A stretch of 64,000 nucleotides of DNA from Sphingobacteriaceae bacterium. GTDB lineage: Bacteria; Bacteroidota; Bacteroidia; UBA7662. The DNA lies in the NCBI GenBank assembly GCA_030682795.1, contig JAUXNJ010000008.1, forward strand, positions 18,753 to 82,752, written 5' to 3'. Positions 1 through 64,000 of the stretch are shown here, piece by piece (within the stretch, counting starts at the first letter, position 1; each line of letters opens with the position of its first letter). A model generated the notes under the pieces. That model saw only the letters and a list, made by a program, of their open reading frames with translations, searched no databases and was not told the origin of the DNA. The position numbers were made by a program, and so were the translations under genes.

Positions 1-312
1 GGCATCCCCGGGTTTGTAGCTCATCAGCAGGATGTCGGCATCGGCTAAAAGCCGCAGGAGTTCTTGCTGTTGCTCGGGTTCCCGCAAATCCATGAATAGG
101 GAGCGTTTTCCCCAATTGGCAGCGCAAAAATAGGCAGAGCGCCCTGCTACGGGCTGCTCGTTGGCGAGGCGCCAGCTGCGGGTTACGTCACCCGATGGGG
201 GTTCGATTTTGAGTACTTCTGCTCCTAGTTCGGCCAAAAACTGGCCCACCGAAGGGCCAGCCAGCACCGCCGCTAGTTCAATGACTTTGATATGTTGCAG
301 GGCTCCGCTCAT
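1..312 (-). CDS. CoA-transferase family III (CaiB/BaiF-like), N-terminal part; gene runs off window start
   Basis: The reverse-strand ATG at 310-312 gives MSGALQHIKVIELAAVLAGPSVGQFLAELGAEVLKIEPP...SAYFCAANWGKRSL, a typical CaiB/BaiF N-terminus. No stop codon appears before position 1. Its start overlaps the queA stop codon (ATGA). Confidence 0.6.
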   Translation of the reverse strand, partial: MSGALQHIKVIELAAVLAGPSVGQFLAELGAEVLKIEPPSGDVTRSWRLANEQPVAGRSAYFCAANWGKRSLFMDLREPEQQQELLRLLADADILLMSYKPGDA

Positions 313-1523
313 TTTGCGGCTTGTTCAAACCACAGCAGGGAGCTGTCGCCATAACTTAAAAAACGGTAGTCGTGCTGCAAAGCATGTTCGTAAATGCGTT
401 TCCATTGCTCGCCTACTGCTGCGGCAATGAGCAGCAGTAAGGTGCTTTGTGGTTGGTGGAAATTGGTGATGAGGGCTTTGGCAAGCTTGAAACGATAACC
501 CGGAGCAATCATGATGGCGGTATAAGCAATCACTTGTTCGAGCTGTCGCGCTTCGAGCCACTGGAGTAGCCGCGCCAAAGCTTCCTCGGTGGACAATGCA
601 GCAGCAAGTTCGTAGGCGGTAAATTGACCCGGCTCTGGAAGTCGCGCATCGCTGGGCTGGAGCATACATCCCATCCAATACAAACTTTCAAGCGTGCGCA
701 GGGAGGTGGTTCCAACAGGAATGATGGGGCCTTGGTGGGTTAAAAGCCGCTGAAGCAGACTTTTGGTAACTACTATTTCTTCGCGGTGCATCTCATGCCC
801 GGCCATGGTTTCGGCCTTCACGGGTTTAAATGTGCCAGCGCCTACATGCAAGGTGAGCTCTTGCCTGCCGATGCCCTTGGTTTGTAGTCCGTCGAAAACG
901 GCTTGGGTAAAATGGAGTCCTGCCGTAGGTGCCGCCACCGCGCCGTCAAAGCGGGCGTACACGGTTTGGTAGCGCTTACTGTCGTCTGCCTCTGCCTCCC
1001 GCTGCAAATAAGGCGGCAAGGGAATGTTGCCAAAAGCCTGTAATATTTCTGCAAAACTGCGGTCGGCGGGCGACCAGCTAAAACGGATGCGGTAGCCTTC
1101 TCCTTGGGCAGCCACTCGCTCGGCCTGTAATAACATGCCTTCGTGCTCCATTTGCAGCATGCCGCTTTTCCAACGTTTGTTGTTGCCTACCAAACACAGC
1201 CACTCGGCTTCTGTGGTTGCTTGCATGGCGGTTTGCACTTCGGGAGAAGGCAAAATTGGTTCCAAGCAAAACAGCTCAATCAAGCCCCCACTTTCTTTGC
1301 GAAACAAGAGGCGCGCTTGTACCACCCGGGTGTTGTTAAACAACAACAGGGCATCTGACGGTAATAAATTGGGCAAATCGGTAAACCTATGGTCGCTGAT
1401 CACCGATTGTTGATACTGCAACAATTTAGATTGATCGCGCTGTGCCAAAGGATGTTGGGCAATGCGTGCCTGCGGCAAATCGTAGCTGAAGTTAGAGATA
1501 CTGAGGTCGGCGGGATGTAACAT
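309..1523 (-). CDS. queA: S-adenosylmethionine:tRNA ribosyltransferase-isomerase
   Basis: 404-aa ORF. N-terminus DLSISNFSYDLPQARIAQHPLAQRDQSKLL plus conserved blocks (PLPPY, LHVGAGTF) match QueA. Confidence 0.8.
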   Translation of the reverse strand: MLHPADLSISNFSYDLPQARIAQHPLAQRDQSKLLQYQQSVISDHRFTDLPNLLPSDALLLFNNTRVVQARLLFRKESGGLIELFCLEPILPSPEVQTAMQATTEAEWLCLVGNNKRWKSGMLQMEHEGMLLQAERVAAQGEGYRIRFSWSPADRSFAEILQAFGNIPLPPYLQREAEADDSKRYQTVYARFDGAVAAPTAGLHFTQAVFDGLQTKGIGRQELTLHVGAGTFKPVKAETMAGHEMHREEIVVTKSLLQRLLTHQGPIIPVGTTSLRTLESLYWMGCMLQPSDARLPEPGQFTAYELAAALSTEEALARLLQWLEARQLEQVIAYTAIMIAPGYRFKLAKALITNFHQPQSTLLLLIAAAVGEQWKRIYEHALQHDYRFLSYGDSSLLWFEQAAK

Positions 1524-1636
1524 GCCACAAAGATAAGTGCTGAAAGGCTCGCCTCAGCAGCTTTCACTTTTCAAGGAGCAGTCTTCATAAAAATGAACAT
1601 TTGCCATGGCCAGGTTGTAATTTAGAGGTGCAAAGC

Positions 1637-2842
1637 ATGACGATGACAGCCAAAAACGCTTCTTCTATTTACCTCGACTACAACGCTACCACCCCGGTGC
1701 ATAGCGATGTGCTGGATGCCATGTGGCCATGGTTTTCGGAAGACTTTGGGAATGCCTCGAGCCGCTCGCATGCCTGGGGCTGGCGGGCTGAACAAGCCGT
1801 AAAGCAAGCCCGAATGGAGCTGCGGTCACTCATTGGCGCTGATCATGGCGAGCTGGTTTTTACCTCAGGTGCTACAGAGGCCTTGAATCTTGGGATCAAA
1901 GGACTCGCCAGCAGCTGGCGCGATAAAAAGAAGCACCTCATTTGCTGGGCAACCGAACACAAAGCGGTGCTGGATGTTTGTAAAGCCTTGCGCCGCGATG
2001 GATTCGATACGACCATCTTGCCGGTTTTGGCCAATGGTTTGCCCGATCTGGCTGCCTACGAAGCAGCCTTTCGTCCCGATACCTTATTGGTTTGCGGAAT
2101 GCTGGCCAATAACGAAACCGGTGTGATTTTCCCCATCCAACAATTGGCCGAAATGGCACATGCTCGAGGCAGCTTTTTTCTCTGCGATGCCACCCAGGCC
2201 GTGGGTAAAATCCCTGTCGATGTAAAGGCACTAAACGTGGATATGCTTTGCCTCTCGGCCCATAAATTTTACGGTCCTAAAGGTGTAGGGGCCCTTTGGC
2301 TGGCTAAAAAACCAGGACTCAAGTTACAGCCTTTGCTGCATGGCGGTGGGCATGAACAAGGCCTCCGTTCGGGTACCCTGGCAGTGCCCCTTTTGGTAGG
2401 CTTAGGTAAAGCCGCTGTAAAGGCAGCGGCAGATTTGCAGCAGCAGACCGGTCAGCTTGCCCAATTGCGCAACGATTTGGAAGTAGGCTTGGCGGCGGCA
2501 ATTCCTGAAATTCGCTTTTTAGGGGCTGAAGCAAACAGGCTGCCCAATACCAGCAATGTGTTTTTTGCAGATTGTCCCGCTGCCTCCCTTATCAAAGCCC
2601 TGCGCAAATTGGCGGTGGCCACGGGTTCGGCCTGTAGCTCCTTTGCTGCTAGTCCTTCCCATGTGCTCCTGGCCATGGGCTTGTCAGAAACCGAAGCGGG
2701 CTATTGTTTGCGCTTTAGTCTAGGGCGACCAACTACTTTCGAAGAGGTGCATGCAGCTGTTCAGCTCGTAGTGCAGGCTGTTACCTTGGTACGAGCAAGC
2801 TCTCCAGCTTGGCAATTCCGCGATAAAACGAACGCTTTTTGA
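1637..2842 (+). CDS. iscS: cysteine desulfurase (IscS/NifS family, PLP-dependent)
   Basis: The ATG at 1637 gives MTMTAKNASSIYLDYNATTPVH. The SAHKFYGPKGVGAL lysine motif and C-terminal SSGSAC..S motif are present. The track ORF start at 1601 is probably too long. Confidence 0.85.
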   Translation: MTMTAKNASSIYLDYNATTPVHSDVLDAMWPWFSEDFGNASSRSHAWGWRAEQAVKQARMELRSLIGADHGELVFTSGATEALNLGIKGLASSWRDKKKHLICWATEHKAVLDVCKALRRDGFDTTILPVLANGLPDLAAYEAAFRPDTLLVCGMLANNETGVIFPIQQLAEMAHARGSFFLCDATQAVGKIPVDVKALNVDMLCLSAHKFYGPKGVGALWLAKKPGLKLQPLLHGGGHEQGLRSGTLAVPLLVGLGKAAVKAAADLQQQTGQLAQLRNDLEVGLAAAIPEIRFLGAEANRLPNTSNVFFADCPAASLIKALRKLAVATGSACSSFAASPSHVLLAMGLSETEAGYCLRFSLGRPTTFEEVHAAVQLVVQAVTLVRASSPAWQFRDKTNAF

Positions 2843-2888
2843 ATATTTTTGTTGAATCTTTGTTGACTCATTGCTAGCATTAGAACCC

Positions 2889-3215
2889 ATGATTACCATC
2901 AGCGAAAACGCCGCCCATAAAGTGAAACAAATGCTCCAACAGCCTGAATTTGCGGAAAAACCGCTCATTCGGGTGAGTGTGGTGAGTGGCGGCTGCTCGG
3001 GATTGAGTTATAAAATGGACTTCGACGCGTCAGCCTTGGAAACAGATGAGCGCTTTGAAGACAAGGGCCTAACCCTCGTTTGCGATAAAAAAAGCTTTTT
3101 TTATCTCATAGGCACCGAGCTCGACTACAGCGAAGGTTTGCAAGGAAAAGGCTTCCACTTTGTGAATCCCAATGCCTCGCGCACTTGCGCTTGTGGCGAG
3201 AGTTTCTCACTTTAA
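2889..3215 (+). CDS. IscA/HesB/SufA-type Fe-S cluster insertion protein
   Basis: About 108 aa, ending in the CACGESF motif with an upstream Cys in VVSGGCSGLSY. It lies directly downstream of the cysteine desulfurase. Confidence 0.8.
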   Translation: MITISENAAHKVKQMLQQPEFAEKPLIRVSVVSGGCSGLSYKMDFDASALETDERFEDKGLTLVCDKKSFFYLIGTELDYSEGLQGKGFHFVNPNASRTCACGESFSL

Positions 3216-4622
3216 TTTTAGAATCCAGTCGCTTATTTTTTGCATGGCAGCGGCATCAAAGGTGATGTCTATTTCAGCATATTCGCTTACAGCACCTGTT
3301 TTGCTGGGTTGGAACAGGTGATTGAGTCCCGCCAGCGCCTCTACCTGCACTTGTGTATTCCCCCCTTTTTGTAAGGCCGTTTCAATGCCAGCTAAGTTTG
3401 ACTTGGCAATAACTTGTACATCTTTATCGCCGTTCAAGGCCAGTACTGGGCACTTCACCTGACTTAAAACGGGAGCTGGTTCATATCGAATGAAGTACAA
3501 AAACCAAGGGTCTGTATAGGTTTTTAGCGTGCTTTTTTGCTGTAATTCGAGCTGCTGCCTGGCTTCCACATCTCCAATTGGCAGCCGATTTAATGCTGTT
3601 ACAAATAAAGCCTGGATGCTGTCCTTGGCCTGCTCCACCGGCAAGTGCTTGAGCCAGCCAAATATGCTTTTATTGATAAGCAACTGCGAGTCTATGGTGG
3701 TTTGCGTTAATCCTTCGGTTGTTCCCACCGCCTGCAGCTGTTCGAGCAAGAGGGCATCAACGGGAATGCCCACGCCCGCAAGTAAGACCATAAAGCCAGC
3801 ATTGGGTCTTAAGCCATAAGCCAATGGAGCAATCATGCCGCCTTCGCTGTGCCCAATGAAGCCGATTTTTTGCTTATCAATGCCCTTGGTTTTTGCGAGA
3901 AAGTCGTACGCAGCGGCCGCATCTGTAGCAAAATCGGCGCTGGTTGCGGTATTAAAATCTCCCGTAGAACCGGCCACTCCACGGTCGTCGTAGCGTAGAA
4001 CTGCAATGCCTTGTCGGGTTAAAAAGTCCGACAGCACCAAAAACGGCTCGTGGTCAAAAACCTCCGAATTGCGGTTTTGAGGACCCGAACCTGAGATAAG
4101 AATGGCGGCAGGAAAGGGACCTTTGCCGGCCGGCATGCTTAAGGTGGCGGCTAACTGCAGCTGGGCATTTTTGTTTTTCACCTTTACCTCCTTGGTTTGG
4201 TAAGGATAGGGCTTGGCAGGCGTTTGTGAACGCACCACCGTTGCCACTTGGGCGGTGCCTTTTCCTGCAATTTGGCGCTTCAGATTCATAGGAAGTTGTC
4301 GACCTGCCTGGGTAAAGGTGCCTACAATGCTGTCGCCTGAGGTATAAATGCCTTGGTAGCGAATTTGGGCATTTGACACCGTAAAGATGAGTGTGTCACT
4401 TTGTACCTGTACGCTCGTTAATGGAATGTCGTATGCCTTTTGTTTCGGACTGTCGAACTTGCCCACGTAGCCGGTTTTGGTGTTGTTGAGGTGTACCACC
4501 AAGGGCAATTGCATGCCTTGAATGTTGAGCGCACCTTCCCAACTGCCTTCAAAAGCCGGCTGAGCCAGGGCTGTAAATTCACCAAAGAATACCAGGAAGC
4601 AAAGTGTAAAGAGTACTTTCAT
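3207..4622 (-). CDS. secreted alpha/beta-hydrolase (S9 peptidase/dienelactone-hydrolase-like)
   Basis: The start was chosen at MKVLFTLCFLVFFGEFTALAQ, a signal peptide. Nucleophile elbow GHSEGG is present, followed by a C-terminal hydrolase fold. Confidence 0.7.
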   Translation of the reverse strand: MKVLFTLCFLVFFGEFTALAQPAFEGSWEGALNIQGMQLPLVVHLNNTKTGYVGKFDSPKQKAYDIPLTSVQVQSDTLIFTVSNAQIRYQGIYTSGDSIVGTFTQAGRQLPMNLKRQIAGKGTAQVATVVRSQTPAKPYPYQTKEVKVKNKNAQLQLAATLSMPAGKGPFPAAILISGSGPQNRNSEVFDHEPFLVLSDFLTRQGIAVLRYDDRGVAGSTGDFNTATSADFATDAAAAYDFLAKTKGIDKQKIGFIGHSEGGMIAPLAYGLRPNAGFMVLLAGVGIPVDALLLEQLQAVGTTEGLTQTTIDSQLLINKSIFGWLKHLPVEQAKDSIQALFVTALNRLPIGDVEARQQLELQQKSTLKTYTDPWFLYFIRYEPAPVLSQVKCPVLALNGDKDVQVIAKSNLAGIETALQKGGNTQVQVEALAGLNHLFQPSKTGAVSEYAEIDITFDAAAMQKISDWILKLK

Positions 4623-4745
4623 AATTGACATTTGATGACGAAAAATACGCCAATAGAAGTCGGATACCAAAATGGTGACGTATTTTAACATTGGCATCAT
4701 GGTGGATAAAGCTGCCGGTTTCTGCTAAATAGTATCTTTGCCGCG

Positions 4746-6131
4746 ATGAAAAAATGGATTGCCCTCATCCGCCAGGCCGTCAGTGGCCAGGAGCAAGACT
4801 ACACTACTGGCAGCATCCGCATGGCGATTTTTTTGCTAGCCATCCCCATGATGTTGGAGATGGTGATGGAGTCGCTATTTGCCGTGGTCGACATTTTCTT
4901 TGTAGGCAAGCTGGGCGTAGCAGCAGTGGCTACGGTGGGACTAACCGAATCGGTGATCACGGTGATTTATGCCATCTCTATCGGGCTCAGCATGGCAGCC
5001 ACCGCCATGGTGGCGCGGCGCATTGGTGAAAAGAAACCGAAGGAAGCTTCGGATACGGCTTTTCAAGCCATCGCCCTAGGAAGCATTACCGCCCTGGTGC
5101 TGGGTATTGTTGGTTACACACAGGCCGAAAACCTCCTGCGCCTAATGGGTGCCGAGGATGCAGTGATTGCTGCAGGGGTAGGCTATACCCGCATCATCTT
5201 TTTGGGAAACTTGCCCATCATGCTGCTTTTTTTAATCAACGGCGTTTTCCGGGGAGCAGGCAAGCCTGCCATTGCCATGCGTGCGCTTTGGTTGGCCAAT
5301 GGTATCAACATCCTCCTCGACCCTATATTGATTTTTGGCTTCTGGATCTTTCCCGAATTAGGCATCGAAGGCGCGGCTTGGGCTACTACCATCGGACGAT
5401 CGATGGGTGTGCTTTACCAACTCTACCATTTATTGTTGAAGCCTAGTCAAATCAGATTGACCAAAGCAAACCTGGTGTTCAAACTTTCTACCGTATGGAC
5501 GCTGGTGAAGGTGGGTGCAGGCGGTATGGGGCAGTTTTTGATCGAATCGGCAAGCTGGATTGCCTTAACCCGCATCGTGGCAACGTCGGGGAGTATTGCT
5601 GTGGCGGGCTGGACAGTGGCCATTCGGGTGGTGATTTTCACGCTTTTACCGGCCATGGGATTGGCAAATGCGGCTACTACTTTGGTGGGACAAAATCTGG
5701 GTGCCGGGCAACCCGAACGGGCCGAAGCCTCGGTATGGAAGGCGGCACTTTACAATGCCATTTTCTTGGGGAGCTGCTCGATTTTATTTATCCTCTTTGG
5801 TGACCAAATCATTGGCCTGTTTAATTCCGACCCTGGTGTTTTGCTGGTAGGGAAGGAAGCGCTTTTTGTACTTTGCCTGGGTTATGTGTTTTTCGCTTAT
5901 GGCATGGTAATCGCACAAAGTTTCAATGGCGCGGGTGACACCTTAACCCCCACCATCATCAACATCATGATGTTTTGGGTGCTAGAAATCCCCTTGGCTT
6001 GGTACATGGCCCTGCATTTGGTCTGGGGTGCTACTGGCGTATTTTGGTCGGTGGCCATGTGTCACAGTCTGCATGCCTTGGTTAGCGTCTATATTTTCAA
6101 AAAAGGCCGCTGGAAATTGGTGAAGGTTTGA
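4746..6131 (+). CDS. MATE family efflux transporter
   Basis: 461 aa with 12 predicted TM segments and an LAIPMMLE N-terminal block typical of NorM/MATE. A TAnnTTTG box at 4733-4740 lies so close to the ATG that the true start may be the internal Met at 4821. Confidence 0.8.
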   Translation: MKKWIALIRQAVSGQEQDYTTGSIRMAIFLLAIPMMLEMVMESLFAVVDIFFVGKLGVAAVATVGLTESVITVIYAISIGLSMAATAMVARRIGEKKPKEASDTAFQAIALGSITALVLGIVGYTQAENLLRLMGAEDAVIAAGVGYTRIIFLGNLPIMLLFLINGVFRGAGKPAIAMRALWLANGINILLDPILIFGFWIFPELGIEGAAWATTIGRSMGVLYQLYHLLLKPSQIRLTKANLVFKLSTVWTLVKVGAGGMGQFLIESASWIALTRIVATSGSIAVAGWTVAIRVVIFTLLPAMGLANAATTLVGQNLGAGQPERAEASVWKAALYNAIFLGSCSILFILFGDQIIGLFNSDPGVLLVGKEALFVLCLGYVFFAYGMVIAQSFNGAGDTLTPTIINIMMFWVLEIPLAWYMALHLVWGATGVFWSVAMCHSLHALVSVYIFKKGRWKLVKV

Positions 6132-6153
6132 GCTAATTTTCGGTTCTTGTTGC

Positions 6154-7011
6154 ATGCAACTGAAAATCTGGCTGGTCCTTGCACTTTTCCTCCTCATTGC
6201 CTGGGTAAGCAAGCTTGTTTATGGCAAAATACAGCGTGCGGGATTGGTGGTGGTTACCTACAACATCCGTTACGACACCGCCAAGGATGGCACGAATGCC
6301 TGGCCGCATCGCAAGCGGCGTTTGATAGGCGAATTGATGAGTCACCAACCAGCCATCATTGGCATGCAAGAAGTATTACACCATCAATTGCAAGATGTCA
6401 AAGAACTACTGCCTGCACGTTTTAAGTACAGCGGCGTGGGCAGAGACGATGGTGCCAACCAGGGCGAATATGCCCCTATTTGGTACGACAGCACACTTTT
6501 CGAGCTGCAACAGCAAGGCACCTTTTGGCTGTCCGACACCCCAACAGCTCCAAGCAAAGGCTGGGATGCTGCCTTGCCGCGGATTTGCACTTGGGTTGCC
6601 TTAAAGCACCTGCGCGATGGCCGACAGTTATGGGTGTTTAATACCCATCTCGACCACCAAGGCATCGTGGCTCGTGAAAAAAGCACGGCCTTGATTGCTG
6701 AAATGGCTGCAGCCATTCCCGATCATCCGCCGGTGCTGCTGCTGGGCGACTTCAACAGCACCCCACAAGAAGCACCCCATCAGGTGCTTCAAAACGAAGG
6801 CTGGCTCGACGCCCGTGCTACCGCCGAAAAGCGGGAAGGCCCTATAGGTACCTTTCCCGATTTCGATGGCAAGCGCCCCGAAAAGCGCATCGACTTCCTC
6901 TACTACAAAAATCTCCCACCCCCGTTTATATATATCGTAGATGGTTCACCCGACCGCCAGCCTCCTTTTGCATCCGATCATTCGGCAGTGGTGGTAGGTT
7001 TTCCATGGTGA
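6154..7011 (+). CDS. endonuclease/exonuclease/phosphatase (EEP) family protein with N-terminal membrane anchor
   Basis: N-terminal hydrophobic helix. EEP blocks VVTYNIRYD, GMQEV, NTHLDH and SDHSAVV are present. Confidence 0.8.
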   Translation: MQLKIWLVLALFLLIAWVSKLVYGKIQRAGLVVVTYNIRYDTAKDGTNAWPHRKRRLIGELMSHQPAIIGMQEVLHHQLQDVKELLPARFKYSGVGRDDGANQGEYAPIWYDSTLFELQQQGTFWLSDTPTAPSKGWDAALPRICTWVALKHLRDGRQLWVFNTHLDHQGIVAREKSTALIAEMAAAIPDHPPVLLLGDFNSTPQEAPHQVLQNEGWLDARATAEKREGPIGTFPDFDGKRPEKRIDFLYYKNLPPPFIYIVDGSPDRQPPFASDHSAVVVGFPW

Positions 7012-7039
7012 TGCAAGTTGCAACGGCTGGCGTTTATTA

Positions 7040-7130
7040 GTCGGTGTTTAAACGTTTGTATACGTAAGTAAACGGTAACAAACGTTTAGCAAACGTATAC
7101 AAACGGTAACAAACGTTTAGCTCCCGAATC
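7040..7130. promoter_or_regulatory. operator-like repeat array (3x AAACGTTT palindrome, 2x GTATAC, 21-bp direct repeat) upstream of helicase gene
   Basis: AAACGTTT occurs at 7050, 7080 and 7111 (spacing 30/31 bp). The direct repeat AAACGGTAACAAACGTTTAGC occurs at 7070-7090 and 7101-7121. The inverted pair is AAACGTTTGTATACGT (7050-7065) and ACGTATACAAACGG (7093-7106). Confidence 0.5.
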
Positions 7131-7159
7131 TTAGGGCAACTGTTTTGCAATTTGCAGGC

Positions 7160-8827
7160 ATGAAACAGTTAACCCACGAGCAGCAAGCCATTCTCGCCGC
7201 AGATGGCGATTTAAAAATCAATGCCGTAGCCGGTTCCGGTAAAACGTCCACCTTGGTGGCGTATGCGAAGTCGCGACCAGCAGGCAGTAAACTACTCTAC
7301 TTGGCCTTTAATCGCACCGTACGAGAGGAGGCCGTGCAGCGTTTTGCGCAAGAAGGAATGAGCGGGGTGCGGGTAGAAACAGCGCATTCGTTGGCCTATA
7401 AAGACGTTGTGAGAAGCCGTAAACTGGAACTTACTTTTGGCTACAAAGCATACGAACTGGCACAGGTATTGGGCATCAAGAGCAAGGACCCAGAGATCAA
7501 GTACCTCTTGGCTACCCATACCCAGCGCTATTTGCAACTTTATTTAAATTCGAGTGCGCAGGCACATACCGAGTTAAATTATGCGGGTAGTTTGTTGGAC
7601 CCCAAGGCACGCTCCTTTGCCGATCGTTTTGCACAGGATTTATTGGGCTATACCACCAAGGCCTTGCAGCTTATTGAAAGCGGAGTGCTTCCCTGCGTAC
7701 ACGACTACTATTTGAAGCTTTACCAGCTTAAAAAGCCCAAACTTCGCTACGATTACTTGCTTTTTGACGAAGGTCAGGATGCGAGCAGCGTGATGCTCGA
7801 CGTTTTATTGAAGCAGTCGGCACGCAAAATCATTGTGGGCGATGTGCATCAGCAAATTTACGGCTGGCGCCAGGCGGTTAATTCACTGCAGCAGGTGCCT
7901 TTTCCAGCATACACCTTGAGCAACAGTTTCCGTTTTCCGGAAGAAATTGCCTCCCTCGCCAAAAGGGTGCTTCAATGGAAGCAATTATTGCCCCAGGCCA
8001 GTGATCCGGTAGCCTTAACAGGCTTGGGGCCGGAGAAGGGGCACATTAGGACCAGGGCTACTTTGGCGCGCTCGAATTTGTTTTTGTTGGATAAAGCCAT
8101 TCAGCTGCTACACGATCATCATTTCGAGCGCATTTGGTTTGAAGGCAATTTAGGTGCTTACACTTTTGCCTCAGATGGCACCAGTATTTTTGATGTATTG
8201 GCCTTGTTTGAGCACAAGCCTGAGCGCGTTAAGGATCCGCTATTGAAGGCCCTTGGCAGTTTTGAAAAGCTTGAAGAATATCTTGAAAAAGCCGAAGATC
8301 CTGAATTGGCCACCATTACTGAGATGGTGCGCAAACATGGCAACGAATTACCGGGCTACATCAGTGCGTTAAAAAATATGCAAGTACCAAGCGACCAAAG
8401 AGCGCAAGCAGATATGATTTTCAGCACCGTGCACCGAAGTAAGGGGCTGGAATACGATGAGGTGCAGCTCACCACCGATTTTGTGTCGGAAGACAAAATC
8501 ATTCGGGCAGTGGCCGACAACGACAAGCAAAAAGTGGCACGTTTGAATGAGGAAATTAATTTATTGTATGTAGCCATGACCCGGGCGCGCTATAATTTGC
8601 GACTTCCGATTTCACTTTGGCCGTCTGGACCCGTAACGCCTGTGCTTCCCGATGTGAGTACGGGTATGCCAGCGCGTAGGCGACGGGCGGGCATGTACAT
8701 GCGCAGCGACAAAAATGAATGGGATTGGGGTCACGGTAAAATGCAATTGGAAGAGGCCTACGACCCGTATTTGATTGAAGACTTAGAGCGTTCGATGCGT
8801 TATCCAGAAGAAGTTGCACCTCCTTGA
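7160..8827 (+). CDS. UvrD/PcrA-like superfamily-1 DNA helicase (short, ~555 aa)
   Basis: Walker A AVAGSGKTST and DEGQD (Walker B) are present, plus the UvrD_C-like block FSTVHRSKGLEYDEV. The track start 7145 is TTG; the ATG at 7160 (MKQLTHEQQAIL) is more likely. Confidence 0.8.
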   Translation: MKQLTHEQQAILAADGDLKINAVAGSGKTSTLVAYAKSRPAGSKLLYLAFNRTVREEAVQRFAQEGMSGVRVETAHSLAYKDVVRSRKLELTFGYKAYELAQVLGIKSKDPEIKYLLATHTQRYLQLYLNSSAQAHTELNYAGSLLDPKARSFADRFAQDLLGYTTKALQLIESGVLPCVHDYYLKLYQLKKPKLRYDYLLFDEGQDASSVMLDVLLKQSARKIIVGDVHQQIYGWRQAVNSLQQVPFPAYTLSNSFRFPEEIASLAKRVLQWKQLLPQASDPVALTGLGPEKGHIRTRATLARSNLFLLDKAIQLLHDHHFERIWFEGNLGAYTFASDGTSIFDVLALFEHKPERVKDPLLKALGSFEKLEEYLEKAEDPELATITEMVRKHGNELPGYISALKNMQVPSDQRAQADMIFSTVHRSKGLEYDEVQLTTDFVSEDKIIRAVADNDKQKVARLNEEINLLYVAMTRARYNLRLPISLWPSGPVTPVLPDVSTGMPARRRRAGMYMRSDKNEWDWGHGKMQLEEAYDPYLIEDLERSMRYPEEVAPP

Positions 8828-8859
8828 TATAATTTCTCGTCATTCTAGGTCCCAGCCCT

Positions 8860-8867
8860 TATTTTTG
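8860..8867 (+). promoter_or_regulatory. candidate Bacteroidota sigma-A -7 box (TATTTTTG) for pdxJ
   Basis: Matches TAnnTTTG and lies 20 nt upstream of the pdxJ ATG. The -33 element is weak. Confidence 0.3.
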
Positions 8868-8886
8868 CAGCCTTCACATCCTCACT

Positions 8887-9615
8887 ATGACAGCTGCAAA
8901 ACTCAGTGTTAACATCAACAAAGTAGCCACCTTAAGAAACAGCAGGGGCGGCAACAATCCTGATTTGGTTAAGGTGGCTTTGGATTGCGAGCGCTTTGGG
9001 GCAGCGGGCATTACCGTGCACCCTCGACCCGACGAACGCCACATTCGTTATGCCGATGTGTATGCGCTCAAGGAAGTGTTGAGTACCGAATTCAACATCG
9101 AAGGCAACCCGAAGGAAGACAAGTTTGTGAAATTGGTGCTGGCTGTGAAGCCTACCCAGGTAACTTTGGTGCCTGACGTGACGGGGCAGCTTACCAGCGA
9201 CCACGGCTGGGATACCATTGCCGAGGCTGCTTATTTGAAGCAAATGATTGCGCGCTTCCAGGATGCAGGCATACGCACCTCCATTTTTGTGGATCCAGAC
9301 GAAAAACTGGTGGAGGCAGCGGCTGTTACTGGCACCGACCGCATTGAGCTGTATACCGAATCTTATGCACACCATTATGCGCTAGATAAAGAAGCTGCGG
9401 TGAGGCCATTTGTACAAGCAGCTATCAAGGCGCATGAAGTGGGGTTGGGATTGAATGCTGGTCACGATTTGTCGCTCGAAAACCTGGCCTATTTTGCGCA
9501 GCAGCTGCCGCATTTATTGGAGGTGTCGATTGGTCACGCCTTGATAAGTGATGCGCTCTATTTAGGATTGGAGAACACCATTCAACTGTACAGCAGGGCT
9601 TTGAAGCAAGGCTGA
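8887..9615 (+). CDS. pdxJ: pyridoxine 5'-phosphate synthase
   Basis: [17 protein letters not shown]...PDLV...[13 protein letters not shown] and GHDL blocks are diagnostic of PdxJ. Length is 242 aa. Confidence 0.9.
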
Positions 9616-9707
9616 TGGGTGATTCAGCCGCTGCTGTGAGCCTGAATGCGGTGGCGCTCGTGACGGAAAATTTATTAGAAATCATTGGCGACTTCAAGAT
9701 ATAATTA

Positions 9708-9715
9708 TATTTTTG
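9708..9715 (+). promoter_or_regulatory. candidate -7 box (TATTTTTG) with TTG -33 at 9686-9688 for the Rrf2-trmB operon
   Basis: Matches TAnnTTTG with a 19-nt spacer to TTG, and lies 19 nt before ATG 9734. Confidence 0.35.
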
Positions 9716-9733
9716 TCCGATTCTAGATACAGA

Positions 9734-10183
9734 ATGTTTTCAAAATCCTGCGAATACGGACTTCAGGCGATACTTTACATTGCGCTTCATGCGCGACCGG
9801 ATCGCAAAGTTGGCTTGAAAGAAATAGCCGACAACCAGGACATCCCTGCCCATTTTTTGAGCAAAATCCTGCAAATTCTCGTTAAATATAAGTTGCTGGT
9901 TTCAGTAAAGGGTCCCAACGGCGGATTTGCCCTTTACCGCAAAGCCGAGGACATTACCCTGCTCGAAGTAGTATCGGCCATCGATGGTCTTGATATTTTT
10001 GAGCGCTGCGGCATTGGGCTAAAGCATTGTGACGATGCGCATCCTTGCCCGATCCACAACAAATTCAAATTCCTCCGGGAAAGCATCCGCAACACCCTCA
10101 TGAAAGAAACATTGGCCGACCTCATTTTCGCAGTAGAAGAGGGTAAGACCTATGTGACGCTCAAGAATTTAACATCCGAATAA
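9734..10183 (+). CDS. Rrf2-family (IscR-like) transcriptional regulator with 3-Cys cluster-ligand motif
   Basis: MFSKSCEYGLQAILYIAL is an N-terminal wHTH. The motif CGIGLKHCDDAHPC resembles the IscR Fe-S ligands. The track start at 9713 is TTG and falls inside the promoter box. Confidence 0.8.
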   Translation: MFSKSCEYGLQAILYIALHARPDRKVGLKEIADNQDIPAHFLSKILQILVKYKLLVSVKGPNGGFALYRKAEDITLLEVVSAIDGLDIFERCGIGLKHCDDAHPCPIHNKFKFLRESIRNTLMKETLADLIFAVEEGKTYVTLKNLTSE

Positions 10184-10186
10184 GCT

Positions 10187-10855
10187 TTGTCTAGAAGAAA
10201 ACTGGTTCATTTCGCTGAAATGGATCAGATGCCGCACGTTTTTCAGCATCCCGAAAATATGCCAGGTCAGTGGTCGGCTTATTTTGGCAATGACCTTCCC
10301 CTTGTTTTAGAAGTAGGTTGCGGTACAGGGCGCTATACCGTGGGTTTGGCTGAGTTGTACCCACAGTCCAATTACATCGGTACCGATATCAAGGGTGCCC
10401 GCATGTGGCACGGGGCCACCTATGTGCGCGATAAAGGCATCAAAAATGCTGCTTTTTTGCGTACCCGCATCGAGCAAATCGAGACTTATTTTGCGCCTGG
10501 TGAGGTTTCTGAAATTTGGATTACCTTCCCCGATCCGCAGCCGCGCGAAAGCAGGGAACGCAAACGCTTGCCTTCGAAGCGCTTTTTAGACCTCTATACC
10601 AAAATTTTGAAGCCTGGTGGTAAGCTGTACCTCAAAACCGACAATTCCGATTTATTTGCTTTTGCCACGGAGGTTTGGCAGGTCTATACAGGTTTAGAAA
10701 TTGTGCAGCACAGCACCGACTTGTATGCAAGCAACATCCAAGGAGCGGCTACAGCCATCCAAACGGTGTATGAAGAACGCTACCGCGCGCAGGGGATACC
10801 TATTAATTATATGGAAGCCGTTTTTCACGGGCATCCAGCTGCACCGGAGCTTTAG
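10187..10855 (+). CDS. trmB: tRNA (guanine46-N7)-methyltransferase
   Basis: KLVHFAEM...PHVFQ, VLEVGCGTGRYTV and DIKGARMW blocks are present. Only a TTG start is available, because an in-frame TAA at 10181 (the Rrf2 stop) lies 3 nt upstream. Confidence 0.85.
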   Translation: MSRRKLVHFAEMDQMPHVFQHPENMPGQWSAYFGNDLPLVLEVGCGTGRYTVGLAELYPQSNYIGTDIKGARMWHGATYVRDKGIKNAAFLRTRIEQIETYFAPGEVSEIWITFPDPQPRESRERKRLPSKRFLDLYTKILKPGGKLYLKTDNSDLFAFATEVWQVYTGLEIVQHSTDLYASNIQGAATAIQTVYEERYRAQGIPINYMEAVFHGHPAAPEL

Positions 10856-11469
10856 GCCTCGAGGGCTTCCAGCTTTTCTTGCATATCGGTAAATTCTTTG
10901 ATGCCGGGGCGTTGCTCCTGTCCGCCATACAAACAAACGGCATAGGGCTCGAGGGTGTTTACCATTTCACGCAATTGTTCGGCATCGGCGGGAATGTCGA
11001 TGATGCAACGGTTATGTGCACAGGCCGATTTCAACAGCTCGAGCACCTGGCGATTGGCGCGGGTGAGGGTCCAATTCGGGAAAATTTCATCGGCATGCAC
11101 CAAGAGGTAGACGCCATCAAAATGCCGCAAGCCAGCTTGATCGAGGGCCGATAGCTTCAGGCGCAAAATGGTTTCGGCATGCACCGAACGGGCGTAGCCA
11201 GCATAGAGGGCAAAGTCGAGTTCTACTGCTTCGAGTTCGTAATTATCAATTTCACGGTTCAGATCGTCGGGAGCAATGAGGTTAAAATTGCCCACAATTT
11301 TTGGTCCGCTCAACCAGCCGCGCATTTCCATCATACTACTGGGGGTAACATAATTCGAGGAAGCAGGGTCGAAACTAAAGCCAACAAACTCAGCATCAGC
11401 AGCCGCGGCAAAGCGCGCATCGCTGAGGTTGGTGAGGTCTTTGAAATAAAGGCGCGTGATGTATCCCAT
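10852..11469 (-). CDS. phosphoribosylanthranilate isomerase (TrpF)-like protein, stand-alone
   Basis: The start was chosen at MGYITRLYF. It aligns to TrpF in the AxAGADxxGFxF block (AAADAEFVGFSF) and the C-terminal PGIKxxxxxxxF block (RPGIKEFTDMQEKL). The canonical catalytic Cys near the N-terminus is not evident. Confidence 0.5.
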   Translation of the reverse strand: MGYITRLYFKDLTNLSDARFAAAADAEFVGFSFDPASSNYVTPSSMMEMRGWLSGPKIVGNFNLIAPDDLNREIDNYELEAVELDFALYAGYARSVHAETILRLKLSALDQAGLRHFDGVYLLVHADEIFPNWTLTRANRQVLELLKSACAHNRCIIDIPADAEQLREMVNTLEPYAVCLYGGQEQRPGIKEFTDMQEKLEALEA

Positions 11470-11562
11470 AAGTTGAAATGATAGGCACAAAATACGGAAA
11501 AGCGCTTCGAATAGGCTTACGTTTTTTGAAATTTCACTCCTCATTACAGTATTTTTGTGCCA

Positions 11563-11907
11563 ATGACAAATGGCTCAAGCAACGACTTCTACCAAAACGT
11601 TTACGAGCTAGTGCGGCTCATTCCCCCGGGCCGGGTAACGAGCTACGGCGCCATAGCCCGCTATTTGGGCAGTGCGCGCTCGAGCCGACTGGTGGGCTGG
11701 GCCATGAACGCCTCCCATACCCTGACCGATCCTGTGCCTGCACACCGGGTGGTGAACCGCATCGGCTTGCTCACCGGCAAACATTTTTTTAGCACGCCCA
11801 ACCGCATGCAAGAACTTTTAGAGGCCGAAGGTGTAGTTATACAGGAGGACCAAGTGCAGCAATTCGACCGCATTTTTTGGGATCCCGCACAGGAGTTAGC
11901 CCTATGA
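11563..11907 (+). CDS. alkyltransferase-like (ATL) protein, MGMT DNA-binding domain without nucleophilic Cys
   Basis: FYQNVYELVRLIPPGRVTSYGAIARYLG...VPAHRVVN matches the MGMT helix-turn-helix and Asn hinge, but PCHR has become PAHR. The track start 11557 is GTG; the ATG is at 11563. Confidence 0.75.
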   Translation: MTNGSSNDFYQNVYELVRLIPPGRVTSYGAIARYLGSARSSRLVGWAMNASHTLTDPVPAHRVVNRIGLLTGKHFFSTPNRMQELLEAEGVVIQEDQVQQFDRIFWDPAQELAL

Positions 11908-12536
11908 GTACTGCCAAACAGCTTTATCAGTGGATTGAAGAAGGAGAACACGTACAGCAAGACTTCAAAGAAACCATCAGCAGTTCCCGCAAAATCGCCA
12001 AAACCATTTGTTCGTTCGCCAATACACGGGGAGGTCGCATTTTAGTGGGGGTGCGCGACAACCGGGCCATCCGCGGCATCAAGGCCGAAGAAGAACAGCA
12101 CATGCTGGAGGCTGCCGCCAGCTTCTTCTGCAAAAAAGAAGTGCCTTTGCGCTTTGAATTGATACAGCTAGGTTTAAAACAAGTGCTCGTGGCCCATGTG
12201 CCCGAAAGCGAGCACAAGCCAGTGTTTACTTTGGGGGATGATGAGCAGTGGTGGGCCTACATCCGGGTAAAAGACAAATGCCTGTTGGCGAGTAAAACCG
12301 TGCTCGATGTGATTCGGCGGGAACAAAAGGGCGAAAACAACCTCATTGAGCTAGGGAGCAAAGAAGAAGGCTTGCTGAAGTACCTCGACCAAAACGAGCG
12401 CATCACCCTCAAGGGCTTTTGCAAACTCATGAACATTGCGCCGTGGCGGGCTCGTAAAATACTGGTGAAGCTCATCACCGCCGGCGTAGTGCGGGTACAC
12501 ACCACTGAAAAGCAAGAATTTTATACCCTGGCTTAA
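11904..12536 (+). CDS. AlbA_2 (Schlafen-like divergent-AAA DNA-binding) domain protein with C-terminal winged HTH
   Basis: The AlbA_2 signature is EHVQQDFKE...IAKTICSFANTRGGRILVGVRDNRAIRGI. The C-terminal stretch LLKYLDQNERITLKGFCKLMNI...ARKILVKLITAGVV looks like a wHTH. Its start overlaps the ATL stop codon (ATGA). Confidence 0.6.
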   Translation: MSTAKQLYQWIEEGEHVQQDFKETISSSRKIAKTICSFANTRGGRILVGVRDNRAIRGIKAEEEQHMLEAAASFFCKKEVPLRFELIQLGLKQVLVAHVPESEHKPVFTLGDDEQWWAYIRVKDKCLLASKTVLDVIRREQKGENNLIELGSKEEGLLKYLDQNERITLKGFCKLMNIAPWRARKILVKLITAGVVRVHTTEKQEFYTLA

Positions 12537-12639
12537 GCTGCTAAGCCGTTGAAAGCCTTGCAGAAAGGACTCCAGGCCGTTTTTGGGGATGCCAACGATT
12601 TATTCACAATCGGCTGTTGGAAAGTCAAAAAGCTTCTGC

Positions 12640-12647
12640 TATATTTG
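12640..12647 (+). promoter_or_regulatory. candidate -7 box (TATATTTG) for the ribosomal-protein operon, TTG -33 at 12617-12619
   Basis: Matches TAnnTTTG and lies about 40 nt upstream of the rplM start. Confidence 0.35.
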
Positions 12648-12686
12648 CAGTCCTTTTTAAAATCAACATTTAACTAATTAAAAGCA

Positions 12687-13130
12687 GTGAATACGTTAAG
12701 TTACAAAACTGTCTCTGCCAACCGCGAAACGGTTGTGAAAAAATGGTATCTGATAGATGCCGAAACAGAGATTGTGGGGCGCCTTGCGAGCAAGGTAGCT
12801 AGTGTGCTTCGTGGTAAGCACAAACCCGACTACACCCCACACGTAGACTGCGGCGATAATGTAATCATTATCAATGCAGACAAGGTGAGATTCACAGGTG
12901 ACAAAATGCGCGAAAAAGACTACTTTTTCTACTCTGGGCATCCAGGTGGAAAGCGTCTGGTGGCCGCTAAGGACCTGATGGAGCGTCGACCTACCTACGT
13001 GGTGGAAAAAGCCATCAAAGGCATGCTCCCTAAGAACCGACTCGGTCGTGAAATGTTCCGCAATTTGTATGTATATGCCGGCAACGAGCATCCACATGCA
13101 GCTCAGCAACCTGAAACACTCAAATTCTGA
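12687..13130 (+). CDS. rplM: 50S ribosomal protein L13
   Basis: KKWYLIDAETEIVGRLASKVASVLRGKHKPDYTPHVDCGDNVIIINADK is an L13 signature. The start is GTG; no in-frame ATG is available. Confidence 0.9.
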   Translation: MNTLSYKTVSANRETVVKKWYLIDAETEIVGRLASKVASVLRGKHKPDYTPHVDCGDNVIIINADKVRFTGDKMREKDYFFYSGHPGGKRLVAAKDLMERRPTYVVEKAIKGMLPKNRLGREMFRNLYVYAGNEHPHAAQQPETLKF

Positions 13131-13137
13131 TCTCATC

Positions 13138-13524
13138 ATGTCTGTAGTTAACAAAATTGGCAGAAGAAAAAATGCTATTGCCCGCGTTTACGTAACGGCT
13201 GGTTCTGGCAACATTGAGGTGAACGGTCGCCCGTACACTGAATATTTCCCTTTGGAGACCCTCCAGCAATTGGTGCTCAAGGCTTTTGCAGCCACCAATA
13301 CAGTAGGTCAGTTTGATGTGAAGGCTACCTTAAATGGTGGTGGTGTGAGTGGTCAGGCTGAGGCCTTACAACTGGCGCTTGCTCGTGCATTAGACGAGAT
13401 CAACCCAGAGCACCATACCGCATTGAAGGCTGATAAGTTACTGACCCGCGACCCACGCATGGTGGAACGCAAGAAGTTCGGTCAACGCAAAGCCCGTCGT
13501 CGTTTCCAGTTCAGCAAACGTTAA
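13138..13524 (+). CDS. rpsI: 30S ribosomal protein S9
   Basis: [19 protein letters not shown]...[11 protein letters not shown]...[12 protein letters not shown]. The ATG at 13138 is internal to the track ORF 13048-13524. Confidence 0.9.
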
Positions 13525-13543
13525 TCAAAGGAGGAATCTTACA

Positions 13544-14344
13544 ATGGCAAGAGTTACATACCAGGAATTACTGGATGCAGGTGTACATTTTGGACACCTC
13601 AAGCGTAAGTGGCACCCTAAGATGGCCCCTTACATCTTCATGGAGAAGAATGACATTCACATCATCGACTTGAACAAAACGCAGGACAAGCTTGAAGAAG
13701 CTGCCAACGCGATCAAGCAGATTGTGAAGTCTGGACGCAAAGTCCTTTTCGTAGCTACCAAAAAGCAAGCGAAAGAAATCATTGAAACCGAAGCAAAGCG
13801 CCTCAACATGCCGTTCGTTACCGAGCGTTGGTTGGGTGGCATGCTTACCAACTTCGCGACCGTACGCAAGTCGATCAAGAAGATGGGCAACATCGACAAG
13901 ATGGAGCAGAACGGCACAATGCAGACTTTGTCGAAAAAAGAGCGTTTGATGATTGCGCGTGAGCGTGAAAAGATGCAGCGTGTATTGGGTGGTATCGAGG
14001 ATTTGACTCGTCTCCCTGCAGCATTGTTCATCATCGACATCAAAAACGAGCACATCGCTGTTAAAGAAGCTCAAAAATTAAACATCCCTACCATTGCGAT
14101 GGTGGATACCAACTCGGATCCAACCTTGGTTGATTTCCCTATCCCAGCGAATGATGACGCTACCAAGTCGATTGCCTTGATTTCAAAGGTGATTATGAAG
14201 GCGGTAGAAGAAGGTTTGCAGGAGCGCAAGCATGATAAGGAGGCTGAAGCGGCTGAAACGCCTGAGCCAGCTAAAGAGGTTGTTGCTGAAACCACGGTGG
14301 TTGCGGAAGCAACCGACGCCGGGGCAGAAACCCCCGAGGCATAA
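13544..14344 (+). CDS. rpsB: 30S ribosomal protein S2
   Basis: [32 protein letters not shown]. It is preceded by a canonical AAAGGAGG Shine-Dalgarno 9 nt upstream. Confidence 0.9.
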
Positions 14345-14407
14345 TATCGGATGGGTTGGCGCAAGTCAGCCCATCTTTTTTTAACGAAAAATTCAAACAA
14401 CCATAAC

Positions 14408-15241
14408 ATGAACATTACAGCTGCTGATGTAAACAAGTTGCGCCAGCTTACGGGTGCCGGTATGATGGACTGTAAAAAAGCCCTCACCGAAGCCAATGGC
14501 GATTTCGAAGAAGCGGTAGTGATCCTCCGCAAAAAGGGTCAAAAAGTATCGGCGAGTCGTGCCGACCGTGAAGCCAACGAAGGCGTTATTATTGCCCTTA
14601 CTTCTGCGGATGCAACCTTCGGCTTGATTGCTGAGGTGACTTGCGAAACCGACTTCGTTGCTAAAAACGAAGAATTTGGTTCATTGGCGCAAGAAATTGC
14701 GACCATCGCTATGAACAAAAACATTAGTGACAAAGAAGCTTTGTTGCAGGAGCACATTGGCGGCATTACCATTGCTGAGAAGTTGATTGAGTACACTGGC
14801 AAAATCGGTGAAAAAATCTCTTTGCACCGTTTGGTAACTGTAGCTGGTGAAGGTGTGGTGTCGTATGTACACAGCAACAACAAACTTGGCGTATTGGTAG
14901 CTTTGAACCACGCTGCGAATGCCGAGGTAGAAGCTGCTGGTAAAGACGTAGCGATGCAGATTGCTGCCATGAACCCAGTTGCGGTTGACAAAGGCGACGT
15001 TGATCCTTCGGTGATTGAGCGTGAAATCGAAATTGGCAAGGACCAAGCCCGTCAAGAAGGCAAGCCAGAAGCCATTGTAGAAAAAATTGCCATGGGTAAG
15101 CTCAACAAGTTTTACCAGGACAATACCCTGTTGAATCAGGCTTTTGTGAAAGACAATGGCGTGAACATCGCGCAAATGCTCGACAAAGTGGCCAAGGGTT
15201 TAACGGTGAAGTCGTTTGCACGTGTTGCGATTGGCTCTTAA
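14408..15241 (+). CDS. tsf: elongation factor Ts
   Basis: MNITAADVNKLRQLTGAGMMDCKKALTEANGDFEEAV is the EF-Ts N-terminus. The track start at 14351 adds 19 non-conserved residues. Confidence 0.9.
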   Translation: MNITAADVNKLRQLTGAGMMDCKKALTEANGDFEEAVVILRKKGQKVSASRADREANEGVIIALTSADATFGLIAEVTCETDFVAKNEEFGSLAQEIATIAMNKNISDKEALLQEHIGGITIAEKLIEYTGKIGEKISLHRLVTVAGEGVVSYVHSNNKLGVLVALNHAANAEVEAAGKDVAMQIAAMNPVAVDKGDVDPSVIEREIEIGKDQARQEGKPEAIVEKIAMGKLNKFYQDNTLLNQAFVKDNGVNIAQMLDKVAKGLTVKSFARVAIGS

Positions 15242-15262
15242 GCTTTAGCATCTTTATATACA

Positions 15263-15294
15263 GCCATCTACTTTCGGGTAGGTGGCTTTTTTTT
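15263..15294 (+). terminator. rho-independent terminator after tsf
   Basis: The hairpin GCCATCTAC-tttcgg-GTAGGTGGC is followed by TTTTTTTT. Confidence 0.6.
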
Positions 15295-15357
15295 GCTGCA
15301 GGATGAAGCGAGTTTTTATCGTTCGCCTGCGCTGAAATTATTAACTTCGCAGCCGGC

Positions 15358-16062
15358 ATGAAATACAAAAGAATCTTACTCAAGCTCAGTGGCGAGTCAC
15401 TGATGGGCGAAAAACAGTTTGGCATCGATCAGGAGATCCTCGATCAGTACGCCAAGCAGATCAAAGAAGTAGTTGCCAAGAATGTGCAAGTAGCCATTGT
15501 AGTGGGCGGCGGCAATATTTTCAGAGGGGTGCAAGCCGAGTCTGGAGGCATGGAGCGCGCCCAAGGCGACTATATGGGCATGTTGGCCACCATGATCAAC
15601 AGCATGGCCTTGCAGGCTTCGCTGGAGAAATTGGGGGTAAGCAGCAGGTTGCAGTCGGCCATCAAAATGGAGCAAATCGCCGAGCCTTTTATTCGTCGCC
15701 GGGCCATTCGTCACCTCGAAAAAGGCAGGGTAGTAATTTTTGGCGCGGGTACGGGCAATCCTTATTTCACCACCGATACGGCTGCTTCTTTACGGGCCAT
15801 CGAAATAAATGCTGATGTGATTTTGAAAGGCACGCGCGTGGATGGTATTTATACTGCTGATCCTGAAAAGGACAAAACGGCGGTGCGTTACGATACCATT
15901 AGCTTTGGCGAGGCCATGAGTAAAAATTTGAAGGTGATGGACATGACGGCCTTTGCGCTTTGTCAAGAAAACCAGTTGCCCATCATTGTATTTGATATGA
16001 ACAAAAAAGGCAATCTGCTGCAGGTAGTAGAGGGCAAAAAAGTCGGAACTTTAGTATCCTAA
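15358..16062 (+). CDS. pyrH: UMP kinase
   Basis: [14 protein letters not shown] and [10 protein letters not shown] are classic PyrH blocks. Confidence 0.9.
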
Positions 16063-16084
16063 TTAATCGATAAACAAGCAGCTC

Positions 16085-16648
16085 ATGAACGAAGAAGTTC
16101 AGTTTTACATCGACGAGGCCCAGGAGGGCATGGACAAAGCCATTCACCATTTACAAGTAGAATTGGCGAAAATCAGGGCAGGAAAGGCCAGCACGGCCAT
16201 GCTCGACGGCATCAAAGCCGAATATTATGGGGCCTTAACGCCGCTTAACCAGATTGCCAGCGTGAACACACCTGATGCACGTACTTTGGTAATTCAGCCG
16301 TGGGAAAAGGCGGCTTTGAATGCCATTGAAAAAGCCATCATCAACTCTAATTTAGGCTTAAATCCTTCGAATGACGGTACCATGATTCGCATCAACGTAC
16401 CGCCATTGACCGAGGAGCGCCGCCGCGAGCTGGTAAAACGCACCAAGGGTGAGGGTGAAACGGCCAAAGTTTCGGTGCGTAACATCCGCCGTGATGCCAA
16501 TGAAGCCATTAAAAAACTGCAAAAAGACGGTGTGCCAGAGGACATGGTGAAAGATGGAGAAGCTAAAGTGCAGCAAATCACCGACAAATACATAGCCAAA
16601 GTAGATGAAGTGTTGGCAGTGAAAGAAAAAGAAATCATGACCGTGTGA
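16085..16648 (+). CDS. frr: ribosome recycling factor
   Basis: 187 aa. VPPLTEERRRELVK and VRNIRRDAN are Frr signatures. Confidence 0.9.
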   Translation: MNEEVQFYIDEAQEGMDKAIHHLQVELAKIRAGKASTAMLDGIKAEYYGALTPLNQIASVNTPDARTLVIQPWEKAALNAIEKAIINSNLGLNPSNDGTMIRINVPPLTEERRRELVKRTKGEGETAKVSVRNIRRDANEAIKKLQKDGVPEDMVKDGEAKVQQITDKYIAKVDEVLAVKEKEIMTV

Positions 16649-16694
16649 TTTAACTTTCAGTAAACAAGAATTAGTTAAATTGCGGCCCATTTAG

Positions 16695-17699
16695 ATGTTA
16701 AAGTTGAGAAACATACTGTTGTTGAGTGCGTTGCTGTGGACTACGGGTCTTTCGGCTCAAGTGCTGCCTTCGTTCGGAGGCAGTAGGGCGGGCACCACGG
16801 GCATGCAATTCCTCAAAATCGGGGTAGATGCGCGCTCAGCGGGTTTGTCGGGCAACTACATTGCCGTGGTAAACGATGTTTCGGCTTTGTATTGGAATCC
16901 TGCTGGCATAACCGCTTTGGATTCGCAGCGCACGCATTTTCAGTTTGGACATACGCTGTACTGGGCCGACATTGGCATCAGCTACGGAGGTTTGGTGCGC
17001 AGGTTGAAAGGGGGCGGATTGATGGGATTAAGCATCATGTCGCTCAACAGTGGGGACATGAACGTGACTACCGAATTTCAGCCTTTTGGCACCGGTGAAA
17101 CCTTTTCGGTGCACAACAGCTTGATTGGCTTGACCTATGCCAAACCGTTGACCGATCAGTTTTCGTTTGGCTTAACCGGTAAATGGGCGCGCGAAAGCAT
17201 GGCGGGCATCGTTACCAACAATGCCATCTTTGACTTCGGCATTACATACGACATTGGCCTCATGGGCTCGCGTTTTGCAGTTTCGGTAGCCAATTTCGGC
17301 GTGAATGTGCAGCCTAATGGCGAAATCAATGTACTCAAGTTTACGGGTCAAGAAACGGTAAATCAGTTTGAAGATGTATCGGTTCCAGCCATTTTCAGGA
17401 TTGGCTTTGCATTTGATCCACTGGTTACTGATTTGCATAAGATTACAGCCATTGCCCAACTGAACCATCCTACCGATAACAAAGAAACCTTTGGCATTGG
17501 TGCGGAGTACAATTATAAAAACATCTTTTTTGGCCGAATGGGTTACGAGTTAGGTGTAGATGAGGCAGCATTGCCAGCTTTTGGTATGGGCTTTCAAACG
17601 CCCCGAAATTTTGGCTATATGCGCTTTGACTATGGTTTTAATAACAAAACGCGTTTAGGCACGGTGCATCGTTTCACTTTATCGGTAGGCATATTATGA
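16695..17699 (+). CDS. PorV/PorQ-family (FadL-like) outer-membrane beta-barrel protein, T9SS-associated
   Basis: Signal peptide followed by GVDARSAGLSGNYIAVVNDVSALYWNPAGI, the hallmark N-terminal motif of the PorV/PorQ family. It ends in an aromatic-rich beta-barrel terminus. At 334 aa it is closer to PorQ. Confidence 0.55.
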   Translation: MLKLRNILLLSALLWTTGLSAQVLPSFGGSRAGTTGMQFLKIGVDARSAGLSGNYIAVVNDVSALYWNPAGITALDSQRTHFQFGHTLYWADIGISYGGLVRRLKGGGLMGLSIMSLNSGDMNVTTEFQPFGTGETFSVHNSLIGLTYAKPLTDQFSFGLTGKWARESMAGIVTNNAIFDFGITYDIGLMGSRFAVSVANFGVNVQPNGEINVLKFTGQETVNQFEDVSVPAIFRIGFAFDPLVTDLHKITAIAQLNHPTDNKETFGIGAEYNYKNIFFGRMGYELGVDEAALPAFGMGFQTPRNFGYMRFDYGFNNKTRLGTVHRFTLSVGIL

Positions 17700-18943
17700 G
17701 GAAGTTTGATAGGATAAAGCGACTGTCGCTGTTCGGTTTTTTGGCTGGCAGTTTGCTGTTAAGTGGATGCGACTTTTTACTGGGAAGTAAACAGGACGAT
17801 ACGGTAGATGACGTTTTGCGTCAAGGAGCGATTGACCCTAATTTGACGCAAAATATCATCGGTTATGTGCCTATTTTGCCGGTTTGGGGTGGATTTATCA
17901 ATCCTTCAGACGTTTTTGTTGGCTACGATGAGATGGTATATGTGGTAGAAAATGGAGGCCCGAACCCAGGTTTACATGTATTAGATTTGAAAGGTGACCG
18001 CCAAAATTTTATTCCGATTACTGGAGCTTCCAAGGTAACCCAAGACCGCCGTTTACATACGTATGTGGTAGGCCGGGTAAATGAAGAGCGCAATGGGGAA
18101 GTGTATAATCTAGCAGCAGTGTATGTACTTACGGGTACAGGTACACGAAATCCACAATTCATTGATACCTTGATTCATCCGCGCAACGATATTTCGCGTA
18201 ACAACACTAATTTTCGAGGCATTTTTGATGAGCAAGTGGAGTTTACGGGCATAGCTGTAACCCACGACAACGCCTTTTATTTGGCGCGTCGCGGACCAAC
18301 CAATAGCCTTACTTCTACCGCAACCCCTGATAATGCGGTTCTGGTATACCGACCTAACCGTTCGAATAATGGCGCTATTCGCAACCTCAATCCTACCACC
18401 TCTAGCTTGCGCTCAGCCATGTCGCTTTCGGGCATGACTTCCTTTTTAGCACCACCACAACTGGTTTTTGGCATGAGCGAGTCGAAAGACTTCTTCATGT
18501 TGCAGTCGAACGCCGCTGCTGAATATAAGGCTTTATGGATTCGCCAGCTCGACAATCCTGAGACGGGCATTTCGTACATCGAAAATTCCTCGATGCTCAA
18601 TTTTGATACCAGTAGGGCAGACCGTTTTTTATACGAGGGCTTTCGCTTTACCAATCCTGCCGATATTTGTGTAGCACCCGATGAAACGGGGTACATTTTT
18701 ATTGTTGACAGTGGTCGTGATTCGTTGTACCAGTTTACCCGATTGGGATTTGAGGGTGTAAATCCACCTCCAGCTAGCGGTATAACGAAGCAGGTAATTG
18801 CCTCGTTTGGAGGTCGTGGAGCAGGTCCTTTCCAGTTTAATCAGCCGCAAGGAGTAGCTTATTTTCGCAGGGTGGTGTATGTGGCCGATACAGGTAACGG
18901 ACGGATTTTGCGTTATAAATTGAGCATAGACTTAGAGCGGTAA
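17696..18943 (+). CDS. lipoprotein with C-terminal NHL repeats
   Basis: Lipobox LLLSGC. NHL-type repeats are YIFIVDSGRDSLYQF and VYVADTGNGRILRYKL. Its start overlaps the upstream stop (ATGA). Confidence 0.55.
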   Translation: MRKFDRIKRLSLFGFLAGSLLLSGCDFLLGSKQDDTVDDVLRQGAIDPNLTQNIIGYVPILPVWGGFINPSDVFVGYDEMVYVVENGGPNPGLHVLDLKGDRQNFIPITGASKVTQDRRLHTYVVGRVNEERNGEVYNLAAVYVLTGTGTRNPQFIDTLIHPRNDISRNNTNFRGIFDEQVEFTGIAVTHDNAFYLARRGPTNSLTSTATPDNAVLVYRPNRSNNGAIRNLNPTTSSLRSAMSLSGMTSFLAPPQLVFGMSESKDFFMLQSNAAAEYKALWIRQLDNPETGISYIENSSMLNFDTSRADRFLYEGFRFTNPADICVAPDETGYIFIVDSGRDSLYQFTRLGFEGVNPPPASGITKQVIASFGGRGAGPFQFNQPQGVAYFRRVVYVADTGNGRILRYKLSIDLER

Positions 18944-18989
18944 GTTCTGGCGATATACATTTTGTATCTTAGGCCCATGCCTATTTGTA

Positions 18990-20246
18990 ATGCGAAGCAC
19001 TGTTATTGAAAAATTATGGCCGGCTGCCCTTGGTTTGCTCACGGCTTTGCAGTTTCTACCTGAATTCATCAGTTCTTATGGGGTATTGGTAGTAGTGCTG
19101 CTATGGCTATGGACGGGTTTTAGCAAAGGTTGGCAAGCACCCACAGCACCCTGGTTGTATTTACTTCTTCTTTTTTGGGGATGGCAGTTGATTGGCTTGG
19201 TATACAGCAGGGATCCAAATGCTGGGATGGAAGTTTTGGCCATGCAATTGCTCTTGGTTTTGATTCCCTGGCAGTTGTTTACCCTCAAGCGTTTTGAAGA
19301 AAAATGGCTGCGGTTGGCTTTTTACGTATTATGGACTGCGGCTTTATTGGCAGCATTTTATTTAATCGGACTTGGGCTCTATCGTACCTTTACCCATCCT
19401 GGTGGTCATTATGCGGTGAATGCCTCTTATTTCTTGTATTACACCGGTTTGTCTGAGCCGCTGATGCACCCAGCTTACTTAAGTCTGTTGGTGGTGATGG
19501 CCGTGGTTGGGGCATTTTGGTTGCGCTGGCGGGGTCATTTTAGCCACGGGGGATATTGGGTGGGACAAGCCATCTTGTTGCTGTTTTTATTAATGGTGTC
19601 GGCTCGTATGTCGTTACTGGCTTTTGTACTAAGTATGCTTTGGCTGGGGTGGTATTTGGGGTGGCGACAGGGTAAAAAACGGGTTTTATTAATTAGTGTA
19701 CTCAGTTTAGGTGTTTTTGCAGCGGCAGTATTTTTTGTGTTGCCCAAACGATTGCAGCAGCGTTTTACGGAGTTATCTCAGCTTTCTTACAACATACAAG
19801 CAGAAAGTATTGATGATTTCAGTGGTTTGACCATTCGCTTGGCCGAGTGGGAAGGCGTTTGGGTGGCGCTGCAAAGGGATTGGTTGATTGGCCACGGCAC
19901 CGGTGCGGGTAGGTCGGCATTGCAATTGGCTTATGAAAGTATAGATTTTAAAGTAGGACTGATCTACAGTTATAATGCCCATAATCAATTTTTAGAAACC
20001 GCTTTAAGCAATGGGGTATTGGGACTATTGATGTTGTTGATACTGTTTGCAGCGGCCTTTGTACATGCCAGAAAACAAGAGAATTGGTTGGCGATGTGGT
20101 TCTTGATCTTCTTTTTTCTCTGCATTCAAACCGAGAGCATGCTCATTCGTCATCGGGGTGCCCTGTTTTTTGCGCTTTATCTAGCCTTGACCATGGTGGC
20201 TGGTCGTTTTTCAGCCAGAACTGTAAAGGAGCAAGAGCAGGAATAA
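18990..20246 (+). CDS. O-antigen ligase (Wzy_C/WaaL-like) family membrane protein
   Basis: About 10 TM segments and a periplasmic loop with IGHGTGAG...YNAHNQFLETALSNG, which matches the O-antigen ligase H-N-x-x-L motif. Confidence 0.65.
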   Translation: MRSTVIEKLWPAALGLLTALQFLPEFISSYGVLVVVLLWLWTGFSKGWQAPTAPWLYLLLLFWGWQLIGLVYSRDPNAGMEVLAMQLLLVLIPWQLFTLKRFEEKWLRLAFYVLWTAALLAAFYLIGLGLYRTFTHPGGHYAVNASYFLYYTGLSEPLMHPAYLSLLVVMAVVGAFWLRWRGHFSHGGYWVGQAILLLFLLMVSARMSLLAFVLSMLWLGWYLGWRQGKKRVLLISVLSLGVFAAAVFFVLPKRLQQRFTELSQLSYNIQAESIDDFSGLTIRLAEWEGVWVALQRDWLIGHGTGAGRSALQLAYESIDFKVGLIYSYNAHNQFLETALSNGVLGLLMLLILFAAAFVHARKQENWLAMWFLIFFFLCIQTESMLIRHRGALFFALYLALTMVAGRFSARTVKEQEQE

Positions 20247-20314
20247 TGTGTTCTGGCAATGACTCCGGTCGGAAGCCTGTATATTTGTGTATTATTCAAC
20301 AATAGCTGCCATCT

Positions 20315-23300
20315 ATGACCCATTATTTACGTCTTTCGTTCCGCATTTTAGGCTGGACGATCGTGACTGTTTTGGGTCTCGTGATTTTGCTTTTGGTGCT
20401 GCTGCGTACCGCACCGGTACAGCAATGGGGGGTGAAGCGGGCTACCCATTGGTTGAGTGCCAAGGTAGGCGCTGAGGTCAGTATTCAAAAATTAAGACTT
20501 GGCTACGGGGGCAGCCTAAAGGTAGAAAAACTCCTTTTTTTAACACCAGCCGGTGATACGCTGCTTTACAGTGGGGAGCTTGAAACCCGCCTCTTGTGGT
20601 GGAAATTGCCCGCCGAATTGGTGGTAACCCATGTGCATTGGGAGGATGTGGTAGGGCGTGTTTTTGAGGGGGTAGACAGCACCTACAATTTTGATTTTAT
20701 TTTGGATGCCTTTGCTTCCCCGGAAAGCAATACAGCCCTTTCCTCGGGGGCGATTGAACAAGAGGACAGTACAGCGGCTGGGGCCGGCATGCGCTTACGC
20801 ATCGGTCCTGTTACCTTGAAGCGCTTTGACCTACAGTATGAGTCGGCACCAAGCGGCATGTATGCGGCATTTACTTTTGCCGATTTGGCTTTGAAGGCCG
20901 ATACGATAGATGTAAAAAAACAACGATACCACCTCAGTAACGTTCAATTATTCGAAAGTTTTGCGCGGGTGCGACAAGAAAGTAGACCCGCAAATGTATC
21001 CGACAGCAGTGAGCGTGACGCACCTTTACCGCACATTAGTTTGGGGCATTTGGAGCTCCGCACAGCCGACTGGGCCTATGCCGATGAGGCTTCGGGTTAC
21101 CAGGCCCAGCTGGGGCGTTTGGTGGTGCAGCTCCCGCGGTTAGAGCTCGAAGGCCGACGGGTTAAGCTCGATAGCTTGGTTCTACAGAACAGTCAAATTG
21201 CTTTGCAGTTGCCAGTAGCGGAGTCTTCAACGGCTAAGCAAGTGCCAACAGCCAGCAACAAAGCCGCCGCCGCACCTTTTGAATGGCCCGATTGGCAGTT
21301 GCAGCTGGGAGCACTGTGGCTTGAAAACAATCGTTTTGCCATGCATACCAGCGGTAGGCCGGCGATAGAAGGCTTTGATGCGGGGCATATGGACTGGTAC
21401 GTTGCCAAGGCCTTACTTTCGGCCACGTATGTACCAGCGGAAGCAGGTATGCAATTGATGGTGCAAGGACTCAGTGAGCAATCGGGCATCGACCTGCAGC
21501 AGCTCCAAGGCCATTTTAATCTTGGTAAACGTGATCTTACCTTAAGTGATTGGCAGGTTCAGCTGGGCAATTCGCAGCTGCGAGCCGATGCTAAAGTATC
21601 TTTTGGCAACTTTGAGGAGCTTTTAGAGTTGCGGGAGTCGTTGGGATTACAACTCAAGTTGCAGTCGCCCGCTTTTTATGCCCTTGATGTGGATGCCTTT
21701 GCCCCTGAGTTAAAAAGGGAGGCTGACTTAAAGCCTTTATTGCCCATTCCGCTGGCTTTTGACTTGGCCCTACAAGGCAATTTGCGGGATTTAAAGCTGG
21801 ACACCTTGCAGCTTGACTGGGGGCAGGGCACCCGCTTTGCCACTTCTGGCCTCATCAGTCGTGTGCTAGAGCCCAAGCTGGCAACTGTTCGTTTGCCTGC
21901 TTTACAATTCAAAAGCGTAAAACACGATTTGCTGCTTTTGTACCCCGATACTGTTTTGCTTTGGCCAGCCGACGTAAAGCTCGAGGGAGGAGTTGCGGCT
22001 AGCATGAAGAGTCTGAGTGCGGGTTTAAGAATGCAACTTCCCGGCGGCAACGCCTTTTTAATGGCTTTGTATGAGGCGGATGCCGACCATGCTTTTACAC
22101 TCGATGCTGACCTAACGGGAGCGGCTTGGGCGCGTTTGCTGCGGCAACCCGATATTGGGGATTTGGGCTTCAACGTGCATCTTACGGGTAATGGTAATAC
22201 CCTCGAAAGTTTGAAAGCAGAGCTCGACGGTCAGTTGCAAACCATTGAATACCTTGGCCAGCGTTACGATTTATTGAGTTTCAGTGGCAGCATCAACCAA
22301 AAGCAATTGATGTTCAAGGCTGATATCAACCAGCAAGCTTTAGCGTTTGACTTGAAGCTGAGTGCGAGGCTTGATAGCTTGCATCCCATGGCCGATGTCA
22401 ACCTCCGGTTATTGCGTGCCAACCTTCAAACTTTGGGCATTCGCGAAGAAGAACTCATTGCTCGTTTGAATTTAGAAGCCCATTATGAAGCCCAGGGCGA
22501 TGATTTAGAGGCGCAGTTCAAGCTCACCGACGGATTGTTGTTTACGCGCCGACAACGGTATCCCATCGACAGCATTGTGGCCAGTGTCAAAGCCGACAGC
22601 AGCAGCCTGGTTGCCTATCTCCAAAGCGAGCTCGCCAGCGGGCGCCTCGAAGCCAATGCCAGTCTGGAGCCCCTCATTGCCGCCATGCAACAGCAATTGG
22701 GTCGCTTTTTGCCTGTGGGCGAGATCGATAGTACACAGCGTGCCGATATTCAGTTGGTGGGTAACCTGCAAATGTTCGACAGCCGCTTGCTCAGCGATTT
22801 GCTAGTGCCGGAGCTCGAGCGGCTCGACAGCAGCTTTGTGAGCATCCGGTTTGACCAGGACAAGCAGCAACTCGACTTGCGAATGGATGTTCCTGCGGTA
22901 GATTATGCGGGGACTGAGTTGCGTGGGTTGCGAGTGGAAATGAACAGCACCGCCGATAGTTTGCAGTTTGAGGCAGGCTTTCGAACCTTGCAACAAGGCG
23001 ATTTACTGCAGATAGGTGCCACCCAATTAAAGGGTGCGATGCAAAGCGATACCCTTTTGCTGGGCTTTGCCATGGCCAATGGGGCTGATTTGCCGCTATA
23101 CCGCTTAGAGGCCCAAATTCAGCGGCAACAAGACACTACTTTTGTGCATTTACTTACCGATTCGTTGTTGTTGCAAGGTTTACCTTGGGAAGTGCCGCAC
23201 ACCAATTACATTCGCTTTGCACCTGCTTTTGTGCAGGTTAACGATTTTGAACTTCGGCATCGTGCTGAATTATTGTCCTTGCGCCAGCCTGCCCGCGATG

Positions 23301-25309
23301 GTTTAGATGTTCACTTTGAAGGTTTCCGTTTATCGAACCTTACCGCTTTGTTAAACGCCGATTCGGTCTTGCTACGCGGTTTGATGGAAGGTGATTTGCA
23401 ATTTGAGCAGTTGTTCGACCAACCTGCGCTTAAGGCCCGCTTAAACATCGATCGACTGCGCTTGGGAGAAGAAAAGCTGGGTAATTTAAAACTTCGGGCT
23501 TCCAATCCTGCTTCGAACAACTATCTTTTTGACCTCAGTTTGGCCGATGGCAGTGTGGTAATGCGCCTGGATGGCAATTACAAAGCCACAACCGAAGGAC
23601 CCTTGCTCAACCTCAACCTCCAGCTCGACACCCTGCAAATGCAGGTGTTAACGGGCTTTAGCGCAGGTCAAATCAGTGATCCGCAAGGCTACATTAGTGC
23701 CAATCTTAAAATTGGTGGCAGTTTGGCTGAGCCCACCTACAGTGGTAGCATGCGGTTTAGGCAAGCGGCGGTGCGGATCAATCAGCTGAACAGTCGTTTT
23801 TCCCTGGCCGATGAGCGCATTCGTTTAGATAATGCTGGCTTGTACGTAGAGGCCTTTCAATTGCGGGATGAGGGCGGCAATGTATTACATTTAAGTGGCG
23901 AAGTGCGCACCCCGAAGCTGTTGCAGCCCGAGCTCGATTTGCAACTCAAGGCCAATAATTTTCAGCTGATCAATGCCAAAGCTGAAAACAATCCGATGTT
24001 TTATGGCACTGCGAGTGTGAATACCGACGCCAAAATCACTGGAAATTTCAGTAGGCCGGTCATTGCTATGCGGGCGCGGCTCAATAAAGGCAGCAGGCTG
24101 TGGTTTGTGGTGCCAGAGTCGCAAGCCGAATTGGTGGAGCGACAAGGTGTGGTGTTGTTTGTTGATATGCGCACCTTGGCTTACGACAGCCTCTCCTCTC
24201 AAACCCAAACCCGCCGCGAGGTTACGGGCGTGAGTTTGAGCGCTTTATTTGAAGTAGACCCGCAAACCGAACTTACGGTGATTGTAGATGAGCGTTCGGG
24301 CGATAAATTGGTGGTAGCTGGGCGTGCTAATTTGCAATTCGATCTTACGCCCAATGGGCGCATGACCTTAACGGGACTGTATGAAGTTAATCGCGGCTCC
24401 TACGACTTAAGTTTGTATGAGTTGGTACAGCGCAAATTTGAGCTGATGCCAGGCAGTACCATTACCTGGCGAGGGGATCCCTTGGATGCGGCCATGAATT
24501 TGAGGGCGCGTTATCGGGTAAAGACCAATGCCCTTGATTTAATGAGCGAGCAGCTCAGCGGGGCCGATGCCAGCACCCTCAGTCGTTACCGCCAGGAGTT
24601 GCCTTTTGAAGTATATACCAATATTCAGGGAGAGCTGCTTAAGCCGCAGGTGAGCTTCAATCTCGATATGCCAGAAAATCAGCGCGGTGTGCTAGAGGGA
24701 AATGTGTATGCCCGGGTGCAACAGCTCAACCAGCAGGAGAGTGAAGTAAACAAACAGGTGTTTTCGTTGCTGGTATTAAATCGCTTCCTACCGGCATCTA
24801 ATCAAAACAACACCCCTGTGGGTTCCGGCAACTTGGCGCGCTCAAGTGCCAGTCAGCTGCTCAGTGGTCAACTCAATACCCTCAGTGCCAAATACATCAA
24901 AGCGGTGGAGCTTGATATGAATGTGAATAGTTATACGGATTATCAAAGTGGACAAGCTGCGGACCGTACGGTGGCCAATGTAAACCTGCGTAAAAACCTA
25001 TTCAATGAACGCTTGGCGGTACAAATAGGCTCGCAGGTTGATTTAGAAGGTCAAGGTCGCCGGCAGCAAAATGCCAATGACATCATTGGGGATGTAACGG
25101 TAGAGTACCTCCTTACTGAGGATGGGGTGTACCGCGTGAAAGCTTTCCGCCGCAACCAATTTGAGGGTGTAATTGAAGGTCAGCTGATCATTACGGGTAC
25201 ATCCTTGATGTATAACCGTGAGTTCAATGATTTTTCAGAGGCCTTCCGCAAGCGCAATGCCAAGCCCAAGCCCAAATCAACCGACGGGGAGGAAGGGGTT
25301 CAGCCATGA
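20315..25309 (+). CDS. tamB: translocation and assembly module protein TamB (DUF490 C-terminus)
   Basis: 1664 aa with an N-terminal TM anchor, a long repetitive beta-rich body and a C-terminal block VEYLLTEDGVYRVKAFRRNQFEGVIEGQLIITG typical of TamB. Confidence 0.8.
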   Translation: MTHYLRLSFRILGWTIVTVLGLVILLLVLLRTAPVQQWGVKRATHWLSAKVGAEVSIQKLRLGYGGSLKVEKLLFLTPAGDTLLYSGELETRLLWWKLPAELVVTHVHWEDVVGRVFEGVDSTYNFDFILDAFASPESNTALSSGAIEQEDSTAAGAGMRLRIGPVTLKRFDLQYESAPSGMYAAFTFADLALKADTIDVKKQRYHLSNVQLFESFARVRQESRPANVSDSSERDAPLPHISLGHLELRTADWAYADEASGYQAQLGRLVVQLPRLELEGRRVKLDSLVLQNSQIALQLPVAESSTAKQVPTASNKAAAAPFEWPDWQLQLGALWLENNRFAMHTSGRPAIEGFDAGHMDWYVAKALLSATYVPAEAGMQLMVQGLSEQSGIDLQQLQGHFNLGKRDLTLSDWQVQLGNSQLRADAKVSFGNFEELLELRESLGLQLKLQSPAFYALDVDAFAPELKREADLKPLLPIPLAFDLALQGNLRDLKLDTLQLDWGQGTRFATSGLISRVLEPKLATVRLPALQFKSVKHDLLLLYPDTVLLWPADVKLEGGVAASMKSLSAGLRMQLPGGNAFLMALYEADADHAFTLDADLTGAAWARLLRQPDIGDLGFNVHLTGNGNTLESLKAELDGQLQTIEYLGQRYDLLSFSGSINQKQLMFKADINQQALAFDLKLSARLDSLHPMADVNLRLLRANLQTLGIREEELIARLNLEAHYEAQGDDLEAQFKLTDGLLFTRRQRYPIDSIVASVKADSSSLVAYLQSELASGRLEANASLEPLIAAMQQQLGRFLPVGEIDSTQRADIQLVGNLQMFDSRLLSDLLVPELERLDSSFVSIRFDQDKQQLDLRMDVPAVDYAGTELRGLRVEMNSTADSLQFEAGFRTLQQGDLLQIGATQLKGAMQSDTLLLGFAMANGADLPLYRLEAQIQRQQDTTFVHLLTDSLLLQGLPWEVPHTNYIRFAPAFVQVNDFELRHRAELLSLRQPARDGLDVHFEGFRLSNLTALLNADSVLLRGLMEGDLQFEQLFDQPALKARLNIDRLRLGEEKLGNLKLRASNPASNNYLFDLSLADGSVVMRLDGNYKATTEGPLLNLNLQLDTLQMQVLTGFSAGQISDPQGYISANLKIGGSLAEPTYSGSMRFRQAAVRINQLNSRFSLADERIRLDNAGLYVEAFQLRDEGGNVLHLSGEVRTPKLLQPELDLQLKANNFQLINAKAENNPMFYGTASVNTDAKITGNFSRPVIAMRARLNKGSRLWFVVPESQAELVERQGVVLFVDMRTLAYDSLSSQTQTRREVTGVSLSALFEVDPQTELTVIVDERSGDKLVVAGRANLQFDLTPNGRMTLTGLYEVNRGSYDLSLYELVQRKFELMPGSTITWRGDPLDAAMNLRARYRVKTNALDLMSEQLSGADASTLSRYRQELPFEVYTNIQGELLKPQVSFNLDMPENQRGVLEGNVYARVQQLNQQESEVNKQVFSLLVLNRFLPASNQNNTPVGSGNLARSSASQLLSGQLNTLSAKYIKAVELDMNVNSYTDYQSGQAADRTVANVNLRKNLFNERLAVQIGSQVDLEGQGRRQQNANDIIGDVTVEYLLTEDGVYRVKAFRRNQFEGVIEGQLIITGTSLMYNREFNDFSEAFRKRNAKPKPKSTDGEEGVQP

Positions 25310-27588
25310 TCAGGAGGTTATTTTTACTAGGATGGCTGGCGATGCTCTTGCTGTCTGGCTGCCAAACGCTCAAGCAGTTGCCTGAGGGGGAGTTGCTTTT
25401 TCGTGGGGCCGACATTCGTTTAACCGGAGCAGTGGCTTCCGAAACCCGCACGCAGTTGCAAGAGGAGTTAGAAGAAGTGGTGTATCCGGAACCCAATTCA
25501 AGGCTTTTTGGCCAGTACCTTGGGTTGTACATTCACCAACGATCGCAAAAGGAAAAAGGCGCACGTTTGTCGAAGCGTCTCAACAAGCGCTTTGGGGAGG
25601 CAGCTGTGCTATTTAGTACGGTGGACCCACAAAAGCTTGAGGAGTTGATACAAAACCGGCTCGAAAACAGGGGGTATTTCGATTTTGAGATCAGGATTGG
25701 GACAGTAAAATCTGAGAAAACAGCTAGACTGCAGTTTGATATTCAAGTGCAGGAGCCCTATCGGTTAGCGAAATATGAATGGTTTGGTGAGCAAGATACC
25801 TTATCGACTTTGCTGCAGCCTTTTTTACAAAACAGTGCACTTCAGCCAGGTAGTTTGTATAACCTGGCCGCTTTCCGTAGTGAGCGGGAGCGGCTCGACA
25901 GGGTGCTCAAGGACAGGGGCTTTTATGGTTTTGCGTCCGACTACTTCATTTTTAGGGCCGATACCAATTTGGGTAACCGCACTTTTAATCTCTATTTATC
26001 CATCAAAAAAAATACGCCCGATGTGGCCCGTGTGCCCTATCAACTTTCAGAGATTCGGGTGTATCCCAATCATGCCGTGGCAACGGAAGGAGGACAGCTG
26101 GCGTCTGCCGATACCGTGTTTTACAACGGCCTGCGGTATATTGATGCGGAGGAAACCTTCTTTCCCAAGCACCTCAGTCGCTATATTTTGCTACAGCCAG
26201 GCCAGCCTTATAATCGTTCGCTGGAATTGCTTACCACCAACCGACTGAGCAGTGTGGGGAATTTTCAATATGTTACTTTGCGATTTACTTTACCCGACAG
26301 CGTGGCGGAGGGCAGCACGGGCATTCAGCCTTTAGGTGTAGACATTTACCTTTCACCCAAGTTGCGGCGCCAGTTGGGCTACGAAACTCAATTTTTATCG
26401 AAATCGAACAACTTCGTGGGACCTGCTCTAAAAGTGAGCTACCAAAACCGCAACCTTTTTAAGGGAGGCGAAATTTTGAATCTTGCCACAAATTTTGGTT
26501 TTGAAACCCAATTTGCTGGGGGCCGTCAAACGGGTTTAAACTCTTTTGAAGCAGGATTAAAAGGTGAACTTATTTTCCCCAGGGTGTTATCGCCGGTTAG
26601 GCTAGGTGATAATGTGAGCTATGGCATTGCTAAAACCCGCGTGGTGGCTAGTATCAATCTCTTAAATCGCTTGCAGTTTTACCGTTTACGCAGTACCAAC
26701 CTGGGTTTTGGATATACTTGGAACACCAACCGTTTTGTAAGCCATGATTGGCAGCCGTTATCGCTGAGCTTTACAGGCTTATCGCGTACGAGTGCGGCTT
26801 TTGAGGAGATATTAGCTGGCAATCCTTTTCTCCGGCAGAGCTTTGATCAGCGCTTTATTGCGGGTATGGTGTATCAATTTACCTTTAGCGAGCTCAATGA
26901 AGACAAAAAACACCGCTGGGTGGCCTTGGCTTCACTGGATGCCTCGGGTAATTTGTTTGGTGCTTTGTTGCCTAATAATGAGCTTTTGGGAGAAGCTTTT
27001 GCGCAATATGTACGCTTTGATGCGGATTTACGGCACCATTGGCAGTTGCGTAAGGAGCGTCGGTTGGTGTTCAGGGCTTTTGCAGGTGCCGGTTTGAGCT
27101 ATGGCAATAGCCAAACGCTTCCTTACATCAAGCAGTATTTTTCGGGTGGTCCCAACAGCGTACGGGCCTTCAACATCCGTTCGTTGGGCCCAGGTGCTTA
27201 TAGGCCCTTAAACTTCGACGCGGCTTCCTTTTTCGATCAAGCCGGTGATATCAAGTTAGAGGCCAATGTAGAGTATCGTTTTCCAATGTTCCCCTACGTA
27301 AAGGGTGCTTGGTTTGCCGATGCAGGTAATATCTGGCTGCTGCGCTCCAATCCAGCCTTGGGCGGGGGCAATTTCACGTCTAATTGGATACAAGAGGTGG
27401 GCGTAGGTGCAGGTTTTGGACTCCGCATTGATGTAGACATCCTTGTTTTGCGCTTCGATTTGGCTACACCGCTACGCAAACCATGGTTGCCCGCTGGCAG
27501 CCGCTGGTTGGAGGATGTATCTCCTGGTCAACGTGCCTGGCGCCGCGAAAATCTAAATTTGGTTTTCGCTATTGGTTACCCTTTCTAA
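25306..27588 (+). CDS. tamA: BamA/TamA (Omp85) family outer-membrane protein
   Basis: 760 aa with POTRA-like N-terminus and an Omp85 barrel carrying YFSGGPNSVRAFNIRSLGPG. It ends with an aromatic C-terminal residue (F) and overlaps the tamB stop (ATGA). Confidence 0.8.
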   Translation: MIRRLFLLGWLAMLLLSGCQTLKQLPEGELLFRGADIRLTGAVASETRTQLQEELEEVVYPEPNSRLFGQYLGLYIHQRSQKEKGARLSKRLNKRFGEAAVLFSTVDPQKLEELIQNRLENRGYFDFEIRIGTVKSEKTARLQFDIQVQEPYRLAKYEWFGEQDTLSTLLQPFLQNSALQPGSLYNLAAFRSERERLDRVLKDRGFYGFASDYFIFRADTNLGNRTFNLYLSIKKNTPDVARVPYQLSEIRVYPNHAVATEGGQLASADTVFYNGLRYIDAEETFFPKHLSRYILLQPGQPYNRSLELLTTNRLSSVGNFQYVTLRFTLPDSVAEGSTGIQPLGVDIYLSPKLRRQLGYETQFLSKSNNFVGPALKVSYQNRNLFKGGEILNLATNFGFETQFAGGRQTGLNSFEAGLKGELIFPRVLSPVRLGDNVSYGIAKTRVVASINLLNRLQFYRLRSTNLGFGYTWNTNRFVSHDWQPLSLSFTGLSRTSAAFEEILAGNPFLRQSFDQRFIAGMVYQFTFSELNEDKKHRWVALASLDASGNLFGALLPNNELLGEAFAQYVRFDADLRHHWQLRKERRLVFRAFAGAGLSYGNSQTLPYIKQYFSGGPNSVRAFNIRSLGPGAYRPLNFDAASFFDQAGDIKLEANVEYRFPMFPYVKGAWFADAGNIWLLRSNPALGGGNFTSNWIQEVGVGAGFGLRIDVDILVLRFDLATPLRKPWLPAGSRWLEDVSPGQRAWRRENLNLVFAIGYPF

Positions 27589-27605
27589 GGTGCCTCGAAG
27601 CCTGC

Positions 27606-30527
27606 TCAATACAGTACTTTCACCGGGAAACTACGTTCAATAACGCGGTCTTTGCAAAATTTAGCCTTAATGCGCACATAATAATCGCCAGGTTTTACCA
27701 GCTCACCGCTAAGTGATTGTTCGCCGCCCCATCCCAATTGTTGGTTGGTTGTATTGAACACTTCTTGGCCCCAGCGGTTGAAAACCCGTAACTCGAATGC
27801 CTCAAAGTTGTTACCAGGCAAGGTTAGTCGGTCGTTATTGCCATCTCCATTTGGCGTGATTACATTGGGCACTGCACCAAAGCAGGTAATCACCTGTACA
27901 TCTACGCTATCACTGGCCTCGCAACCATTGGCATCTACCAGAGCTAACTTATATACACCGCTTAAAATGGGCTGGATACTACGTTCGTTACCATTACCGG
28001 CGCCGCTCCAAACAAAGGTATTTCCTTCTACATTAGCCGAAAGCCGGTAGCCATCTTCTACGCAAATGCAAGTATCTTCGGGTAGTTGCAAGGCTGGCAC
28101 ATCATAAATGGTAATGCTACGGGTAAGGGTATCAAAGCCATTGCAAGCGTTGGGAGAGCTGATGCGCAGCGAAATGTTGTAAGTACCAGGTGCAACAAAG
28201 GTAAATTGGGGGTTGGATAGCGTGCTGCTATCGCCGGCGCTTGTAAACCACAACCAAGAGGTGTTGCCTACTACGCGACTGTAATCTTCCATTTGTAAGG
28301 TCAAGGGTGCACAATAGGTTGCTGGGGCAGTCCATCCAAAATTGGCACCCAAACCGCTTTCTAACTGAAAGGCTAATTTGACGGCTGCATTGTTGCAATT
28401 GGTGCTGTTGTTGGTGGTAGAATAGGCATTCGGGGTAACGGGCAAATCGCTTCTCCCCCCACAACCTGCACAAATGGCTTGGTAAATAACGCCACGCTTG
28501 TCGAACCGACTCGTGCCCCCATCCACGTGTTCTTGGCTGATGGGCCCGCCAAAATAGGTGCCGTATTGCAAGGTAAGCATGGCCGGCGAAAAAGCTGCGA
28601 AGTAAAAATCAAAGCCATTGGAGGTGGTTTGCATGGCGTTGTTGGTGGTTTGGAGGTTCAAAGGACCCGCACCAGGATTGCCACCCATATTACCAGTGTA
28701 GCCCGAAACATAAATGTTCTGACATAAATCTACAACAAAGGCAGAAAGATGCAAATCAGGCTGTTTGCCCCTGCTTCCAAATCTTCCCAACCAATTCAAG
28801 GTGCCCAGTTGGTTGCTGAAATTGGCAATGTATTGGCCCGAACGGGGGTCGTTGTAATTGGTGTTGAGGGTTACGAGATTACTATCGGTATGGCCCACAA
28901 CGTAAACGGTCCCCAGCTCGTCAATATCTACAAAAAACAATTGATCGTAACCTGCCGAGCCTAAAAAAGTGCCTGTGATGCCTGCACCGGTAAGCGCTTC
29001 GAGCCGCATAATGATGCCATCGACGCCACCAGCATTGGAGGTTTGATAGCCAAAGCCCGGTAAGGTTAGGTTGGTGCTATTACTGCCACCTACGGCAAGT
29101 ACTTCACCTGAAATACCTTCTTTGACGCCATAAAGCACGTCATCTTGGTTACCTCCGAGGTAGCTGCACCAGCGTACTTGACTTAGACTGCTGTTGAAAC
29201 GCACCAGCAAGCCGTCTTGCGTGCCTCCACCAAAAGCGGGTTGATAAGCACCAGCTGTTCCAAGTCCTGAGGAGGTGGTGGCACTTGCAATAACTACATC
29301 TCCATTGCTGGCCAGCAGGATGTCGCCTCGTTTTTCATCGAAGGAGATTTTTTGAAGCGCTAAGGATACATTAAGTCCATCATTGCCGGGCCCTCCAAAA
29401 AACGTACTGCTGAGTAGTTGTGTACCATCTGCGCTAAATTTGCACACAAATATATCTGAGCCCCCATTATGCGTTGGGTCGAAAGCATTGGGAGTACTTG
29501 GGAAATTACCACCGGTAGTGGTTCCTAACATGAATAACTCCATAGCATCATTTACAATAATGCTATGGGGATATTCAGCCAAGTTTCCTCCTAAAAAGGT
29601 GGCATAAACAAGCGTCGTACCAGTTTGGTCAAATTTGAGGATGCTGATGTCGGTGGTTTGTCCTCTAAAAGTATCTTGGTAAGCACCAATGGTTGTAGGG
29701 AAGTTGGGTCCATACACGATGCCTGCTGAGTACATATTACCATTGATATCGGGCGCAGCAGTGAACCCAAAATTATCGCTTCCAGCTCCCGAATAAGTTG
29801 AAAACACCAGGGTTGGGTCGATGGTTAGTGCTTGGGTGCGGTCGTAGCCCTTGGGGAAATTAAAGGTTACGATGCCATTTTTGAGCTCGAAACGACAGGG
29901 GACTTCTATTTTTTTTCCTGCTTGCAGCTGGTAAGCATAGGGAGCTTCCTCGTACCAATAGCCAAGCGAAGTGCTTACTTGCAAACGGCCATCTACCAAA
30001 CGAATGGCATCGCCGCCTTGGTAGCGTATTTGAATATTGGCGGGATTGGCACCTGGCTGGACCAAAAAATCGTATTTCAATTGGTCGTTGCCAGCTTGCC
30101 AAAGCATATCGATGCCTTCGTAGAGTTGTGGGTAGCGCAAAGCATTGCTGGGGTAGGTTACCGCACTTTTATTGCCAAGGAAATAGCTGAAGGGAGCCAG
30201 ACTTTTTTGGCCCGATGCCTCTGGATTTGATGTTTTACTACCTGGAAAATCGATTTTTAAGGCATGCAAATTTAACAGCGGCCCCTTGCCTGAAGTTGTT
30301 TCGGCATGATGCATTTCATGCAGTTGCTTGGTATCGCTAAGCACCAAGCGTACCTCTCCTTCCAAAAAAAAGGCGGTGGCATTGCCCAATGAAGCCTGGA
30401 AGTGGTGTGGTGCCTGCCATTGGCCTTGGTTAGGCACAAAGGCTAAAGGTGCTGAACCAGCTGAACTATTGAGCATGCCCAAAACCGTCCCAAAAACTAC
30501 AAACAGGGATAAAATATATGATTTCAC
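27606..30527 (-). CDS. large secreted beta-propeller/PKD-like protein with T9SS type-B C-terminal domain (gliding motility-associated CTD, CHU_C)
   Basis: 973 aa with a GTG start and signal peptide. The C-terminus VPNVITPNGDGNNDRLTLPG...FELRVFNRWGQEVF is the TIGR04131-type domain. Upstream are SBBP-like propeller repeats. Confidence 0.75.
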   Translation of the reverse strand: MKSYILSLFVVFGTVLGMLNSSAGSAPLAFVPNQGQWQAPHHFQASLGNATAFFLEGEVRLVLSDTKQLHEMHHAETTSGKGPLLNLHALKIDFPGSKTSNPEASGQKSLAPFSYFLGNKSAVTYPSNALRYPQLYEGIDMLWQAGNDQLKYDFLVQPGANPANIQIRYQGGDAIRLVDGRLQVSTSLGYWYEEAPYAYQLQAGKKIEVPCRFELKNGIVTFNFPKGYDRTQALTIDPTLVFSTYSGAGSDNFGFTAAPDINGNMYSAGIVYGPNFPTTIGAYQDTFRGQTTDISILKFDQTGTTLVYATFLGGNLAEYPHSIIVNDAMELFMLGTTTGGNFPSTPNAFDPTHNGGSDIFVCKFSADGTQLLSSTFFGGPGNDGLNVSLALQKISFDEKRGDILLASNGDVVIASATTSSGLGTAGAYQPAFGGGTQDGLLVRFNSSLSQVRWCSYLGGNQDDVLYGVKEGISGEVLAVGGSNSTNLTLPGFGYQTSNAGGVDGIIMRLEALTGAGITGTFLGSAGYDQLFFVDIDELGTVYVVGHTDSNLVTLNTNYNDPRSGQYIANFSNQLGTLNWLGRFGSRGKQPDLHLSAFVVDLCQNIYVSGYTGNMGGNPGAGPLNLQTTNNAMQTTSNGFDFYFAAFSPAMLTLQYGTYFGGPISQEHVDGGTSRFDKRGVIYQAICAGCGGRSDLPVTPNAYSTTNNSTNCNNAAVKLAFQLESGLGANFGWTAPATYCAPLTLQMEDYSRVVGNTSWLWFTSAGDSSTLSNPQFTFVAPGTYNISLRISSPNACNGFDTLTRSITIYDVPALQLPEDTCICVEDGYRLSANVEGNTFVWSGAGNGNERSIQPILSGVYKLALVDANGCEASDSVDVQVITCFGAVPNVITPNGDGNNDRLTLPGNNFEAFELRVFNRWGQEVFNTTNQQLGWGGEQSLSGELVKPGDYYVRIKAKFCKDRVIERSFPVKVLY

Positions 30528-30656
30528 AGCTTCGAATTTCGGAAAAACTTTTGGTAGTGCGCTTGTCGAGCTGGGTTCATGGTGTTAAATATTGCCATGC
30601 AGCTGTTAATATTTCGCAATTCTACATTTTAACAGCTGCTTTGTGGATCGGAAGCT

Positions 30657-30664
30657 TAAATTTG
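30657..30664 (+). promoter_or_regulatory. candidate -7 box (TAAATTTG) for the TolC-MFP-gpsA operon
   Basis: Matches TAnnTTTG and lies 19 nt before ATG 30684. The -33 element is unclear. Confidence 0.3.
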
Positions 30665-30683
30665 TAACTCCTGACCTAATTTT

Positions 30684-32123
30684 ATGATCAAGCGAATTTT
30701 TTGGGGTGGCTTGCTGGGACTAATGGTCCTACAGGCAAATGCCCAAACTCCGAACGAACCCTGGACACTGGAGCAGTGCATTCGACATGCAAACAAAAGT
30801 AATCTGAGTGTATTGCAAACGGCCGCACAACTCGACAATGCAGCGGCAGATTTGTTGCAATCGCGCATGAACCGCGTGCCCACCCTCAATGCCAATAGCA
30901 GTTTGGGCGTTAACAGTGGCCGTGTAATTGACCCTTTCACAAACACCTTTGAGGAGCGCTCTATTGAGTCGAACCAAATTGGTGCGCAAGCTGGGGTGCC
31001 GCTTTTTAGTGGTTTGCAGATCCACAACACCATCAAGGCTAATAAAATGGCTTTTATGGCGAGTCAGCAAGACTTAGAAGTAACCCGCAACAACATCGCC
31101 CTGAGCATCTCAAACCTGTATTTACAGGCGTTGTTGGCTCAGCAGCTGTTGGAAGTGGCTGAGAGTCAGCTCGACATTACCCAAACCCAAGTAGCGCGCA
31201 CTGAAAAATTGGTGAATGCCGGGGCTTTGAGTCTCGACAACCTCCTCAACCTCAAAGCGCAAATGGGCAATGAAGAGTTGAGCGTTATTAATGCACGCAA
31301 CAACTACATCAACAGTTTGATTAACCTGGCCCTATTGCTGCAATTGCCCGAGCCAGAGAAGTTTAGCATCGTAAAAGTCACCCGCCTTGATCCAGGTTTG
31401 CAGTTGGATGCCGACATACAGGGGGTTTACAGCTCTGCTGAAAGCAACCAGCCGCAAGTGCGAGCCTCAGAGTTGCGCATGGAGCAGGCGAGGTACAGTT
31501 TGGCTGCTGCCAAAGGCGCTCGTTCGCCGCGCTTAACGGCCTTCGCCAATATGAGTACGGTATATGCCAGTACCAACCAGCGGATTACCAACCCGAACAG
31601 CCCTATTTTTACTGGTGAAACTCCTATTGGCTATGTACAGGGCGACATTACCCAAGTGGTGGTAAGGCCAAATCTAAGTTTTGATACAGAGGTGGTGCCT
31701 CGTTTTACCCAATTTAACAACAACTTTGGTTATGGGGTGGGCTTGAGTTTAAGTGTGCCCATTCTCAACAACTGGCAAGTAAATACGCAAATCCGTCGCG
31801 CTAAAAACAGCATGATTTTAGCTGATTTGCAGTATCAGAGCACTAAAAACCAGTTATTTACCGATGTGGCCCGGGCGGTTACCGATTATAAAGCAGCCTG
31901 GTCGCGGGTGCAAGCCAACGAGCGCAACATTGAAGCACAGCGGGCCAGTTTTACCTTTAGTGAGGCCCGTTTTAATCAAGGCTTGCTCAACGCCATCGAT
32001 TACCTCAACACCAAAAACCGCTTGCAGATTGCAGAAGCAAATTTGTTACAAGCCAAATATGAGCTCTTGTTTAGGGCTAAAATTCTTGACTTTTACCTCG
32101 GCAAACCCATAATCCTCGAATAA
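30684..32123 (+). CDS. TolC-family outer-membrane efflux protein
   Basis: 479 aa with a signal peptide and two repeated coiled-coil/beta halves. TolC-like blocks are LTLEQCIRHANKSNLSV and LLNAIDYLNTKNRL. Confidence 0.8.
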   Translation: MIKRIFWGGLLGLMVLQANAQTPNEPWTLEQCIRHANKSNLSVLQTAAQLDNAAADLLQSRMNRVPTLNANSSLGVNSGRVIDPFTNTFEERSIESNQIGAQAGVPLFSGLQIHNTIKANKMAFMASQQDLEVTRNNIALSISNLYLQALLAQQLLEVAESQLDITQTQVARTEKLVNAGALSLDNLLNLKAQMGNEELSVINARNNYINSLINLALLLQLPEPEKFSIVKVTRLDPGLQLDADIQGVYSSAESNQPQVRASELRMEQARYSLAAAKGARSPRLTAFANMSTVYASTNQRITNPNSPIFTGETPIGYVQGDITQVVVRPNLSFDTEVVPRFTQFNNNFGYGVGLSLSVPILNNWQVNTQIRRAKNSMILADLQYQSTKNQLFTDVARAVTDYKAAWSRVQANERNIEAQRASFTFSEARFNQGLLNAIDYLNTKNRLQIAEANLLQAKYELLFRAKILDFYLGKPIILE

Positions 32124-32125
32124 CG

Positions 32126-33493
32126 ATGGCAAAATTTCCCAAACTAAAAAAAGGACAGTGGTTGCTAGTGGCCATCGGCGCATTGCTTGTTTTTGCTTTG
32201 ATTGGTAAGAAGGCTGGCTGGATTGGCGCGGAAGTAACTACCAAAATTGCTGCCGAAGCCACCGAAAAGCGTACCATCATCGAGTCGGTATTGGCCAATG
32301 GCAAAATACAACCTGAAATTGAAGTAAAATTATCCTCCGAAATCTCTGGTGAAATCATTGGTTTGTACATTGCTGAGGGCGATTCTGTGAAAAAAGGACA
32401 GCTTTTAGCGCGCATCAATCCCGAGCTGATTTTGGCTGCCATCGATCGCAATGAGGCCGCCATTAACAACGCTCGGGCACAGTTGGCCTCCTCAAGGGCC
32501 CGTTTGAACCAGCTGAAAGCCAATTTCGACAACAACATCAAGCCAAGTTTTGAGCGCAATGAGAAGTTGTTCAAAGACAAAGTGATTTCACAAGCCGAAT
32601 ACGATGCCAGCAAGGCGAGCTATGAGGCCTTCAAACAAGAAATGGAAGCAGGACGCCAAACCATTTTGGCGGCAGAATTTACAGTAAAAAGTGCTGAAGC
32701 CTCGCAAAAGGAAACCCGAGAGCAATTGTTGCGCACGAATATTTACGCTCCTATTGATGGGGTGGTTACCAAGCTCTCCGTAGAAGTAGGTGAGCGCGTG
32801 GTGGGTACCATTCAAATGACGGGTACAGAGATGATTCGCATTGCCAATTTGAGTCGCATGGAGGCGCAAGTAGATGTAAGTGAGAGTGATGTGGTGCGGG
32901 TGAAGCTTGGCGACAGTGTTTTGATTGACGTAGATGCGTATCCTGGCCGCCAGTTTAAAGGCGTGGTGCGGGAAATTGCTAACAGTAGCAATGCCAGTGC
33001 GATGGGTGGAGCCGATCAAGTGACCAATTTTGGCGTTAAAATCCGCCTCATCAATGCGTCTTATGCCGATTTAACTGAGAAGCGCGGCTATCCTTTTCGG
33101 CCTGGTATGAGCGCCTCGGTAGAAATCCTCACCGATTTAGTGAAAGATGTATTGGCAGTACCCATTACTTCGGTAACGGTGCGGGCCTTTGATGAAAGCG
33201 GGAAAATTAAAAAAGCTGCACGCAGCAGCGGTGAAGCCTCAGAGGAAGCAGAAAAGGATGATGTAGACAAAGGAAAGGAAGAATTGCGGGAGGTGGTGTT
33301 TGTTTATGCCGATGGCAAAGTGCTTGCCAAGGAGGTTAAAACAGGCATTCAAGACGACCGTTACATTCAGGTGCTTAGCGGTTTAGAAGCTGGTGAGCAA
33401 GTCGTGGTAGGGCCGTTCTCGGCCATCTCCAAAAAATTAAAAGATGGCCAATTGGTGCAAAAAGTCAAAAAAGAGGACTTATTTAGCAACTAA
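32126..33493 (+). CDS. HlyD/MacA-type periplasmic adaptor (membrane fusion protein)
   Basis: N-terminal TM, coiled-coil region, and lipoyl/beta-barrel blocks YAPIDGVVTKLSVEVGERV. The C-terminal tail is long and charged. Confidence 0.8.
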   Translation: MAKFPKLKKGQWLLVAIGALLVFALIGKKAGWIGAEVTTKIAAEATEKRTIIESVLANGKIQPEIEVKLSSEISGEIIGLYIAEGDSVKKGQLLARINPELILAAIDRNEAAINNARAQLASSRARLNQLKANFDNNIKPSFERNEKLFKDKVISQAEYDASKASYEAFKQEMEAGRQTILAAEFTVKSAEASQKETREQLLRTNIYAPIDGVVTKLSVEVGERVVGTIQMTGTEMIRIANLSRMEAQVDVSESDVVRVKLGDSVLIDVDAYPGRQFKGVVREIANSSNASAMGGADQVTNFGVKIRLINASYADLTEKRGYPFRPGMSASVEILTDLVKDVLAVPITSVTVRAFDESGKIKKAARSSGEASEEAEKDDVDKGKEELREVVFVYADGKVLAKEVKTGIQDDRYIQVLSGLEAGEQVVVGPFSAISKKLKDGQLVQKVKKEDLFSN

Positions 33494-34491
33494 TGGAGAA
33501 GAAAACCAAAGTTGCAGTCCTCGGAGGAGGCAGTTGGGCCACAGCCATCGTTAAAATGCTTTGTGAAAACAAAGTAGATGTGAGTTGGTGGATGCGGGAT
33601 GCGGAGTCGGTGCAATTCATCAATAAATTTCACCACAACCCACGATACATTCCTTCTGCCCAGCTGAAGTTAAAGCGTGGCGCGGTGAGTACCGATTTGC
33701 AGAAGGTAATCTATGCTGCCGATTATGTGATCATGGCAGTGCCGGCTGCCTTTTTGAAGGAGGCTTTGCAGGCCCTCGATAGCCACCATTTGGAAGGTAA
33801 AGTGATTGTTTCGGCCATCAAAGGCTTGATTCCCGACGAAAACCTACTGATTGCGAACTTCTTTTTTAAGTATTTCAATACGCTGGAGCAGAATTTTTTA
33901 GTGATCAGTGGGCCTTGTCATGCCGAAGAAGTAGCCCAGGAAAAACTCAGCTACCTCACCATTGCAGGCCACGACGAGGTCAAGGCGAAGCACTTTGCTG
34001 CTTTGCTGCGCAGCAGATACATGTCAACCTCTACCACCGATGATATTTACGGCACCGAATATTCGGCCGTGATGAAAAACATTTATGCCATCGCGGGGGG
34101 CTTGGCGCATGGCTTGGGCTACGGCGATAACTTTATGGCAGTGCTCATTTCAAATGCCATTATTGAGCTCAAATTATTTTTGCGAGAAGTGTATCCAGTG
34201 CGCCGCGACATTAAAGGTTCGGCCTATTTGGGCGATTTGCTGGTTACCGCCTACAGTCAGTTCAGCCGCAACCGCACCTTTGGCAATATGATTGGCAAGG
34301 GGTATTCGGTAAAATCGGCCCAATTTGAAATGAATATGGTGGCGGAAGGCTATTATGCGGCCCGCTCGGTGCACAACATCGTTAAAAAGCTCAAGTGCGA
34401 GTTGCCTATTGCCGAAACCGTGTACCGCATTTTATATGAAGGAGCCAGTGCCAAGCAAGAGTTTGAACTGTTGAGCCACAAGCTACGCTGA
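33493..34491 (+). CDS. gpsA: NAD(P)H-dependent glycerol-3-phosphate dehydrogenase
   Basis: VAVLGGGSWATAI dinucleotide fold and GSAYLGDLLVTAYS blocks. The ATG overlaps the upstream TAA (TAATG). Confidence 0.85.
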   Translation: MEKKTKVAVLGGGSWATAIVKMLCENKVDVSWWMRDAESVQFINKFHHNPRYIPSAQLKLKRGAVSTDLQKVIYAADYVIMAVPAAFLKEALQALDSHHLEGKVIVSAIKGLIPDENLLIANFFFKYFNTLEQNFLVISGPCHAEEVAQEKLSYLTIAGHDEVKAKHFAALLRSRYMSTSTTDDIYGTEYSAVMKNIYAIAGGLAHGLGYGDNFMAVLISNAIIELKLFLREVYPVRRDIKGSAYLGDLLVTAYSQFSRNRTFGNMIGKGYSVKSAQFEMNMVAEGYYAARSVHNIVKKLKCELPIAETVYRILYEGASAKQEFELLSHKLR

Positions 34492-34998
34492 GTTAGCGGC
34501 ACGGTAGCCAATAGGGCGCCGGGGCTCACGTTCTTTTACCATAAGTTGTTTGATCGCTTGAAAAACGGCGGCAAACTGCTCGTCGTATTTGCCTTCAAGT
34601 TGCTCGATTTTCCGCTGTAATTCAGTGTTGCTGCTCATCAGCTGTCGCATTTGTACAAACACTCGCATGATGGCAATGTTTACTTCAATGGCTTGTTCAC
34701 TGCTGATAACGCTCGAAAGCATGGCAACTCCTTGTTCTGTGAAGGCGAACGGAGGGTACCGGATGCCTCCCCAACTTGAGGTGCCATTCTGGCACCTCAA
34801 GTTTTCCCACTCCTCGTGAGTGAGTTCGAACATAAAATCGGCCGGAAAGCGGCTTAAATTGCGCTTTACTTGGCGTTTTAGCTGTTTGGTTTCAATGCCA
34901 TAGAGGTTGGCAATGTCGAAATCGAGCAACACTTTTTGCCCGCGCAGCCAGCAGATGCGGTGACTGATTTCGAGTTCGGAGAGTAAGTTCGTTTCCAT
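34483..34998 (-). CDS. ORF6N-domain (KilA-N-like) protein
   Basis: IRGQKVLLDFDIANLYGIETKQLKRQVKRNLSRFPADFMFELT is the ORF6N signature. The start was chosen at METNLL. The 3' end overlaps gpsA by 9 nt (convergent). Confidence 0.7.
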   Translation of the reverse strand: METNLLSELEISHRICWLRGQKVLLDFDIANLYGIETKQLKRQVKRNLSRFPADFMFELTHEEWENLRCQNGTSSWGGIRYPPFAFTEQGVAMLSSVISSEQAIEVNIAIMRVFVQMRQLMSSNTELQRKIEQLEGKYDEQFAAVFQAIKQLMVKEREPRRPIGYRAANSA

Positions 34999-35073
34999 AT
35001 TGCAAATTAGCACGGAAACGCTATTCAATGTTTTCGGTTTTAACGCATCTTTTATCTCGAATTGCGCATTTTG

Positions 35074-36222
35074 CTAGAAAAGCACCTTGAAAAAGGCTTG
35101 TGCAAAATGCAAGCGCGGTACGCTGTTCATGATCAGTAGCTCTTGACCAAAATGTGATTGGTCGTCTAAAAAATCGAACATGCGAGCGGCTGGATTGCGC
35201 ATGAATAAACGCTCAAATAAATCGGCCCCACGGTAGTCGCCTTGCACCAACACCCGAAGCAAGGTGTGGTCGTATTTGGCGTAGCGGCTTTCCCAGGGCG
35301 ACTTCCGCACTACTGGTGATTTTCCTTGCATTAAACGTGCTACAATGGCATCGCTGTGGCGCTGGATATTGGTAAAAGTGTAACCCGTAGAAGCTTTGGT
35401 TTGTCCTCCCGCCGTGCCAACAAACACAATTTTGCCTTCGTTTACTGGGAATTTGTGACTACTCATCGGGATGCGGCCTTGCTCCACATGCAAAATCTGG
35501 TAGTCGCTCAATCCAAAATACTGTTGCAGATAGGCGCGGATACCAGCCTCATACAAGGTTTTATCCCATACTTCAGCAGAAAAAACAGTGTATTCTACGA
35601 GGGCTTCGAACGGACTAAAAGGCAACACATAAACAAAGCAGCTGCCATCGGTTTGCGGTACCCGAAAATCCATGTAAATGGGCTTAGCAGGATTAAAAAC
35701 TGGCTTGTCTGTTTTGATTTGCCATCCCAAAAAATGCTGCCACAGAAAATCTGATTTTTTGGCAGCGTGTATTTCTTCGTTGTCGAGCAAACTCGAAAAA
35801 GCCCAATCTGCGGTAAAACTCCCTTCGGAGGAGCTTACCTCCACACCTGTTTCGGTATTGTGTAGATCGTAAATTTCGGCTTTGCGGACTACAACATTGG
35901 AACTGGCTTGCAGCTTTTGCAAACTAAACTCGTAAAAGTCGAGCCCCCGCAGCATTTTATAATTGTAAGGCGCCATAAGCAGGCTCATGGGCTGCTTTGG
36001 ACCGAAAAACGACACTTCTGACCATTGTTTAAAGATGGCTGACTCAAACGGACCTTCGCCCTTCTCCCAAAAGCACCAAGTACGATCATTCTCACGCTTC
36101 GAACTGCGATCGAGCAACAGCACTTGTTTGTGCGCAAAAGCAGGATCGGCCAAGCGCAAAGCCAAACTCAAGCCCGCTGCCCCAGCGCCGGCAATGATGT
36201 AGTCGAAATGGGTATCGCTCAC
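35074..36222 (-). CDS. lycopene cyclase (CrtY)-family FAD-dependent protein
   Basis: GTG start. DYIIAGAGAAGLSLALRL is a Rossmann fold and DRTWCFWE is a CrtY-like block. Confidence 0.7.
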   Translation of the reverse strand: MSDTHFDYIIAGAGAAGLSLALRLADPAFAHKQVLLLDRSSKRENDRTWCFWEKGEGPFESAIFKQWSEVSFFGPKQPMSLLMAPYNYKMLRGLDFYEFSLQKLQASSNVVVRKAEIYDLHNTETGVEVSSSEGSFTADWAFSSLLDNEEIHAAKKSDFLWQHFLGWQIKTDKPVFNPAKPIYMDFRVPQTDGSCFVYVLPFSPFEALVEYTVFSAEVWDKTLYEAGIRAYLQQYFGLSDYQILHVEQGRIPMSSHKFPVNEGKIVFVGTAGGQTKASTGYTFTNIQRHSDAIVARLMQGKSPVVRKSPWESRYAKYDHTLLRVLVQGDYRGADLFERLFMRNPAARMFDFLDDQSHFGQELLIMNSVPRLHFAQAFFKVLF

Positions 36223-36584
36223 GTAAGTCGTAAGTATTTTTTAAATACAGTCTTTGTAACAATCTGATAGACCGTTTGTGCACAAAGCGTGGTGGTTATC
36301 GTGCTAAATATGATGGTAATGCCAATCAGCAATGGCCCACTGAAGCCACTGATGGCACTGATCATTTCCAAGGTTTGGTTTTCGGGGAAGTTGAGTAGCA
36401 AACAAGCTGCCAAGGCTGCTAATTCCAGTAAAGCGAATTTCCACCAACGCATTCCTTTGATGGGAAAAAGCCCTAAAATGAACGAACCGCCTACAAAAAA
36501 GGCGAATTGATGCAGATTCAACTGTACATGCACGAGCAACAAAAAGCTTACTACGTACCAAAATAGATTAGGTTTAATGCGCAT
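36219..36584 (-). CDS. small polytopic membrane protein (~121 aa, 3-4 TM), unknown function
   Basis: The start was chosen at MRIKPNLFWYVV. It sits 4 nt downstream of the acylase stop and overlaps the CrtY-like start (GTGA/ATGA-type coupling). Confidence 0.4.
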   Translation of the reverse strand: MRIKPNLFWYVVSFLLLVHVQLNLHQFAFFVGGSFILGLFPIKGMRWWKFALLELAALAACLLLNFPENQTLEMISAISGFSGPLLIGITIIFSTITTTLCAQTVYQIVTKTVFKKYLRLT

Positions 36585-36588
36585 CGGG

Positions 36589-38937
36589 TTAACGGTTAAA
36601 ACGGATGGTGGTGGAATAACGACTCGCATCGAAAGTTTTGCTCAAATCGGCTTCATGGTAGCCACCGCTCAGCCAATCGTACACTTGATCGCTGTAATGC
36701 GAGCTGTTGAAGCGGCCGCTTTGACCGCCGGTGAGCATCAAAGCCGCACGCGGACCTTCGGGGCGCAGCTCAATAATGGTGCGCATGCTGGCAGCGTGGG
36801 TAGAAGGCAAACGACTTGCCACATTCACAGTGCGATTGCTGCCATTAGAAGCAAAAAGCGGCATGGCCAAGGGCTGCAAACGCAAGAGGTGTTGGATGTT
36901 GGTTTGATGGAATTTGCCGTAGGTCCAGGCGGCAACATTTTTGCCAAAGCGCTCCTGGAGTTGGACCAGACTCGAATCCCAAGCCTCTTGCACCAATTGG
37001 GCGCTTGCTATCCAACCTTTGGCCAGCGGTAAGCTGTCGTCTAAGGCCACACTGTTAAAGATGTGTTGCTCCGATGGCGGCAACATCAAACTACCACCTA
37101 AATGCCGTCCAACGGTTTTTACCAAATTGATTTTGAAGTTGTAGAAGAGGGTGGGCGCTACCAAGGCTGTATCCATGCTGCCAGTCCAACCTTCAAAATG
37201 CGAAGCGTAGCCAGCAATTATCGGCTCCAAGCGCGGTATCAACAGCTCATATTCTACGTCAATAATGTCCATGTGCAAGGCAGCCAGGGCTTTGCGATCG
37301 AAAGCAGCGGTAGTTTCCATAACTGCTGTAATGCGTTTGCCACGGGCGGATGGCTCGTAACGCGTGCTGAGGTGTGCTGATAATGGGTGATTCACATGCT
37401 CCTGATTGGCGCTGTAAATGTATTCGCGAGCAGGATTAAAGCTGTTGAGGTGGTTGGTCATGCGCTGAAAAGGAATTTTCTGCTCCGACAATACCCCCCA
37501 GCGGATGCCTTTTTCGGGAAGCGGATGCAAACAAGCCAAGCCAGAGGTAGCCAAGCCGATTTGCCCTCTGCTATCGGCCAATATAAAGTTCTGCGGCGGC
37601 TGCTGAAAATGCTGCAGTGCGGCAAAAGCCTGTTGCACATTTTGGGCTTTTTCCAAGCCATCAAATGCGCGGGCCTCGTCGCTGGCTACCATGCCAATCC
37701 ATTGCACGGCGAGGTAGCGGTTGCTGGCGGTATCAACCGGACCAAAATACGAGCGGTAATAGGTTTTTACGTGGTCGGCCTGGCCTTTTACGGGGATACG
37801 CACTTCAAAAGCCTCCAAATCTTGCCATTTTCCATCCAATTGGTACTGCGTGCCCGCCTCGTTTACTTCAAGCTGGTAAAAATCTACCAAATCCCAAGTG
37901 GCATTGGTCATGCCCCAGGCGAGGCTATCGTTAAAACCGGTAATGACGAAGGGCGAGCCGGCGATGCTAAAGCCTCTGCTGATGCGGCCGTTTACCGACT
38001 TATGCACCTCGTACCAGGTAGAAGGGAAAGCCAGTTGCAAATGGGTATCGTTGCATAAAAAGGGATTACCGGTGGCCGATTTACTGCCTTGCACCGCCCA
38101 GTTGTTGCTACCCAAACTCAGCTCGTCGTTGTTTTTCACGTAGGCGAGGGGGTAGTTGTGTGGACCGTCGGACACCAATTGCTCGGTAACCTTGGGTAAA
38201 AGTGCCGCCATCAGGCTGTCGCTCATGTTAAAATCGGGGTAGATGGGATGCGGCAGGCGGTTAAAAGCTGGGTACCAAAAATCGAACAGGGGTTTGCCGA
38301 TTTGTGCTTTTATTTCGCTGGCTTTGAGGTCGTCTTCTGAATAGGTAAGCACATGGCTCATGTATCGCAGCAGGTAAAACATATTTTCGGCCTTCCAGTC
38401 CATAGGGTCGATGCCCAGCAAATGGTATTCGAGCGGCAAAGCACCAAAAGGCATGCGCGCTTTGTAAGCATTTACCCCTGCGGCGTAGGCTTCCATGCGG
38501 GAAGTAATTTGCGGCATGCTGTCGGCGAGCCCGGCGTACCAAATGGGGGCTAAGCTATCAAATTCGAACTTGCGCCAAAACAAATCGCTGTTAAGCGCAG
38601 CAGCTCCGGCCACTTCGCTCACCCTGCCTGTTACCACGCGCACAATCATCTCCATTTGAAACAAGCGGTCGCGGGCATGCACAAAACCAGTGGCAAAATC
38701 TACCGCTGCTTCGTCTTCTCCAAAAATATGCGGCACCCCGAGTGCATCATAGCCAATTTCAACCTCTCCATAAGGTGTTTTACGGAGCTCGGTGCTGTTA
38801 TCAAAGCGACTATCGACTTGTAAAGGGGAAGTAGCATAGCTAAAAAAGCGCGCCAATAACGGTAAATCACCCCAGCGTTGTTGCACGGCCCACAACCAAG
38901 TAATGGTTACGGCCAGTAGAAGTATTTTTTTAATCAT
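36589..38937 (-). CDS. penicillin-acylase-family Ntn hydrolase (PvdQ/AHL-acylase-like)
   Basis: Signal peptide MIKKILLLAVTITWLWA. The nucleophile motif GSNNWAV marks the beta-subunit N-terminal Ser. About 780 aa mature. Confidence 0.8.
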   Translation of the reverse strand: MIKKILLLAVTITWLWAVQQRWGDLPLLARFFSYATSPLQVDSRFDNSTELRKTPYGEVEIGYDALGVPHIFGEDEAAVDFATGFVHARDRLFQMEMIVRVVTGRVSEVAGAAALNSDLFWRKFEFDSLAPIWYAGLADSMPQITSRMEAYAAGVNAYKARMPFGALPLEYHLLGIDPMDWKAENMFYLLRYMSHVLTYSEDDLKASEIKAQIGKPLFDFWYPAFNRLPHPIYPDFNMSDSLMAALLPKVTEQLVSDGPHNYPLAYVKNNDELSLGSNNWAVQGSKSATGNPFLCNDTHLQLAFPSTWYEVHKSVNGRISRGFSIAGSPFVITGFNDSLAWGMTNATWDLVDFYQLEVNEAGTQYQLDGKWQDLEAFEVRIPVKGQADHVKTYYRSYFGPVDTASNRYLAVQWIGMVASDEARAFDGLEKAQNVQQAFAALQHFQQPPQNFILADSRGQIGLATSGLACLHPLPEKGIRWGVLSEQKIPFQRMTNHLNSFNPAREYIYSANQEHVNHPLSAHLSTRYEPSARGKRITAVMETTAAFDRKALAALHMDIIDVEYELLIPRLEPIIAGYASHFEGWTGSMDTALVAPTLFYNFKINLVKTVGRHLGGSLMLPPSEQHIFNSVALDDSLPLAKGWIASAQLVQEAWDSSLVQLQERFGKNVAAWTYGKFHQTNIQHLLRLQPLAMPLFASNGSNRTVNVASRLPSTHAASMRTIIELRPEGPRAALMLTGGQSGRFNSSHYSDQVYDWLSGGYHEADLSKTFDASRYSTTIRFNR

Positions 38938-39097
38938 AAAGTATGACAGCTTGTACGAATTAAGGCATTTATCGCGACAAGCTAAAATTTTGGCGGTTAA
39001 TTTTAAAATGCCAGTGAATTTGTAATTTAAAATGACGCATATGTGCCAGCTATGTAGCATATTCGCTAATATTGACACCTGAACCTGTTTACACATC

Positions 39098-41878
39098 ATG
39101 AATCCGCGCTATAAGTCATTGTTCATACTGCTGCTTTGTTTGCTCAGCGCTCCGGCTGCCTGGGCACAAAACGTAATCACGGGGCAAGTCCGCGACAAAG
39201 TCACCAATGAAACCCTCATAGGGGCTTCTGTAGTTATCAAAGGCACCACCATTGGCACCACCACCGATGTAAATGGTAAATTTAACCTTCAACACAATCG
39301 GCCTTTTCCGCTCACTTTGGTGGTGTCGTACATTGGCTATTTGCCTGAAAACGTACAAGTTCCTTCGGCTGAAAAAGCGCTTACGATTAAATTGGGCCAA
39401 GACAATGTGATGTTGCAAAGTGTGGAAGTGGTTGACAGCCGCATCACCGAAAAACAGCGCGAATCGGCCCTCACGGTAGAGGCCATGGACGCCTTGGCCA
39501 TCAAAGAAACTCCAGCGCCTTCCTTTTACCAGGGCTTGGGCAATTTAAAGGGGGTGGATATGACCACGGCCAGTTTGGGCTTTGTGGTAATTAACACCCG
39601 GGGTTTTAACAGCACTTCGCCGGTGCGTTCGTTGCAGCTGATTGATGGGGTAGACAACCAATCGCCTGGCCTCAACTTTTCGCTGGGCAACTTTTTGGGC
39701 GCCTCCGAGTTGGATGTGCTCAAGGTAGACCTGATTGTGGGTGCCAGTTCGGCTTTTTATGGGCCGAATGCCTTCAACGGGGTAATTAACATGACCACCA
39801 AGAGTCCTTTTACCCACCAAGGCCTCTCCGCCAGCATGAAAGCTGGGGAGCGCGCCTTGTTTGAAACGGCTTTTCGGTATGCGGAGGCTTACAAAGACAA
39901 AAAGGGCAACGACAAATACGCCTGGAAAATCAATATGTTCTACCTCCGTGCCAACGATTGGGAGGCTACCAATATGGATCCTTCATCTAGTTCAAGAGTT
40001 GGAGCTGACAACCCCGGAGGCTACGATGCCGTTAATCGTTATGGAGATGAGGATGAATCTGGTGGCAATGACTTCAGCAACCCTTTCAGTGCGCGTAGTT
40101 ACCCTGGTCTGGGGATTTTTCACCGTACCGGTTATGAAGAGCGCGATTTAGTAGATTATGACACCCGCAATTTAAAGCTGAATGCTGCTTTTCATTATAT
40201 GCTCAATTCCAAGGTAGAGCTCATTGCAGCCTCTAATTTTGGTACGGGCACAACTGTTTACCAAGGCGAAAACCGCTTCAGTTTGCGCGATATTCTCTTC
40301 TTCCAGAATAGGGTTGAGGTAAGAAAGAAAGATGACTGGTTTATTCGTGCCTATGCCACTAATGAAGATGCGGGCAGGTCTTATGACGCTGTTTTTACAG
40401 CTTTTCGTTTGCAAGATGCGGCAAAGCCTAACAATGATTGGAACAGGAATTATTCGACTTACTGGAATCAGATTGTACGACCTCGGGTATATGCTTTACC
40501 TGGTATGCCAGGGCAGTTTTCACCGAATTACAGTCAATCACAAGCCGATTCGGTGTTGATGGCTAATGCAGATTTGATTCGGCTGTGGCACCAGGAAACG
40601 CGCCGGAATGTAGACCAAAATGTGACTGGGAATCAGCAACCATTTTTTGAGCCAGGTACGGCACGTTTCGATTCTGCTTTCAACGCCATCACCTCTCGTT
40701 TGCCAAGTGAAGGAGGTACCATGTTTTTCGATAAATCGGCCTTATACCATGCCCAAGCGGAGAAAAGTTTTAAATGGGAAGAGCAAAAGTTGGTTTGGAT
40801 AATCGGAGGAAATTTTCGTCAATACAGACCGAACAGCGCAGGAAGCATATTCAGCGATACGTTACAAGCTGACTCGACCTACCGGGTAATTACTAACAGT
40901 GAGGTTGGCTTTTACAGCGGCGTTGAGAAGAAAATGGGGGATTTTAAAGCGAATATCACGATGCGGATGGATAAAAATCAAAATTTCCCATTTGTATTTT
41001 CTCCCGCCGCTTCCATTGTATATGCGCCTTCAGAGAAGCATGTGTATCGTGTATCCCTTTCTTCAGCGGTGCGAAACCCAACCCTGGCCGATCAGTATTT
41101 GTATTACAACGTTGGTCGGGCCATTCTCTTAGGTAACCTTTCCGGCTTTGATTCTTTGGTAACGGTTCCAAGCTTTGTGGATTATCTCGACTCCCTTAAC
41201 ACGAATAGGTTACAATATTTTAACGTTGCCCCTATACGTCCCGAACAAGTACGTACCATTGAGTTTGGCTACCGTACCATGCTTAAAAAGCTCTACATTG
41301 ATGCGGGTTATTATTACAGCTGGTACCAGTATTTCATCGGTTTCAACTTAGGATTAGATGTGAACATTAGTAGTTTTGGTTTGCCTAGTTCTGTTCAAGC
41401 CTATCGTGTTGCCGCGAATGCCACTGATATAGTAACAACGCAAGGGTTTTCTATTGGAGGTAATTATTATTACGACCGAAATTTCGCTTTCAATTTTAAT
41501 TATTCATGGAATAGGTTGAATGTAACCAATAGAGAGGACCAAATTATCGCAGCTTTTAATACCCCGGAAAACAAATTCAACATCGGTATTAGTGGTAAAG
41601 AGTTGATAGCTAAAATCGGTGGTTTGAGCATCGTAGATTGGGGCTTCAATATCAATTACAAATGGATTCAGGGCTTTACCTTCGAGGGTTCCCCGCAATT
41701 CACCGGATTTATTCCATCTTATGATTTAGTGGATGCGCAAATCAATAAAAATATCCCCGCTTGGAAGATGAATATCAAACTAGGGGCGTCTAACCTTCTG
41801 AATAAAAAAGTATTTCAGGTGTATGGTGGTCCCCGTGTTGGTAGATTAGCTTATATTTCGTTAAATTTGAATTTATAA
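39098..41878 (+). CDS. TonB-dependent receptor with N-terminal carboxypeptidase-regulatory-like domain
   Basis: Signal peptide, VITGQVRDKVTNETLIGASVVIKGTTIGTTTDVNGKF (CarbopepD_reg), plug and barrel. It ends in a C-terminal aromatic residue. Confidence 0.85.
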   Translation: MNPRYKSLFILLLCLLSAPAAWAQNVITGQVRDKVTNETLIGASVVIKGTTIGTTTDVNGKFNLQHNRPFPLTLVVSYIGYLPENVQVPSAEKALTIKLGQDNVMLQSVEVVDSRITEKQRESALTVEAMDALAIKETPAPSFYQGLGNLKGVDMTTASLGFVVINTRGFNSTSPVRSLQLIDGVDNQSPGLNFSLGNFLGASELDVLKVDLIVGASSAFYGPNAFNGVINMTTKSPFTHQGLSASMKAGERALFETAFRYAEAYKDKKGNDKYAWKINMFYLRANDWEATNMDPSSSSRVGADNPGGYDAVNRYGDEDESGGNDFSNPFSARSYPGLGIFHRTGYEERDLVDYDTRNLKLNAAFHYMLNSKVELIAASNFGTGTTVYQGENRFSLRDILFFQNRVEVRKKDDWFIRAYATNEDAGRSYDAVFTAFRLQDAAKPNNDWNRNYSTYWNQIVRPRVYALPGMPGQFSPNYSQSQADSVLMANADLIRLWHQETRRNVDQNVTGNQQPFFEPGTARFDSAFNAITSRLPSEGGTMFFDKSALYHAQAEKSFKWEEQKLVWIIGGNFRQYRPNSAGSIFSDTLQADSTYRVITNSEVGFYSGVEKKMGDFKANITMRMDKNQNFPFVFSPAASIVYAPSEKHVYRVSLSSAVRNPTLADQYLYYNVGRAILLGNLSGFDSLVTVPSFVDYLDSLNTNRLQYFNVAPIRPEQVRTIEFGYRTMLKKLYIDAGYYYSWYQYFIGFNLGLDVNISSFGLPSSVQAYRVAANATDIVTTQGFSIGGNYYYDRNFAFNFNYSWNRLNVTNREDQIIAAFNTPENKFNIGISGKELIAKIGGLSIVDWGFNINYKWIQGFTFEGSPQFTGFIPSYDLVDAQINKNIPAWKMNIKLGASNLLNKKVFQVYGGPRVGRLAYISLNLNL

Positions 41879-41898
41879 TCCCTTAAAAACTTGAATGT

Positions 41899-43515
41899 AT
41901 GAGAACAAAACTACTCTTATTATCGCTGGTGCTAGGCGCAACCGCCTTCAGTAGCAGCTATGCGCAACAGCGTTACTTATCGGAGGTATTTACCGATGCG
42001 CAGATCACAGTAACAAACAACGTGGTGTATGCTAGAAACCACCAGTTTTTTCCGCCAACCACCACTTTTCCGGTTGATAGCCTTAAGATGCGTGTTTATC
42101 AGCCGTCACAAACTGCTGATGCCAACACGGCCCGCCCGATCATGATATACATCCATACTGGTAACTTCTTGCCGCCCATCATCAATGGTGGTATCGGTGG
42201 ATCAATCAATGACTCTGCCGCTGTAAATCTTTGCCGTCAGTGGGCCAAGCGTGGCTACGTAGTTTTGGCGCCTTCTTACCGTCTTGGTTGGAACCCATTG
42301 GCTACCTCTGAGCTCGAGCGTCGTGTTCAGTTGCTGAATGCAGTATATCGTGCCATCAATGACATCAAAGCATCGGTACGTTACATTCGCAAGACTGCTG
42401 ACGTAGACGGCAACCCATTTAAAGTAGACCCTACCAAGATCGTATTGTACGGTCAAGGTTCTGGTGGTTATGTGGCTTTGGCATATGCAACCTTGGATAA
42501 GTTTTCTGAGATGGCCATTCCTGGTAAATTTACTTTGCCTAATGGCGCTTCAATGATCGATACCAACATCGTAGGTAACATTGCTGGTTTTGGTGGTCAA
42601 TTGAACATCAACAACTGGCCTGGTTACAGCTCATCTGTGAGCTTGTGTATCAATGCAGGTGGTGCTTTGGCCGACAGCAGTTGGTTAGAGGCTGGAGATG
42701 TGCCTATGATTTCCTTCCATGCTGTACGCGATCCATTTGCGCCATACGGTAATGGTACTGTAATTGTGCCTACCACCAACGAAAACGTAGTAGACGTTAG
42801 TGGAGCTGGTGTATTTATTGCTAAAGCTAACGCCCTAGGTAATCAGGTGAACTTGGATGCAGCATTGTTTACTGATCCAATCAGTGCAGCTGCTCGCAGT
42901 TGGTACAACCAAACCATCGACTATATCTACCCAGCACCATTTAATACCATTAATGTTGGTGGCGGTGAAGGTTTATTCCCAATTGTTCGTCCGATTCGTA
43001 ACCAAATTAGTGTATTTGCCAACGAAGGTGATCCATGGACATGGTGGGATTCAACTACCCTCACTTTGGTGGTAGCTGGCACAAATGCACAAACCGGTGG
43101 TAATTACAATGCACAGCAATTGCATGCACAAGGTTTAGCTGGTAACCCAGGTATGGGTCGTACGAAGGGCTTGACCTTCATCGACACCATTCAGCGCTAC
43201 ATCCACCCACGTATTGTAAACGTTCTTGGCTTGCCAGGTAACAACGTGAGCGTACAGGAAGTGGCCCGCGAGCAAGTACGTGTTAATGTTTACCCGAACC
43301 CTGCAACTGAATATCTTACCATCCGTGCTTTGGGCGAAAACGATCGCATCCGCAGCATCGAAGTAATTGATGTAATTGGCAAGCGAGTACGTGTTGAAAA
43401 CAACATCCTTGAAAGCAGCTACAGCCTCAACCGTGAGAGCCTGCCTGCAGGAATGTATTTCATTCGCGTTACAACCGAAAAAGGACAAGCTACCCACAAG
43501 GTTACTTTCCGATAA
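41899..43515 (+). CDS. secreted alpha/beta-hydrolase-like protein with T9SS type-A C-terminal sorting domain
   Basis: Signal peptide. The C-terminus VNVYPNPATEYLTI...GMYFIRVTTEKGQATHKVTFR is a Por_Secre_tail-type domain. Confidence 0.7.
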   Translation: MRTKLLLLSLVLGATAFSSSYAQQRYLSEVFTDAQITVTNNVVYARNHQFFPPTTTFPVDSLKMRVYQPSQTADANTARPIMIYIHTGNFLPPIINGGIGGSINDSAAVNLCRQWAKRGYVVLAPSYRLGWNPLATSELERRVQLLNAVYRAINDIKASVRYIRKTADVDGNPFKVDPTKIVLYGQGSGGYVALAYATLDKFSEMAIPGKFTLPNGASMIDTNIVGNIAGFGGQLNINNWPGYSSSVSLCINAGGALADSSWLEAGDVPMISFHAVRDPFAPYGNGTVIVPTTNENVVDVSGAGVFIAKANALGNQVNLDAALFTDPISAAARSWYNQTIDYIYPAPFNTINVGGGEGLFPIVRPIRNQISVFANEGDPWTWWDSTTLTLVVAGTNAQTGGNYNAQQLHAQGLAGNPGMGRTKGLTFIDTIQRYIHPRIVNVLGLPGNNVSVQEVAREQVRVNVYPNPATEYLTIRALGENDRIRSIEVIDVIGKRVRVENNILESSYSLNRESLPAGMYFIRVTTEKGQATHKVTFR

Positions 43516-43537
43516 TCGACTTAAAACAGCATTTAGA

Positions 43538-43575
43538 AACCCGGGGTTAACGCTCCGGGTTTTTTGTTTTTCGAG
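43538..43575. terminator. bidirectional rho-independent terminator between convergent genes
   Basis: ACCCGGGG-ttaacg-CTCCGGGT hairpin followed by TTTTTGTTTTT on the + strand. Confidence 0.6.
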
Positions 43576-43639
43576 CTTATGAAATACTTTGCAAGGTGAG
43601 AAATAGACTGTGTTAAAGGAAAGCTCAACTAGGAAGCAT

Positions 43640-45142
43640 TTATGCCAGCTCTTGGTTCTCCAACAAGGGAATGTCACATATCCGGCATACTTCACATTTT
43701 GTTCTGTTAATCCAATGACTTCGCGCGTTATGCTTCGAAAGCTTTCCTTGGGTTAACTTTTTTTGAATCAGTAAATGGGCAAGATGCTGGTTTTGCAAAT
43801 AGTAATTCAAACTCCTGATGGGCGAACGCTTGATGTTGGACTTCGCGGTAGGGTAGCGCGTTAACAAACTAAACACCACAATGTCGAGATTGTACTCAAC
43901 TGCTTCTTCTTTGTGGATGTACACCTCACAGCCATAACCAATGGTCAATACATCTCCTCCCCAGGTGTGCTGCAGCGACCAAAGCAAAGCATCGATCGAA
44001 GCGTGGACGGTTAGCCAGGCATTTGGGTTGCCTACCGATTCAACAGCAATACGCAGATCTCCGGCAACATCTACATTAACTTGAATTAATTGGTTGGAGT
44101 TTGCGGGATGGATGTCGAAACTATAGCCACCTGCTATCCCTTTCATGAAAGACGCACGTTTGGGTAACCAATGGCTCAGCAGTTCGATGTAGGTGCGAAG
44201 GTCTTGCTCGGAGCACTTAGGCTGGCGGTTCGCTTGTTCAATTTCAGCAGTGAAGGTTTGGTCAATGAGGTGCGTCAACGAATGCTGCTCATCTTTTAAA
44301 TCATGATAAGGCGAGCTGTGAACAATGGCTCCCTGTTCTATCACATCACCCGGATAAGTCACTAAATAGTTGATTTTGGACTGCGGATTCACATATTTTC
44401 TGGCATAGGTTTGAAGCTGCTCCCGCGGAAAGCGCACTTCGTTGATCCAACGATGTTCGTTTTTAAGCAGCACAAAACCCGCTACCGATGGTAAAGCATA
44501 CTGGGGTTGAAAAATCTCCATCATTTCGCAAAAACGATGCGACAACAATTGCTCTCTCACTGCTCCGATTTCGATATCGTTTTTGGCTGGGTGATGAACC
44601 AAATTTGGGAATGTGCCAGCGCCACCATGACCACAAAACAGGTAGTTTATGGTCGGCCATTTTTTGGCAATGAGCTGAGCAAAATGCTTCACTGGTCCCA
44701 TGTCATGCGTACTGAGGGCATCATTGAGATTCACCAAAACCTCTTCACCACATTGTACTACTACAATACTGTCCAGCCCAATCGTATAAAAACAAACTTT
44801 CACATCCTTGCTTAGCTGTAAGGTTTTCCCGCTACGAACTTCTTGAATGTCGCTAAATCCAAGTTGAGTGGCGAATGGCACCACACTCTCGTACCAGAGG
44901 TAGGGATATAGCAGCGGAATGTCTTTGCGGAGCCGCTGTGTGCTTTCGGGATGCAAGTGGTCTTCATGTCCGTGGGTGGCAATCAGATGCGTAACCCGGT
45001 CTAAAATGCTGAGATCAACCGGCTTGGGAAACAAATGCCAATGCCCCATATAAGCGGAGCCCATAAACCACGGATCTATAACTAAACAAACCGTGCCATG
45101 TTCTATCACCAGGCAGGAGTTGGAGATGTAGGTTATTTTCAT
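43640..45142 (-). CDS. MBL-fold metallo-hydrolase with ~270-aa uncharacterised C-terminal extension
   Basis: HxHxDH motif (ATHGHEDHLH) in the N-terminal 230 aa. The C-terminal region has no family I recognise and ends with CEVCRICD. Confidence 0.65.
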   Translation of the reverse strand: MKITYISNSCLVIEHGTVCLVIDPWFMGSAYMGHWHLFPKPVDLSILDRVTHLIATHGHEDHLHPESTQRLRKDIPLLYPYLWYESVVPFATQLGFSDIQEVRSGKTLQLSKDVKVCFYTIGLDSIVVVQCGEEVLVNLNDALSTHDMGPVKHFAQLIAKKWPTINYLFCGHGGAGTFPNLVHHPAKNDIEIGAVREQLLSHRFCEMMEIFQPQYALPSVAGFVLLKNEHRWINEVRFPREQLQTYARKYVNPQSKINYLVTYPGDVIEQGAIVHSSPYHDLKDEQHSLTHLIDQTFTAEIEQANRQPKCSEQDLRTYIELLSHWLPKRASFMKGIAGGYSFDIHPANSNQLIQVNVDVAGDLRIAVESVGNPNAWLTVHASIDALLWSLQHTWGGDVLTIGYGCEVYIHKEEAVEYNLDIVVFSLLTRYPTAKSNIKRSPIRSLNYYLQNQHLAHLLIQKKLTQGKLSKHNARSHWINRTKCEVCRICDIPLLENQELA

Positions 45143-45319
45143 CTTGCTGTAAGATAAAAAAATACAGTAAAAGTGAAATGTTAGAGACTACAATGTCAAT
45201 GATTTCGGCTTTAATTAGCTTAGAAGCTCTAAATTTTACTGCTACGGCTTAATCATTCAAAATTTACTGAATAAGGGTTGGCCATTTTTGTATCTAGAAT
45301 TAAAGGGGCTAATTTGAAT

Positions 45320-45350
45320 AAAAAAAGGGGACGCTCCTGGCATCCCCTTT
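45320..45350 (-). terminator. terminator downstream of metK
   Basis: GGGGA..TCCCC hairpin flanked by A-run and T-run (45321-45350). It reads as hairpin plus U-run on the minus strand. Confidence 0.5.
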
Positions 45351-45370
45351 TTCATATTCAGTTGTTCGAC

Positions 45371-46669
45371 TTATAAACCAAAAGCCTTCTTCACTGGCTC
45401 TACCATGTCGAGCTTCTCCCAGGTGAAGAGCTCCACTTTTACGGTTTTGCTGTCGGAAGGACGGGTGCCCCAGCTGATGGTTTTTTCAACCACTTGCGGC
45501 TCGCGACCCATGTGGCCATAAGCGGCAGTTTCGCTATAAATGGGGTTCAATAACTTGAGGCGCTGGATGAGCATGCCTGGACGCATATCGAACAAACCTG
45601 CGATTTTTTCAGCAATGATACTGTCGTTGAGCTTGCGGCCCTCAGCATCTTTCACTTTAGCGGTGCCATAGGTGTTTACATACAAGCCCACCGGCTCGGC
45701 CACACCAATGGCGTAGGCCACTTGCACCAATACTTGCTCAGCAACACCCGCCGCTACCAGGTTTTTGGCAATGTGACGGGTAGCGTAGGCCGCAGAACGG
45801 TCAACTTTTGATGGATCCTTGCCCGAAAAGGCACCACCACCATGCGCACCCTTGCCACCATAAGTGTCTACAATGATTTTACGGCCAGTTAAGCCGGTAT
45901 CGCCGTGTGGACCGCCAATTACAAAGTTGCCGGTTGGGTTGATGTGGAATTTGATGGCCTCGGTGAACAAGCGCTTTACACGTACAGGCACCAATTTTTT
46001 GATGCGTGGCAGCAAATATTTATGGATATCGGCTGTAATGCGGTCTTGCATGGCCTTTTGGTCGGCCTTGTCGTTGCCCGTCTTCACAAAATCGTCGTGC
46101 TGGGTGCTGATTACAATCGCATCAATCGCCTCAGGACGGTGTTTTTCGCTGTAACGAATGGTTACCTGGCTCTTGGCGTCTGGGCGGAGGTATTTCATTA
46201 CCTTGCCTTCTTTGCGGATGGCCGCCAATTCGCGAAGTAATAAGTGGCTCAACTCCAAAGCCAAGGGCATATAGGTGTCGGTTTCGTTGGTAGCATAGCC
46301 AAACATCATGCCCTGGTCGCCAGCGCCTTGCTCTTCGGGCTTGGCCTTTTCAACGCCTTGGTTGATGTCGGGCGACTGCTCGTGAATGGCTGAAATCACA
46401 CCACAGCTGTCGGCGTCGAACATGTACTCCGACTTGGTATAACCGATTTTGCGGATGGTTTCGCGGGCAATTTTTTGCACGTCGATGTAGCCTTCGGTCT
46501 TTACTTCACCGCTTAAAACGGCCAAACCGGTGGTTACAAGCGTTTCGCAGGCTACTTTTGAATTGGGGTCTTGTGCCAAAAAGGCATCAACCAAGGCGTC
46601 AGAAATTTGGTCTGATACTTTGTCGGGATGGCCTTCTGAAACAGACTCGGAGGTAAAAAAATACGACAT
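45371..46669 (-). CDS. metK: S-adenosylmethionine synthetase
   Basis: [25 protein letters not shown] and [19 protein letters not shown] are invariant MetK blocks. Confidence 0.9.
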
Positions 46670-46853
46670 GATTCGTCAGTTTTTAAAATGTTAAACAGAA
46701 ACTGACCGCATCGAAAAGTGCCGCTGGCTTAGCAAGAAGTCTTTAGCACTTTTTTTTACGTGGTTGCAATCGATACAAATCAGTCCACAGCGGCACAAAG
46801 AAAGCAATTTAGCTTTACTTTTCAAAGCTGTTATTGGGCTATTTCTCCGCTTT
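46670..46853 (-). promoter_or_regulatory. structured 5' leader of metK (candidate riboswitch/attenuator)
   Basis: A 184-nt leader with a 9-bp long-range stem GUGCCGCUG/CAGCGGCAC followed by UUUU. The internal elements GCAACC and GUGCUAAAG are present. A second hairpin ACUGAC/GUCAGU abuts the start codon. Confidence 0.4.
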
Positions 46854-48425
46854 TTACTGAACCACCAGTTTGGCAGTGAAGCTTTCGTGTCCGTTATCGG
46901 TTACTACCAAATAAGTGCCCGATTTTAGGTTTAAATCGAGCTGCAATTTGTGTTCATTCGCTTTTGGAAGCTGTTGCTCGTAATGCATTTTGCCATCTAG
47001 ACTAAAAATACGCAAGCTAGCCGGACCGTAAGGATGCAAGCAGTCGGTAAGCACCAAGCCAAAGCGGCCGCTGTTAGGATTTGGTTGTACACGGAGTTCA
47101 CACTCACTGTGGTCGGGATGGCCTTCTACATGCAATGCGAAGCCATACGTTATATCAGCCTTTCCAGCACTCATGGGCTTGGCGGCGGTAGCAGCAGCGG
47201 CCAAAGTAGCCTTCACCACATTGGCCATAAAGGTGTAATTGAGGGTTGCTGCACTATCTGCGGGGGTGTGGTAGCGGTTATTGCGGAAGTCTGCCCCATC
47301 GGTGAGCATCAGCGCTTGGTAGCCGCGGTCCCAAAACATGGCATGGTCGCTGCGTCTGAAGTCGGGGGCTATGGTGCCATTGCCTGGCAAATTGAGCGAA
47401 TACACCTTTAATCCAGGTACGTAACGGACAGCTGCAGAGTCAAGTCTGGCAGTAAGAGGCAACGAATTAATATTGCCCACACTCGCTAGAAAATCTCCTC
47501 TAAAACTATCGGCCTGGATGGTGGCATACAAGGCAGGAAAAAGCTGGTTGAAGCCAGCCGGCAGTTGCTGGGTATTGGGGGCGGGATTGTAAAAGCCAAT
47601 CATTTCAAAATTAAACACCCCGCGGATGCTGTCGCCTGGGTCAATGGCGGTGAACACATAACGATTGCTGCCCACCAAGCCCTGCTCTTCTACATCGAAA
47701 CCTATGTAGTGCAGACTTTCTTCAAACTCATATTGCGATAAAATGCGGGCAATTTCAAGCATGCCGGCTACACCTGAGGCATTGTCGTCGGCGCCAGGTG
47801 TAGGCGCCACCCCGTCGAAATGTGCGTCAATGATCCAAATGGAGGAGTCTTTGCGGTGGCCCGACTGCCGTGCCAACACATTGGCACATGCCGTATTATT
47901 GAACATAAATTCGTGCCGCTTAACCGGCAGCTGCATGCGTTGGAGTTGCTGGTGCAGGCTGTCGCGCACCCTGGCCAGCGTGCTTAAATGCGTTGTATAA
48001 TGGCGTGGAACCGCGTATTGCTGTACCAAAGTCCTTAGCCTATTGCTATCCACTTGAGCTACCATAGCCGCCACATCTACCAGCTTTCGATCGCTGGCCA
48101 CTACCCGCAATTGCACGGGCAAAGCACCTACTTGTTCGAGCTGCTGGGTATTAAACTGGATGCTGCGGTTACCCGGGCTGATGGGAAATCCTACATCTCC
48201 ACTGGCTCCGTTGAGGTTTCTAAAACTCCGGCCTCCGTCGGTTGAGTAGCGGATCCATACTTCGCAGGGGTCGTTGTTAGGGTCTGCCAAGCTGTATTGC
48301 AAACTCACTTCCGTAGTATCGCTTTGCGAGCGATTGAGCTGTAGTATTTGCACGCTTGGAGCTTGTGCCCAAAGCGAAACGCTGCTGCCAAGGAGGCCGC
48401 AAAGAGCGAGAAAAAACGCTTTCAT
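46854..48425 (-). CDS. M28-family Zn aminopeptidase with T9SS type-A C-terminal sorting domain
   Basis: Signal peptide MKAFFLALCGLLGSSVSLWAQ. M28 blocks HFDGV, DDNASG and FEE are present. The C-terminus is SGTYLVVTDNGHESFTAKLVVQ. Confidence 0.75.
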   Translation of the reverse strand: MKAFFLALCGLLGSSVSLWAQAPSVQILQLNRSQSDTTEVSLQYSLADPNNDPCEVWIRYSTDGGRSFRNLNGASGDVGFPISPGNRSIQFNTQQLEQVGALPVQLRVVASDRKLVDVAAMVAQVDSNRLRTLVQQYAVPRHYTTHLSTLARVRDSLHQQLQRMQLPVKRHEFMFNNTACANVLARQSGHRKDSSIWIIDAHFDGVAPTPGADDNASGVAGMLEIARILSQYEFEESLHYIGFDVEEQGLVGSNRYVFTAIDPGDSIRGVFNFEMIGFYNPAPNTQQLPAGFNQLFPALYATIQADSFRGDFLASVGNINSLPLTARLDSAAVRYVPGLKVYSLNLPGNGTIAPDFRRSDHAMFWDRGYQALMLTDGADFRNNRYHTPADSAATLNYTFMANVVKATLAAAATAAKPMSAGKADITYGFALHVEGHPDHSECELRVQPNPNSGRFGLVLTDCLHPYGPASLRIFSLDGKMHYEQQLPKANEHKLQLDLNLKSGTYLVVTDNGHESFTAKLVVQ

Positions 48426-48474
48426 AGGATTGGTTTTCGCTAAAATACTAAAAACCAATTAAAAAACATTAGTC

Positions 48475-50523
48475 CTATCCGGCCAAAAGGGCAGCCAAAC
48501 GGACTTGCACCTTTTCTGCCGTTGGCAACATCACTTGCTCCAAACGATCGTTCAGCGGTATGGCAGGCAAGTTTTCGGCACCCATGGCATCTACAGGAGC
48601 ATCCAAATAGCGGAAACAAGCCTTGCTGATGCGGTGAGCCAAGGCTTCTGCAAATGAATTTTGCAATTGCTCCTCGGTAAGCACCAACACCTTGCCATGC
48701 CTTTGGGCAGCTGCAAAGCAAAGTTCTTCATCTACGGGGTTGAGCGTCCGTAAATCGATGATTTCAACCGCGCCAGGGAAATGTTTGGCAGCATTCAAAC
48801 TCCAATACACCCCCATACCATAGGTAATCACCACACAACTTTCGCCATTATCGACCTTGTGCGGCATGGCTTCTTGCACCACCCGGCCTTTGCCAAGCGG
48901 CACCATATAGTCTTCGTCTGGTTCCACGGTTTTGGCCCCATCGGTACCTGGCACTTTGCTCCAGTACAAGCCTTTGTGCTCAAACATCACCACAGGATTG
49001 GGATCGTAGAAAGCAGCTTTCATCAGGCCTTTCATATCGGCTGCATTGCTCGGATACACCACTTTGATGCCGCGCACGCTTAAAATCGCCGATTCGATGC
49101 AGCCAGAGTGGTAGGGACCGCCACCGCCATAAGCCCCACAAGGCACGCGAATTAAACTCTGCACCGGAAACTGTCCGTTGCTCAGGTAGCAGCTCTTGCT
49201 CAGCTCCACCACCAACTGGTTTACGCCGCTCCAAATGTAGTCGGCAAACTGTATCTCCACAATGGGCTTGGTGCCCACGGCCGACATCCCCGCAGTGGAT
49301 CCTACCAAATAGGCCTCTTGAATGGGGGTGTTAAATACCCGCTCGTCACCAAACTTATCGGCCAATGTAGCCGCCTCGCGAAATACGCCGCCAAGGGTGC
49401 GGCCCACATCCTGCCCATAAAACAAAGCTTCGGGGTGCTTGCGCAATATTTCTTCCACGGCATGAAGCGCCGCATCTACCATCACCACCTTTTCGCGACC
49501 AGCTGGAGTGCGTACCCCTACCTCTTCGGTCACCGGTGTAGGTGCAAACTCATGTAAAAAGAGGGAGGCGTCGCTCGGAATGGCTGCCGCTACGGCCGCC
49601 TCAAAATCGGCTTTTACCACTGCAGCAGCATCTGCTGCCATTTTCTGCAGCTCTTCTTCCCAAAATTCGGCCTCCAACATGGCTTTGTGGAGCTTTACAT
49701 AGGGGTCTTTTTTGCCGTGTTTTTCTAAATCGGCCTCGCTGCGGTACCACTCCCGACGTACGCCCGAAGTATGGTGCCCAAGCAAAGGCACGGTGGCATG
49801 CACCAAAATGGGGCCACGCTTCTCGCGCACATAATCAAAAGCTTCTTGCAGCCCTTTGTACGATTTTTCGAAGTCGGTGCCATCTATTTGCTTGCGCTTG
49901 AGGCCCTTGAAGCCAGCCGCATATTCATACGCATCCATCGCCCGCATCTCTTTGCCGGTGGCCGAAATGCCCCAGTCGTTGTCCTGCACCAAATACACAA
50001 TCGGCATCTGATGCAACACCGCCATCTGAAAAGCTTCGGCCACTTCGCCTTCGGTTACCGAGCCATCGCCCAGCGAACAAAGTACGATGGGTTTTTGGTC
50101 ATCGGGCAGCAAGCCCTGCCGCTCTAAATAGCCCACGCCTTGCGCCATGCCGGTGGCGGGAATGGCTTGCATGCCGGTGGCACTGCTTTGGTGGGGAATG
50201 GTGGGCATGCCCGCACGCTTCACCGAAGGGTGTGCGTAATAGGTGCGACCGCCAGAAAAAGGATCGTCGGCTTTGGCCAACAGCTGCAGCATGAGCTCAT
50301 ACGGACGAAAACCCATGGCCAACAACACCGACTCGTCGCGGTAGTACAAGCTTGCATAGTCGTGCGGCTGCAGCAGCAAGCCCGCGGCCAATTGCACAGC
50401 CTCGTGGCCCTTGGAAGTGGAGTGTACGTATTTGGTAATGGGGCGATTTTCGTCGTAAATCTCAGCCATGGCCCGGGCGGTACTCATCAATTCCCAGGCG
50501 CGCTGCATGATAGCTTTCTGCAT
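48475..50523 (-). CDS. fused alpha/beta E1 component of a 2-oxo-acid dehydrogenase (TPP-dependent)
   Basis: About 682 aa. The N-terminal half has E1-alpha TPP motifs (GDGSVTEGE) and the C-terminal half E1-beta motifs. The track start at 50544 is TTG; the ATG is at 50523. Confidence 0.8.
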   Translation of the reverse strand: MQKAIMQRAWELMSTARAMAEIYDENRPITKYVHSTSKGHEAVQLAAGLLLQPHDYASLYYRDESVLLAMGFRPYELMLQLLAKADDPFSGGRTYYAHPSVKRAGMPTIPHQSSATGMQAIPATGMAQGVGYLERQGLLPDDQKPIVLCSLGDGSVTEGEVAEAFQMAVLHQMPIVYLVQDNDWGISATGKEMRAMDAYEYAAGFKGLKRKQIDGTDFEKSYKGLQEAFDYVREKRGPILVHATVPLLGHHTSGVRREWYRSEADLEKHGKKDPYVKLHKAMLEAEFWEEELQKMAADAAAVVKADFEAAVAAAIPSDASLFLHEFAPTPVTEEVGVRTPAGREKVVMVDAALHAVEEILRKHPEALFYGQDVGRTLGGVFREAATLADKFGDERVFNTPIQEAYLVGSTAGMSAVGTKPIVEIQFADYIWSGVNQLVVELSKSCYLSNGQFPVQSLIRVPCGAYGGGGPYHSGCIESAILSVRGIKVVYPSNAADMKGLMKAAFYDPNPVVMFEHKGLYWSKVPGTDGAKTVEPDEDYMVPLGKGRVVQEAMPHKVDNGESCVVITYGMGVYWSLNAAKHFPGAVEIIDLRTLNPVDEELCFAAAQRHGKVLVLTEEQLQNSFAEALAHRISKACFRYLDAPVDAMGAENLPAIPLNDRLEQVMLPTAEKVQVRLAALLAG

Positions 50524-50626
50524 AATCCTCTGTTTCGACTGCAAAAATACAAATCTCCACCCGCCTTACCACTATATTTGCAGGGTTGAAGAAAAAGCTG
50601 TTATTTCCCTCTAAGAAAACCGATTT

Positions 50627-51580
50627 ATGTCACTCACTACCATTCCCTCCATCGACCTGCACGATTTTGTGCATGGAAATGCTGAAAAACGCGCTGCTTT
50701 TGTAAAGGCCTTGGGCGAAGCTTACGAAACCGTTGGCTTCGTGGCTGTTAAAAACCATGGCTTGAGCGATGCGCTGAGTGCCGATTTATATGCGCAAGTG
50801 CAGGCGTTTTTCCAGTTGCCGCAAGCGGTGAAAGATCAGTATGAGATTGCGGGTTTGGCAGGACAACGCGGTTACACTGGCTTTGGCAAAGAGCACGCCA
50901 AAGGCCGCAATACGGGCGATTTGAAGGAGTTTTTTCAGTTTGGACAAACCGTTACCGACGGCGATGCCGTGAAGGCTGAGTACCCCGACAATGTACAGGT
51001 ACAGGAATTGACCGATTTTAATCCCAAAGCCCTCGAAGCCTACCGCACCCTCGAAAGTGCCGGCCGCCACATGCTCCGCGCCATCGCCCTCTTTTTAGGG
51101 CTTGATGAAAACTACTTCGACGCTAAAATCCACAACGGCAACAGCATTTTGCGGGCCATTCACTACGGTCCCATTACCAGCGAACCCAAAGACGCGGTAC
51201 GGGCTGCCGAGCACGAAGACATCAACTTGATTACCCTGCTCATGGGCGCCTCGGCCGATGGCTTGCAGATTCTCAATAAAAACAACGACTGGGTGGCCGT
51301 AACAGCCTTGCCCGAGCAAGTGGTGGTGAACGTGGGCGATATGCTCCAACGCCTCACCAACAACCGCCTGCGCTCTACTACCCACCGCGTGGTGAACCCC
51401 CCGCGCGAGCAGTGGGGCAACTCCCGCTACTCCATTCCATTTTTCTTGCACCCGCGCTCGAGCATGCCGCTCGATTGTTTGCCGGAATGTGTTACCGCCG
51501 AAAATCCACTTCACTACGAGCCAATCACTGCTGGTGCTTATTTGGATGAGCGACTGCGCGAAATTGGCTTGAAAAAGTAA
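50627..51580 (+). CDS. 2-oxoglutarate/Fe(II)-dependent oxygenase (isopenicillin-N-synthase-like)
   Basis: N-terminal IPSIDLHDF and a HxD...H facial triad region (HEDINLITLL ... RSTTHRV). Confidence 0.75.
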   Translation: MSLTTIPSIDLHDFVHGNAEKRAAFVKALGEAYETVGFVAVKNHGLSDALSADLYAQVQAFFQLPQAVKDQYEIAGLAGQRGYTGFGKEHAKGRNTGDLKEFFQFGQTVTDGDAVKAEYPDNVQVQELTDFNPKALEAYRTLESAGRHMLRAIALFLGLDENYFDAKIHNGNSILRAIHYGPITSEPKDAVRAAEHEDINLITLLMGASADGLQILNKNNDWVAVTALPEQVVVNVGDMLQRLTNNRLRSTTHRVVNPPREQWGNSRYSIPFFLHPRSSMPLDCLPECVTAENPLHYEPITAGAYLDERLREIGLKK

Positions 51581-51584
51581 AAAA

Positions 51585-52772
51585 ATGTCGAGCATCAGCA
51601 GCTTGCGCCAGCGGGTTTTCCTGCGCGATGTGCTCATGTTATCGCTCTCGGCCTTCGGGGGCCCGCAAGCGCACATCAGCCTGATGCTCGATGTATTTGT
51701 GGAACGCCGTAAATACCTCAACGAACAAGAACTGCTGGAGCTCAACGCCCTCTGTCAGATTTTGCCCGGCCCTACTTCTACCCAAACCCTTACGGCCATT
51801 GGCATGAAGCTGGGTGGACCACGTTTGGCGTGGTTGTCGCTGCTGGTGTGGGCGCTGCCAGCCTGCCTGCTCATGACCATGATTGCCTTGCTCATTACCT
51901 ATTTTAATCAGGAAGGCTTTGAGCTCAAATTACTGCGGTATGTGCGGCCGATTGCGGTGGGATTTATTGTGGTGGCGGCTTTCAGGTTGGGACAAAAACT
52001 CATCCATACCCGTTTAGAGTGGTTTATTTTAGGATTGTCGATGCTTTTGAGCCTCCTATTTACCAATTCTTACACCTTTCCAGCCGTGCTGATTTTGGGC
52101 GCGCTGATTTCCAATTTTGCAAACCGCGAGCGCATCGAACAGGAGAAGTACAACCTACGCACTATTCGCTGGGGTAACTTTTACCTTTTTGGGGCGGTAC
52201 TACTGGCGGCAGCGTTGATTGGAAACCTGTTTCAAAACAAGCCCGTGCTCTTTTTTGAGAACATTTACCGCTTCGGAAGTTTGGTGTTTGGGGGTGGACA
52301 AGTGCTCATTCCGATGATGTTTGAGCAGTTTGTAACGGTCAAAAACTACATGACAGCCGACCAGTTTCTTTCGGGCTACGGACTCGCCCAAGCCATTCCA
52401 GGCCCTATTTTTTCGTTTGCTTCCTTTTTAGGAGCCATGTCGTTTCAAGAAAGCGGCAATTGGAGCATGCTGGGAGGGGCGGTCATCGGGGGAATCGGCA
52501 TTTTTTTGCCAGGCACCTTCCTCATTTTTTTTATATATCCTGCTTGGGAAGAACTAAAAAAAATGCGGGGTGTGAAGAAGGCCATGTCGGGGGTAAATGC
52601 GGCGGCAACCGGACTGGTATCAGCCGCAGCCATTATTTTGATGGAACCCGTGGGCTTTGACTGGGTGAACCTGGCCGTGGTGGGTGGCACCTTTGTGATG
52701 CTATATTTTTGGAAGATTCCACCCCTGCTCATTGTGAGTTTGGGCATCATGGGTGGCGTTATTTTCGCCTAG
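51585..52772 (+). CDS. chrA: chromate transporter (ChrA family, duplicated CHR domain)
   Basis: LMLDVFVERRKYLNEQELLELNALCQILPGPTSTQ matches the ChrA N-terminus. It has two homologous halves with about 10 TM segments. Confidence 0.8.
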   Translation: MSSISSLRQRVFLRDVLMLSLSAFGGPQAHISLMLDVFVERRKYLNEQELLELNALCQILPGPTSTQTLTAIGMKLGGPRLAWLSLLVWALPACLLMTMIALLITYFNQEGFELKLLRYVRPIAVGFIVVAAFRLGQKLIHTRLEWFILGLSMLLSLLFTNSYTFPAVLILGALISNFANRERIEQEKYNLRTIRWGNFYLFGAVLLAAALIGNLFQNKPVLFFENIYRFGSLVFGGGQVLIPMMFEQFVTVKNYMTADQFLSGYGLAQAIPGPIFSFASFLGAMSFQESGNWSMLGGAVIGGIGIFLPGTFLIFFIYPAWEELKKMRGVKKAMSGVNAAATGLVSAAAIILMEPVGFDWVNLAVVGGTFVMLYFWKIPPLLIVSLGIMGGVIFA

Positions 52773-53194
52773 TTGGTAATGCGCAGGGTGTTCGAATTTG
52801 GAGAAAAAAGCGAGCGGTAAGGCTTCAAATTGAAAGCTGCCGGACCACGCGCGGGAAAACCATCCAATGAAAAACGCGATTCGCAACAAGCGCATTGCAG
52901 CAAATTAACGGCGCTATCGAGCGACACTACATGACAAGGCTCGGAAGGTAAATACGTACACGCCTGATCAAATACCAAAAACCCATCGATGGTTTGGCGG
53001 TAAATAATCAAGCCGCGGTAGCCTGCCGATGGAAATTTAATGAGGCCACCTACTACATTGATGGCTTGATAGCTAGGCAGGTTGAGGTTGATGAGCACAT
53101 CGACCTGGATGTTTGGCACAAAGTCGCGGTTTTGGTCGCGGCAGCCTACCAACAGCAATAGCGCCAGCAATACCGACTTAAACATGGTATTCAT
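52769..53194 (-). CDS. Rieske-like lipoprotein with non-canonical cluster-ligand boxes
   Basis: Lipobox LLLLVGC. Box-like motifs are [12 protein letters not shown] and [12 protein letters not shown], compared with the Rieske CxH...CxxH boxes. Confidence 0.4.
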
Positions 53195-54032
53195 AAAAGC
53201 CCTTTCCTGTTTTGCGGCCGTGGAAGCCGGCATTTACTTTTTGCTCTTGGATGCGACTCGGGCGGAATTTCGGGTCATAGTGAAACGAAGCGTACATGCT
53301 CGAGGTTACCGAAAAATTGGTATCTACCCCAATCAAATCCATCAATTTAAACGGACCCATTTTAAAGCCTCTGGCCTCCAATAACTGGTCAATGGTTTGA
53401 AAATCGGCGATTTGCTCTTCGCAAGCCAACAAACTTTCAACATAAAAATGCCGGGCCACCCGGTTTACAATGAAGCCAGGGGCGTCTTTGGCGTGCACCG
53501 GCTTTTTGCCGAGGGCCAAGCTGAGCTCGTAAATGCTCAGAGCTACTTCGGGCCGGGTAGCCTCCCCTGATATCACTTCTACCAGCTTCATGATGTGAGC
53601 GGGATTGAAGAAGTGCATACCCACCACCTGCTCTGGCCGCTTTACGCCGGCCGCAATGGAGGTAACAGGAATGGAGGAGGTATTGGTAGCGAGGATGGTG
53701 TGCGGACCGTTGATCAGCTCAAGCTGCCGAAACAACTCAATTTTCACTTCCTTTTTTTCCACGATGGCTTCGATGCATAAATCGGCCACCAAATCTTCAA
53801 AACGATCGGTGATGTGCAACAGCGACCAGGTTTCAGCCTTTTTTTCAGGAGAAATGAGTCCTTTTTCTACTGCCTTGCTGAGGTTGCCTTCGATTTGCTG
53901 CCGTGCTTTTTCAAGCATCGTGGGCTGCATATCGTGCAACAAGGTTCGGAAGCCGGCCATGGCACACACTTGCGCGATGCCCAAGCCCATGGTGCCCGCT
54001 CCAATAACGCCAATGGTTTTGATGGATTGCAT
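53178..54032 (-). CDS. 3-hydroxyacyl-CoA / 3-hydroxybutyryl-CoA dehydrogenase
   Basis: [14 protein letters not shown] Rossmann fold and PGFIVNR block. Confidence 0.8.
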
Positions 54033-54035
54033 ATG

Positions 54036-55058
54036 TTAGAGTTCTGAGGAGAACTGGCGTAAAAAGCGCAGGTCGTTCTCAAAGAATAAACGAATATCTT
54101 TCATTTGATATTTCAACATGGTCATTCTTTCGATGCCCATGCCAAAAGCATAGCCGCTGTAACGCTTGCTGTCGATGCCACAGTTTTCGAGTACTTGTGG
54201 ATCAACCATGCCACAGCCTAAAATTTCTACCCAACCCGTTTGCTTGCACACGCTGCAGCCGGCTTGGTTGCAGATGAAGCAGCTCACGTCCATTTCGGCC
54301 GAAGGTTCGGTGAAGGGAAAGTAACTGGCCCGGAAGCGCACTTTGAGGTCGCGACCAAAAAACTCGGTAGCAAATAGGTAGAGGGTTTGTTTGAGATCGG
54401 CAAAACTCACGTTTTCGGCAATGTACAAGCCTTCTACCTGGTGAAATTGCATGTGCGAGCGCGCTGAAACGGTTTCGTTGCGGTACACCCTGCCCGGCGA
54501 AATGGTGCGGATGGGCAAATTGCCGAGCTGCATTTCTTTCACTTGCACGGTGGAGGTGTGGGTGCGCAGGAGGATGTCGGGATCGGTTTGCACGAAGAAG
54601 GTGTCCTGCATATCGCGGGCCGGGTGGTCTTCGTCGAAGTTGAGGGCGCCAAAGTTGTGCCAGTCGTCAACCACCTCATGGCCTTCGCTGATGTTGAAGC
54701 CCTGGGCCTCAAAAAAGCGGATGATTTCTTGGCGCACGAGGGAGAGGGGGTGGCGACTGCCGAGACCGAGGGGCTGGGGCGGACGGGTGGCGTCGAAGCT
54801 GTTGTCGATGGCGGCGGGACCGCTCTCGAGCACTTCTTTTTGGGCTGTCCAGCGGCCTTCTACCTCTTGCTTAAGCAGGTTGATTTCTTTGCCATAGAGC
54901 TTTTTATCTTCGCCCGAAACCGAACGGAAGGCCTCAAAAAGCTCGCTCACAAGGCCTTTTTTGCTTAAAAAGCGCAGGCGGTACTGCTCGAGCGCATCGG
55001 CAGTGCTGATGTCGAAACCGGCGGCTTCGGTGCGGATGGCGGCTATCTGTTCTTTCAT
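54036..55058 (-). CDS. pheS: phenylalanine--tRNA ligase alpha subunit
   Basis: 340 aa with class II aaRS motifs (FRASYFPFTEPSAE, GWVEILGCGMV). Confidence 0.9.
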   Translation of the reverse strand: MKEQIAAIRTEAAGFDISTADALEQYRLRFLSKKGLVSELFEAFRSVSGEDKKLYGKEINLLKQEVEGRWTAQKEVLESGPAAIDNSFDATRPPQPLGLGSRHPLSLVRQEIIRFFEAQGFNISEGHEVVDDWHNFGALNFDEDHPARDMQDTFFVQTDPDILLRTHTSTVQVKEMQLGNLPIRTISPGRVYRNETVSARSHMQFHQVEGLYIAENVSFADLKQTLYLFATEFFGRDLKVRFRASYFPFTEPSAEMDVSCFICNQAGCSVCKQTGWVEILGCGMVDPQVLENCGIDSKRYSGYAFGMGIERMTMLKYQMKDIRLFFENDLRFLRQFSSEL

Positions 55059-55061
55059 CGC

Positions 55062-56531
55062 TTATCGCGTATAATTTGGGGCCTCGCGGGTAATGGTTAC
55101 ACCGTGGGGGTGACTTTCACGCAGACCGCTGTTGGTGATGCGCACAAATTTGGCTTCTTGCAGCTCGGTAATGGTGCGGGCACCTACGTAACCCATGCCT
55201 GCGCGCAAGCCGCCTATGTATTGATACATGACTTCGTCGAGACGGCCTTTGTACGGCACGCGACCTACGATGCCTTCTGGTACTAGTTTTTTGATTTCGT
55301 CTTCTGCATCCTGGAAGTAGCGATCCTTCGATCCCTCTTTCATCGCCTCAATCGAGCCCATGCCGCGGTAGGTTTTAAACTTACGGCCTTCGAAAATAAT
55401 GGTTTCTCCCGGTGATTCTTCTACCCCAGCGAAAATAGAACCACCCATAATGCAATCGGCACCAGCAGCCAGTGCCTTCACAATATCGCCGGTATAGCGA
55501 ATGCCGCCATCTGCAATAATGGGAACGCCTGTGCCTTTGAGTGCCATAAAAGCCTCATAAACGGCCGTAAGCTGAGGCACCCCCACACCTGCTACCACGC
55601 GGGTGGTGCAAATGGAGCCAGGACCCACGCCTACTTTCACCCCATCGGCACCTGCATCGGCCAAAGCCTTGGCAGCAGCGCCAGTAGCCACGTTGCCCAC
55701 AATCATTTGCAGGTTCGGAAAAGCCTCTTTGGCGCGCTTGAGGGCGGCAATTACACCGGCTGAATGGCCATGTGCGGTATCAATGGTAATCACATCCACG
55801 CCAGCTGCTGCGAGGGCTTTCACCCGGTCGAGCATGTCGGGGGTTACGCCCACCGCCGCACCTACGCGCAACCGGCCGAGCTCGTCCTTACAGGCCATCG
55901 GGTGGTCCTTGAGCTTGAGGATGTCTTTATAAGTAATCAAACCGATGAGCTTGTAGTTGCCATCTACCACCGGTAGTTTTTCGATTTTGTGCTCTTGTAA
56001 AATGCCTTCGGCCTGTTGGAGGGAAGTGCCTTCGCGGGCGGTAACCAGTTTGTCTTTGGTCATGACCTCCGCAATGGGTCTGCTACGATTTTTTTCAAAA
56101 CGCAAGTCGCGGTTGGTAAGTACCCCAACCAAGGTTTGCGCAGCGTCTACAATGGGAATGCCTCCGATGCGGTTTTCCTCCATCAAATCCAAGGCCTCGC
56201 CTATGGTAGCATCTTCGTGCAGAGTAATGGGGTCTACAATCATGCCGCTCTCCGAACGCTTTACTTTGCGCACTTCAGCTGCCTGCCGCTCGATGCTCAT
56301 GTTTTTATGCAACATCCCAATGCCGCCGCTTTGCGCAATGGCAATGGCCAGCTCCGACTCGGTAACGGTGTCCATAGCAGCAGAGGCAATGGGTACGTTC
56401 AGGCGAATTTTGCGGGTTAAACGGGAAGAAATATCTACTTCGCGGGGAAGCACTTCGGAATAGGCCGGGAGGAGGAGAACATCGTCGTAGGTAAGGCCTT
56501 CACCTACAACCTTTTGTGAATAGTCGAGCAT
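55062..56531 (-). CDS. guaB: IMP dehydrogenase
   Basis: [18 protein letters not shown], a CBS pair, and the catalytic loop [11 protein letters not shown]. The track start 56558 is GTG; the ATG at 56531 fits the IMPDH N-terminus. Confidence 0.9.
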
Positions 56532-56624
56532 GGCAAATAAGTTGCTTATTTGCGGCACAAAATTAAGAAAATTGTTGAGCTTTTCATGAAAAGCGCATTA
56601 TTTCTTTCTTGCAGCAGCCGGCTT

Positions 56625-57518
56625 TTAGCGAGTTTTCAAAAGCTCCACCAGCACATTGGGGTAGTCGGTGATGATGCCACTTACGCCTAAATCAAGCATT
56701 TTTTGCATATCCTCGGGCTCGTTTACAGTCCAAGGAATGACCTGCATGCCTACTTGCCGGGCGTAGTCCATGAGCTTGGGAGTAACGAATTTGTAATTCG
56801 GACTATAAATCGTAGGAATGAAGCCCAGCGATTGAATGGCCTTTTCGGGTTGGAGCTGCAGCTCGGTCAGCAGCGCAATTTGCACGGGATAGTCCTTGCC
56901 ATTGATGTATTGCAGCGGCCGCACGTCGAAACTTTGGATGGTGGTGCGGTTCATTACATTGGCCTTGGCCAGCACTTGCAGCACCAGCTCGGCAAAGGTG
57001 TCGTAAGCGGGATGGTACTTGCCGTCGGTGGCGAGTTGAGACTTTATTTCGATGTTATAGCGAATGGGGGGCAGTTTGTATTCACGGCAATGGCGTTCAA
57101 CGGCTGTAATGAGCTCCGAGAGCAGGGGTTTGGGCACCGGCATTTTTTGCTGCTGGAGGAATTTGCTGTTGCCCTTGCTACCGCAGTCGTAATTGGCAAT
57201 TTCATTGTAATTGAGCTCGTATAAATTAAGCTGCTTGCCTTTGCTGCTGCTGATTTCGCGGCCGTTGGCATCTAAACAAATCTCGCTGTTCATCCAAGGC
57301 TCATGCGATACCACTACCAGCCGGTCTTTGCTAATCACCACATCCAGTTCAAGCGTATTTACCCCGAGGTTGAGGGCGGCGAGCATGGCGGGAATGCTGT
57401 TTTCGGGGTACAGTCCACGTGCGCCGCGGTGTCCTTGTACATCGATTTTGGGTTGTGCCTGCATAAAGACGGGGATGCTGAAGCAAAGGAGAAGCAGAAG
57501 TTTGTGCGGATGAAGCAT
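56625..57518 (-). CDS. glycerophosphodiester phosphodiesterase (secreted)
   Basis: Signal peptide followed by VQGHRGARGLYPENS and LELDV GDPD motifs. Confidence 0.8.
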   Translation of the reverse strand: MLHPHKLLLLLCFSIPVFMQAQPKIDVQGHRGARGLYPENSIPAMLAALNLGVNTLELDVVISKDRLVVVSHEPWMNSEICLDANGREISSSKGKQLNLYELNYNEIANYDCGSKGNSKFLQQQKMPVPKPLLSELITAVERHCREYKLPPIRYNIEIKSQLATDGKYHPAYDTFAELVLQVLAKANVMNRTTIQSFDVRPLQYINGKDYPVQIALLTELQLQPEKAIQSLGFIPTIYSPNYKFVTPKLMDYARQVGMQVIPWTVNEPEDMQKMLDLGVSGIITDYPNVLVELLKTR

Positions 57519-57586
57519 GGGCTAAAGATACGGATTGCTGAAAATTACAAGGAAAAAGCCGAAACAAGGCCTTTGGTTTTGGTGAT

Positions 57587-57619
57587 TTTGATTTTGTTTG
57601 CTAAATTGACATAGTTTTG
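57587..57619 (+). promoter_or_regulatory. consensus-like Bacteroidota sigma-A promoter (TTTG-N21-TAGTTTTG) for the InsA-like gene
   Basis: -33 TTTG at 57587-57590 and -7 TAGTTTTG at 57612-57619. The ATG lies 18 nt downstream. Confidence 0.45.
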
Positions 57620-57636
57620 CTAAAAAGATATATACC

Positions 57637-58059
57637 ATGAGTGATTTGCAATGTCCCGCCTGCAGTTCGCGCGATAAATTTACCAAAAGTGGCGTGGTGC
57701 AAGGGCGACAGCGCCATAAATGCGGCCACTGCGGCTATCACTTTTCGGTACAAAAAGCGGGTAAGCAAATCGACCAGTATTATGTGATCAAAGCCTTGCA
57801 ATTGTACTTAGAAGGCATCAGTTACCGCGAAATCGAACGTTTACTCGGGGTGAGCCACGTTTCGGTGATGAATTGGGTGCGCAAATATGGGGTAAAAGCT
57901 CCGGCACAAACCGACTATCATCCCACCTACAAAGTGCTCAGTCATGCCGAACTTACCGCCTACATGGAAAAGCGAGACAACATCCGCGGATTTGGCATGA
58001 TCATCACCGAGATAGGCGATAAGTTTATGCTCATTAAGTGGGAAAGGTTTAGAGATTAG
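57637..58059 (+). CDS. IS1-family InsA-like zinc-finger/HTH protein, orphan (no DDE transposase partner)
   Basis: CPACSSRDKFTKSG...HKCGHCGYHF is a zinc ribbon, followed by the HTH GISYREIERLLGVSHVSVMNWVRKYG. This matches the InsA architecture. No InsB or DDE ORF follows in any frame. Confidence 0.6.
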   Translation: MSDLQCPACSSRDKFTKSGVVQGRQRHKCGHCGYHFSVQKAGKQIDQYYVIKALQLYLEGISYREIERLLGVSHVSVMNWVRKYGVKAPAQTDYHPTYKVLSHAELTAYMEKRDNIRGFGMIITEIGDKFMLIKWERFRD

Positions 58060-58195
58060 TGGATTATCGGCTTAAATCGATGTAACTATAATCTTTACAA
58101 AAAACTATATACATTTTTTTTCATTGCGATTAATTTCCAAGGTTTGAAACAGCGCAAGGCCTCCTGCAGGCTGGTCGCTTCCTAAAACCGATTGC

Positions 58196-59533
58196 ATGAA
58201 AAAAAGATTGATTATCTGCTTCTTATGGCTTGGTTCTTTGCTGCTACTCGGAGCATTTGAAAGCAGCGCCCAAGGATCTGATGTGTATGGCAAAGGCATC
58301 CGTGTAAATTTGGATGAAAGTGGCCAAAAGCACTTTCGCATCATCAGCTGGCACCAAATGTGGTTGCGTTACAACGAAAACAACAGCGGTTCGATGCGCT
58401 TAGGTAATGAGCGTGAACGCACTACTGATTTTGGCATTCGCCGCTCGCGGATGTTGTTCATCACCCAGCTCAATCCCCGTTTTATGATCCTCACACATTT
58501 TGGTATCAACAACCAAAATGCCATCAGTGGAGGCTATTTGGGCAACGACGGCAAGCGGCCGCAGCTGTATGTACACGATGCCTGGACCGAATACAAGGTG
58601 TATAAAAACTACCTGGATGTAGGCATGGGTCTCCATTATTGGAACGGCATTAGCAGAAGCACCAACGCCAGCACCCTCAACTTTTTAACCCTCGACGCAC
58701 CCATTTTTAACTGGGCCACCATCGAAGCCACCGACCAATTTGCCCGCATGATTGGCCTTTATGCCAAGGGCAAAATCGGCAAACTCGATTACCGGGTGGC
58801 GATTAACGACCCCTTTTTAACCAATACCGCGGGCGTAATTGACTCGGGCAGGGCACAGTATTCGCCACGCAACGACCGCGCTGTTTTTCAGGGCTATTTC
58901 AACTGGCAGTTCCTCGATCAAGAATCTAATTACCTGCCTTTTGCTGTGGGCAGTTACTTGGGTACTAAAAAGGTCTTTAACCTCGGCATGGGCTTTTTAC
59001 AAAACAGCGAAGCCATGTGGTCGAAAAATGCCTTGGGAGATACGGCTTACCACCAGATGCTGCTCCTGAGCGTAGATGCTTTCCTCGACCTGCCGCTCAA
59101 TAAAACCAAAGGCACAGCATTCACCGCCTATGCCGTGTATTACAACTATGATTTTGGTCCCAACCAAGTACGCAACATCGGCATTCTCAATCCCGCCAGC
59201 GGTGGTGGGGCCCTGCGTGGCAATGCCTTCCCACTGCTTGGTACTGGGGATATTTTTTACGCCCAAGCTGGCTATTTGTTGCCCAAAGACTTGCTCAAAG
59301 GTCATGGCAAAATACAACCCTACGCCGCCTATTCTACCGCCATTTTTGAAGGGGTAAAAGATGCAGCTGGGGCCAAAGTGCCAGTAAATGTGCTCGATTT
59401 TGGCGCCAACTGGTACCTCGAAGGGCACCATGCCAAAATCACGATTAACTACCGCCATCGACCCGACTTCACCAATGTAAATGCGCTGAAGTACCGGCCT
59501 GAGATCACCCTCCAAAGTATGATTTACCTTTAA
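58196..59533 (+). CDS. outer-membrane porin-like beta-barrel (phosphate-selective porin O/P-like)
   Basis: Signal peptide, alternating amphipathic beta-strands and a C-terminal aromatic residue. It lies immediately upstream of the symporter pair. Confidence 0.5.
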   Translation: MKKRLIICFLWLGSLLLLGAFESSAQGSDVYGKGIRVNLDESGQKHFRIISWHQMWLRYNENNSGSMRLGNERERTTDFGIRRSRMLFITQLNPRFMILTHFGINNQNAISGGYLGNDGKRPQLYVHDAWTEYKVYKNYLDVGMGLHYWNGISRSTNASTLNFLTLDAPIFNWATIEATDQFARMIGLYAKGKIGKLDYRVAINDPFLTNTAGVIDSGRAQYSPRNDRAVFQGYFNWQFLDQESNYLPFAVGSYLGTKKVFNLGMGFLQNSEAMWSKNALGDTAYHQMLLLSVDAFLDLPLNKTKGTAFTAYAVYYNYDFGPNQVRNIGILNPASGGGALRGNAFPLLGTGDIFYAQAGYLLPKDLLKGHGKIQPYAAYSTAIFEGVKDAAGAKVPVNVLDFGANWYLEGHHAKITINYRHRPDFTNVNALKYRPEITLQSMIYL

Positions 59534-59544
59534 AAACTTCCCTC

Positions 59545-59805
59545 ATGGAAAAAAACAAAAGCATGCAGGCCTATTGGCGCCGCAATTTGCGCTACCTGCT
59601 CATTCTCCTTAGCATTTGGTTTGTGGCCAGTTTTGGCTTCGGCATCTTGCTCGCAGAACCCCTCAATGCCATCAAAATGGGCGGCTTCAAACTCGGTTTT
59701 TGGTTCGCCCAGCAGGGCTCCATTTATGTGTTCGTGATCCTCATTTTTGTGTATGTGCGGTGGATGAACCAGCTCGACAAAGACTTTGATGTAGACGAAA
59801 AATAA
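59545..59805 (+). CDS. Na+/solute symporter small subunit (DUF4212)
   Basis: 86 aa with 2 TM segments. It sits directly upstream of an SSS transporter, the TIGR03647/03648 arrangement. Confidence 0.75.
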   Translation: MEKNKSMQAYWRRNLRYLLILLSIWFVASFGFGILLAEPLNAIKMGGFKLGFWFAQQGSIYVFVILIFVYVRWMNQLDKDFDVDEK

Positions 59806-59823
59806 CCCTCAAATAACAACAAG

Positions 59824-61512
59824 ATGGATTTATTAACCTGGACCTACATCATCGTAGGCATTACCTTCGCGGTATACATCGGCATCGCCATTTGGGCGCG
59901 CGCCGGATCAACAAAAGAGTTTTATGTGGCCGGCGGTGGGGTTTCGCCCTTGGCCAATGGCATGGCCACCGCGGCCGACTGGATGAGCGCGGCTTCGTTT
60001 ATTTCGATGGCCGGTTTGATTGGATTTATGGGCTACGACGGCTCGGTGTATTTGATGGGCTGGACTGGTGGCTATGTGCTGCTGGCTTTGTTGCTGGCAC
60101 CTTACTTGCGCAAATTTGGCAAGTTTACAGTGCCTGATTTCGTTGGAGAACGCTATTATTCTCAAACAGCCCGCTTAGTAGCTGTTGTTTGTGCCATATT
60201 TGTGTCGTTTACTTACGTGGCAGGACAAATGCGTGGGGTTGGTATCGTGTTTTCACGTTATTTGGAGGTTGACATCAATACCGGTGTGGTCATCGGTATG
60301 ATCATCGTGTTGTTCTATGCCGTGCTTGGTGGTATGAAAGGCATCACTTATACCCAGGTGGCGCAGTATTGCGTGCTCATCTTTGCTTATATGGTGCCCG
60401 CCATCTTCATCTCCATGCAGCTCACGGGCAATCCCATTCCCCAGCTCGGCTTTGGCGGCAATGTAAGCGACGGCACCCCGCTGCTCGACAAACTCGACGG
60501 CTTGCTCACCGAATTAGGCTTCAATGCCTACACCAACGGCAGCAAGTCGATGATCGACGTATTTTTCATTACCGCTGCCTTGATGGTGGGTACGGCAGGC
60601 CTGCCGCACGTAATTGTGCGCTTTTTCACGGTTCCCAGGGTGAAAGATGCCCGCAAATCGGCTGGTTACGCTTTGGTGTTCATTGCCATTTTGTACACCA
60701 CCGCACCGGCTATTGGTGCTTTTGGGATGTACAACATGATCAAAAACACCTCTGAAAAGGAAATTGCCAGTCTACCTGCCTGGGTTGACAACTGGAGTAA
60801 GACCGGCTTGATCAAAGTAGAAGACAAAAACGGTGATGGCAAAGTGCAGTATGTGGCCGATCCCGCGGTGAACGAGCTCACCATCGACAAAGACATCATG
60901 GTGTTGGCCAATCCCGAGGTAGCGCAGCTGCCCAATTGGGTGATTGGCTTGGTAGCGGCTGGAGGACTTGCAGCTGCCTTGAGCACAGCTGCTGGTTTGT
61001 TGCTGGTTATTTCTACATCCATTTCCCATGATTTACTCAAGAAGTCGCTGATGCCCAAAATCACCGAGAAGCGTGAACTCTTGGCGGCCCGTTTGGCTGC
61101 TACCGTAGCGGTGGTGATTGCCGGATATTTTGGCATCAATCCCCCTGGCTTTGTAGCGCAGGTAGTGGCTTTTGCCTTCGGATTGGCTGCTGCAAGTTTC
61201 TTCCCCATCATCATCATGGGTATTTTTAGCAAGCGCATGAACAAAGAAGGCGCCATTGCGGGCATGATCATCGGTTTACTATTTACGGCCAGTTACATTG
61301 TGTACTTCAAATTTTTGCACCCCGAATTAAATACTGCCGAAAACTGGTGGTTTGGCATCTCGCCCGAAGGCGTGGGCACCCTTGGCATGCTGGTGAATTT
61401 CGCAGTGTCGATGCTGGTGAGTAGATTTACTCCTGCGCCTCCTGCCAATATCCAGGATTTGATCGAAGACATCCGCATCCCTCGGGGCGCGGGCTCGGCT
61501 CAGGTGCACTAA
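59824..61512 (+). CDS. sodium:solute symporter (SSS family, ActP/VC_2705-like large subunit)
   Basis: 562 aa with about 13 TM segments. The N-terminal block is EFYVAGGGVSPLANGMATAADWMSAASFISMAG. Confidence 0.85.
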   Translation: MDLLTWTYIIVGITFAVYIGIAIWARAGSTKEFYVAGGGVSPLANGMATAADWMSAASFISMAGLIGFMGYDGSVYLMGWTGGYVLLALLLAPYLRKFGKFTVPDFVGERYYSQTARLVAVVCAIFVSFTYVAGQMRGVGIVFSRYLEVDINTGVVIGMIIVLFYAVLGGMKGITYTQVAQYCVLIFAYMVPAIFISMQLTGNPIPQLGFGGNVSDGTPLLDKLDGLLTELGFNAYTNGSKSMIDVFFITAALMVGTAGLPHVIVRFFTVPRVKDARKSAGYALVFIAILYTTAPAIGAFGMYNMIKNTSEKEIASLPAWVDNWSKTGLIKVEDKNGDGKVQYVADPAVNELTIDKDIMVLANPEVAQLPNWVIGLVAAGGLAAALSTAAGLLLVISTSISHDLLKKSLMPKITEKRELLAARLAATVAVVIAGYFGINPPGFVAQVVAFAFGLAAASFFPIIIMGIFSKRMNKEGAIAGMIIGLLFTASYIVYFKFLHPELNTAENWWFGISPEGVGTLGMLVNFAVSMLVSRFTPAPPANIQDLIEDIRIPRGAGSAQVH

Positions 61513-61517
61513 CCCAA

Positions 61518-61730
61518 ATGCGCGAACGGCGAACCATACAACAACTGCTCGGATTACTGGTGTTTTTTGCACTGGCCAGCCAATATCCGCTCCTCAGCAT
61601 CTTCAATAAGAAGGTGCTGGTGGGCGGATTGCCGCTGTTGTATGTGGGCTTGTTTGGACTTTGGTTGCTGTTTATACTCACCATTGGCTGGCTGGTTCGC
61701 CGGCGGCAAAAAAAGGAGGGCGACGCATGA
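61518..61730 (+). CDS. second DUF4212-like small membrane subunit, coupled to sensor kinase
   Basis: 70 aa with 2 TM segments. It aligns with the 59545 ORF (LNAIKMGGFKLGFW vs FNKKVLVGGLPLLYV). Its stop overlaps the kinase ATG (ATGA). Confidence 0.5.
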   Translation: MRERRTIQQLLGLLVFFALASQYPLLSIFNKKVLVGGLPLLYVGLFGLWLLFILTIGWLVRRRQKKEGDA

Positions 61731-64000
61731 GTACCTGGTGGGTGTTGGCCTTTTCGTTTGGTTACCTGGCTTTGCTCTTCGGCATTGCCTTCCAGGCAGA
61801 GCGATATGGACGCAAGGGCAAGAGCTTGGTGGCTAATCCCTACGTTTATGCGCTTTCGCTGGCGGTGTACTGCACGGCCTGGACCTATTACGGTTCAGTA
61901 GGTAGGGCGGCACAAGGAGGCATGCAATTTTTGGCGGTGTATACCGGTGCCAGCCTCATGATTCCGCTGTTTTGGACCGTCCTCCGCAAAATCATACGCG
62001 TTAGCAAGGTGCAGCGCCTCAGCACCATAGCCGACTTTATCAGCGGCCGCTATGGCAAAAATATTTCTTTGGGCATTTTGGTCACGGTGGTGAGTCTTTT
62101 TGGCATCATCCCCTACATTTCTATCCAACTCAAAGCCATCTCCAGCAGTTTTGCGGTGCTCACGGGCACCGATTTGGGCATTCAACAGGGCATTGGCCAT
62201 GACACCGCCTTGTACATTGCCATTGGCTTGGCTGCCTTTACCATTCTTTTCGGCACCCGCACCATAGAAACTACCGAGCGGCACGAGGGCATGGTTACTG
62301 CCATTGCTGTGGAGTCGATTATTAAATTGGTGGCTTTTTTGAGCATTGGCTTATTCGTCACTTTTTCCTTATTCGACGGTCCTGCCGCCATCTTTGAACA
62401 GCTGCTCAACCGGCCTGATTTGGAGCATTTGCTCGTTTTTAACACCGATTTTGCTTATGGGGAATGGTTTTGGGTGAATTTACTGAGTATGGGAGCGGTG
62501 ATTTTGCTGCCGCGACAGTTTCAGGTGGCCGTGGTGGAGAATGTAAACGAAAAGCATTTGAGCAAGGCCATGTGGCTGTTTCCGCTCTACCTTTTCCTCA
62601 TCAATTTATTTGTGTTGCCCATTGCTGCTGGCGGTAGTTTGCTCTTAGGCAAGGCCGTTGATGCCGATACCTACGTGCTGGCTTTGCCCCTTGCGGCCGA
62701 CCGGCCCTGGCTGGCGCTGCTTACGTACATTGGGGGATTTTCGGCGGCAACCAGCATGATCATCGTGTCGACCATCGCCATCAGCACCATGATCAGTAAC
62801 AACCTGCTGATGCCTGTTTTGGTTGGGGTAAAACTGCTGCAGCGGCGCTTGGCAACTCATTTTACGCCTTTTTTGCTGTATTCGCGGCGACTGAGCATTG
62901 TGCTGGTGTTACTGCTGGCCTATGCCTATTACCGTGGGGTAGGCGAGTTTTATTCGCTGGTGTCGATAGGCCTCATCAGTTTTGCGGCTGTGGCGCAATT
63001 TGCACCTGCCATGCTCGGAGGCTTGTACTGGAAGGGCGGCACCCGCATCGGTGCCGTGCTGGGCTTAAGCAGTGGCTTTGTGCTCTGGTTTTATACCCTG
63101 GTGCTGCCTTCCATGGCTGGGGCGGGTTTGTTGCCGCAGTCTTTGTTGCAAGCCGGCTTGTTTGGATGGTCTTGGCTACGGCCCACGGCATTGTTTGGAC
63201 TCGATACCCTCGATTTTTTGTCGCACGGCATGTTTTGGAGCTTAGGTGTGAACCTCCTCGGCTACGTTTTTGGCTCCTTCGCTTGGCCCCAAGGCTCTAA
63301 AGAGCGCAACCAGGCGGAGGTTTTTGTAGATATTTTCCGCTATTCAACCGTCTATGAAAGTTCAATTGTGTGGAAGGGGACAGCTTACATGCCCGACCTG
63401 CGCAGTTTGCTCGAACAGTTTTTGGGTAAGGAGCGCGCAAGACAAGCCTTGGTTGATTTTGAGAAAAAGTATGAAATTGATACCAAGGCCAGTCAGTTGG
63501 CCGATCCCCGTTTGGTGACCTATGCTGAGAAAATTTTGGCAGGCGTCATTGGCACAGGTTCGGCCCGCATCATGGTGGCTTCAGTTGTAAAAGAGGAGGA
63601 AATCAGTCTCGAAGAAGTGGTCAACATTCTGCGCGAATCGCAGCAACTGCTGTTGGTAAACCGGGAGCTGCGCCGCAAATCGGTGGAGCTCAAACGGGCT
63701 ACGCAGCAATTGCAGCTGGCCAACAACAAATTACTGCAGCAGGATGAGCTGAAGGACGAGTTTCTATACACCGTTACCCATGAGTTGCGCACGCCGCTTA
63801 CTTCCATCAGGGCCTTGAGTGAGATTTTACACGACAATCCAGACCTCGATGAAGCGCAGCGCGAGCAATTTCTCTCCACCATCGTTAAAGAAACCGAACG
63901 CCTCACCCGGCTCATCAGTCAGGTACTCGACCTCGAAATGTACGAATCGGGCAAGCAGCAACTCGATTGCAGCTGGTGCAGTGTTGCGGAGCTGGTTGAA
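61727..64000 (+). CDS. sensor histidine kinase with N-terminal SSS-transporter-like input domain (CbrA/CrbS-type), 3' end outside window
   Basis: Open frame of 758 codons running to the window end. The N-terminal 480 aa form a polytopic SSS-like domain (TIADFISGRYGKN vs TVPDFVGERYYSQ in the transporter). The HisKA H-box ELKDEFLYTVTHELRTPLTSI lies at 63740-63800. Confidence 0.8.
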   Translation, partial: MSTWWVLAFSFGYLALLFGIAFQAERYGRKGKSLVANPYVYALSLAVYCTAWTYYGSVGRAAQGGMQFLAVYTGASLMIPLFWTVLRKIIRVSKVQRLSTIADFISGRYGKNISLGILVTVVSLFGIIPYISIQLKAISSSFAVLTGTDLGIQQGIGHDTALYIAIGLAAFTILFGTRTIETTERHEGMVTAIAVESIIKLVAFLSIGLFVTFSLFDGPAAIFEQLLNRPDLEHLLVFNTDFAYGEWFWVNLLSMGAVILLPRQFQVAVVENVNEKHLSKAMWLFPLYLFLINLFVLPIAAGGSLLLGKAVDADTYVLALPLAADRPWLALLTYIGGFSAATSMIIVSTIAISTMISNNLLMPVLVGVKLLQRRLATHFTPFLLYSRRLSIVLVLLLAYAYYRGVGEFYSLVSIGLISFAAVAQFAPAMLGGLYWKGGTRIGAVLGLSSGFVLWFYTLVLPSMAGAGLLPQSLLQAGLFGWSWLRPTALFGLDTLDFLSHGMFWSLGVNLLGYVFGSFAWPQGSKERNQAEVFVDIFRYSTVYESSIVWKGTAYMPDLRSLLEQFLGKERARQALVDFEKKYEIDTKASQLADPRLVTYAEKILAGVIGTGSARIMVASVVKEEEISLEEVVNILRESQQLLLVNRELRRKSVELKRATQQLQLANNKLLQQDELKDEFLYTVTHELRTPLTSIRALSEILHDNPDLDEAQREQFLSTIVKETERLTRLISQVLDLEMYESGKQQLDCSWCSVAELVE

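Follow-up and report, generated by a model that had tools for sequence, protein, structure and literature searches.

Cooperatively bound direct repeats have been described for response regulators, including the pho boxes of PhoB, the TT(A/T/C)ACA repeats of B. subtilis PhoP and the TGTTA repeats of ArcA, which are spaced 11 bp apart. Short direct repeats with a period of 10 bp also make up the MraZ operator, situated before the dcw cluster, and the heptads of CtsR. The met boxes of MetJ, the omega heptads and the ParR iterons are arrays for ribbon-helix-helix proteins, which form cooperative filaments on them. LexA-independent damage regulons are governed by PafBC/RecA-NDp in Actinobacteria and by DriD in Caulobacter, using activator motifs that are embedded in the promoter. 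In E. coli, ssb and uvrD are among the targets of LexA.

For the Bacteroidetes, three non-canonical LexA boxes have been published, namely CTAA-N5-TTAG, GGA-N5-TCC and TTAC-N5-GTAA, the last being a diverged motif of some paralogous regulators (PMC8565304). With these motifs available, the SOS operators of the phylum can no longer be called poorly defined, as an earlier note on this DNA had done. The published SOS sites are single 13-bp dyads before DNA-repair genes, and SOS regulons under these LexA motifs are found in Flavobacteriaceae, Chitinophagaceae and Sphingobacteriaceae (PMC8565304). Regarding promoters, the sigmaA box of Flavobacterium psychrophilum (TAnnTTTG) and its variant TAnnTTGY both span positions -12 to -5 (PMC9723704).

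The array described here was identified in a chromosomal, housekeeping and syntenic region of the window (the whole 64-kb stretch of DNA that was analysed). Genes for a MatE protein (4746-6131) and a member of the Exo_endo_phos family (6154-7011) are followed by the array, a helicase gene (7160-8827), pdxJ, a gene for an Rrf2 regulator and one for a TrmB-like methyltransferase, with rpsI, rpsB, tsf, pyrH and frr further downstream. The best solved relative of the helicase was found to be F-box DNA helicase 1 (PDB 9xzj, E 2e-43), with the comparison to UvrD giving an E of 5e-7 and that to UvrD/Rep about 1e-6. Membership of the helicase in a defence system was considered and rejected, PADLOC having given only generic, partial GajB-like matches. 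The features of the locus on the side of the helicase are as follows:

6154..7011, plus strand: Exo_endo_phos family gene upstream of the array (Pfam and synteny)
7040..7129, no strand assigned: whole phased array with nine CpGs, unique in the 64-kb window
7042, 7053, 7063, 7073, 7083, 7094, 7104, 7114 and 7125: CpG positions in the array (direct sequence reading)
7070..7121, plus strand: rightward units AAACGGTAAC, AAACGTTTAGC, AAACGTATAC, AAACGGTAAC, AAACGTTTAGC, the register of which is kept in nine orthologous lineages
7122..7129, plus strand: promoter-proximal variant unit TCCCGAAT, consensus nACCGAnT, with CCG nearly invariant in 22 promoters
7130..7147, plus strand: spacer between the array and the -7 box, non-conserved in alignments
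7148..7155, plus strand: helicase -7 box CAATTTGC of the type xAnnTTGY (box type and position per PMC9723704)
7160..8827, plus strand: gene of an FBH1-like SF1 helicase of 555 aa (Pfam UvrD-helicase/UvrD_C)

Between 7040 and 7129, nine CpGs were found to follow each other at steps of 10 or 11 bp (mean 10.4 bp), which places every core on one face of the helix. The basic unit of the array is a head-to-tail repeat of 10/11 bp with the consensus TTACAAACGn and the core AAACG (period 10 with TRF). Seven core units occur in the order AAACGTTTGT, ATACGTAAGT, AAACGGTAAC, AAACGTTTAGC, AAACGTATAC, AAACGGTAAC, AAACGTTTAGC, and variant units flank the array at both ends (AGTCGGTG at 7040-7047 and TCCCGAAT at 7122-7129). 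The earlier note had described three 8-bp palindromes and a 21-bp direct repeat, both of which are present: the former as AAACGTTT at 7050-7057, 7080-7087 and 7111-7118, with the only other copy in the 64 kb at 11595, within an alkyltransferase-like coding region, and the latter as AAACGGTAACAAACGTTTAGC at 7070-7090 and 7101-7121. Their interpretation as three same-face dyads 30-31 bp apart was not upheld, the unit being instead the 10/11-bp direct repeat with its asymmetric information. The 31-bp super-repeat was found to be a local duplication of three units that more distant relatives do not share.

The likelihood of such an arrangement arising by chance was assessed by shuffling the window 500 times with its dinucleotide composition preserved. 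No shuffle contained three copies of AAACGTTT within 80 bp (largest number two), six AAACG cores within 80 bp (largest four) or a chain of five AAACG cores in 10/11-bp phase (largest two). Pattern and profile searches revealed no second array within the 64-kb window. A sequence-only profile built from 22 promoters (R1) gave 48 bits at 7097-7157 on the plus strand of the window.

A position matrix was built from 100 units, giving the consensus A-C-A-A-A-C-G-n-T-T-A-C. Information was highest for AAACG, moderate for TTA and nearly nil for the position after the G, with the 3' half of the unit being much less informative than the 5' half; the constraint on the unit is asymmetric. The consensus contains the dyad AAACGTTT, successive CpGs being flanked by AAA and TTT. 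Direction is given to the units by the AC spacer, and all of them face the gene with the exception of an inverted unit at the distal end. The asymmetry of the matrix indicates units that are arranged head to tail.

Comparison of the orthologous helicase site among related genomes showed that the array is kept in about ten lineages, with helicase identities of 65-93% (array-bearing helicase loci in the window and in L002, L004, L005, L007, L008, L009, L011, L132, L231, L232 and L235). All syntenic loci at helicase identities of 93, 87, 85, 76, 68, 67, 66 and 65% carry the array, and it persists where the intergenic region is reduced to 77-98 bp. Orthologous arrays were found to consist of 4-10 units, in which the AAACG cores are kept and the spacers drift, with unit steps that are always 10 or 11 bp (nine lineages). 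In every orthologous lineage, CpGs are situated at -35, -46, -56, -66, -77, -87 and so on from the ATG. These fixed, ATG-anchored positions imply that the arrays expand and decay only at their distal side, leaving the promoter-proximal register undisturbed. No array was found directly upstream of the helicase in 78 further Bacteroidota loci (42-50% identity; Chitinophagaceae and others), whose promoters have ordinary TAnnTTTG boxes that end some 6 nt upstream of the ATG. The exceptions among these distant loci are three of the Ferruginibacter type, in which a diverged copy of the module (the array with its proximal unit and spaced -7 box) heads the operon 3.5 kb upstream.

In the window, the neighbouring promoters of pdxJ, the Rrf2 regulator and MatE possess canonical TAnnTTTG -7 boxes. 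The box of the helicase is kept as CAAnTTGC / GAACTTGC in all helicase promoters and in two of the three Rpn nuclease promoters discussed below; in the third (L234), the -7 position reads TAAATTCG, with TTC for TTG, and no box was scored. The -7 boxes of the helicase and Rpn promoters are weak, and no TTG/-33 element is present at the array promoters. The distance from the proximal CpG to the G of the -7 box was found to be 28-29 nt in 27 of 28 promoters (the exception being L234, with its box unscored), with a value of 29 nt in all twelve ssb promoters scored and of 28 nt in 14 of the 15 for helicase and Rpn genes. The ATG, by contrast, lies at a variable distance, ranging from 33 to more than 130 nt across module promoters.

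The transcription start was predicted from the box consensus by placing it at the box G plus 6 nt. On this basis, the array would span -34 to -117, with the proximal CpG (7125-7126) at -35/-34, which is the usual site of the sigmaA -33 element. For the helicase, the start predicted in this way falls on the A of the ATG at 7160, suggesting that its mRNA would be leaderless.

Further examples of the module were sought among metagenomes with the pattern CAAACGNNNNCAAACGNTTANCNNCCG, which consists of two units plus the proximal element. The architecture upstream of the CCG was thus partly imposed by the pattern; the -7 spacing, the identity of the gene and its strand were left free. Of the 29 stretches returned by the scan, all fit the module except L217, which looks like chance. 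Seventeen of the 28 are situated before short SSB genes, four before Rpn nucleases and three before helicase orthologues, with two more beside an IS3 insertion and two on contigs too short to show what lies downstream. Wherever it could be read, the downstream gene was on the strand faced by the module. Apart from L217, the stretches also show features that lie outside the pattern, namely extra upstream units, the inverted end unit (T)ATCCGTTT and, except in L234, the spaced -7 box. The elements found next to the module are as follows:

Short SSB (110-116 aa) that lacks an acidic tail: gene downstream of the module, in five sequence groups
Rpn-family PD-(D/E)XK nuclease: gene downstream of the module, predicted to be leaderless like the helicase (L226, L229, L230, L234)
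Helicase orthologues: genes downstream of the module (L231, L232, L235)
IS3 insertion: beside the module, one case in two stretches (L227, L239)

Among the at least seven lineages with a module before a short SSB gene are Polaribacter and Tenacibaculum. In GC content and tetranucleotide usage, the Rpn loci are similar to the window clade (r 0.90-0.93), from which it follows that this clade has at least two types of module-controlled gene. Profile R1 also matched a module before short ssb in the complete genome of a Tenacibaculum (CP115916.1, 43 bits) and in a Polaribacter, as well as the diverged modules of Ferruginibacter sp. SUN106 and two Chitinophagaceae MAGs. The operon behind the module in these Ferruginibacter-type loci has the order ssb, GxxExxY nuclease, RecD2/Pif1-like helicase and FBH1-like helicase, with the RecD2/Pif1-like helicase carrying HRDC and HTH_40 domains. 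The DNA-repair theme that the earlier note had drawn from the helicase is therefore seen again before SSB, SF1 helicase and PD-(D/E)XK nuclease genes. As short SSBs, two kinds of SF1 helicase and PD-(D/E)XK nucleases are all of the repair or recombination type, the link to a DNA-metabolism regulon is considered real, membership being defined here by a strict pattern at a few dozen loci. The module is promoter-locked at orthologous and other genes alike.

Among the neighbours of the window locus and the ssb loci, no regulator gene was found that consistently adjoins the module. The only syntenic regulator near the helicase in the window clade is Rrf2, and the neighbours of the ssb loci are mutually unrelated. 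The statement in the earlier note that no documented regulator is known for the motif agrees with the literature searched by motif string and topic, in which none was found.

These observations make it fairly probable that a composite promoter, dependent on a regulator, has the array as its upstream half, with activation as the favoured outcome. A putative sequence-specific protein would bind the units cooperatively, with one protomer per unit along one face of the DNA. The proximal nCCGA unit would stand in for the -33 element of sigmaA promoters, at a constant 28-29 bp before the -7 box, and the protein bound there could control RNA polymerase at a promoter that itself lacks a -33 element. 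Control would be exerted by recruitment (activation), as at tandem response-regulator sites such as pho boxes, and transcription of the helicase from the A of its ATG would yield a leaderless mRNA. In Flavobacteriaceae, Chitinophagaceae and the window clade, the module would then be the cis-element common to a small DNA-metabolism regulon, whose putative members encode a short SSB without a tail, FBH1-like and RecD2/Pif1-like helicases and PD-(D/E)XK nucleases. Activation is favoured because of the head-to-tail units at each turn, the proximal unit at -33 and the weak -7 boxes of the helicase and Rpn promoters. The argument for it is one of geometry, together with a likeness to pho boxes and ArcA repeats.

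Similarity to response-regulator sites is seen in the head-to-tail arrangement, the period of 10-11 bp, the variable number of units (2-5 or more), the location on one helix face and an array that abuts or replaces the -35 region (here -33). The spacing of pho boxes and the replacement of the -33 element by the proximal repeat are both found here, given the predicted start. In contrast, TTACAAACGn matches none of the response-regulator motifs, and the module, to which no gene of a response regulator is linked, also differs in its Bacteroidota -7 promoter, its number of units (up to 9-10) and its inverted end unit. PafBC and DriD motifs are comparable in being fixed relative to a -10-type element, in replacing the -35 element and in serving a regulon rich in helicases and nucleases. 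However, these are single sites and not phased arrays, and WYL-domain regulators are not implicated here.

A cooperative repressor other than LexA, whose polymer would cover the -33 region until released by a damage or ssDNA signal, is possible but judged to be unlikely. It is still to be taken seriously as a rival, since the genes concerned look like a set that is derepressed by damage: the ssb, helicase and nuclease content resembles that of SOS-type regulons. The anatomy of the array and its conservation would be equally expected of a repressor filament, the consensus core AAACGTTT is a dyad, and tandem short boxes are bound cooperatively by the repressors MetJ, omega and MraZ. Against this, the array stops at -33 and never extends over the -7 box or the start, there is no embedded -33 element to mask at promoters whose helicase and Rpn -7 boxes are in any case weak, and the asymmetric information of the unit is unlike that of a site for a dyad-binding dimer. 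The cooperative repressor operator suggested in the earlier note is thus retained in part: the phased, promoter-locked array is borne out, whereas its geometry (-34 to -117) is more like that of an activator.

The repressors with comparable operators also differ from the module in several respects. Operators of MraZ and CtsR share with it three or more short direct repeats in a promoter, a 10-bp period and a wide phylogenetic conservation. However, their motifs are TGGGN (G-rich) and GTCAAA, their targets are cell division and chaperone genes, and they are repressors with sites that overlap the core promoter. Ribbon-helix-helix arrays likewise consist of contiguous short boxes, some of them of mixed direct and inverted orientation, and the dyad AAACGTTT can be compared to the met box AGACGTCT. 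Their period is 7-8 bp compared to 10-11 bp here, where the information is asymmetric, and they serve plasmid partition or copy control, whereas the module is chromosomal and regulon-wide.

A direct reading of the element by RNA polymerase, with nCCGA serving an alternative sigma factor as a -35-like element or with the A-tracts acting as a bent, UP-like element, is regarded as very unlikely. The fixed distance to the -7 box and the helical phasing of the AAA/TTT runs would agree with it. However, the intrinsic curvature calculated with a wedge model was 46 degrees per 110 bp, which ranks no higher than the 73rd percentile within the window, and the values for orthologues lie between 10 and 86 degrees. 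The Hagerman controls GAAAATTTTC / GTTTTAAAAC came out correctly with this model, whose wedge parameters are reportedly those of Bolshoy et al. 1991. Bending would also give no reason to conserve the CG or the C preceding AAACG, and a sigma factor would have no need of 3-9 extra repeats; moreover, the same array is paired with two types of -7 box. A sigma54 promoter was rejected for the sequence GGCAA-N5-TTGCA at 7135-7149 (GG-N10-GC at 7135-7148), which is not kept in relatives, the GG being lost in L002, L005, L008 and others.

An operator of the non-canonical LexA family of Bacteroidetes, as the SOS/LexA-type site proposed by the earlier note would be, is scarcely credible at this array. 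DNA-repair-type genes do lie downstream of the module in the same phylum, with ssb and helicases being occasional members of the LexA regulons (PMC8565304), and the TTAC of the variant TTAC-N5-GTAA lies within the unit. However, CTAA-N5-TTAG was absent from 7000-7160 with up to one mismatch allowed, an exact TTAC-N5-GTAA was found nowhere in the window, and direct reading found no GGA and thus no GGA-N5-TCC in 7012-7160. Of the core SOS genes that such operators would precede (lexA-like, recA, umuDC, dinB, imuAB-dnaE2), none lies in the window. The known sites are single 13-bp dyads, compared to 4-10 direct repeats here, and the host families already have SOS regulons under other motifs (PMC8565304). 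As families with known SOS regulons also carry the module, and the two regulons coexist in them, the module is taken to belong to a separate circuit.

Elements with no part in transcription were also considered. Structured RNA was rejected: the intergenic region of the window folds with a z of -4.4 to -4.6, but orthologues vary from -0.4 to -4.6 with differing structures, no consensus base pairs were found by RNAalifold in the alignment of 22 promoters, and gathering and E-value searches of Rfam gave only chance-level matches. Replication or partition iterons were rejected, as the units share their core only and the context is syntenic housekeeping DNA, not plasmid or phage. Among viral contigs, the listed matches to CAAACGKN{3,4}CAAACGKN{3,4}CAAACG are perfect 10-12-bp phage iterons that contain CAAACG; as perfect repeats of whole units, these are unrelated elements. 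A looser two-unit pattern gave 13 matches in viral contigs, which is about the chance expectation, and none of these is a full module; a search of viral contigs, plasmids and phages with the full module pattern gave no match. A few of the looser matches in viral contigs are array-like, with ends of the form TATCCG ... CGGATA. A REP/MITE family, the interspersed repeat that the earlier note had named as a check on its reading, was rejected, as the array occurs at a single locus in the 64 kb, other copies face genes at a fixed distance from the -7 box, and in about 780 kb of related DNA they occur solely at orthologous or module promoters. A non-transcription element of any of these kinds, or a cruciform, is therefore most improbable, despite the window's RNA fold and the viral iterons with CAAACG, at a housekeeping locus with one copy of the array, no consensus pairs and no Rfam, plasmid, phage or viral module match.

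The type of element found here, a phased array of transcription-factor sites, is already known, while the regulon appears to be new in the literature searched. It may tentatively be proposed that the module serves an ancient response to DNA damage or ssDNA in Bacteroidota that operates independently of LexA. A regulator oligomerising on one face of the DNA, with a protomer at each helical turn, would use the module as its cis-element and activate an alternative tail-less SSB, along with helicases of the FBH1-like and Pif1/RecD2-like kinds and PD-(D/E)XK nucleases. If true, the phylum would have its own equivalent of PafBC or DriD, in parallel to the non-canonical LexA system. The control of damage and recombination in Bacteroidota was tied to non-canonical LexA proteins only recently, and several clades are without them. 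The second regulon would link a tail-less SSB, relatives of FBH1, a Pif1/RecD2-like helicase and PD-(D/E)XK nucleases; FBH1 is a eukaryotic anti-recombinase, of which bacterial relatives are thus included. As the module is found in Tenacibaculum, Polaribacter and Ferruginibacter, which are cultured genera, its role is directly testable. It is also an unusually clean natural face-of-the-helix promoter, its register being held over 4-10 turns.

Apart from the rightward module, the intergenic region of the window was found to hold a mirror-image copy that is directed to the left, with the following features:

7049..7075, minus strand: leftward units CCGTTTAC, TTACGTATAC, AAACGTTTAA, matched by R1 and equal to the inverted GTATAC arm
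7040..7047, minus strand: leftward proximal variant unit CACCGACT, inverted partner of the right-hand CCGAnT end
7013..7021, minus strand: leftward -7-like box GCAACTTGC, inside the palindrome TGCAAGTTGCA (7012-7022)

On the minus strand, R1 gave 39 bits at 7012-7088 when the whole window was searched and 33.7 bits at 7013-7075 in a regional search. The order read on this strand is CCGTTTAC, TTACGTATAC, AAACGTTTAA, then ACACCGACT, 17 nt and GCAACTTGC. The leftward module accounts for the inverted GTATAC pair pointed out in the earlier note, which is present with arms at 7044-7065 and 7093-7114 (82% complementarity), one of them belonging to this module; it also accounts for the palindrome TGCAAGTTGCA, situated directly after the stop codon of the Exo_endo_phos gene. 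Comparison with relatives showed that it is kept in L002, L004, L005 and L007 (76-93% identity) and absent in lineages with a short intergenic region. Transcription from the leftward box would start near 7008 and produce a possible antisense RNA into the 3' end of the Exo_endo_phos gene. An ORF of 26 codons starts there and is lost in L007.

The product of the gene downstream of the array (7160-8827), described in the earlier note as a short UvrD-like helicase, was found to match F-box DNA helicase 1 (PDB 9xzj) with an E-value of 2e-43, compared to 5e-7 for UvrD. It is a bacterial relative of this eukaryotic enzyme, nearer to it than to UvrD, and itself lacks the F-box. The FBH1-like family is common across Bacteroidota, and its Ferruginibacter member shares an operon with ssb and with genes for a GxxExxY nuclease and for a RecD2/Pif1-like helicase of the HRDC type.

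Further features were identified around the array and elsewhere in the window:

7013-7075, minus strand: complete, leftward-facing mirror image of the module (phased units with a -7 box at a fixed distance)
6926-7006, minus strand: 26-codon ORF (MENLPPLPNDRMQKEAGGRVNHLRYI), starting 8 nt past the box G of the leftward module
9713-10183: Rrf2-family regulator, in conserved synteny with the helicase gene in every member of the clade
46733-46794, minus strand: SAM-II riboswitch (RF01726, 51 bits), immediately upstream of metK
45371-46669, minus strand: metK, preceded by this riboswitch

The leftward module would give rise to an antisense transcript entering the 3' end of the upstream Exo_endo_phos gene. 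Among the orthologous loci, its 26-codon ORF is present in L002, L004 and L005 and missing in L007. The Rrf2-family gene possesses a canonical promoter of its own, without the module, and a search for a link between this regulator and the array found none.

Outside the window, two Rpn-family nuclease loci (L226 and L230) carry the same combination of module and Rpn gene in differing upstream contexts. As their sequence identity starts precisely at the array's left boundary, the module travels with the gene copies. Leaders of four ssb loci (L221, L242, L158 and L213) have CTTTG(C/T)A(G/T)(T/C)GTCAA in common, 3' of the -7 box, and those of Polaribacter and Tenacibaculum also contain a small hairpin (TGTCAAAACGAATTGACA) downstream of this box. 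Through these shared elements the short SSB may be subject to a further layer of control, acting post-transcriptionally.

The IMG/VR scan returned at least 120 stretches (L012-L131) on phage-like contigs, which carry perfect 10-12-bp iteron arrays that contain CAAACG, for example 4-7 copies of AAACGGTGAC, or 3-4 copies of GGACAACAAACG followed by AAGAATGAT repeats. These arrays make up a large class of phased iterons, unrelated to the module. Short arrays of ACTACAAACG units in L253, L255, L256 and L064, also from IMG/VR, lie between inverted TATCCG ... CGGATA ends like those of the group A ssb promoters, but have no -7 box at the module distance; they may be copies on mobile elements. Downstream of the helicase locus of Flavisolibacter longurius (L138, 7233-7300), seven contiguous heptads, (T/C)AAAC(G/C)(T/G), form a distinct repeat, differing from the module in their period of 7.

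In the orthologous arrays of L004, L005, L008, L009, L011 and L132, the CpG of each decayed unit has disappeared through a transition (AAACG to AAATG or AAATA), a pattern that could reflect either the usual bias toward transitions or the deamination of CpG that is methylated.

What the first reader, a model, noticed from the sequence alone, without database searches (positions are those of the whole stretch)
11563..12536. Cys-less alkyltransferase-like (ATL) protein translationally coupled to an AlbA_2/wHTH Schlafen-like protein
The 114-aa protein has the full MGMT DNA-binding fold motifs but PAHRVV in place of PCHRVV. It is therefore an ATL-type O6-alkylguanine damage sensor and not a repair enzyme. 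An Ala at that position is known from Thermus ATL. Its stop overlaps (ATGA) the start of a 210-aa protein made of an AlbA_2 (divergent-AAA/Schlafen-type) DNA-binding domain plus a C-terminal winged helix. ATL proteins are thought to hand alkyl lesions to nucleotide excision repair. A dedicated, co-translated AlbA_2/wHTH partner would suggest a lesion-sensing/regulatory or defence-like two-gene module. I am not aware of a description of this pairing.
Basis: partly seen in the sequence, partly recalled or inferred. Interest (0 to 1): 0.6.

Follow-up and report, generated by a model that had tools for sequence, protein, structure and literature searches.

The report
Lineage-restricted ATL and Schlafen-like gene pair
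A non-enzymatic sensor of alkylated DNA and a Schlafen-like nucleic-acid-binding gene overlap by four bases here, but the pairing occurs only in one small group of uncultured Bacteroidota, so it is most likely an ordinary local operon and not a dedicated two-gene system.

Summary
Window 11563-11907 encodes a 114-aa Cys-less alkyltransferase-like (ATL) protein with the motif PAHRV. Its TGA stop overlaps, as ATGA, the ATG start of a 210-aa AlbA_2/Schlafen-fold plus winged-helix protein (11904-12536).

The proposed dedicated module does not hold up. Among the 80 closest genomic orthologues of the AlbA_2 protein, only 8 have an ATL nearby. These 8 form two neighbouring basal clades that share local synteny, so one ancestral juxtaposition is enough to explain them. 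The other 72, and three more distant family members, sit beside unrelated housekeeping genes. Conversely, none of 80 ATL-selected metagenomic loci carries an AlbA_2 gene.

The ATL's conserved partner is trmB (tRNA m7G46 methyltransferase), found directly upstream on the same strand in 43 of 70 loci, often followed by mrp/apbC and nifU. The slot downstream of ATL varies: AlbA_2 here, tag-polA in Anseongella, selU-selD in Maribellus.

PAHRV is the norm for this Bacteroidota ATL family (117 of 120). There is no defence signature.

Two by-products may be worth a look: the trmB-ATL linkage, and the invariant Schlafen-type E-x4-D-x-K plus D motif in the AlbA_2 protein.

Verdict: a lineage-specific bicistronic operon made of two known kinds of protein. 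Low interest.

The parts
11526..11557 (+). Promoter-like region in front of the ATL gene. It has sigma-70-like hexamers TTGAAA-18-TATTTT (11526-11555) and a Bacteroidota-type -7 motif TATTTTTG (11550-11557), 5 nt before the ATG.
   Evidence: Consensus scan. A TAnnTTTG-like motif lies 12-30 nt upstream of the ATL ATG in the window and in 3 of 6 relatives, with a near-match TATTTTTA in the other 3. This is a consensus match only, not evidence of function.
11563..11907 (+). ATL gene: a 114-aa Cys-less alkyltransferase-like protein with a single MGMT C-terminal-type domain.
   Evidence: PF01035 E 3.9e-23. Below every Ogt/Ada cut-off in NCBIfam. Atl1 3gva E 5.9e-15. AF2 plus Foldseek give Atl1 as the top hit.
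11737..11751 (+). Codons for P59-A60-H61-R62-V63, the PCHRV-equivalent motif with Ala in place of the acceptor Cys.
   Evidence: Read directly from the sequence. These columns are invariant in alignment A2. PAHRV occurs in 117 of the 120 best homologues.
11904..11907 (+). ATGA: the ORF2 start codon overlaps the ATL stop codon.
   Evidence: Conserved in L001-L005, L161 and L163.
11904..12536 (+). ORF2: a 210-aa AlbA_2/Schlafen-fold plus winged-helix protein.
   Evidence: PF04326 E 1.9e-20. AF2 pLDDT 91.9. Foldseek. The family has at least 6439 clusters at E<=1e-10, and all named members are Bacteroidota.
11904..12329 (+). AlbA_2/Schlafen-core domain (residues 1-142), with invariant E15, D20, K22 and D52.
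   Evidence: Invariant columns in A1. D52 aligns with SLFN14 D249. The E-x4-D-x-K spacing equals that of the CbCash catalytic residues E17/D22/K24 (PMC13462974). Catalytic competence is inferred, not shown.
12357..12530 (+). C-terminal winged helix-turn-helix (residues 152-209).
   Evidence: DSSP on the model gives H152-163, H169-176, H180-192, E196-200 and E205-209. Foldseek hits CadC/ArsR, MarR, AdcR and ZitR.
10187..10855 (+). Context: trmB, tRNA (guanosine46-N7)-methyltransferase. It is the conserved upstream neighbour of this ATL family.
   Evidence: NF001080 TrmB equivalog, 225.9 bits against a cut-off of 132. trmB lies upstream of ATL in 43 of 70 loci.
10852..11469 (-). Context: a divergent PRAI/TrpF-like 205-aa gene on the opposite strand, lying between trmB and ATL.
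   Evidence: No Pfam hit. PDB 1dl3 E 2.6e-6. Weak NCBIfam TrpF hits below cut-off. Called as 205 aa in L161 and L163, so the start is probably ATG 11469 and not 11544.
12640..13130 (+). Context: promoter-like TATATTTG (12640-12647) and rplM (12687-13130), the first gene of rplM-rpsI-rpsB-tsf-pyrH.
   Evidence: Pfam labels of the orthologous genes in L161.

Best explanation
This is a lineage-specific bicistronic operon that joins two genes with independent evolutionary histories.

Gene 1 is the standard Bacteroidota ATL. It is a non-catalytic sensor of O6-alkylguanine. By homology it flips the damaged base into its pocket using an Arg finger (R42) and a Tyr (Y28), and marks the lesion for UvrABC nucleotide excision repair. 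Across Bacteroidota it is ancestrally linked to trmB and mrp/apbC.

Gene 2 belongs to a large family of roughly 210-aa proteins, seen here only in Bacteroidota, whose chromosomal neighbours differ from lineage to lineage. It has a Schlafen-type AlbA_2 domain that retains the acidic/Lys active-site motif, plus a wHTH. It is probably a nucleic-acid-binding protein or nuclease with a housekeeping role of its own.

In an ancestor of the window's lineage the second gene came to lie just downstream of ATL and upstream of the rplM operon. The 4-nt ATGA overlap then fixed co-transcription from the ATL promoter and coupled translation.

Shown: domain identities, the overlap, and the phylogenetic distribution of the adjacency. 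Inferred: the biochemical activities, co-transcription, and the absence of a functional dependence between the two proteins.
For: AlbA_2 side:
- Only 8 of 80 nearest orthologous loci have an ATL within 4 kb (tblastn; HMM; 7 of the 78 with at least 400 nt upstream).
- Seven of these 8 loci (all except L005, which holds too little upstream sequence to tell) share the upstream trmB synteny of the window, five of them with pdxJ as well. All 8 fall in two clades that are adjacent at the base of the AlbA_2 tree, so one event suffices.
- The remaining 72 loci sit beside MATE, GNAT, a thioesterase-like gene, purQ, icd, a nitronate-monooxygenase-like gene, uppS-bamA and others (labels read from the sequences, not scanned against Pfam), with no common theme.
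- Three distant members (38-42% identity) also lack ATL.

ATL side:
- None of 80 metagenomic ATL loci (58-69% identity; 65 have at least 700 nt downstream) has an AlbA_2 gene.
- trmB lies directly upstream on the same strand in 43 of 70 loci. In 26 of 44 pairs the genes overlap or are no more than 60 nt apart.
- mrp/apbC lies downstream in 22 of 59 loci.
- Named genomes show different occupants of the downstream slot: Cryomorphaceae has trmB-ATL-mrp-nifU, Anseongella has ATL-tag-polA, and Maribellus has trmB-ATL-selU-selD-mrp.

Within the clade:
- The ATGA overlap is conserved.
- Relatives at 74-79% ATL identity keep ATL-AlbA_2-rplM.
- There is a promoter-like motif before ATL and none between the two genes.

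Other:
- GC content is even across the region, and there is no defence hit.
Against: - The pair has stayed together, with the exact 4-nt overlap, across relatives down to 67% AlbA_2 identity.
- It also stayed together where 2.5 kb was inserted just upstream (L163).
- It persists in a second clade (L067/L069/L078) with a spacer of about 100 nt. Operon membership is often functionally meaningful, so a lineage-specific functional link cannot be excluded.
- Only up to 80 loci per scan were sampled, out of more than 560 AlbA_2 and more than 597 ATL candidates.
- Co-occurrence of the two genes in whole genomes was not tested.
Confidence: 0.7

Rival explanations
1. There is a genuine functional partnership, restricted to this lineage. 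ATL bound to an O6-alkylguanine lesion recruits or activates the AlbA_2/wHTH protein as a nuclease or regulator.
For: The ATGA overlap is conserved in eight genomes spanning 67-99% AlbA_2 identity. Adjacency is retained after an upstream insertion and in the L067 clade. ORF2 keeps a Schlafen-type active-site motif.
Against: A single origin is sufficient. Both families are widespread without each other as neighbours. Elsewhere the ATL's conserved partner is trmB. No interaction evidence of any kind exists.
Confidence: 0.17
2. The cluster is about RNA or tRNA. TrmB (the m7G46 writer), ATL (a reader of alkylated guanine) and the Schlafen-like protein (a tRNase-type nuclease) would act together on methylated or damaged tRNA rather than on DNA.
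For: The trmB-ATL operon-like linkage is conserved across divergent Bacteroidota. Prokaryotic and mammalian Schlafen domains cleave tRNA (PMC13462974). ORF2 keeps the E-x4-D-x-K plus D motif.
Against: All characterised ATLs bind DNA lesions and feed NER (PMC10779285). In Anseongella the ATL sits next to tag and polA, which is a DNA alkylation-repair context. The AlbA_2 gene is not linked to trmB or ATL outside one lineage. The idea rests on gene order alone.
Confidence: 0.06
3. ORF2 is the local transcription factor of the operon: a wHTH repressor or activator with an AlbA_2 sensor domain that controls ATL expression.
For: ORF2 has a C-terminal wHTH of the ArsR/MarR type. Sources name the family 'predicted HTH transcriptional regulator'.
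Against: The same gene is conserved next to unrelated genes in 72 of 80 lineages, which is not the behaviour of a dedicated local regulator. No inverted-repeat operator was found in 10800-12800.
Confidence: 0.05
4. It is an anti-phage defence or abortive-infection module built on a Schlafen-like effector.
For: Many prokaryotic Schlafen-domain proteins are associated with defence systems (PMC13462974). There is a weak PADLOC match of ORF2 to the N-terminal part of a pAgo model (E 0.0015).
Against: No PADLOC system hit was found for either protein. The genes are embedded in core housekeeping genes with even GC content. The family behaves as a vertically inherited gene in at least 560 species genomes. 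No sensor or ATPase domain is present, and no mobile-element genes lie nearby.
Confidence: 0.02

Closest known systems
Alkyltransferase-like proteins: S. pombe Atl1 (3gva/3gx4), E. coli YbaZ/eATL, Vibrio parahaemolyticus vpAtl (2kif), Thermus thermophilus TTHA1564
   Same: A single-domain protein of about 110 aa with the MGMT C-terminal fold. The HTH, Arg finger (R42 = Atl1 R39) and Tyr (Y28 = Atl1 Y25) are kept. The acceptor Cys is absent. The predicted structure is closest to Atl1 and vpAtl. The general ATL properties are as reviewed in PMC10779285.
   Different: The position has Ala instead of the usual Trp (PWHRV). From my own knowledge, Ala is also found in Thermus TTHA1564 (Morita et al. 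2008); I could not verify this in the held literature. The genomic context differs too: the gene is linked to trmB and mrp across Bacteroidota, and to an AlbA_2 gene only in this lineage.
Schlafen-domain nucleases: mammalian SLFN11/13/14 and the prokaryotic CRISPR-associated Schlafen CbCash (9ylu)
   Same: AlbA_2/Schlafen-core fold. ORF2 has invariant E15-x4-D20-x-K22 and D52, which correspond in spacing to CbCash E17/D22/K24 and to SLFN14 E211/E216/D249. The SLFN14 residue numbers other than E211 come from memory.
   Different: ORF2 has no CARF/Csx15, ATPase, helicase or NACHT sensor domain, only a wHTH. It has no link to a defence system. It is a single AlbA_2 lobe of about 140 aa rather than the two-lobed mammalian core. 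Sequence similarity is marginal (E 1e-3 to 1e-2). Nuclease activity is untested.
COG2865-type bacterial 'AlbA_2 - HATPase_c_4 - wHTH' putative regulators, e.g. Corynebacterium DIP2311 (3lmm) and the Nitrosomonas RecG-related N-domain (2kyy)
   Same: These are the best structural matches for ORF2. They share an N-terminal AlbA_2 domain combined with a C-terminal wHTH, and the same source annotations ('predicted HTH transcriptional regulator', 'ATP-binding protein').
   Different: ORF2 is a minimal 210-aa version without the central HATPase_c_4-like domain (3lmm chains are about 480-580 aa). The function of these relatives is also unknown.

Membership tests
Alkyltransferase-like (ATL) proteins | MGMT C-terminal (DNA_binding_1) fold present as a single domain, without the AGT N-terminal domain | tested here: met
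   PF01035 covers residues 8-91 of 114. AF2 plus Foldseek give full-length matches to Atl1 (TMq 0.74, TMt 0.79) and vpAtl. Catalytic AGTs match only through their C-terminal domains.
Alkyltransferase-like (ATL) proteins | The acceptor Cys of PCHRV is replaced (Trp in most ATLs, Ala in some) | tested here: met
   P59-A60-H61-R62-V63. These columns are invariant in the family alignment. The protein scores below all Ogt/Ada cut-offs in NCBIfam.
Alkyltransferase-like (ATL) proteins | Base-flipping apparatus conserved: HTH with an Arg finger and a Tyr | tested here: met
   R42 and Y28 align with Atl1 R39 and Y25 and are invariant in A2. The requirement is stated in PMC10779285.
Alkyltransferase-like (ATL) proteins | Binds O6-alkylguanine DNA without alkyl transfer, and interacts with UvrA/NER | not testable with these tools
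   Biochemical property; inferred from homology only.
Schlafen / AlbA_2 domain family (PF04326) | Profile match above the curated threshold, and the AlbA_2 fold | tested here: met
   74 bits against a cut-off of 25.3. Foldseek probability is 1.00 to 3lmm, 2kyy, SLFN13, SLFN11 and the SAMD9 tRNase domain.
Schlafen-type nucleases (SLFN11/13/14, CbCash) | Catalytic acidic/Lys residues (E-x4-[ED]-x-K and a downstream D) | tested here: inconclusive
   E15, D20, K22 and D52 are invariant in A1, and E15, K22 and D52 are invariant in the distant set A3. D52 aligns with SLFN14 D249. The E/D/K correspondence rests on identical spacing and on ungapped extension of that alignment. A residue-level alignment to CbCash could not be obtained.
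Schlafen-type nucleases (SLFN11/13/14, CbCash) | Metal-dependent tRNA/RNA cleavage | not testable with these tools
   Needs an in vitro assay.
   8 of 80 from the AlbA_2 side, in two adjacent basal clades; seven of the eight share the upstream trmB synteny, and L005 holds too little upstream sequence to tell. 0 of 80 from the ATL side. 0 of 3 distant AlbA_2 members.
Anti-phage defence systems (PADLOC) | Match to a known or candidate defence protein model, and a defence-island context | tested here: not met
   No hit for ATL. ORF2 has only a weak hit (E 0.0015) to the N-terminal part of a pAgo model. The neighbours are ribosomal-protein, tRNA-modification and vitamin B6 genes.
Winged helix-turn-helix DNA-binding domains | Three helices followed by a beta-hairpin wing, with structural similarity to known wHTH regulators | tested here: met
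   H152-163, H169-176, H180-192, E196-200 and E205-209. Foldseek hits CadC, AdcR, ZitR, BpsR and MarR.

The most novel reading that the evidence does not exclude
The Bacteroidota PAHRV-type ATL is not only a DNA-lesion flag for NER. It is functionally tied to the tRNA m7G46 methyltransferase TrmB, with which it forms a conserved and often overlapping gene pair, for example as a reader of methylated or alkylated guanine in RNA or as a TrmB accessory factor. In the window's lineage this unit has additionally captured a Schlafen-type (tRNase-like) protein, giving a three-gene guanine-methylation and tRNA surveillance cluster.
Probability: 0.08. Interest if true: 0.65.

Novelty: new member of a known kind. 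Interest (0 to 1): 0.2.

Why it matters
As proposed, a dedicated ATL partner would have pointed to a new branch of alkylation-damage signalling. The evidence shows that the pairing is a local accident of gene order in one uncultured Bacteroidota lineage, so it does not open that question.

Three things of modest value remain:
- Ala-type (PAHRV) ATLs are the rule in Bacteroidota, not an oddity.
- This ATL family has a conserved, unreported operon-like linkage to trmB, and often to mrp/apbC-nifU. This could guide experiments on what ATLs do in a phylum where they have not been studied.
- A very large family of minimal AlbA_2-wHTH proteins, seen here only in Bacteroidota, keeps the Schlafen nuclease motif and is entirely uncharacterised.

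Tried and rejected
- Defence-system reading: PADLOC found nothing for ATL or the PRAI-like gene, and only a weak match of ORF2 to the N-terminal part of a pAgo model. Rejected.
- Horizontal-transfer island: GC is even at 0.46-0.54 across 8-16 kb, and no repeats or inverted repeats flank the pair. Rejected.
- Hidden RNA element: no Rfam match at E<=0.1 in 9000-14500.
- Divergent AlbA_2 proteins missed by tblastn near ATLs: a family HMM search of all ORFs in the 80 ATL loci gave no hit at E<=1.
- Divergent MGMT-family genes near AlbA_2 orthologues: the ATL HMM found only the same 8 loci.
- Residue-level alignment of ORF2 to CbCash: CbCash appears in the profile search (E 0.0037) but its alignment was not printed. 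A second attempt with the N-terminal 77 residues did not recover it.
- Checking the literature for the Thermus Ala-ATL and for any ATL-trmB or ATL-Schlafen link: no paper holds 'alkyltransferase-like' together with 'trmB' or 'gene neighbo'. The only paper with 'Schlafen' is unrelated. A search for 'PAHRV' gave only irrelevant hits. Three primary or review papers are not held.
- One context look-up (P0262) returned only a 1-kb contig.
- Prediction of the ATL-ORF2 complex could not be attempted, because the structure tool takes single chains from the window only.
- mrp and nifU are not in the 64-kb window, and neither gene has a second copy there.
Full report
**1. What is in the sequence**

On the + strand, an ATG at 11563 opens a 114-codon frame that ends with TGA at 11905-11907. 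An ATG at 11904 opens a 210-codon frame that ends at 12536.

ORF1 matches PF01035 over residues 8-91 (E 3.9e-23). It falls below every Ogt/Ada cut-off in NCBIfam. Its best solved relative is the S. pombe alkyltransferase-like protein Atl1 (E 5.9e-15). In that alignment Y28 and R42 match the Atl1 base-flipping residues Y25 and R39, and A60 of P59-A60-H61-R62-V63 takes the place of Atl1 W56, the position of the acceptor Cys in true alkyltransferases. An AlphaFold2 model (pLDDT 91.1) superposes over its full length on Atl1 (TM 0.74-0.79) and on the Vibrio ATL 2kif, ahead of all catalytic AGTs.

ORF2 matches PF04326 (SLFN_AlbA_2; E 1.9e-20). Its AlphaFold2 model (pLDDT 91.9) shows an alpha/beta AlbA_2 domain over residues 1-142, followed by three helices and a beta-hairpin over residues 152-209. 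Foldseek matches the first part to DIP2311 (3lmm), 2kyy, SLFN13/11/14/5 and the SAMD9 tRNase domain. It matches the second part to ArsR/MarR-type winged helices.

**2. Is the pairing conserved? Test from the AlbA_2 side**

ORF2 belongs to a large and uniform family of proteins of about 203-225 aa. There are at least 6439 clusters at E<=1e-10, and 650 representatives at 50% identity score E<=1e-10. Every named member comes from Bacteroidota.

A scan of one genome per species found more than 560 genomes with a relative, and the best 80 loci were fetched with 4-kb flanks. tblastn and a family HMM find an ATL gene in only 8 of the 80 loci. Counting only the 78 loci with at least 400 nt upstream, the figure is 7.

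- Five of the eight (L001-L005, 67-80% identical to ORF2) have the same 4-nt overlap. Where enough flank is held, they also share part or all of the window's gene order pdxJ-rrf2-trmB-(PRAI-like, minus strand)-ATL-AlbA_2-rplM-rpsI-rpsB-tsf-pyrH.
- Three of the eight (L067, L069, L078, about 52% identical) have ATL about 100 nt upstream and share pdxJ-trmB.
- In a neighbour-joining tree of the AlbA_2 proteins, these two groups are the two basal branches and are adjacent in the unrooted topology. A single juxtaposition, or a single loss, explains all cases.
- In the other 72 loci the orthologue is flanked by lineage-specific housekeeping genes, with no common theme. Read from their sequences rather than scanned against Pfam, these look like a MATE transporter, a GNAT acetyltransferase, a thioesterase-like protein, purQ, isocitrate dehydrogenase, a nitronate-monooxygenase-like enzyme and uppS-bamA.
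- Three still more distant members (38-42% identity) lie beside an integrase and a T9SS-tail protein, beside CofC-like and DUF4112 genes, and beside pyrB-pyrI and a diphthamide-synthase-like gene.

**3. Test from the ATL side**

The ATL has more than 7997 homologues. The 120 best are proteins of about 110 aa from Bacteroidota, annotated 'MGMT family protein', and 117 of them carry PAHRV. Ala at this position is therefore the family norm, not a peculiarity.

A metagenome scan with the family alignment returned 80 loci at 58-69% identity. None contains an AlbA_2 gene by tblastn or HMM, and 65 of them have at least 700 nt of sequence downstream.

What recurs instead is trmB. The window copy at 10187-10855 is a TrmB equivalog, scoring 225.9 bits against a cut-off of 132.
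- trmB lies directly upstream on the same strand in 43 of the 70 loci with enough upstream sequence.
- With refined start codons, 26 of 44 pairs overlap or are no more than 60 nt apart, and 13 of those overlap.
- Downstream, mrp/apbC (ParA/NUBPL plus FeS_assembly_P) occurs in 22 of 59 loci and is often followed by nifU.

Contexts with gene calls agree with this picture.
- Cryomorphaceae: acyltransferase-trmB-ATL-mrp-nifU, with a 4-nt trmB/ATL overlap.
- Maribellus: gldH-trmB-ATL-selU-selD-mrp.
- Anseongella: ATL-tag-polA.
- ATLs at 79% and 74% identity (L161, L163) belong to the window's clade and keep ATL-AlbA_2-rplM with the overlap. L163 keeps it despite a 2.5-kb insertion just upstream.

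The stable unit is therefore trmB-ATL(-mrp). The position after ATL is a variable slot, and the AlbA_2 gene occupies it in one lineage only.

**4. Transcription unit**

A sigma-70-like site (11526-11555) and a Bacteroidota-type TAnnTTTG motif (TATTTTTG, 11550-11557) lie just before the ATL start. Similar motifs occur 12-30 nt upstream of the ATL start in the relatives. There is no such motif between the two genes. A separate TATATTTG at 12640 precedes rplM.

These are consensus matches only. Together with the overlap they make a bicistronic ATL-ORF2 mRNA with coupled translation the most likely arrangement. This is an inference.

**5. What the two proteins probably do**

For ATL the inference rests on established knowledge of the family. 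ATLs bind O6-alkylguanine, flip it into the pocket using the HTH, the Arg finger and the Tyr, have no transferase activity, and recruit UvrA/UvrC (review PMC10779285). All the sequence and structural requirements are met here. The tag-polA neighbourhood in Anseongella fits a role in DNA alkylation repair.

For ORF2 no function is known. Its invariant residues are G14, E15, D20, K22, the KIAKT-FAN-GG segment and D52.
- D52 aligns with SLFN14 D249.
- E15-x4-D20-x-K22 has the same spacing as the experimentally verified catalytic E17/D22/K24 of the prokaryotic Schlafen tRNase CbCash (PMC13462974). By ungapped extension it also matches SLFN14 E211/E216/K218.

I therefore think it is more likely a metal-dependent nuclease, or at least a protein that binds nucleic-acid ends or loops, tethered to DNA by a wHTH, than a plain 'DNA-binding' protein. 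This is an inference from a motif and was not tested.

**6. Alternatives considered**

- A real ATL-ORF2 partnership confined to this lineage cannot be excluded. The long-term retention of the overlap is the only argument for it.
- A tRNA-centred reading (TrmB writer, ATL reader, Schlafen-like nuclease) is the most novel idea the data allow. It rests on gene order alone, and the DNA-repair context of other ATLs argues against it.
- A role as local regulator is unlikely, because the gene keeps changing neighbours.
- A defence role is close to excluded. There is no PADLOC system, the surroundings are core housekeeping genes, GC content is even, inheritance appears vertical, and no sensor or ATPase domain is present.

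**7. Novelty and verdict**

The ATL is a typical member of a known kind. The AlbA_2-wHTH protein is a typical member of a large family that has been annotated but not characterised. Their juxtaposition is a lineage-specific operon.

I found no paper linking ATL with AlbA_2/Schlafen proteins or with trmB. The absence of a prior description of the pairing reflects its narrow distribution rather than an overlooked system.

Interest is low, at about 0.2. The trmB-ATL linkage and the conserved Schlafen-type motif in a family seen here only in Bacteroidota are the only leads I would pass on.

Noticed in passing
window 10187-10855 (trmB) and 11563-11907 (ATL); loci L081-L160, L164, L167, L168: trmB (tRNA m7G46 methyltransferase) directly upstream of the PAHRV-type ATL, on the same strand, is the conserved linkage of this ATL family. 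It holds in 43 of 70 metagenomic loci, and in 26 of 44 pairs the genes overlap or are no more than 60 nt apart. Genes upstream of trmB vary, so this is a specific pair. No paper in the library mentions ATL together with trmB.
   Followed up: partly
L084, L088, L091, L164, L165 and others (downstream of ATL): An mrp/apbC-type Fe-S carrier ATPase (ParA/NUBPL plus FeS_assembly_P), followed by a small NifU-like gene, lies downstream of ATL in 22 of 59 loci. trmB-ATL-mrp-nifU therefore looks like the ancestral Bacteroidota block. Neither mrp nor nifU is in the 64-kb window.
   Followed up: partly
window 11904-12329 (ORF2 residues E15, D20, K22, D52): The AlbA_2 domain keeps an invariant E-x4-D-x-K motif plus a downstream Asp. 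The spacing matches the catalytic residues of the prokaryotic Schlafen tRNase CbCash (E17/D22/K24) and SLFN14 (E211/E216/D249). This suggests that a very large 210-aa family, seen here only in Bacteroidota, consists of nucleases rather than mere binders.
   Followed up: partly
window 10852-11544 (minus strand; probable true start 11469): A divergent PRAI/TrpF-like 205-aa gene with no Pfam hit (PDB 1dl3, E 2.6e-6) sits on the opposite strand between trmB and ATL. Homologues occupy the same slot in unrelated metagenomic loci (L083, L086, L113). trmB-ATL gaps of about 580-630 nt in L088, L151 and L152 would fit the same insert. The first in-frame ATG (11544) probably over-extends the gene by 25 codons.
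   Followed up: partly
L166 (Anseongella sp. MAG), 192-4033: Here the ATL is followed by tag (3-methyladenine DNA glycosylase I, PF03352) and polA. This is a compact alkylation-repair cluster that supports a DNA-repair role for this ATL family.
   Followed up: no
L167/L168 (Maribellus), 3501-7125: selU (tRNA 2-selenouridine synthase) and a selD-like fusion protein are inserted between ATL and mrp. This is another tRNA-modification gene next to the trmB-ATL pair.
   Followed up: no
window 7145-8827: A short (560-aa) UvrD/Rep-like SF1 helicase, far below all equivalog cut-offs, lies upstream of pdxJ-rrf2-trmB. This synteny is conserved in the closest relative (L161).
   Followed up: no
protein P0258: A 2337-aa protein matches the ORF2 segment 21-70 (the KIAKT-FAN-GG-GV-D core) in 13 separate stretches. 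It appears to be a giant protein made of tandem AlbA_2-like repeats.
   Followed up: no
L011, L012, L014, L053, L067 (record titles): MAG records carrying this Bacteroidota-type gene and neighbourhood are labelled Agrobacterium, Bifidobacteriaceae, Burkholderiales, Comamonas or Sphingomonadales. These are probably mislabelled or contaminated bins.
   Followed up: no
L163, 894-3123: In one close relative, a 2.5-kb insertion lies between the PRAI-like gene and ATL. It carries an AAA_14/DUF4143 ATPase and a Por_Secre_tail protein. The ATL-AlbA_2-rplM block is left intact.
   Followed up: no

Follow-up and report, generated by a model that had tools for sequence, protein, structure and literature searches.

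An InsA-like gene that stands alone, without a transposase partner, may be the remnant of an insertion or a DNA-binding regulator domesticated by its host. We asked which of the two describes a gene of this kind in the window, the whole 64-kb stretch of DNA analysed here. The gene (positions 57637..58059, forward strand) encodes a 140-amino-acid, InsA-type protein without a catalytic domain and is the sole sizeable open reading frame between a GDPD phosphodiesterase gene, to which it is divergent (56625..57518, reverse strand), and a gene for an outer-membrane porin-like protein of 445 amino acids (58196..59533, forward strand), which has a weak match to the NCBIfam ExtI porin model (1.8e-22) and no Pfam match. 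Beyond the porin, on the same strand, lie genes for the DUF4212/TIGR03647 small subunit of a sodium:solute symporter (59545..59805) and for its VC_2705-family large subunit (59824..61512; TIGR03648, 885 bits). A sensor histidine kinase gene follows (61727..64000, forward strand; long N-terminal membrane domain, HisKA at residues 676-742); it extends past the end of the window, and we treat it as context only. An earlier note on this DNA had likewise placed the gene between a phosphodiesterase gene and a porin/symporter/sensor locus. A second copy of the gene is absent from the 64-kb window.

The protein consists of a C4 zinc ribbon, a three-helix HTH (residues 47-84) and an alpha/beta tail (residues 97-135), which bears out the previous description of an InsA-like product with a zinc ribbon and HTH. 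The zinc site had been read as C2-HC2; in a 78-sequence alignment, C6, C9, C29 and C32 are invariant and H27 is variable, so that it is a C4 site. Pfam reports a generic HTH_23 match at 26 bits, with zinc-ribbon matches below threshold. Because the Zn_ribbon_InsA model (PF03811) reaches only E=0.19 (12.0 bits, under its cut-off of 26.1), the protein derives from an IS1 subgroup other than that of E. coli InsA. The NCBIfam IS1 transposase model NF033558 aligns with E=8.6e-21 over model positions 1-125 of 199, at 74.8 bits; this model is an equivalog with a curated cut-off of 100 bits, above the score of our protein. Given that score and the coverage of only the N-terminal 125 of 199 positions, the label "IS1 family transposase" used by some sources is not justified. 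Names for the protein in public databases are "transposase-like", "IS1 family transposase" and "IS1/IS1595 N-terminal zinc-binding domain protein". Lrp/AsnC regulators also join an HTH to a small alpha/beta effector domain, and a comparison with them gave no significant fold match over both domains. An Rfam search of 57300-58400 at permissive thresholds returned no structured RNA, and a published TIGR03647 riboswitch candidate, which sits directly before DUF4212 genes, was considered as an explanation and set aside as unrelated.

From which part of an IS1 element does the protein come? BLASTP finds 36% identity to a 219-aa single-frame IS1 transposase, and plasmid tblastn matches are all annotated IS1 elements with less than 40% identity. 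Annotated IS1 elements from Tenacibaculum, Methylobacter and Methanomethylovorans all have a -1 frameshift at an A-run just past the first catalytic Asp; without the shift, the three give ORF-A products of 144-150 aa that share a conserved 0-frame tail, AGSGLLLIELGK. An HMM of the domesticated family scores these ORF-A products 3-13 bits above the matching fused transposases (119.7 vs 106.5, 101.0 vs 89.8 and 105.0 vs 101.9 bits), and the family's tail sequence GAGLIVTELGD aligns to AGSGLLLIELGK of IS1 ORF-A. The recognition helix, VSHVSVMNWV, is nearly identical to that of active IS1 transposases. Judged by these alignments, the 140-aa protein has as its homologue, tail included, the ORF-A (InsA-type) product that a frameshift-type IS1 makes without the shift, and "InsA-like" is strictly right because the family profile fits IS1 ORF-A better than it fits frameshifted transposases. 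The BLASTP match to the fused transposase had raised a different reading, with the tail as a truncated DDE core (beta1-beta3). This was rejected, since the reference IS1 elements frameshift and ORF-A fits better.

The features on which transposition depends have been lost. We searched the 64-kb window and 81 loci by tblastn with four IS1 C-terminal halves and found nothing significant, in keeping with the reported lack of an InsB/DDE partner. The lack of a frameshift motif also holds beyond the window: 79 of 80 genes have no A6+ run in codons 96-122, where the reference IS1 elements carry theirs, and the window reads GAAAAGCGAGAC at this point. The position of the first catalytic Asp is variable among the orthologous genes, the GG tip of IS1 ends is kept in none of 69 unit pairs, and no direct repeat that could be a target-site duplication flanks the cassette borders. 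Set against the features by which ISfinder defines IS1, the cassette retains the zinc finger and HTH and lacks the DDE domain, the A-run frameshift and the GGnnnTG ends; the 8-9 bp target-site duplication and multiple copies per genome are likewise absent from the window and the top 80 loci.

This loss has not been accompanied by decay of the gene. A search of 5.8 billion proteins returned 2109 relatives; the best 120 of these 2109 are all 136-144 aa long and 61-94% identical, and come from Hymenobacter, Spirosoma, Tunicatimonas, Flagellimonas, Microscillaceae, Cyclobacteriaceae and many metagenomes. The 90% protein cluster to which the window's own protein belongs carries the NCBI label of a "Sphingobacteriaceae bacterium" MAG. 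With one genome taken per GTDB species, at least 556 species loci have a relative. The best 80 of these at least 556 loci, from which copy number per genome was judged, fall on 80 different contigs from Cytophagales, Flavobacteriales and Chitinophagales. Fifty-one columns of the 78-sequence alignment are invariant, among them all four cysteines, the recognition helix of the HTH and a large part of the C-terminal tail (T124, E125, G127, D128, K129, M131, I133, W135, E136, R137 and F138). Median pairwise dN/dS is 0.10 overall, 0.17 in the zinc region, 0.05 in the HTH and 0.085 in the tail. Sequences in a neighbour-joining protein tree cluster by family and order, congruent with taxonomy; pairwise identity between orders is 56-72% and dS is saturated. 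The gene belongs to a conserved family under purifying selection and is vertically inherited; it is not a decaying fragment.

Its surroundings are conserved as well. Counting the window, the porin gene lies directly downstream in 70 of 81 loci, and the conserved porin has no Pfam domain and a weak ExtI-porin match. The gene after the porin encodes either DUF4212 plus a VC_2705-type symporter, as in the window, or an MHS-family MFS transporter in other lineages, and an acetyl-CoA synthetase gene adjoins in six loci. Upstream neighbours vary between families and are stable within each. The linkage is also seen from the porin side: in a metagenome search, the regulator was directly upstream in 57 of 70 porin loci with enough upstream sequence. 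Pairwise identities of regulator and porin correlate (rho 0.66), with medians of 65% for the regulator vs 43% for the porin. The gap between the two genes has a median of 135 nt, and a terminator-like hairpin occurs in it in 1 of 66 loci; the gap in the window is without one. DUF4212 transporters show fitness phenotypes on lactate and D-alanine and have been given a role in carboxylate or D-alanine transport (10.1101/072470); the operon therefore most likely imports small carboxylates. The earlier note had left the choice between remnant and domesticated regulator undecided, proposing that a single copy with conserved synteny would indicate domestication. The balance falls on the side of domestication, with one copy in the window, the top 80 of at least 556 species loci on 80 contigs, the same porin in 70 of 81, a taxonomy-congruent tree and a dN/dS of 0.10.

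We then turned to the DNA flanking the gene. Across the loci, a unit of the form TTGCTAAA-N4-TATA(G/T) stands just 5' of the ATG. The window has two such units in direct tandem, TTTGCTAAATTGACATAG and TTTGCTAAAAAGATATAT, with a period of 19 bp (57597..57635, forward strand; individual units at 57597-57614 and 57616-57633). They score 21.3 and 22.7 bits with a position weight matrix (PWM) that finds no other strong match in the 64 kb and whose best score in 20 shuffles was 15.6 bits. At least one unit occurs within 130 nt upstream in 80 of 81 loci, two or more occur in 70, and a spacing of exactly 19 bp is seen in 69. Scanned over 935 kb made up of 12-kb loci, the PWM gave 220 matches: 160 stand at most 140 nt upstream of the gene, 22 are inverted and stand at most 300 nt downstream of it, and 33 are elsewhere. 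Terminal inverted repeats had been reported as absent from this locus; that has to be revised in view of the two tandem units and a degenerate third copy at 58086-58112. Of the short repeated motifs listed before, the pair AAAAAGATATATAC / AAAAACTATATAC is real and proves to be a piece of these IS1-IR-derived units. The motif GAAACA...AAGGCCT is indeed present twice, but its upstream copy is missing in an 88%-identical relative, so this repeat probably arose by chance. Its downstream copy, ahead of the porin start, is surrounded by locally conserved sequence.

The tandem units coincide with a promoter element. Read from the sequence, TAGTTTTG at the junction of unit 1 and unit 2 (57612..57619, forward strand) is a Bacteroidota-type -7 box (TAnnTTTG), and 36 of 69 loci have a match to TAnnTTT[GA] at this junction. 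Further loci, which we did not count, appear to fit a -7 box with the register shifted by 2 nt. Of the sigma-A promoter proposed earlier, this -7 box stands, whereas the -33 TTTG at N21 does not: no -33 element is conserved at canonical spacing, and a TTG lies 17-21 nt upstream in only 7 of 69 loci. A sigma-70 promoter scan gave no sites, and the sigma-70 model does not apply to Bacteroidota. We propose that the region 57597-57635 comprises the putative operator and promoter of the cassette.

A related element lies on the other side of the gene. Most orthologues carry it as a plainly inverted copy, CTATAG-N3-5-TTAGC-N4-6-TATA, that starts 1-6 nt past the stop codon. Searching the 70 nt that follow the stop finds this pattern in 57 of 81 loci, compared with 2.3% of background windows, and an extended pattern is found in 44 of 81 loci, compared with 0.34% of background. 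The window's own copy, CTATAatcTTTACaaaaaaCTATATAC (58086..58112, from a repeat search), is degenerate and quasi-palindromic, with ambiguous orientation, and is kept in L084, an 88%-identical relative. The fixed-spacing PWM misses it because its spacing differs by 1-2 nt, and a variable-gap pattern is needed.

Both sets of repeats resemble the ends of genuine IS1 elements. The Tenacibaculum IS1 is 744 bp long and bounded by GGCATTGCTAATTTAATATAG and an inverted copy of it; the Methylobacter and Methanomethylovorans elements end in GGCATTGTTAAT and GGCATTGGTAAG. In these three distant hosts the ends read GGCATTG(C/T/G)TAA, which fits the IS1 terminal inverted repeat signature GGnnnTG in ISfinder (PMC10425158, table 8). 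The PWM was trained on domesticated loci only. In the Tenacibaculum locus its top match (18.6 bits) is the left end of the IS1 and its next match is the right end; the Methylobacter right end is the top match of its locus. On both sides of the gene, the domesticated units match the inner part of the genuine IS1 terminal repeats, TTGCTAA...TATAG, and this retained inner part would be the protein-binding part. The arrangement is shared too, with a repeat-to-ATG distance of about 46 nt in IS1 and in Hymenobacter and an inverted copy directly after the stop codon in both. From this match in sequence and position, the upstream and downstream repeats derive from IS1 inverted repeats. Because the inverted repeats have been retained along with the gene, what looked like an orphan gene is better seen as an entire exapted IS cassette.

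Units of the same kind are also found before porin genes that have no regulator beside them (L023, L029, L040, L042, L043, L051, L059, L099, L106, L153 and L167; L099, L106, L153 and L167 are metagenome porin loci). Several Hymenobacter species have an extra MFS gene between regulator and porin, and in these a second, geneless repeat set lies before the porin and after a terminator. Such a set consists of two direct units, about 165-250 bp of interior and one inverted unit; between L023 and L042 the interiors are unrelated and the ends conserved. L059 has a second porin paralogue with its own unit. Six of 13 porin loci without a regulator in the 2.5 kb upstream have no detectable sites either, so control of this kind does not extend to the whole porin family.

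Together, these observations make it probable, in our judgement, that the locus is an exapted and immobilised IRL-insA-IRR IS1 cassette that acts as an autoregulated switch for the porin and transporter operon. Three ancestral parts would persist: the left-end repeat, now tandem-duplicated and overlapping the -7 box; the 0-frame ORF-A (InsA-type) gene, encoding the zinc-ribbon and HTH end-binding domain with a short tail; and the right-end repeat directly past the stop codon. In the simplest history, an IS1 copy would have lost the segment from the ORF-A stop to the right end, which holds two members of the DDE triad, the second Asp and the Glu, and then become fixed; the first Asp would also have gone, as would the frameshift signal and the GG cleavage tips. 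The protein is predicted to bind TTGCTAA-N5-TATAG units through its zinc ribbon and HTH, as E. coli InsA binds IS1 ends. In E. coli IS1, both InsA and the transposase bind IRL and IRR via the zinc finger and HTH, and InsA represses the promoter that overlaps IRL (PMC12428005). We propose an autoregulated promoter on the strength of this repression at the IS1 left end and of the -7 box at the unit junction: the tandem units over the box, once bound, would regulate the regulator gene's own transcript. That transcript probably does not stop at the end of the regulator gene but reads on into the genes for the porin and the carboxylate transporter, with the porin-like gene (58196..59533) as the presumed first gene under control. 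The inverted unit between regulator and porin may serve as an auxiliary operator, through looping or as a roadblock, and the geneless repeat sets would put further porin genes under the same control. DNA binding by the protein, repression in preference to activation, co-transcription and an inducing signal are all predictions of this scheme.

A bolder version, which we offer tentatively and with some doubt, is that the capture of a complete IS1 unit (left end, insA and right end) predates the radiation of the major Bacteroidota orders, and that the unit became a portable promoter-operator-repressor module, whose geneless derivatives recruit more porins and whose ORF-A tail has become a new effector or oligomerisation domain. 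If this is true, it is a bacterial transposon-derived regulatory network built from a transposon's own DNA-binding protein and terminal repeats.

Could the protein activate the operon it is linked to? Binding to the tandem units, with their 11 nt-spaced TTG/-7 arrangement included, might recruit RNA polymerase and give positive autoregulation of the regulator-porin-transporter transcript. A weak promoter, with no conserved -33 at canonical spacing, could need an activator, and the geneless repeat sets before porin genes would suit one. The units, however, overlap and follow the -7 box, and in Flavobacteriaceae unit 2 abuts the ATG, which is the typical position of a repressor; InsA, the only characterised homologue, is a repressor (PMC12428005). 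We regard activation as a live alternative, and an unlikely one. It could also be that the repeats are bound by another factor in place of this protein, such as a response regulator of the neighbouring two-component system.

Also live, and distinctly less probable than activation, is a role as a host-kept transposition inhibitor that binds the ends of incoming IS1 elements and blocks their transposase, an IS1 immunity to which the porin operon would be incidental. In E. coli, InsA wins the competition with the transposase for both ends, and transposition is all but abolished (PMC12428005); the same unit is present in the IS1 ends of Bacteroidota, and the recognition helix, as noted, differs little from those of active transposases. 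Immunity nevertheless leaves unexplained the phylum-wide linkage to one porin gene, the inverted site retained past the stop codon and the geneless repeat sets before porins. The roles of IS1 inhibitor and operon regulator are compatible with each other.

The remaining alternatives are largely excluded. An InsA-only IS1 derivative moved in trans by full-length IS1 transposases, with a preference for sites upstream of porins, would account for the repeats kept at both ends in IS-like orientation and for the shorter, MITE-like geneless versions of 175-265 bp. Against such a non-autonomous mobile element stand the GG tips, which are needed at IS1 ends and kept in 0 of 69 unit pairs; the spread of the top 80 of at least 556 loci over 80 different contigs; a protein tree that follows taxonomy, with upstream synteny stable within families; between-order identities of 56-72% with saturated dS, the opposite of recent mobility; and the unrelated interiors of the geneless copies in L023 and L042. 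We hold such an element to be very improbable. An ordinary decaying IS1 fragment without function, as the missing transposase partner and the transposase or transposase-like database labels might suggest, has next to no chance of being right, given a length of 136-144 aa in all 120 best matches, a dN/dS of 0.10 that extends to the tail, 51 invariant residues in 78 sequences, and synteny and flanking repeats kept across several orders.

Domesticated transposase DNA-binding domains, together with terminal repeats, are a textbook route to new circuits in eukaryotes. To our knowledge, such domestication is hardly documented in bacteria, and we know of no case established for IS1 or for a phylum-wide bacterial operon regulator. 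Our literature search found no description of this family, of IS1/InsA domestication or of a system in the porin/DUF4212 context. IS-derived bacterial open reading frames are routinely dismissed as transposase fragments, and the family described here corrects a systematic mis-annotation as "IS1 family transposase". Hundreds of Bacteroidota species carry it, and the candidate operator is precisely defined, so that binding and regulation are directly testable. The locus would also offer a handle on how the uptake of small carboxylates, through transporters of the acetate, lactate and pyruvate type, is controlled in abundant environmental Cytophagales, Flavobacteriales and Chitinophagales.

The exapted-switch reading finds its closest functional precedent in E. 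coli IS1. Like E. coli InsA, the protein corresponds to the unshifted first-frame product of IS1, with an N-terminal zinc finger and HTH; its cognate end repeats overlap its own promoter and recur at the other end, and by analogy its expected action is autorepression. Unlike E. coli IS1, the cassette has no insB/DDE frame, A6C signal or GG tips and is not mobile. The protein is also larger, 140 aa with a conserved alpha/beta tail as opposed to 91 aa for E. coli InsA, and its gene is a chromosomal one, inherited vertically and linked to a host operon, as that of E. coli InsA is not.

Another group of relatives is formed by the active IS1-family elements with GGCATTG ends, such as those on Tenacibaculum finnmarkense plasmids (CP116296.1 and CP116298.1) and in Methylobacter and Methanomethylovorans. 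With these the family shares 35-36% identity over zinc ribbon, HTH and ORF-A tail, the same recognition helix, the TTG(C/T)TAA...TATAG motif and the position of the repeats relative to the start and stop codons. The elements themselves differ in being 744 bp long and plasmid-borne beside other mobile genes, with an A-run -1 frameshift, a complete DDE domain and GG tips; in the cassette, by contrast, the left repeat is duplicated with a 19-bp period.

A eukaryotic parallel is SETMAR, in which a domesticated transposase DNA-binding domain still recognises Hsmar1 ITRs (PMC8327481). SETMAR and Hsmar1 resemble our proposed system in that the host has kept a transposase DNA-binding module and terminal repeats would serve as its cis-regulatory sites. 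The system described here differs from SETMAR in being bacterial, in coming from a different transposase superfamily, and in resting on one copy kept in place with both its ends, not on a dispersed network.

Immediately 5' of the porin start codon lies the stretch GGTTTGAAACAGCGCAAGGCCTCCTGCAGGCTGGTCGCTTCC (window 58140-58190), which is mostly kept in L084, an 88%-identical relative, and in which an imperfect hairpin (AGCG...CGCT) is possible. This stretch may belong to the 5'-UTR as an element of it, or a different regulator may act there. A second conserved motif, GCTACTTAGCCGG or CTACTTGG, is specific to the genus Hymenobacter (loci L017, L021, L022, L025, L026, L030 and L051, among others). 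It is found 60-110 nt past the regulator stop codon, after the inverted unit and before the porin gene begins, and may represent the porin promoter or some other binding site.

Repeat sets with no regulator gene between them were found 5' of porin genes at L023 (7903-8107), L029 (7932-8216), L042 (7936-8148) and L051 (6469-6672), and upstream of the porin in L105/L110 and L153/L167. Each comprises two direct units at 19 bp, ~165-250 bp of non-conserved DNA and one inverted unit. These geneless sets look either like MITE-type offshoots of the cassette or like regulatory regions that have been duplicated. In L019, from an Algoriphagus MAG, the regulator frame itself (6001-6420) is broken after 74 codons and resumes past the stop; the porin and the flanking repeats are intact. 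The interruption reflects either a pseudogene in this MAG or an assembly error.

The regulator and an acetyl-CoA synthetase gene are divergently transcribed in L034, L050, L055 and L077 (Chitinophagales and one Flavobacteriales MAG), and the tandem units therefore lie within a shared divergent promoter region. This arrangement hints that the synthetase gene, acs, may share this control, and points to acetate as the substrate.

Many more proteins of ~130-150 aa (P0126, P0141, P0150 and others) align with the regulator over its full length at 30-48% identity, some of them with family-like tails such as ..VGEKYMLMKW. Some of these relatives (P0127) are probably ORF-A products, the unshifted first-frame proteins, of active IS1 elements; others might be domestications that are more distant or that arose independently. 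Among reference IS1 elements, those of L082 (1207-1865), L088 (498-1180) and L089 (501-1183), come from three distant hosts: a flavobacterium, a gammaproteobacterium and a methanogen. Their ends (GGCATTG.TAA) are almost identical, and the A-run at which they frameshift is the same. The 0-frame ORF-A tail, ..AGSGLLLIELGK.., is likewise conserved among the three; either overlap with the transposase frame constrains it, or an InsA-type tail is functional in mobile elements too. In L082, a further unit-like sequence, ATTGCTACATAAAG (1137-1153), lies beyond the Tenacibaculum IS1 on its left side, with 22 nt between it and the terminal repeat. It is either a coincidence or a hint at how a left end might become tandem.

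Directly 3' of the symporter in the window is a long sensor histidine kinase ORF (61727-64000), the start of which is overlapped by a 70-aa hydrophobic ORF (61518-61730). The HisKA domain of the kinase occupies residues 676-742; the ~650 residues at its N-terminus have the appearance of a transporter-like membrane domain with multiple passes. This architecture, a membrane domain followed by HisKA, is reminiscent of carboxylate sensors of the CbrA/CrbS type.
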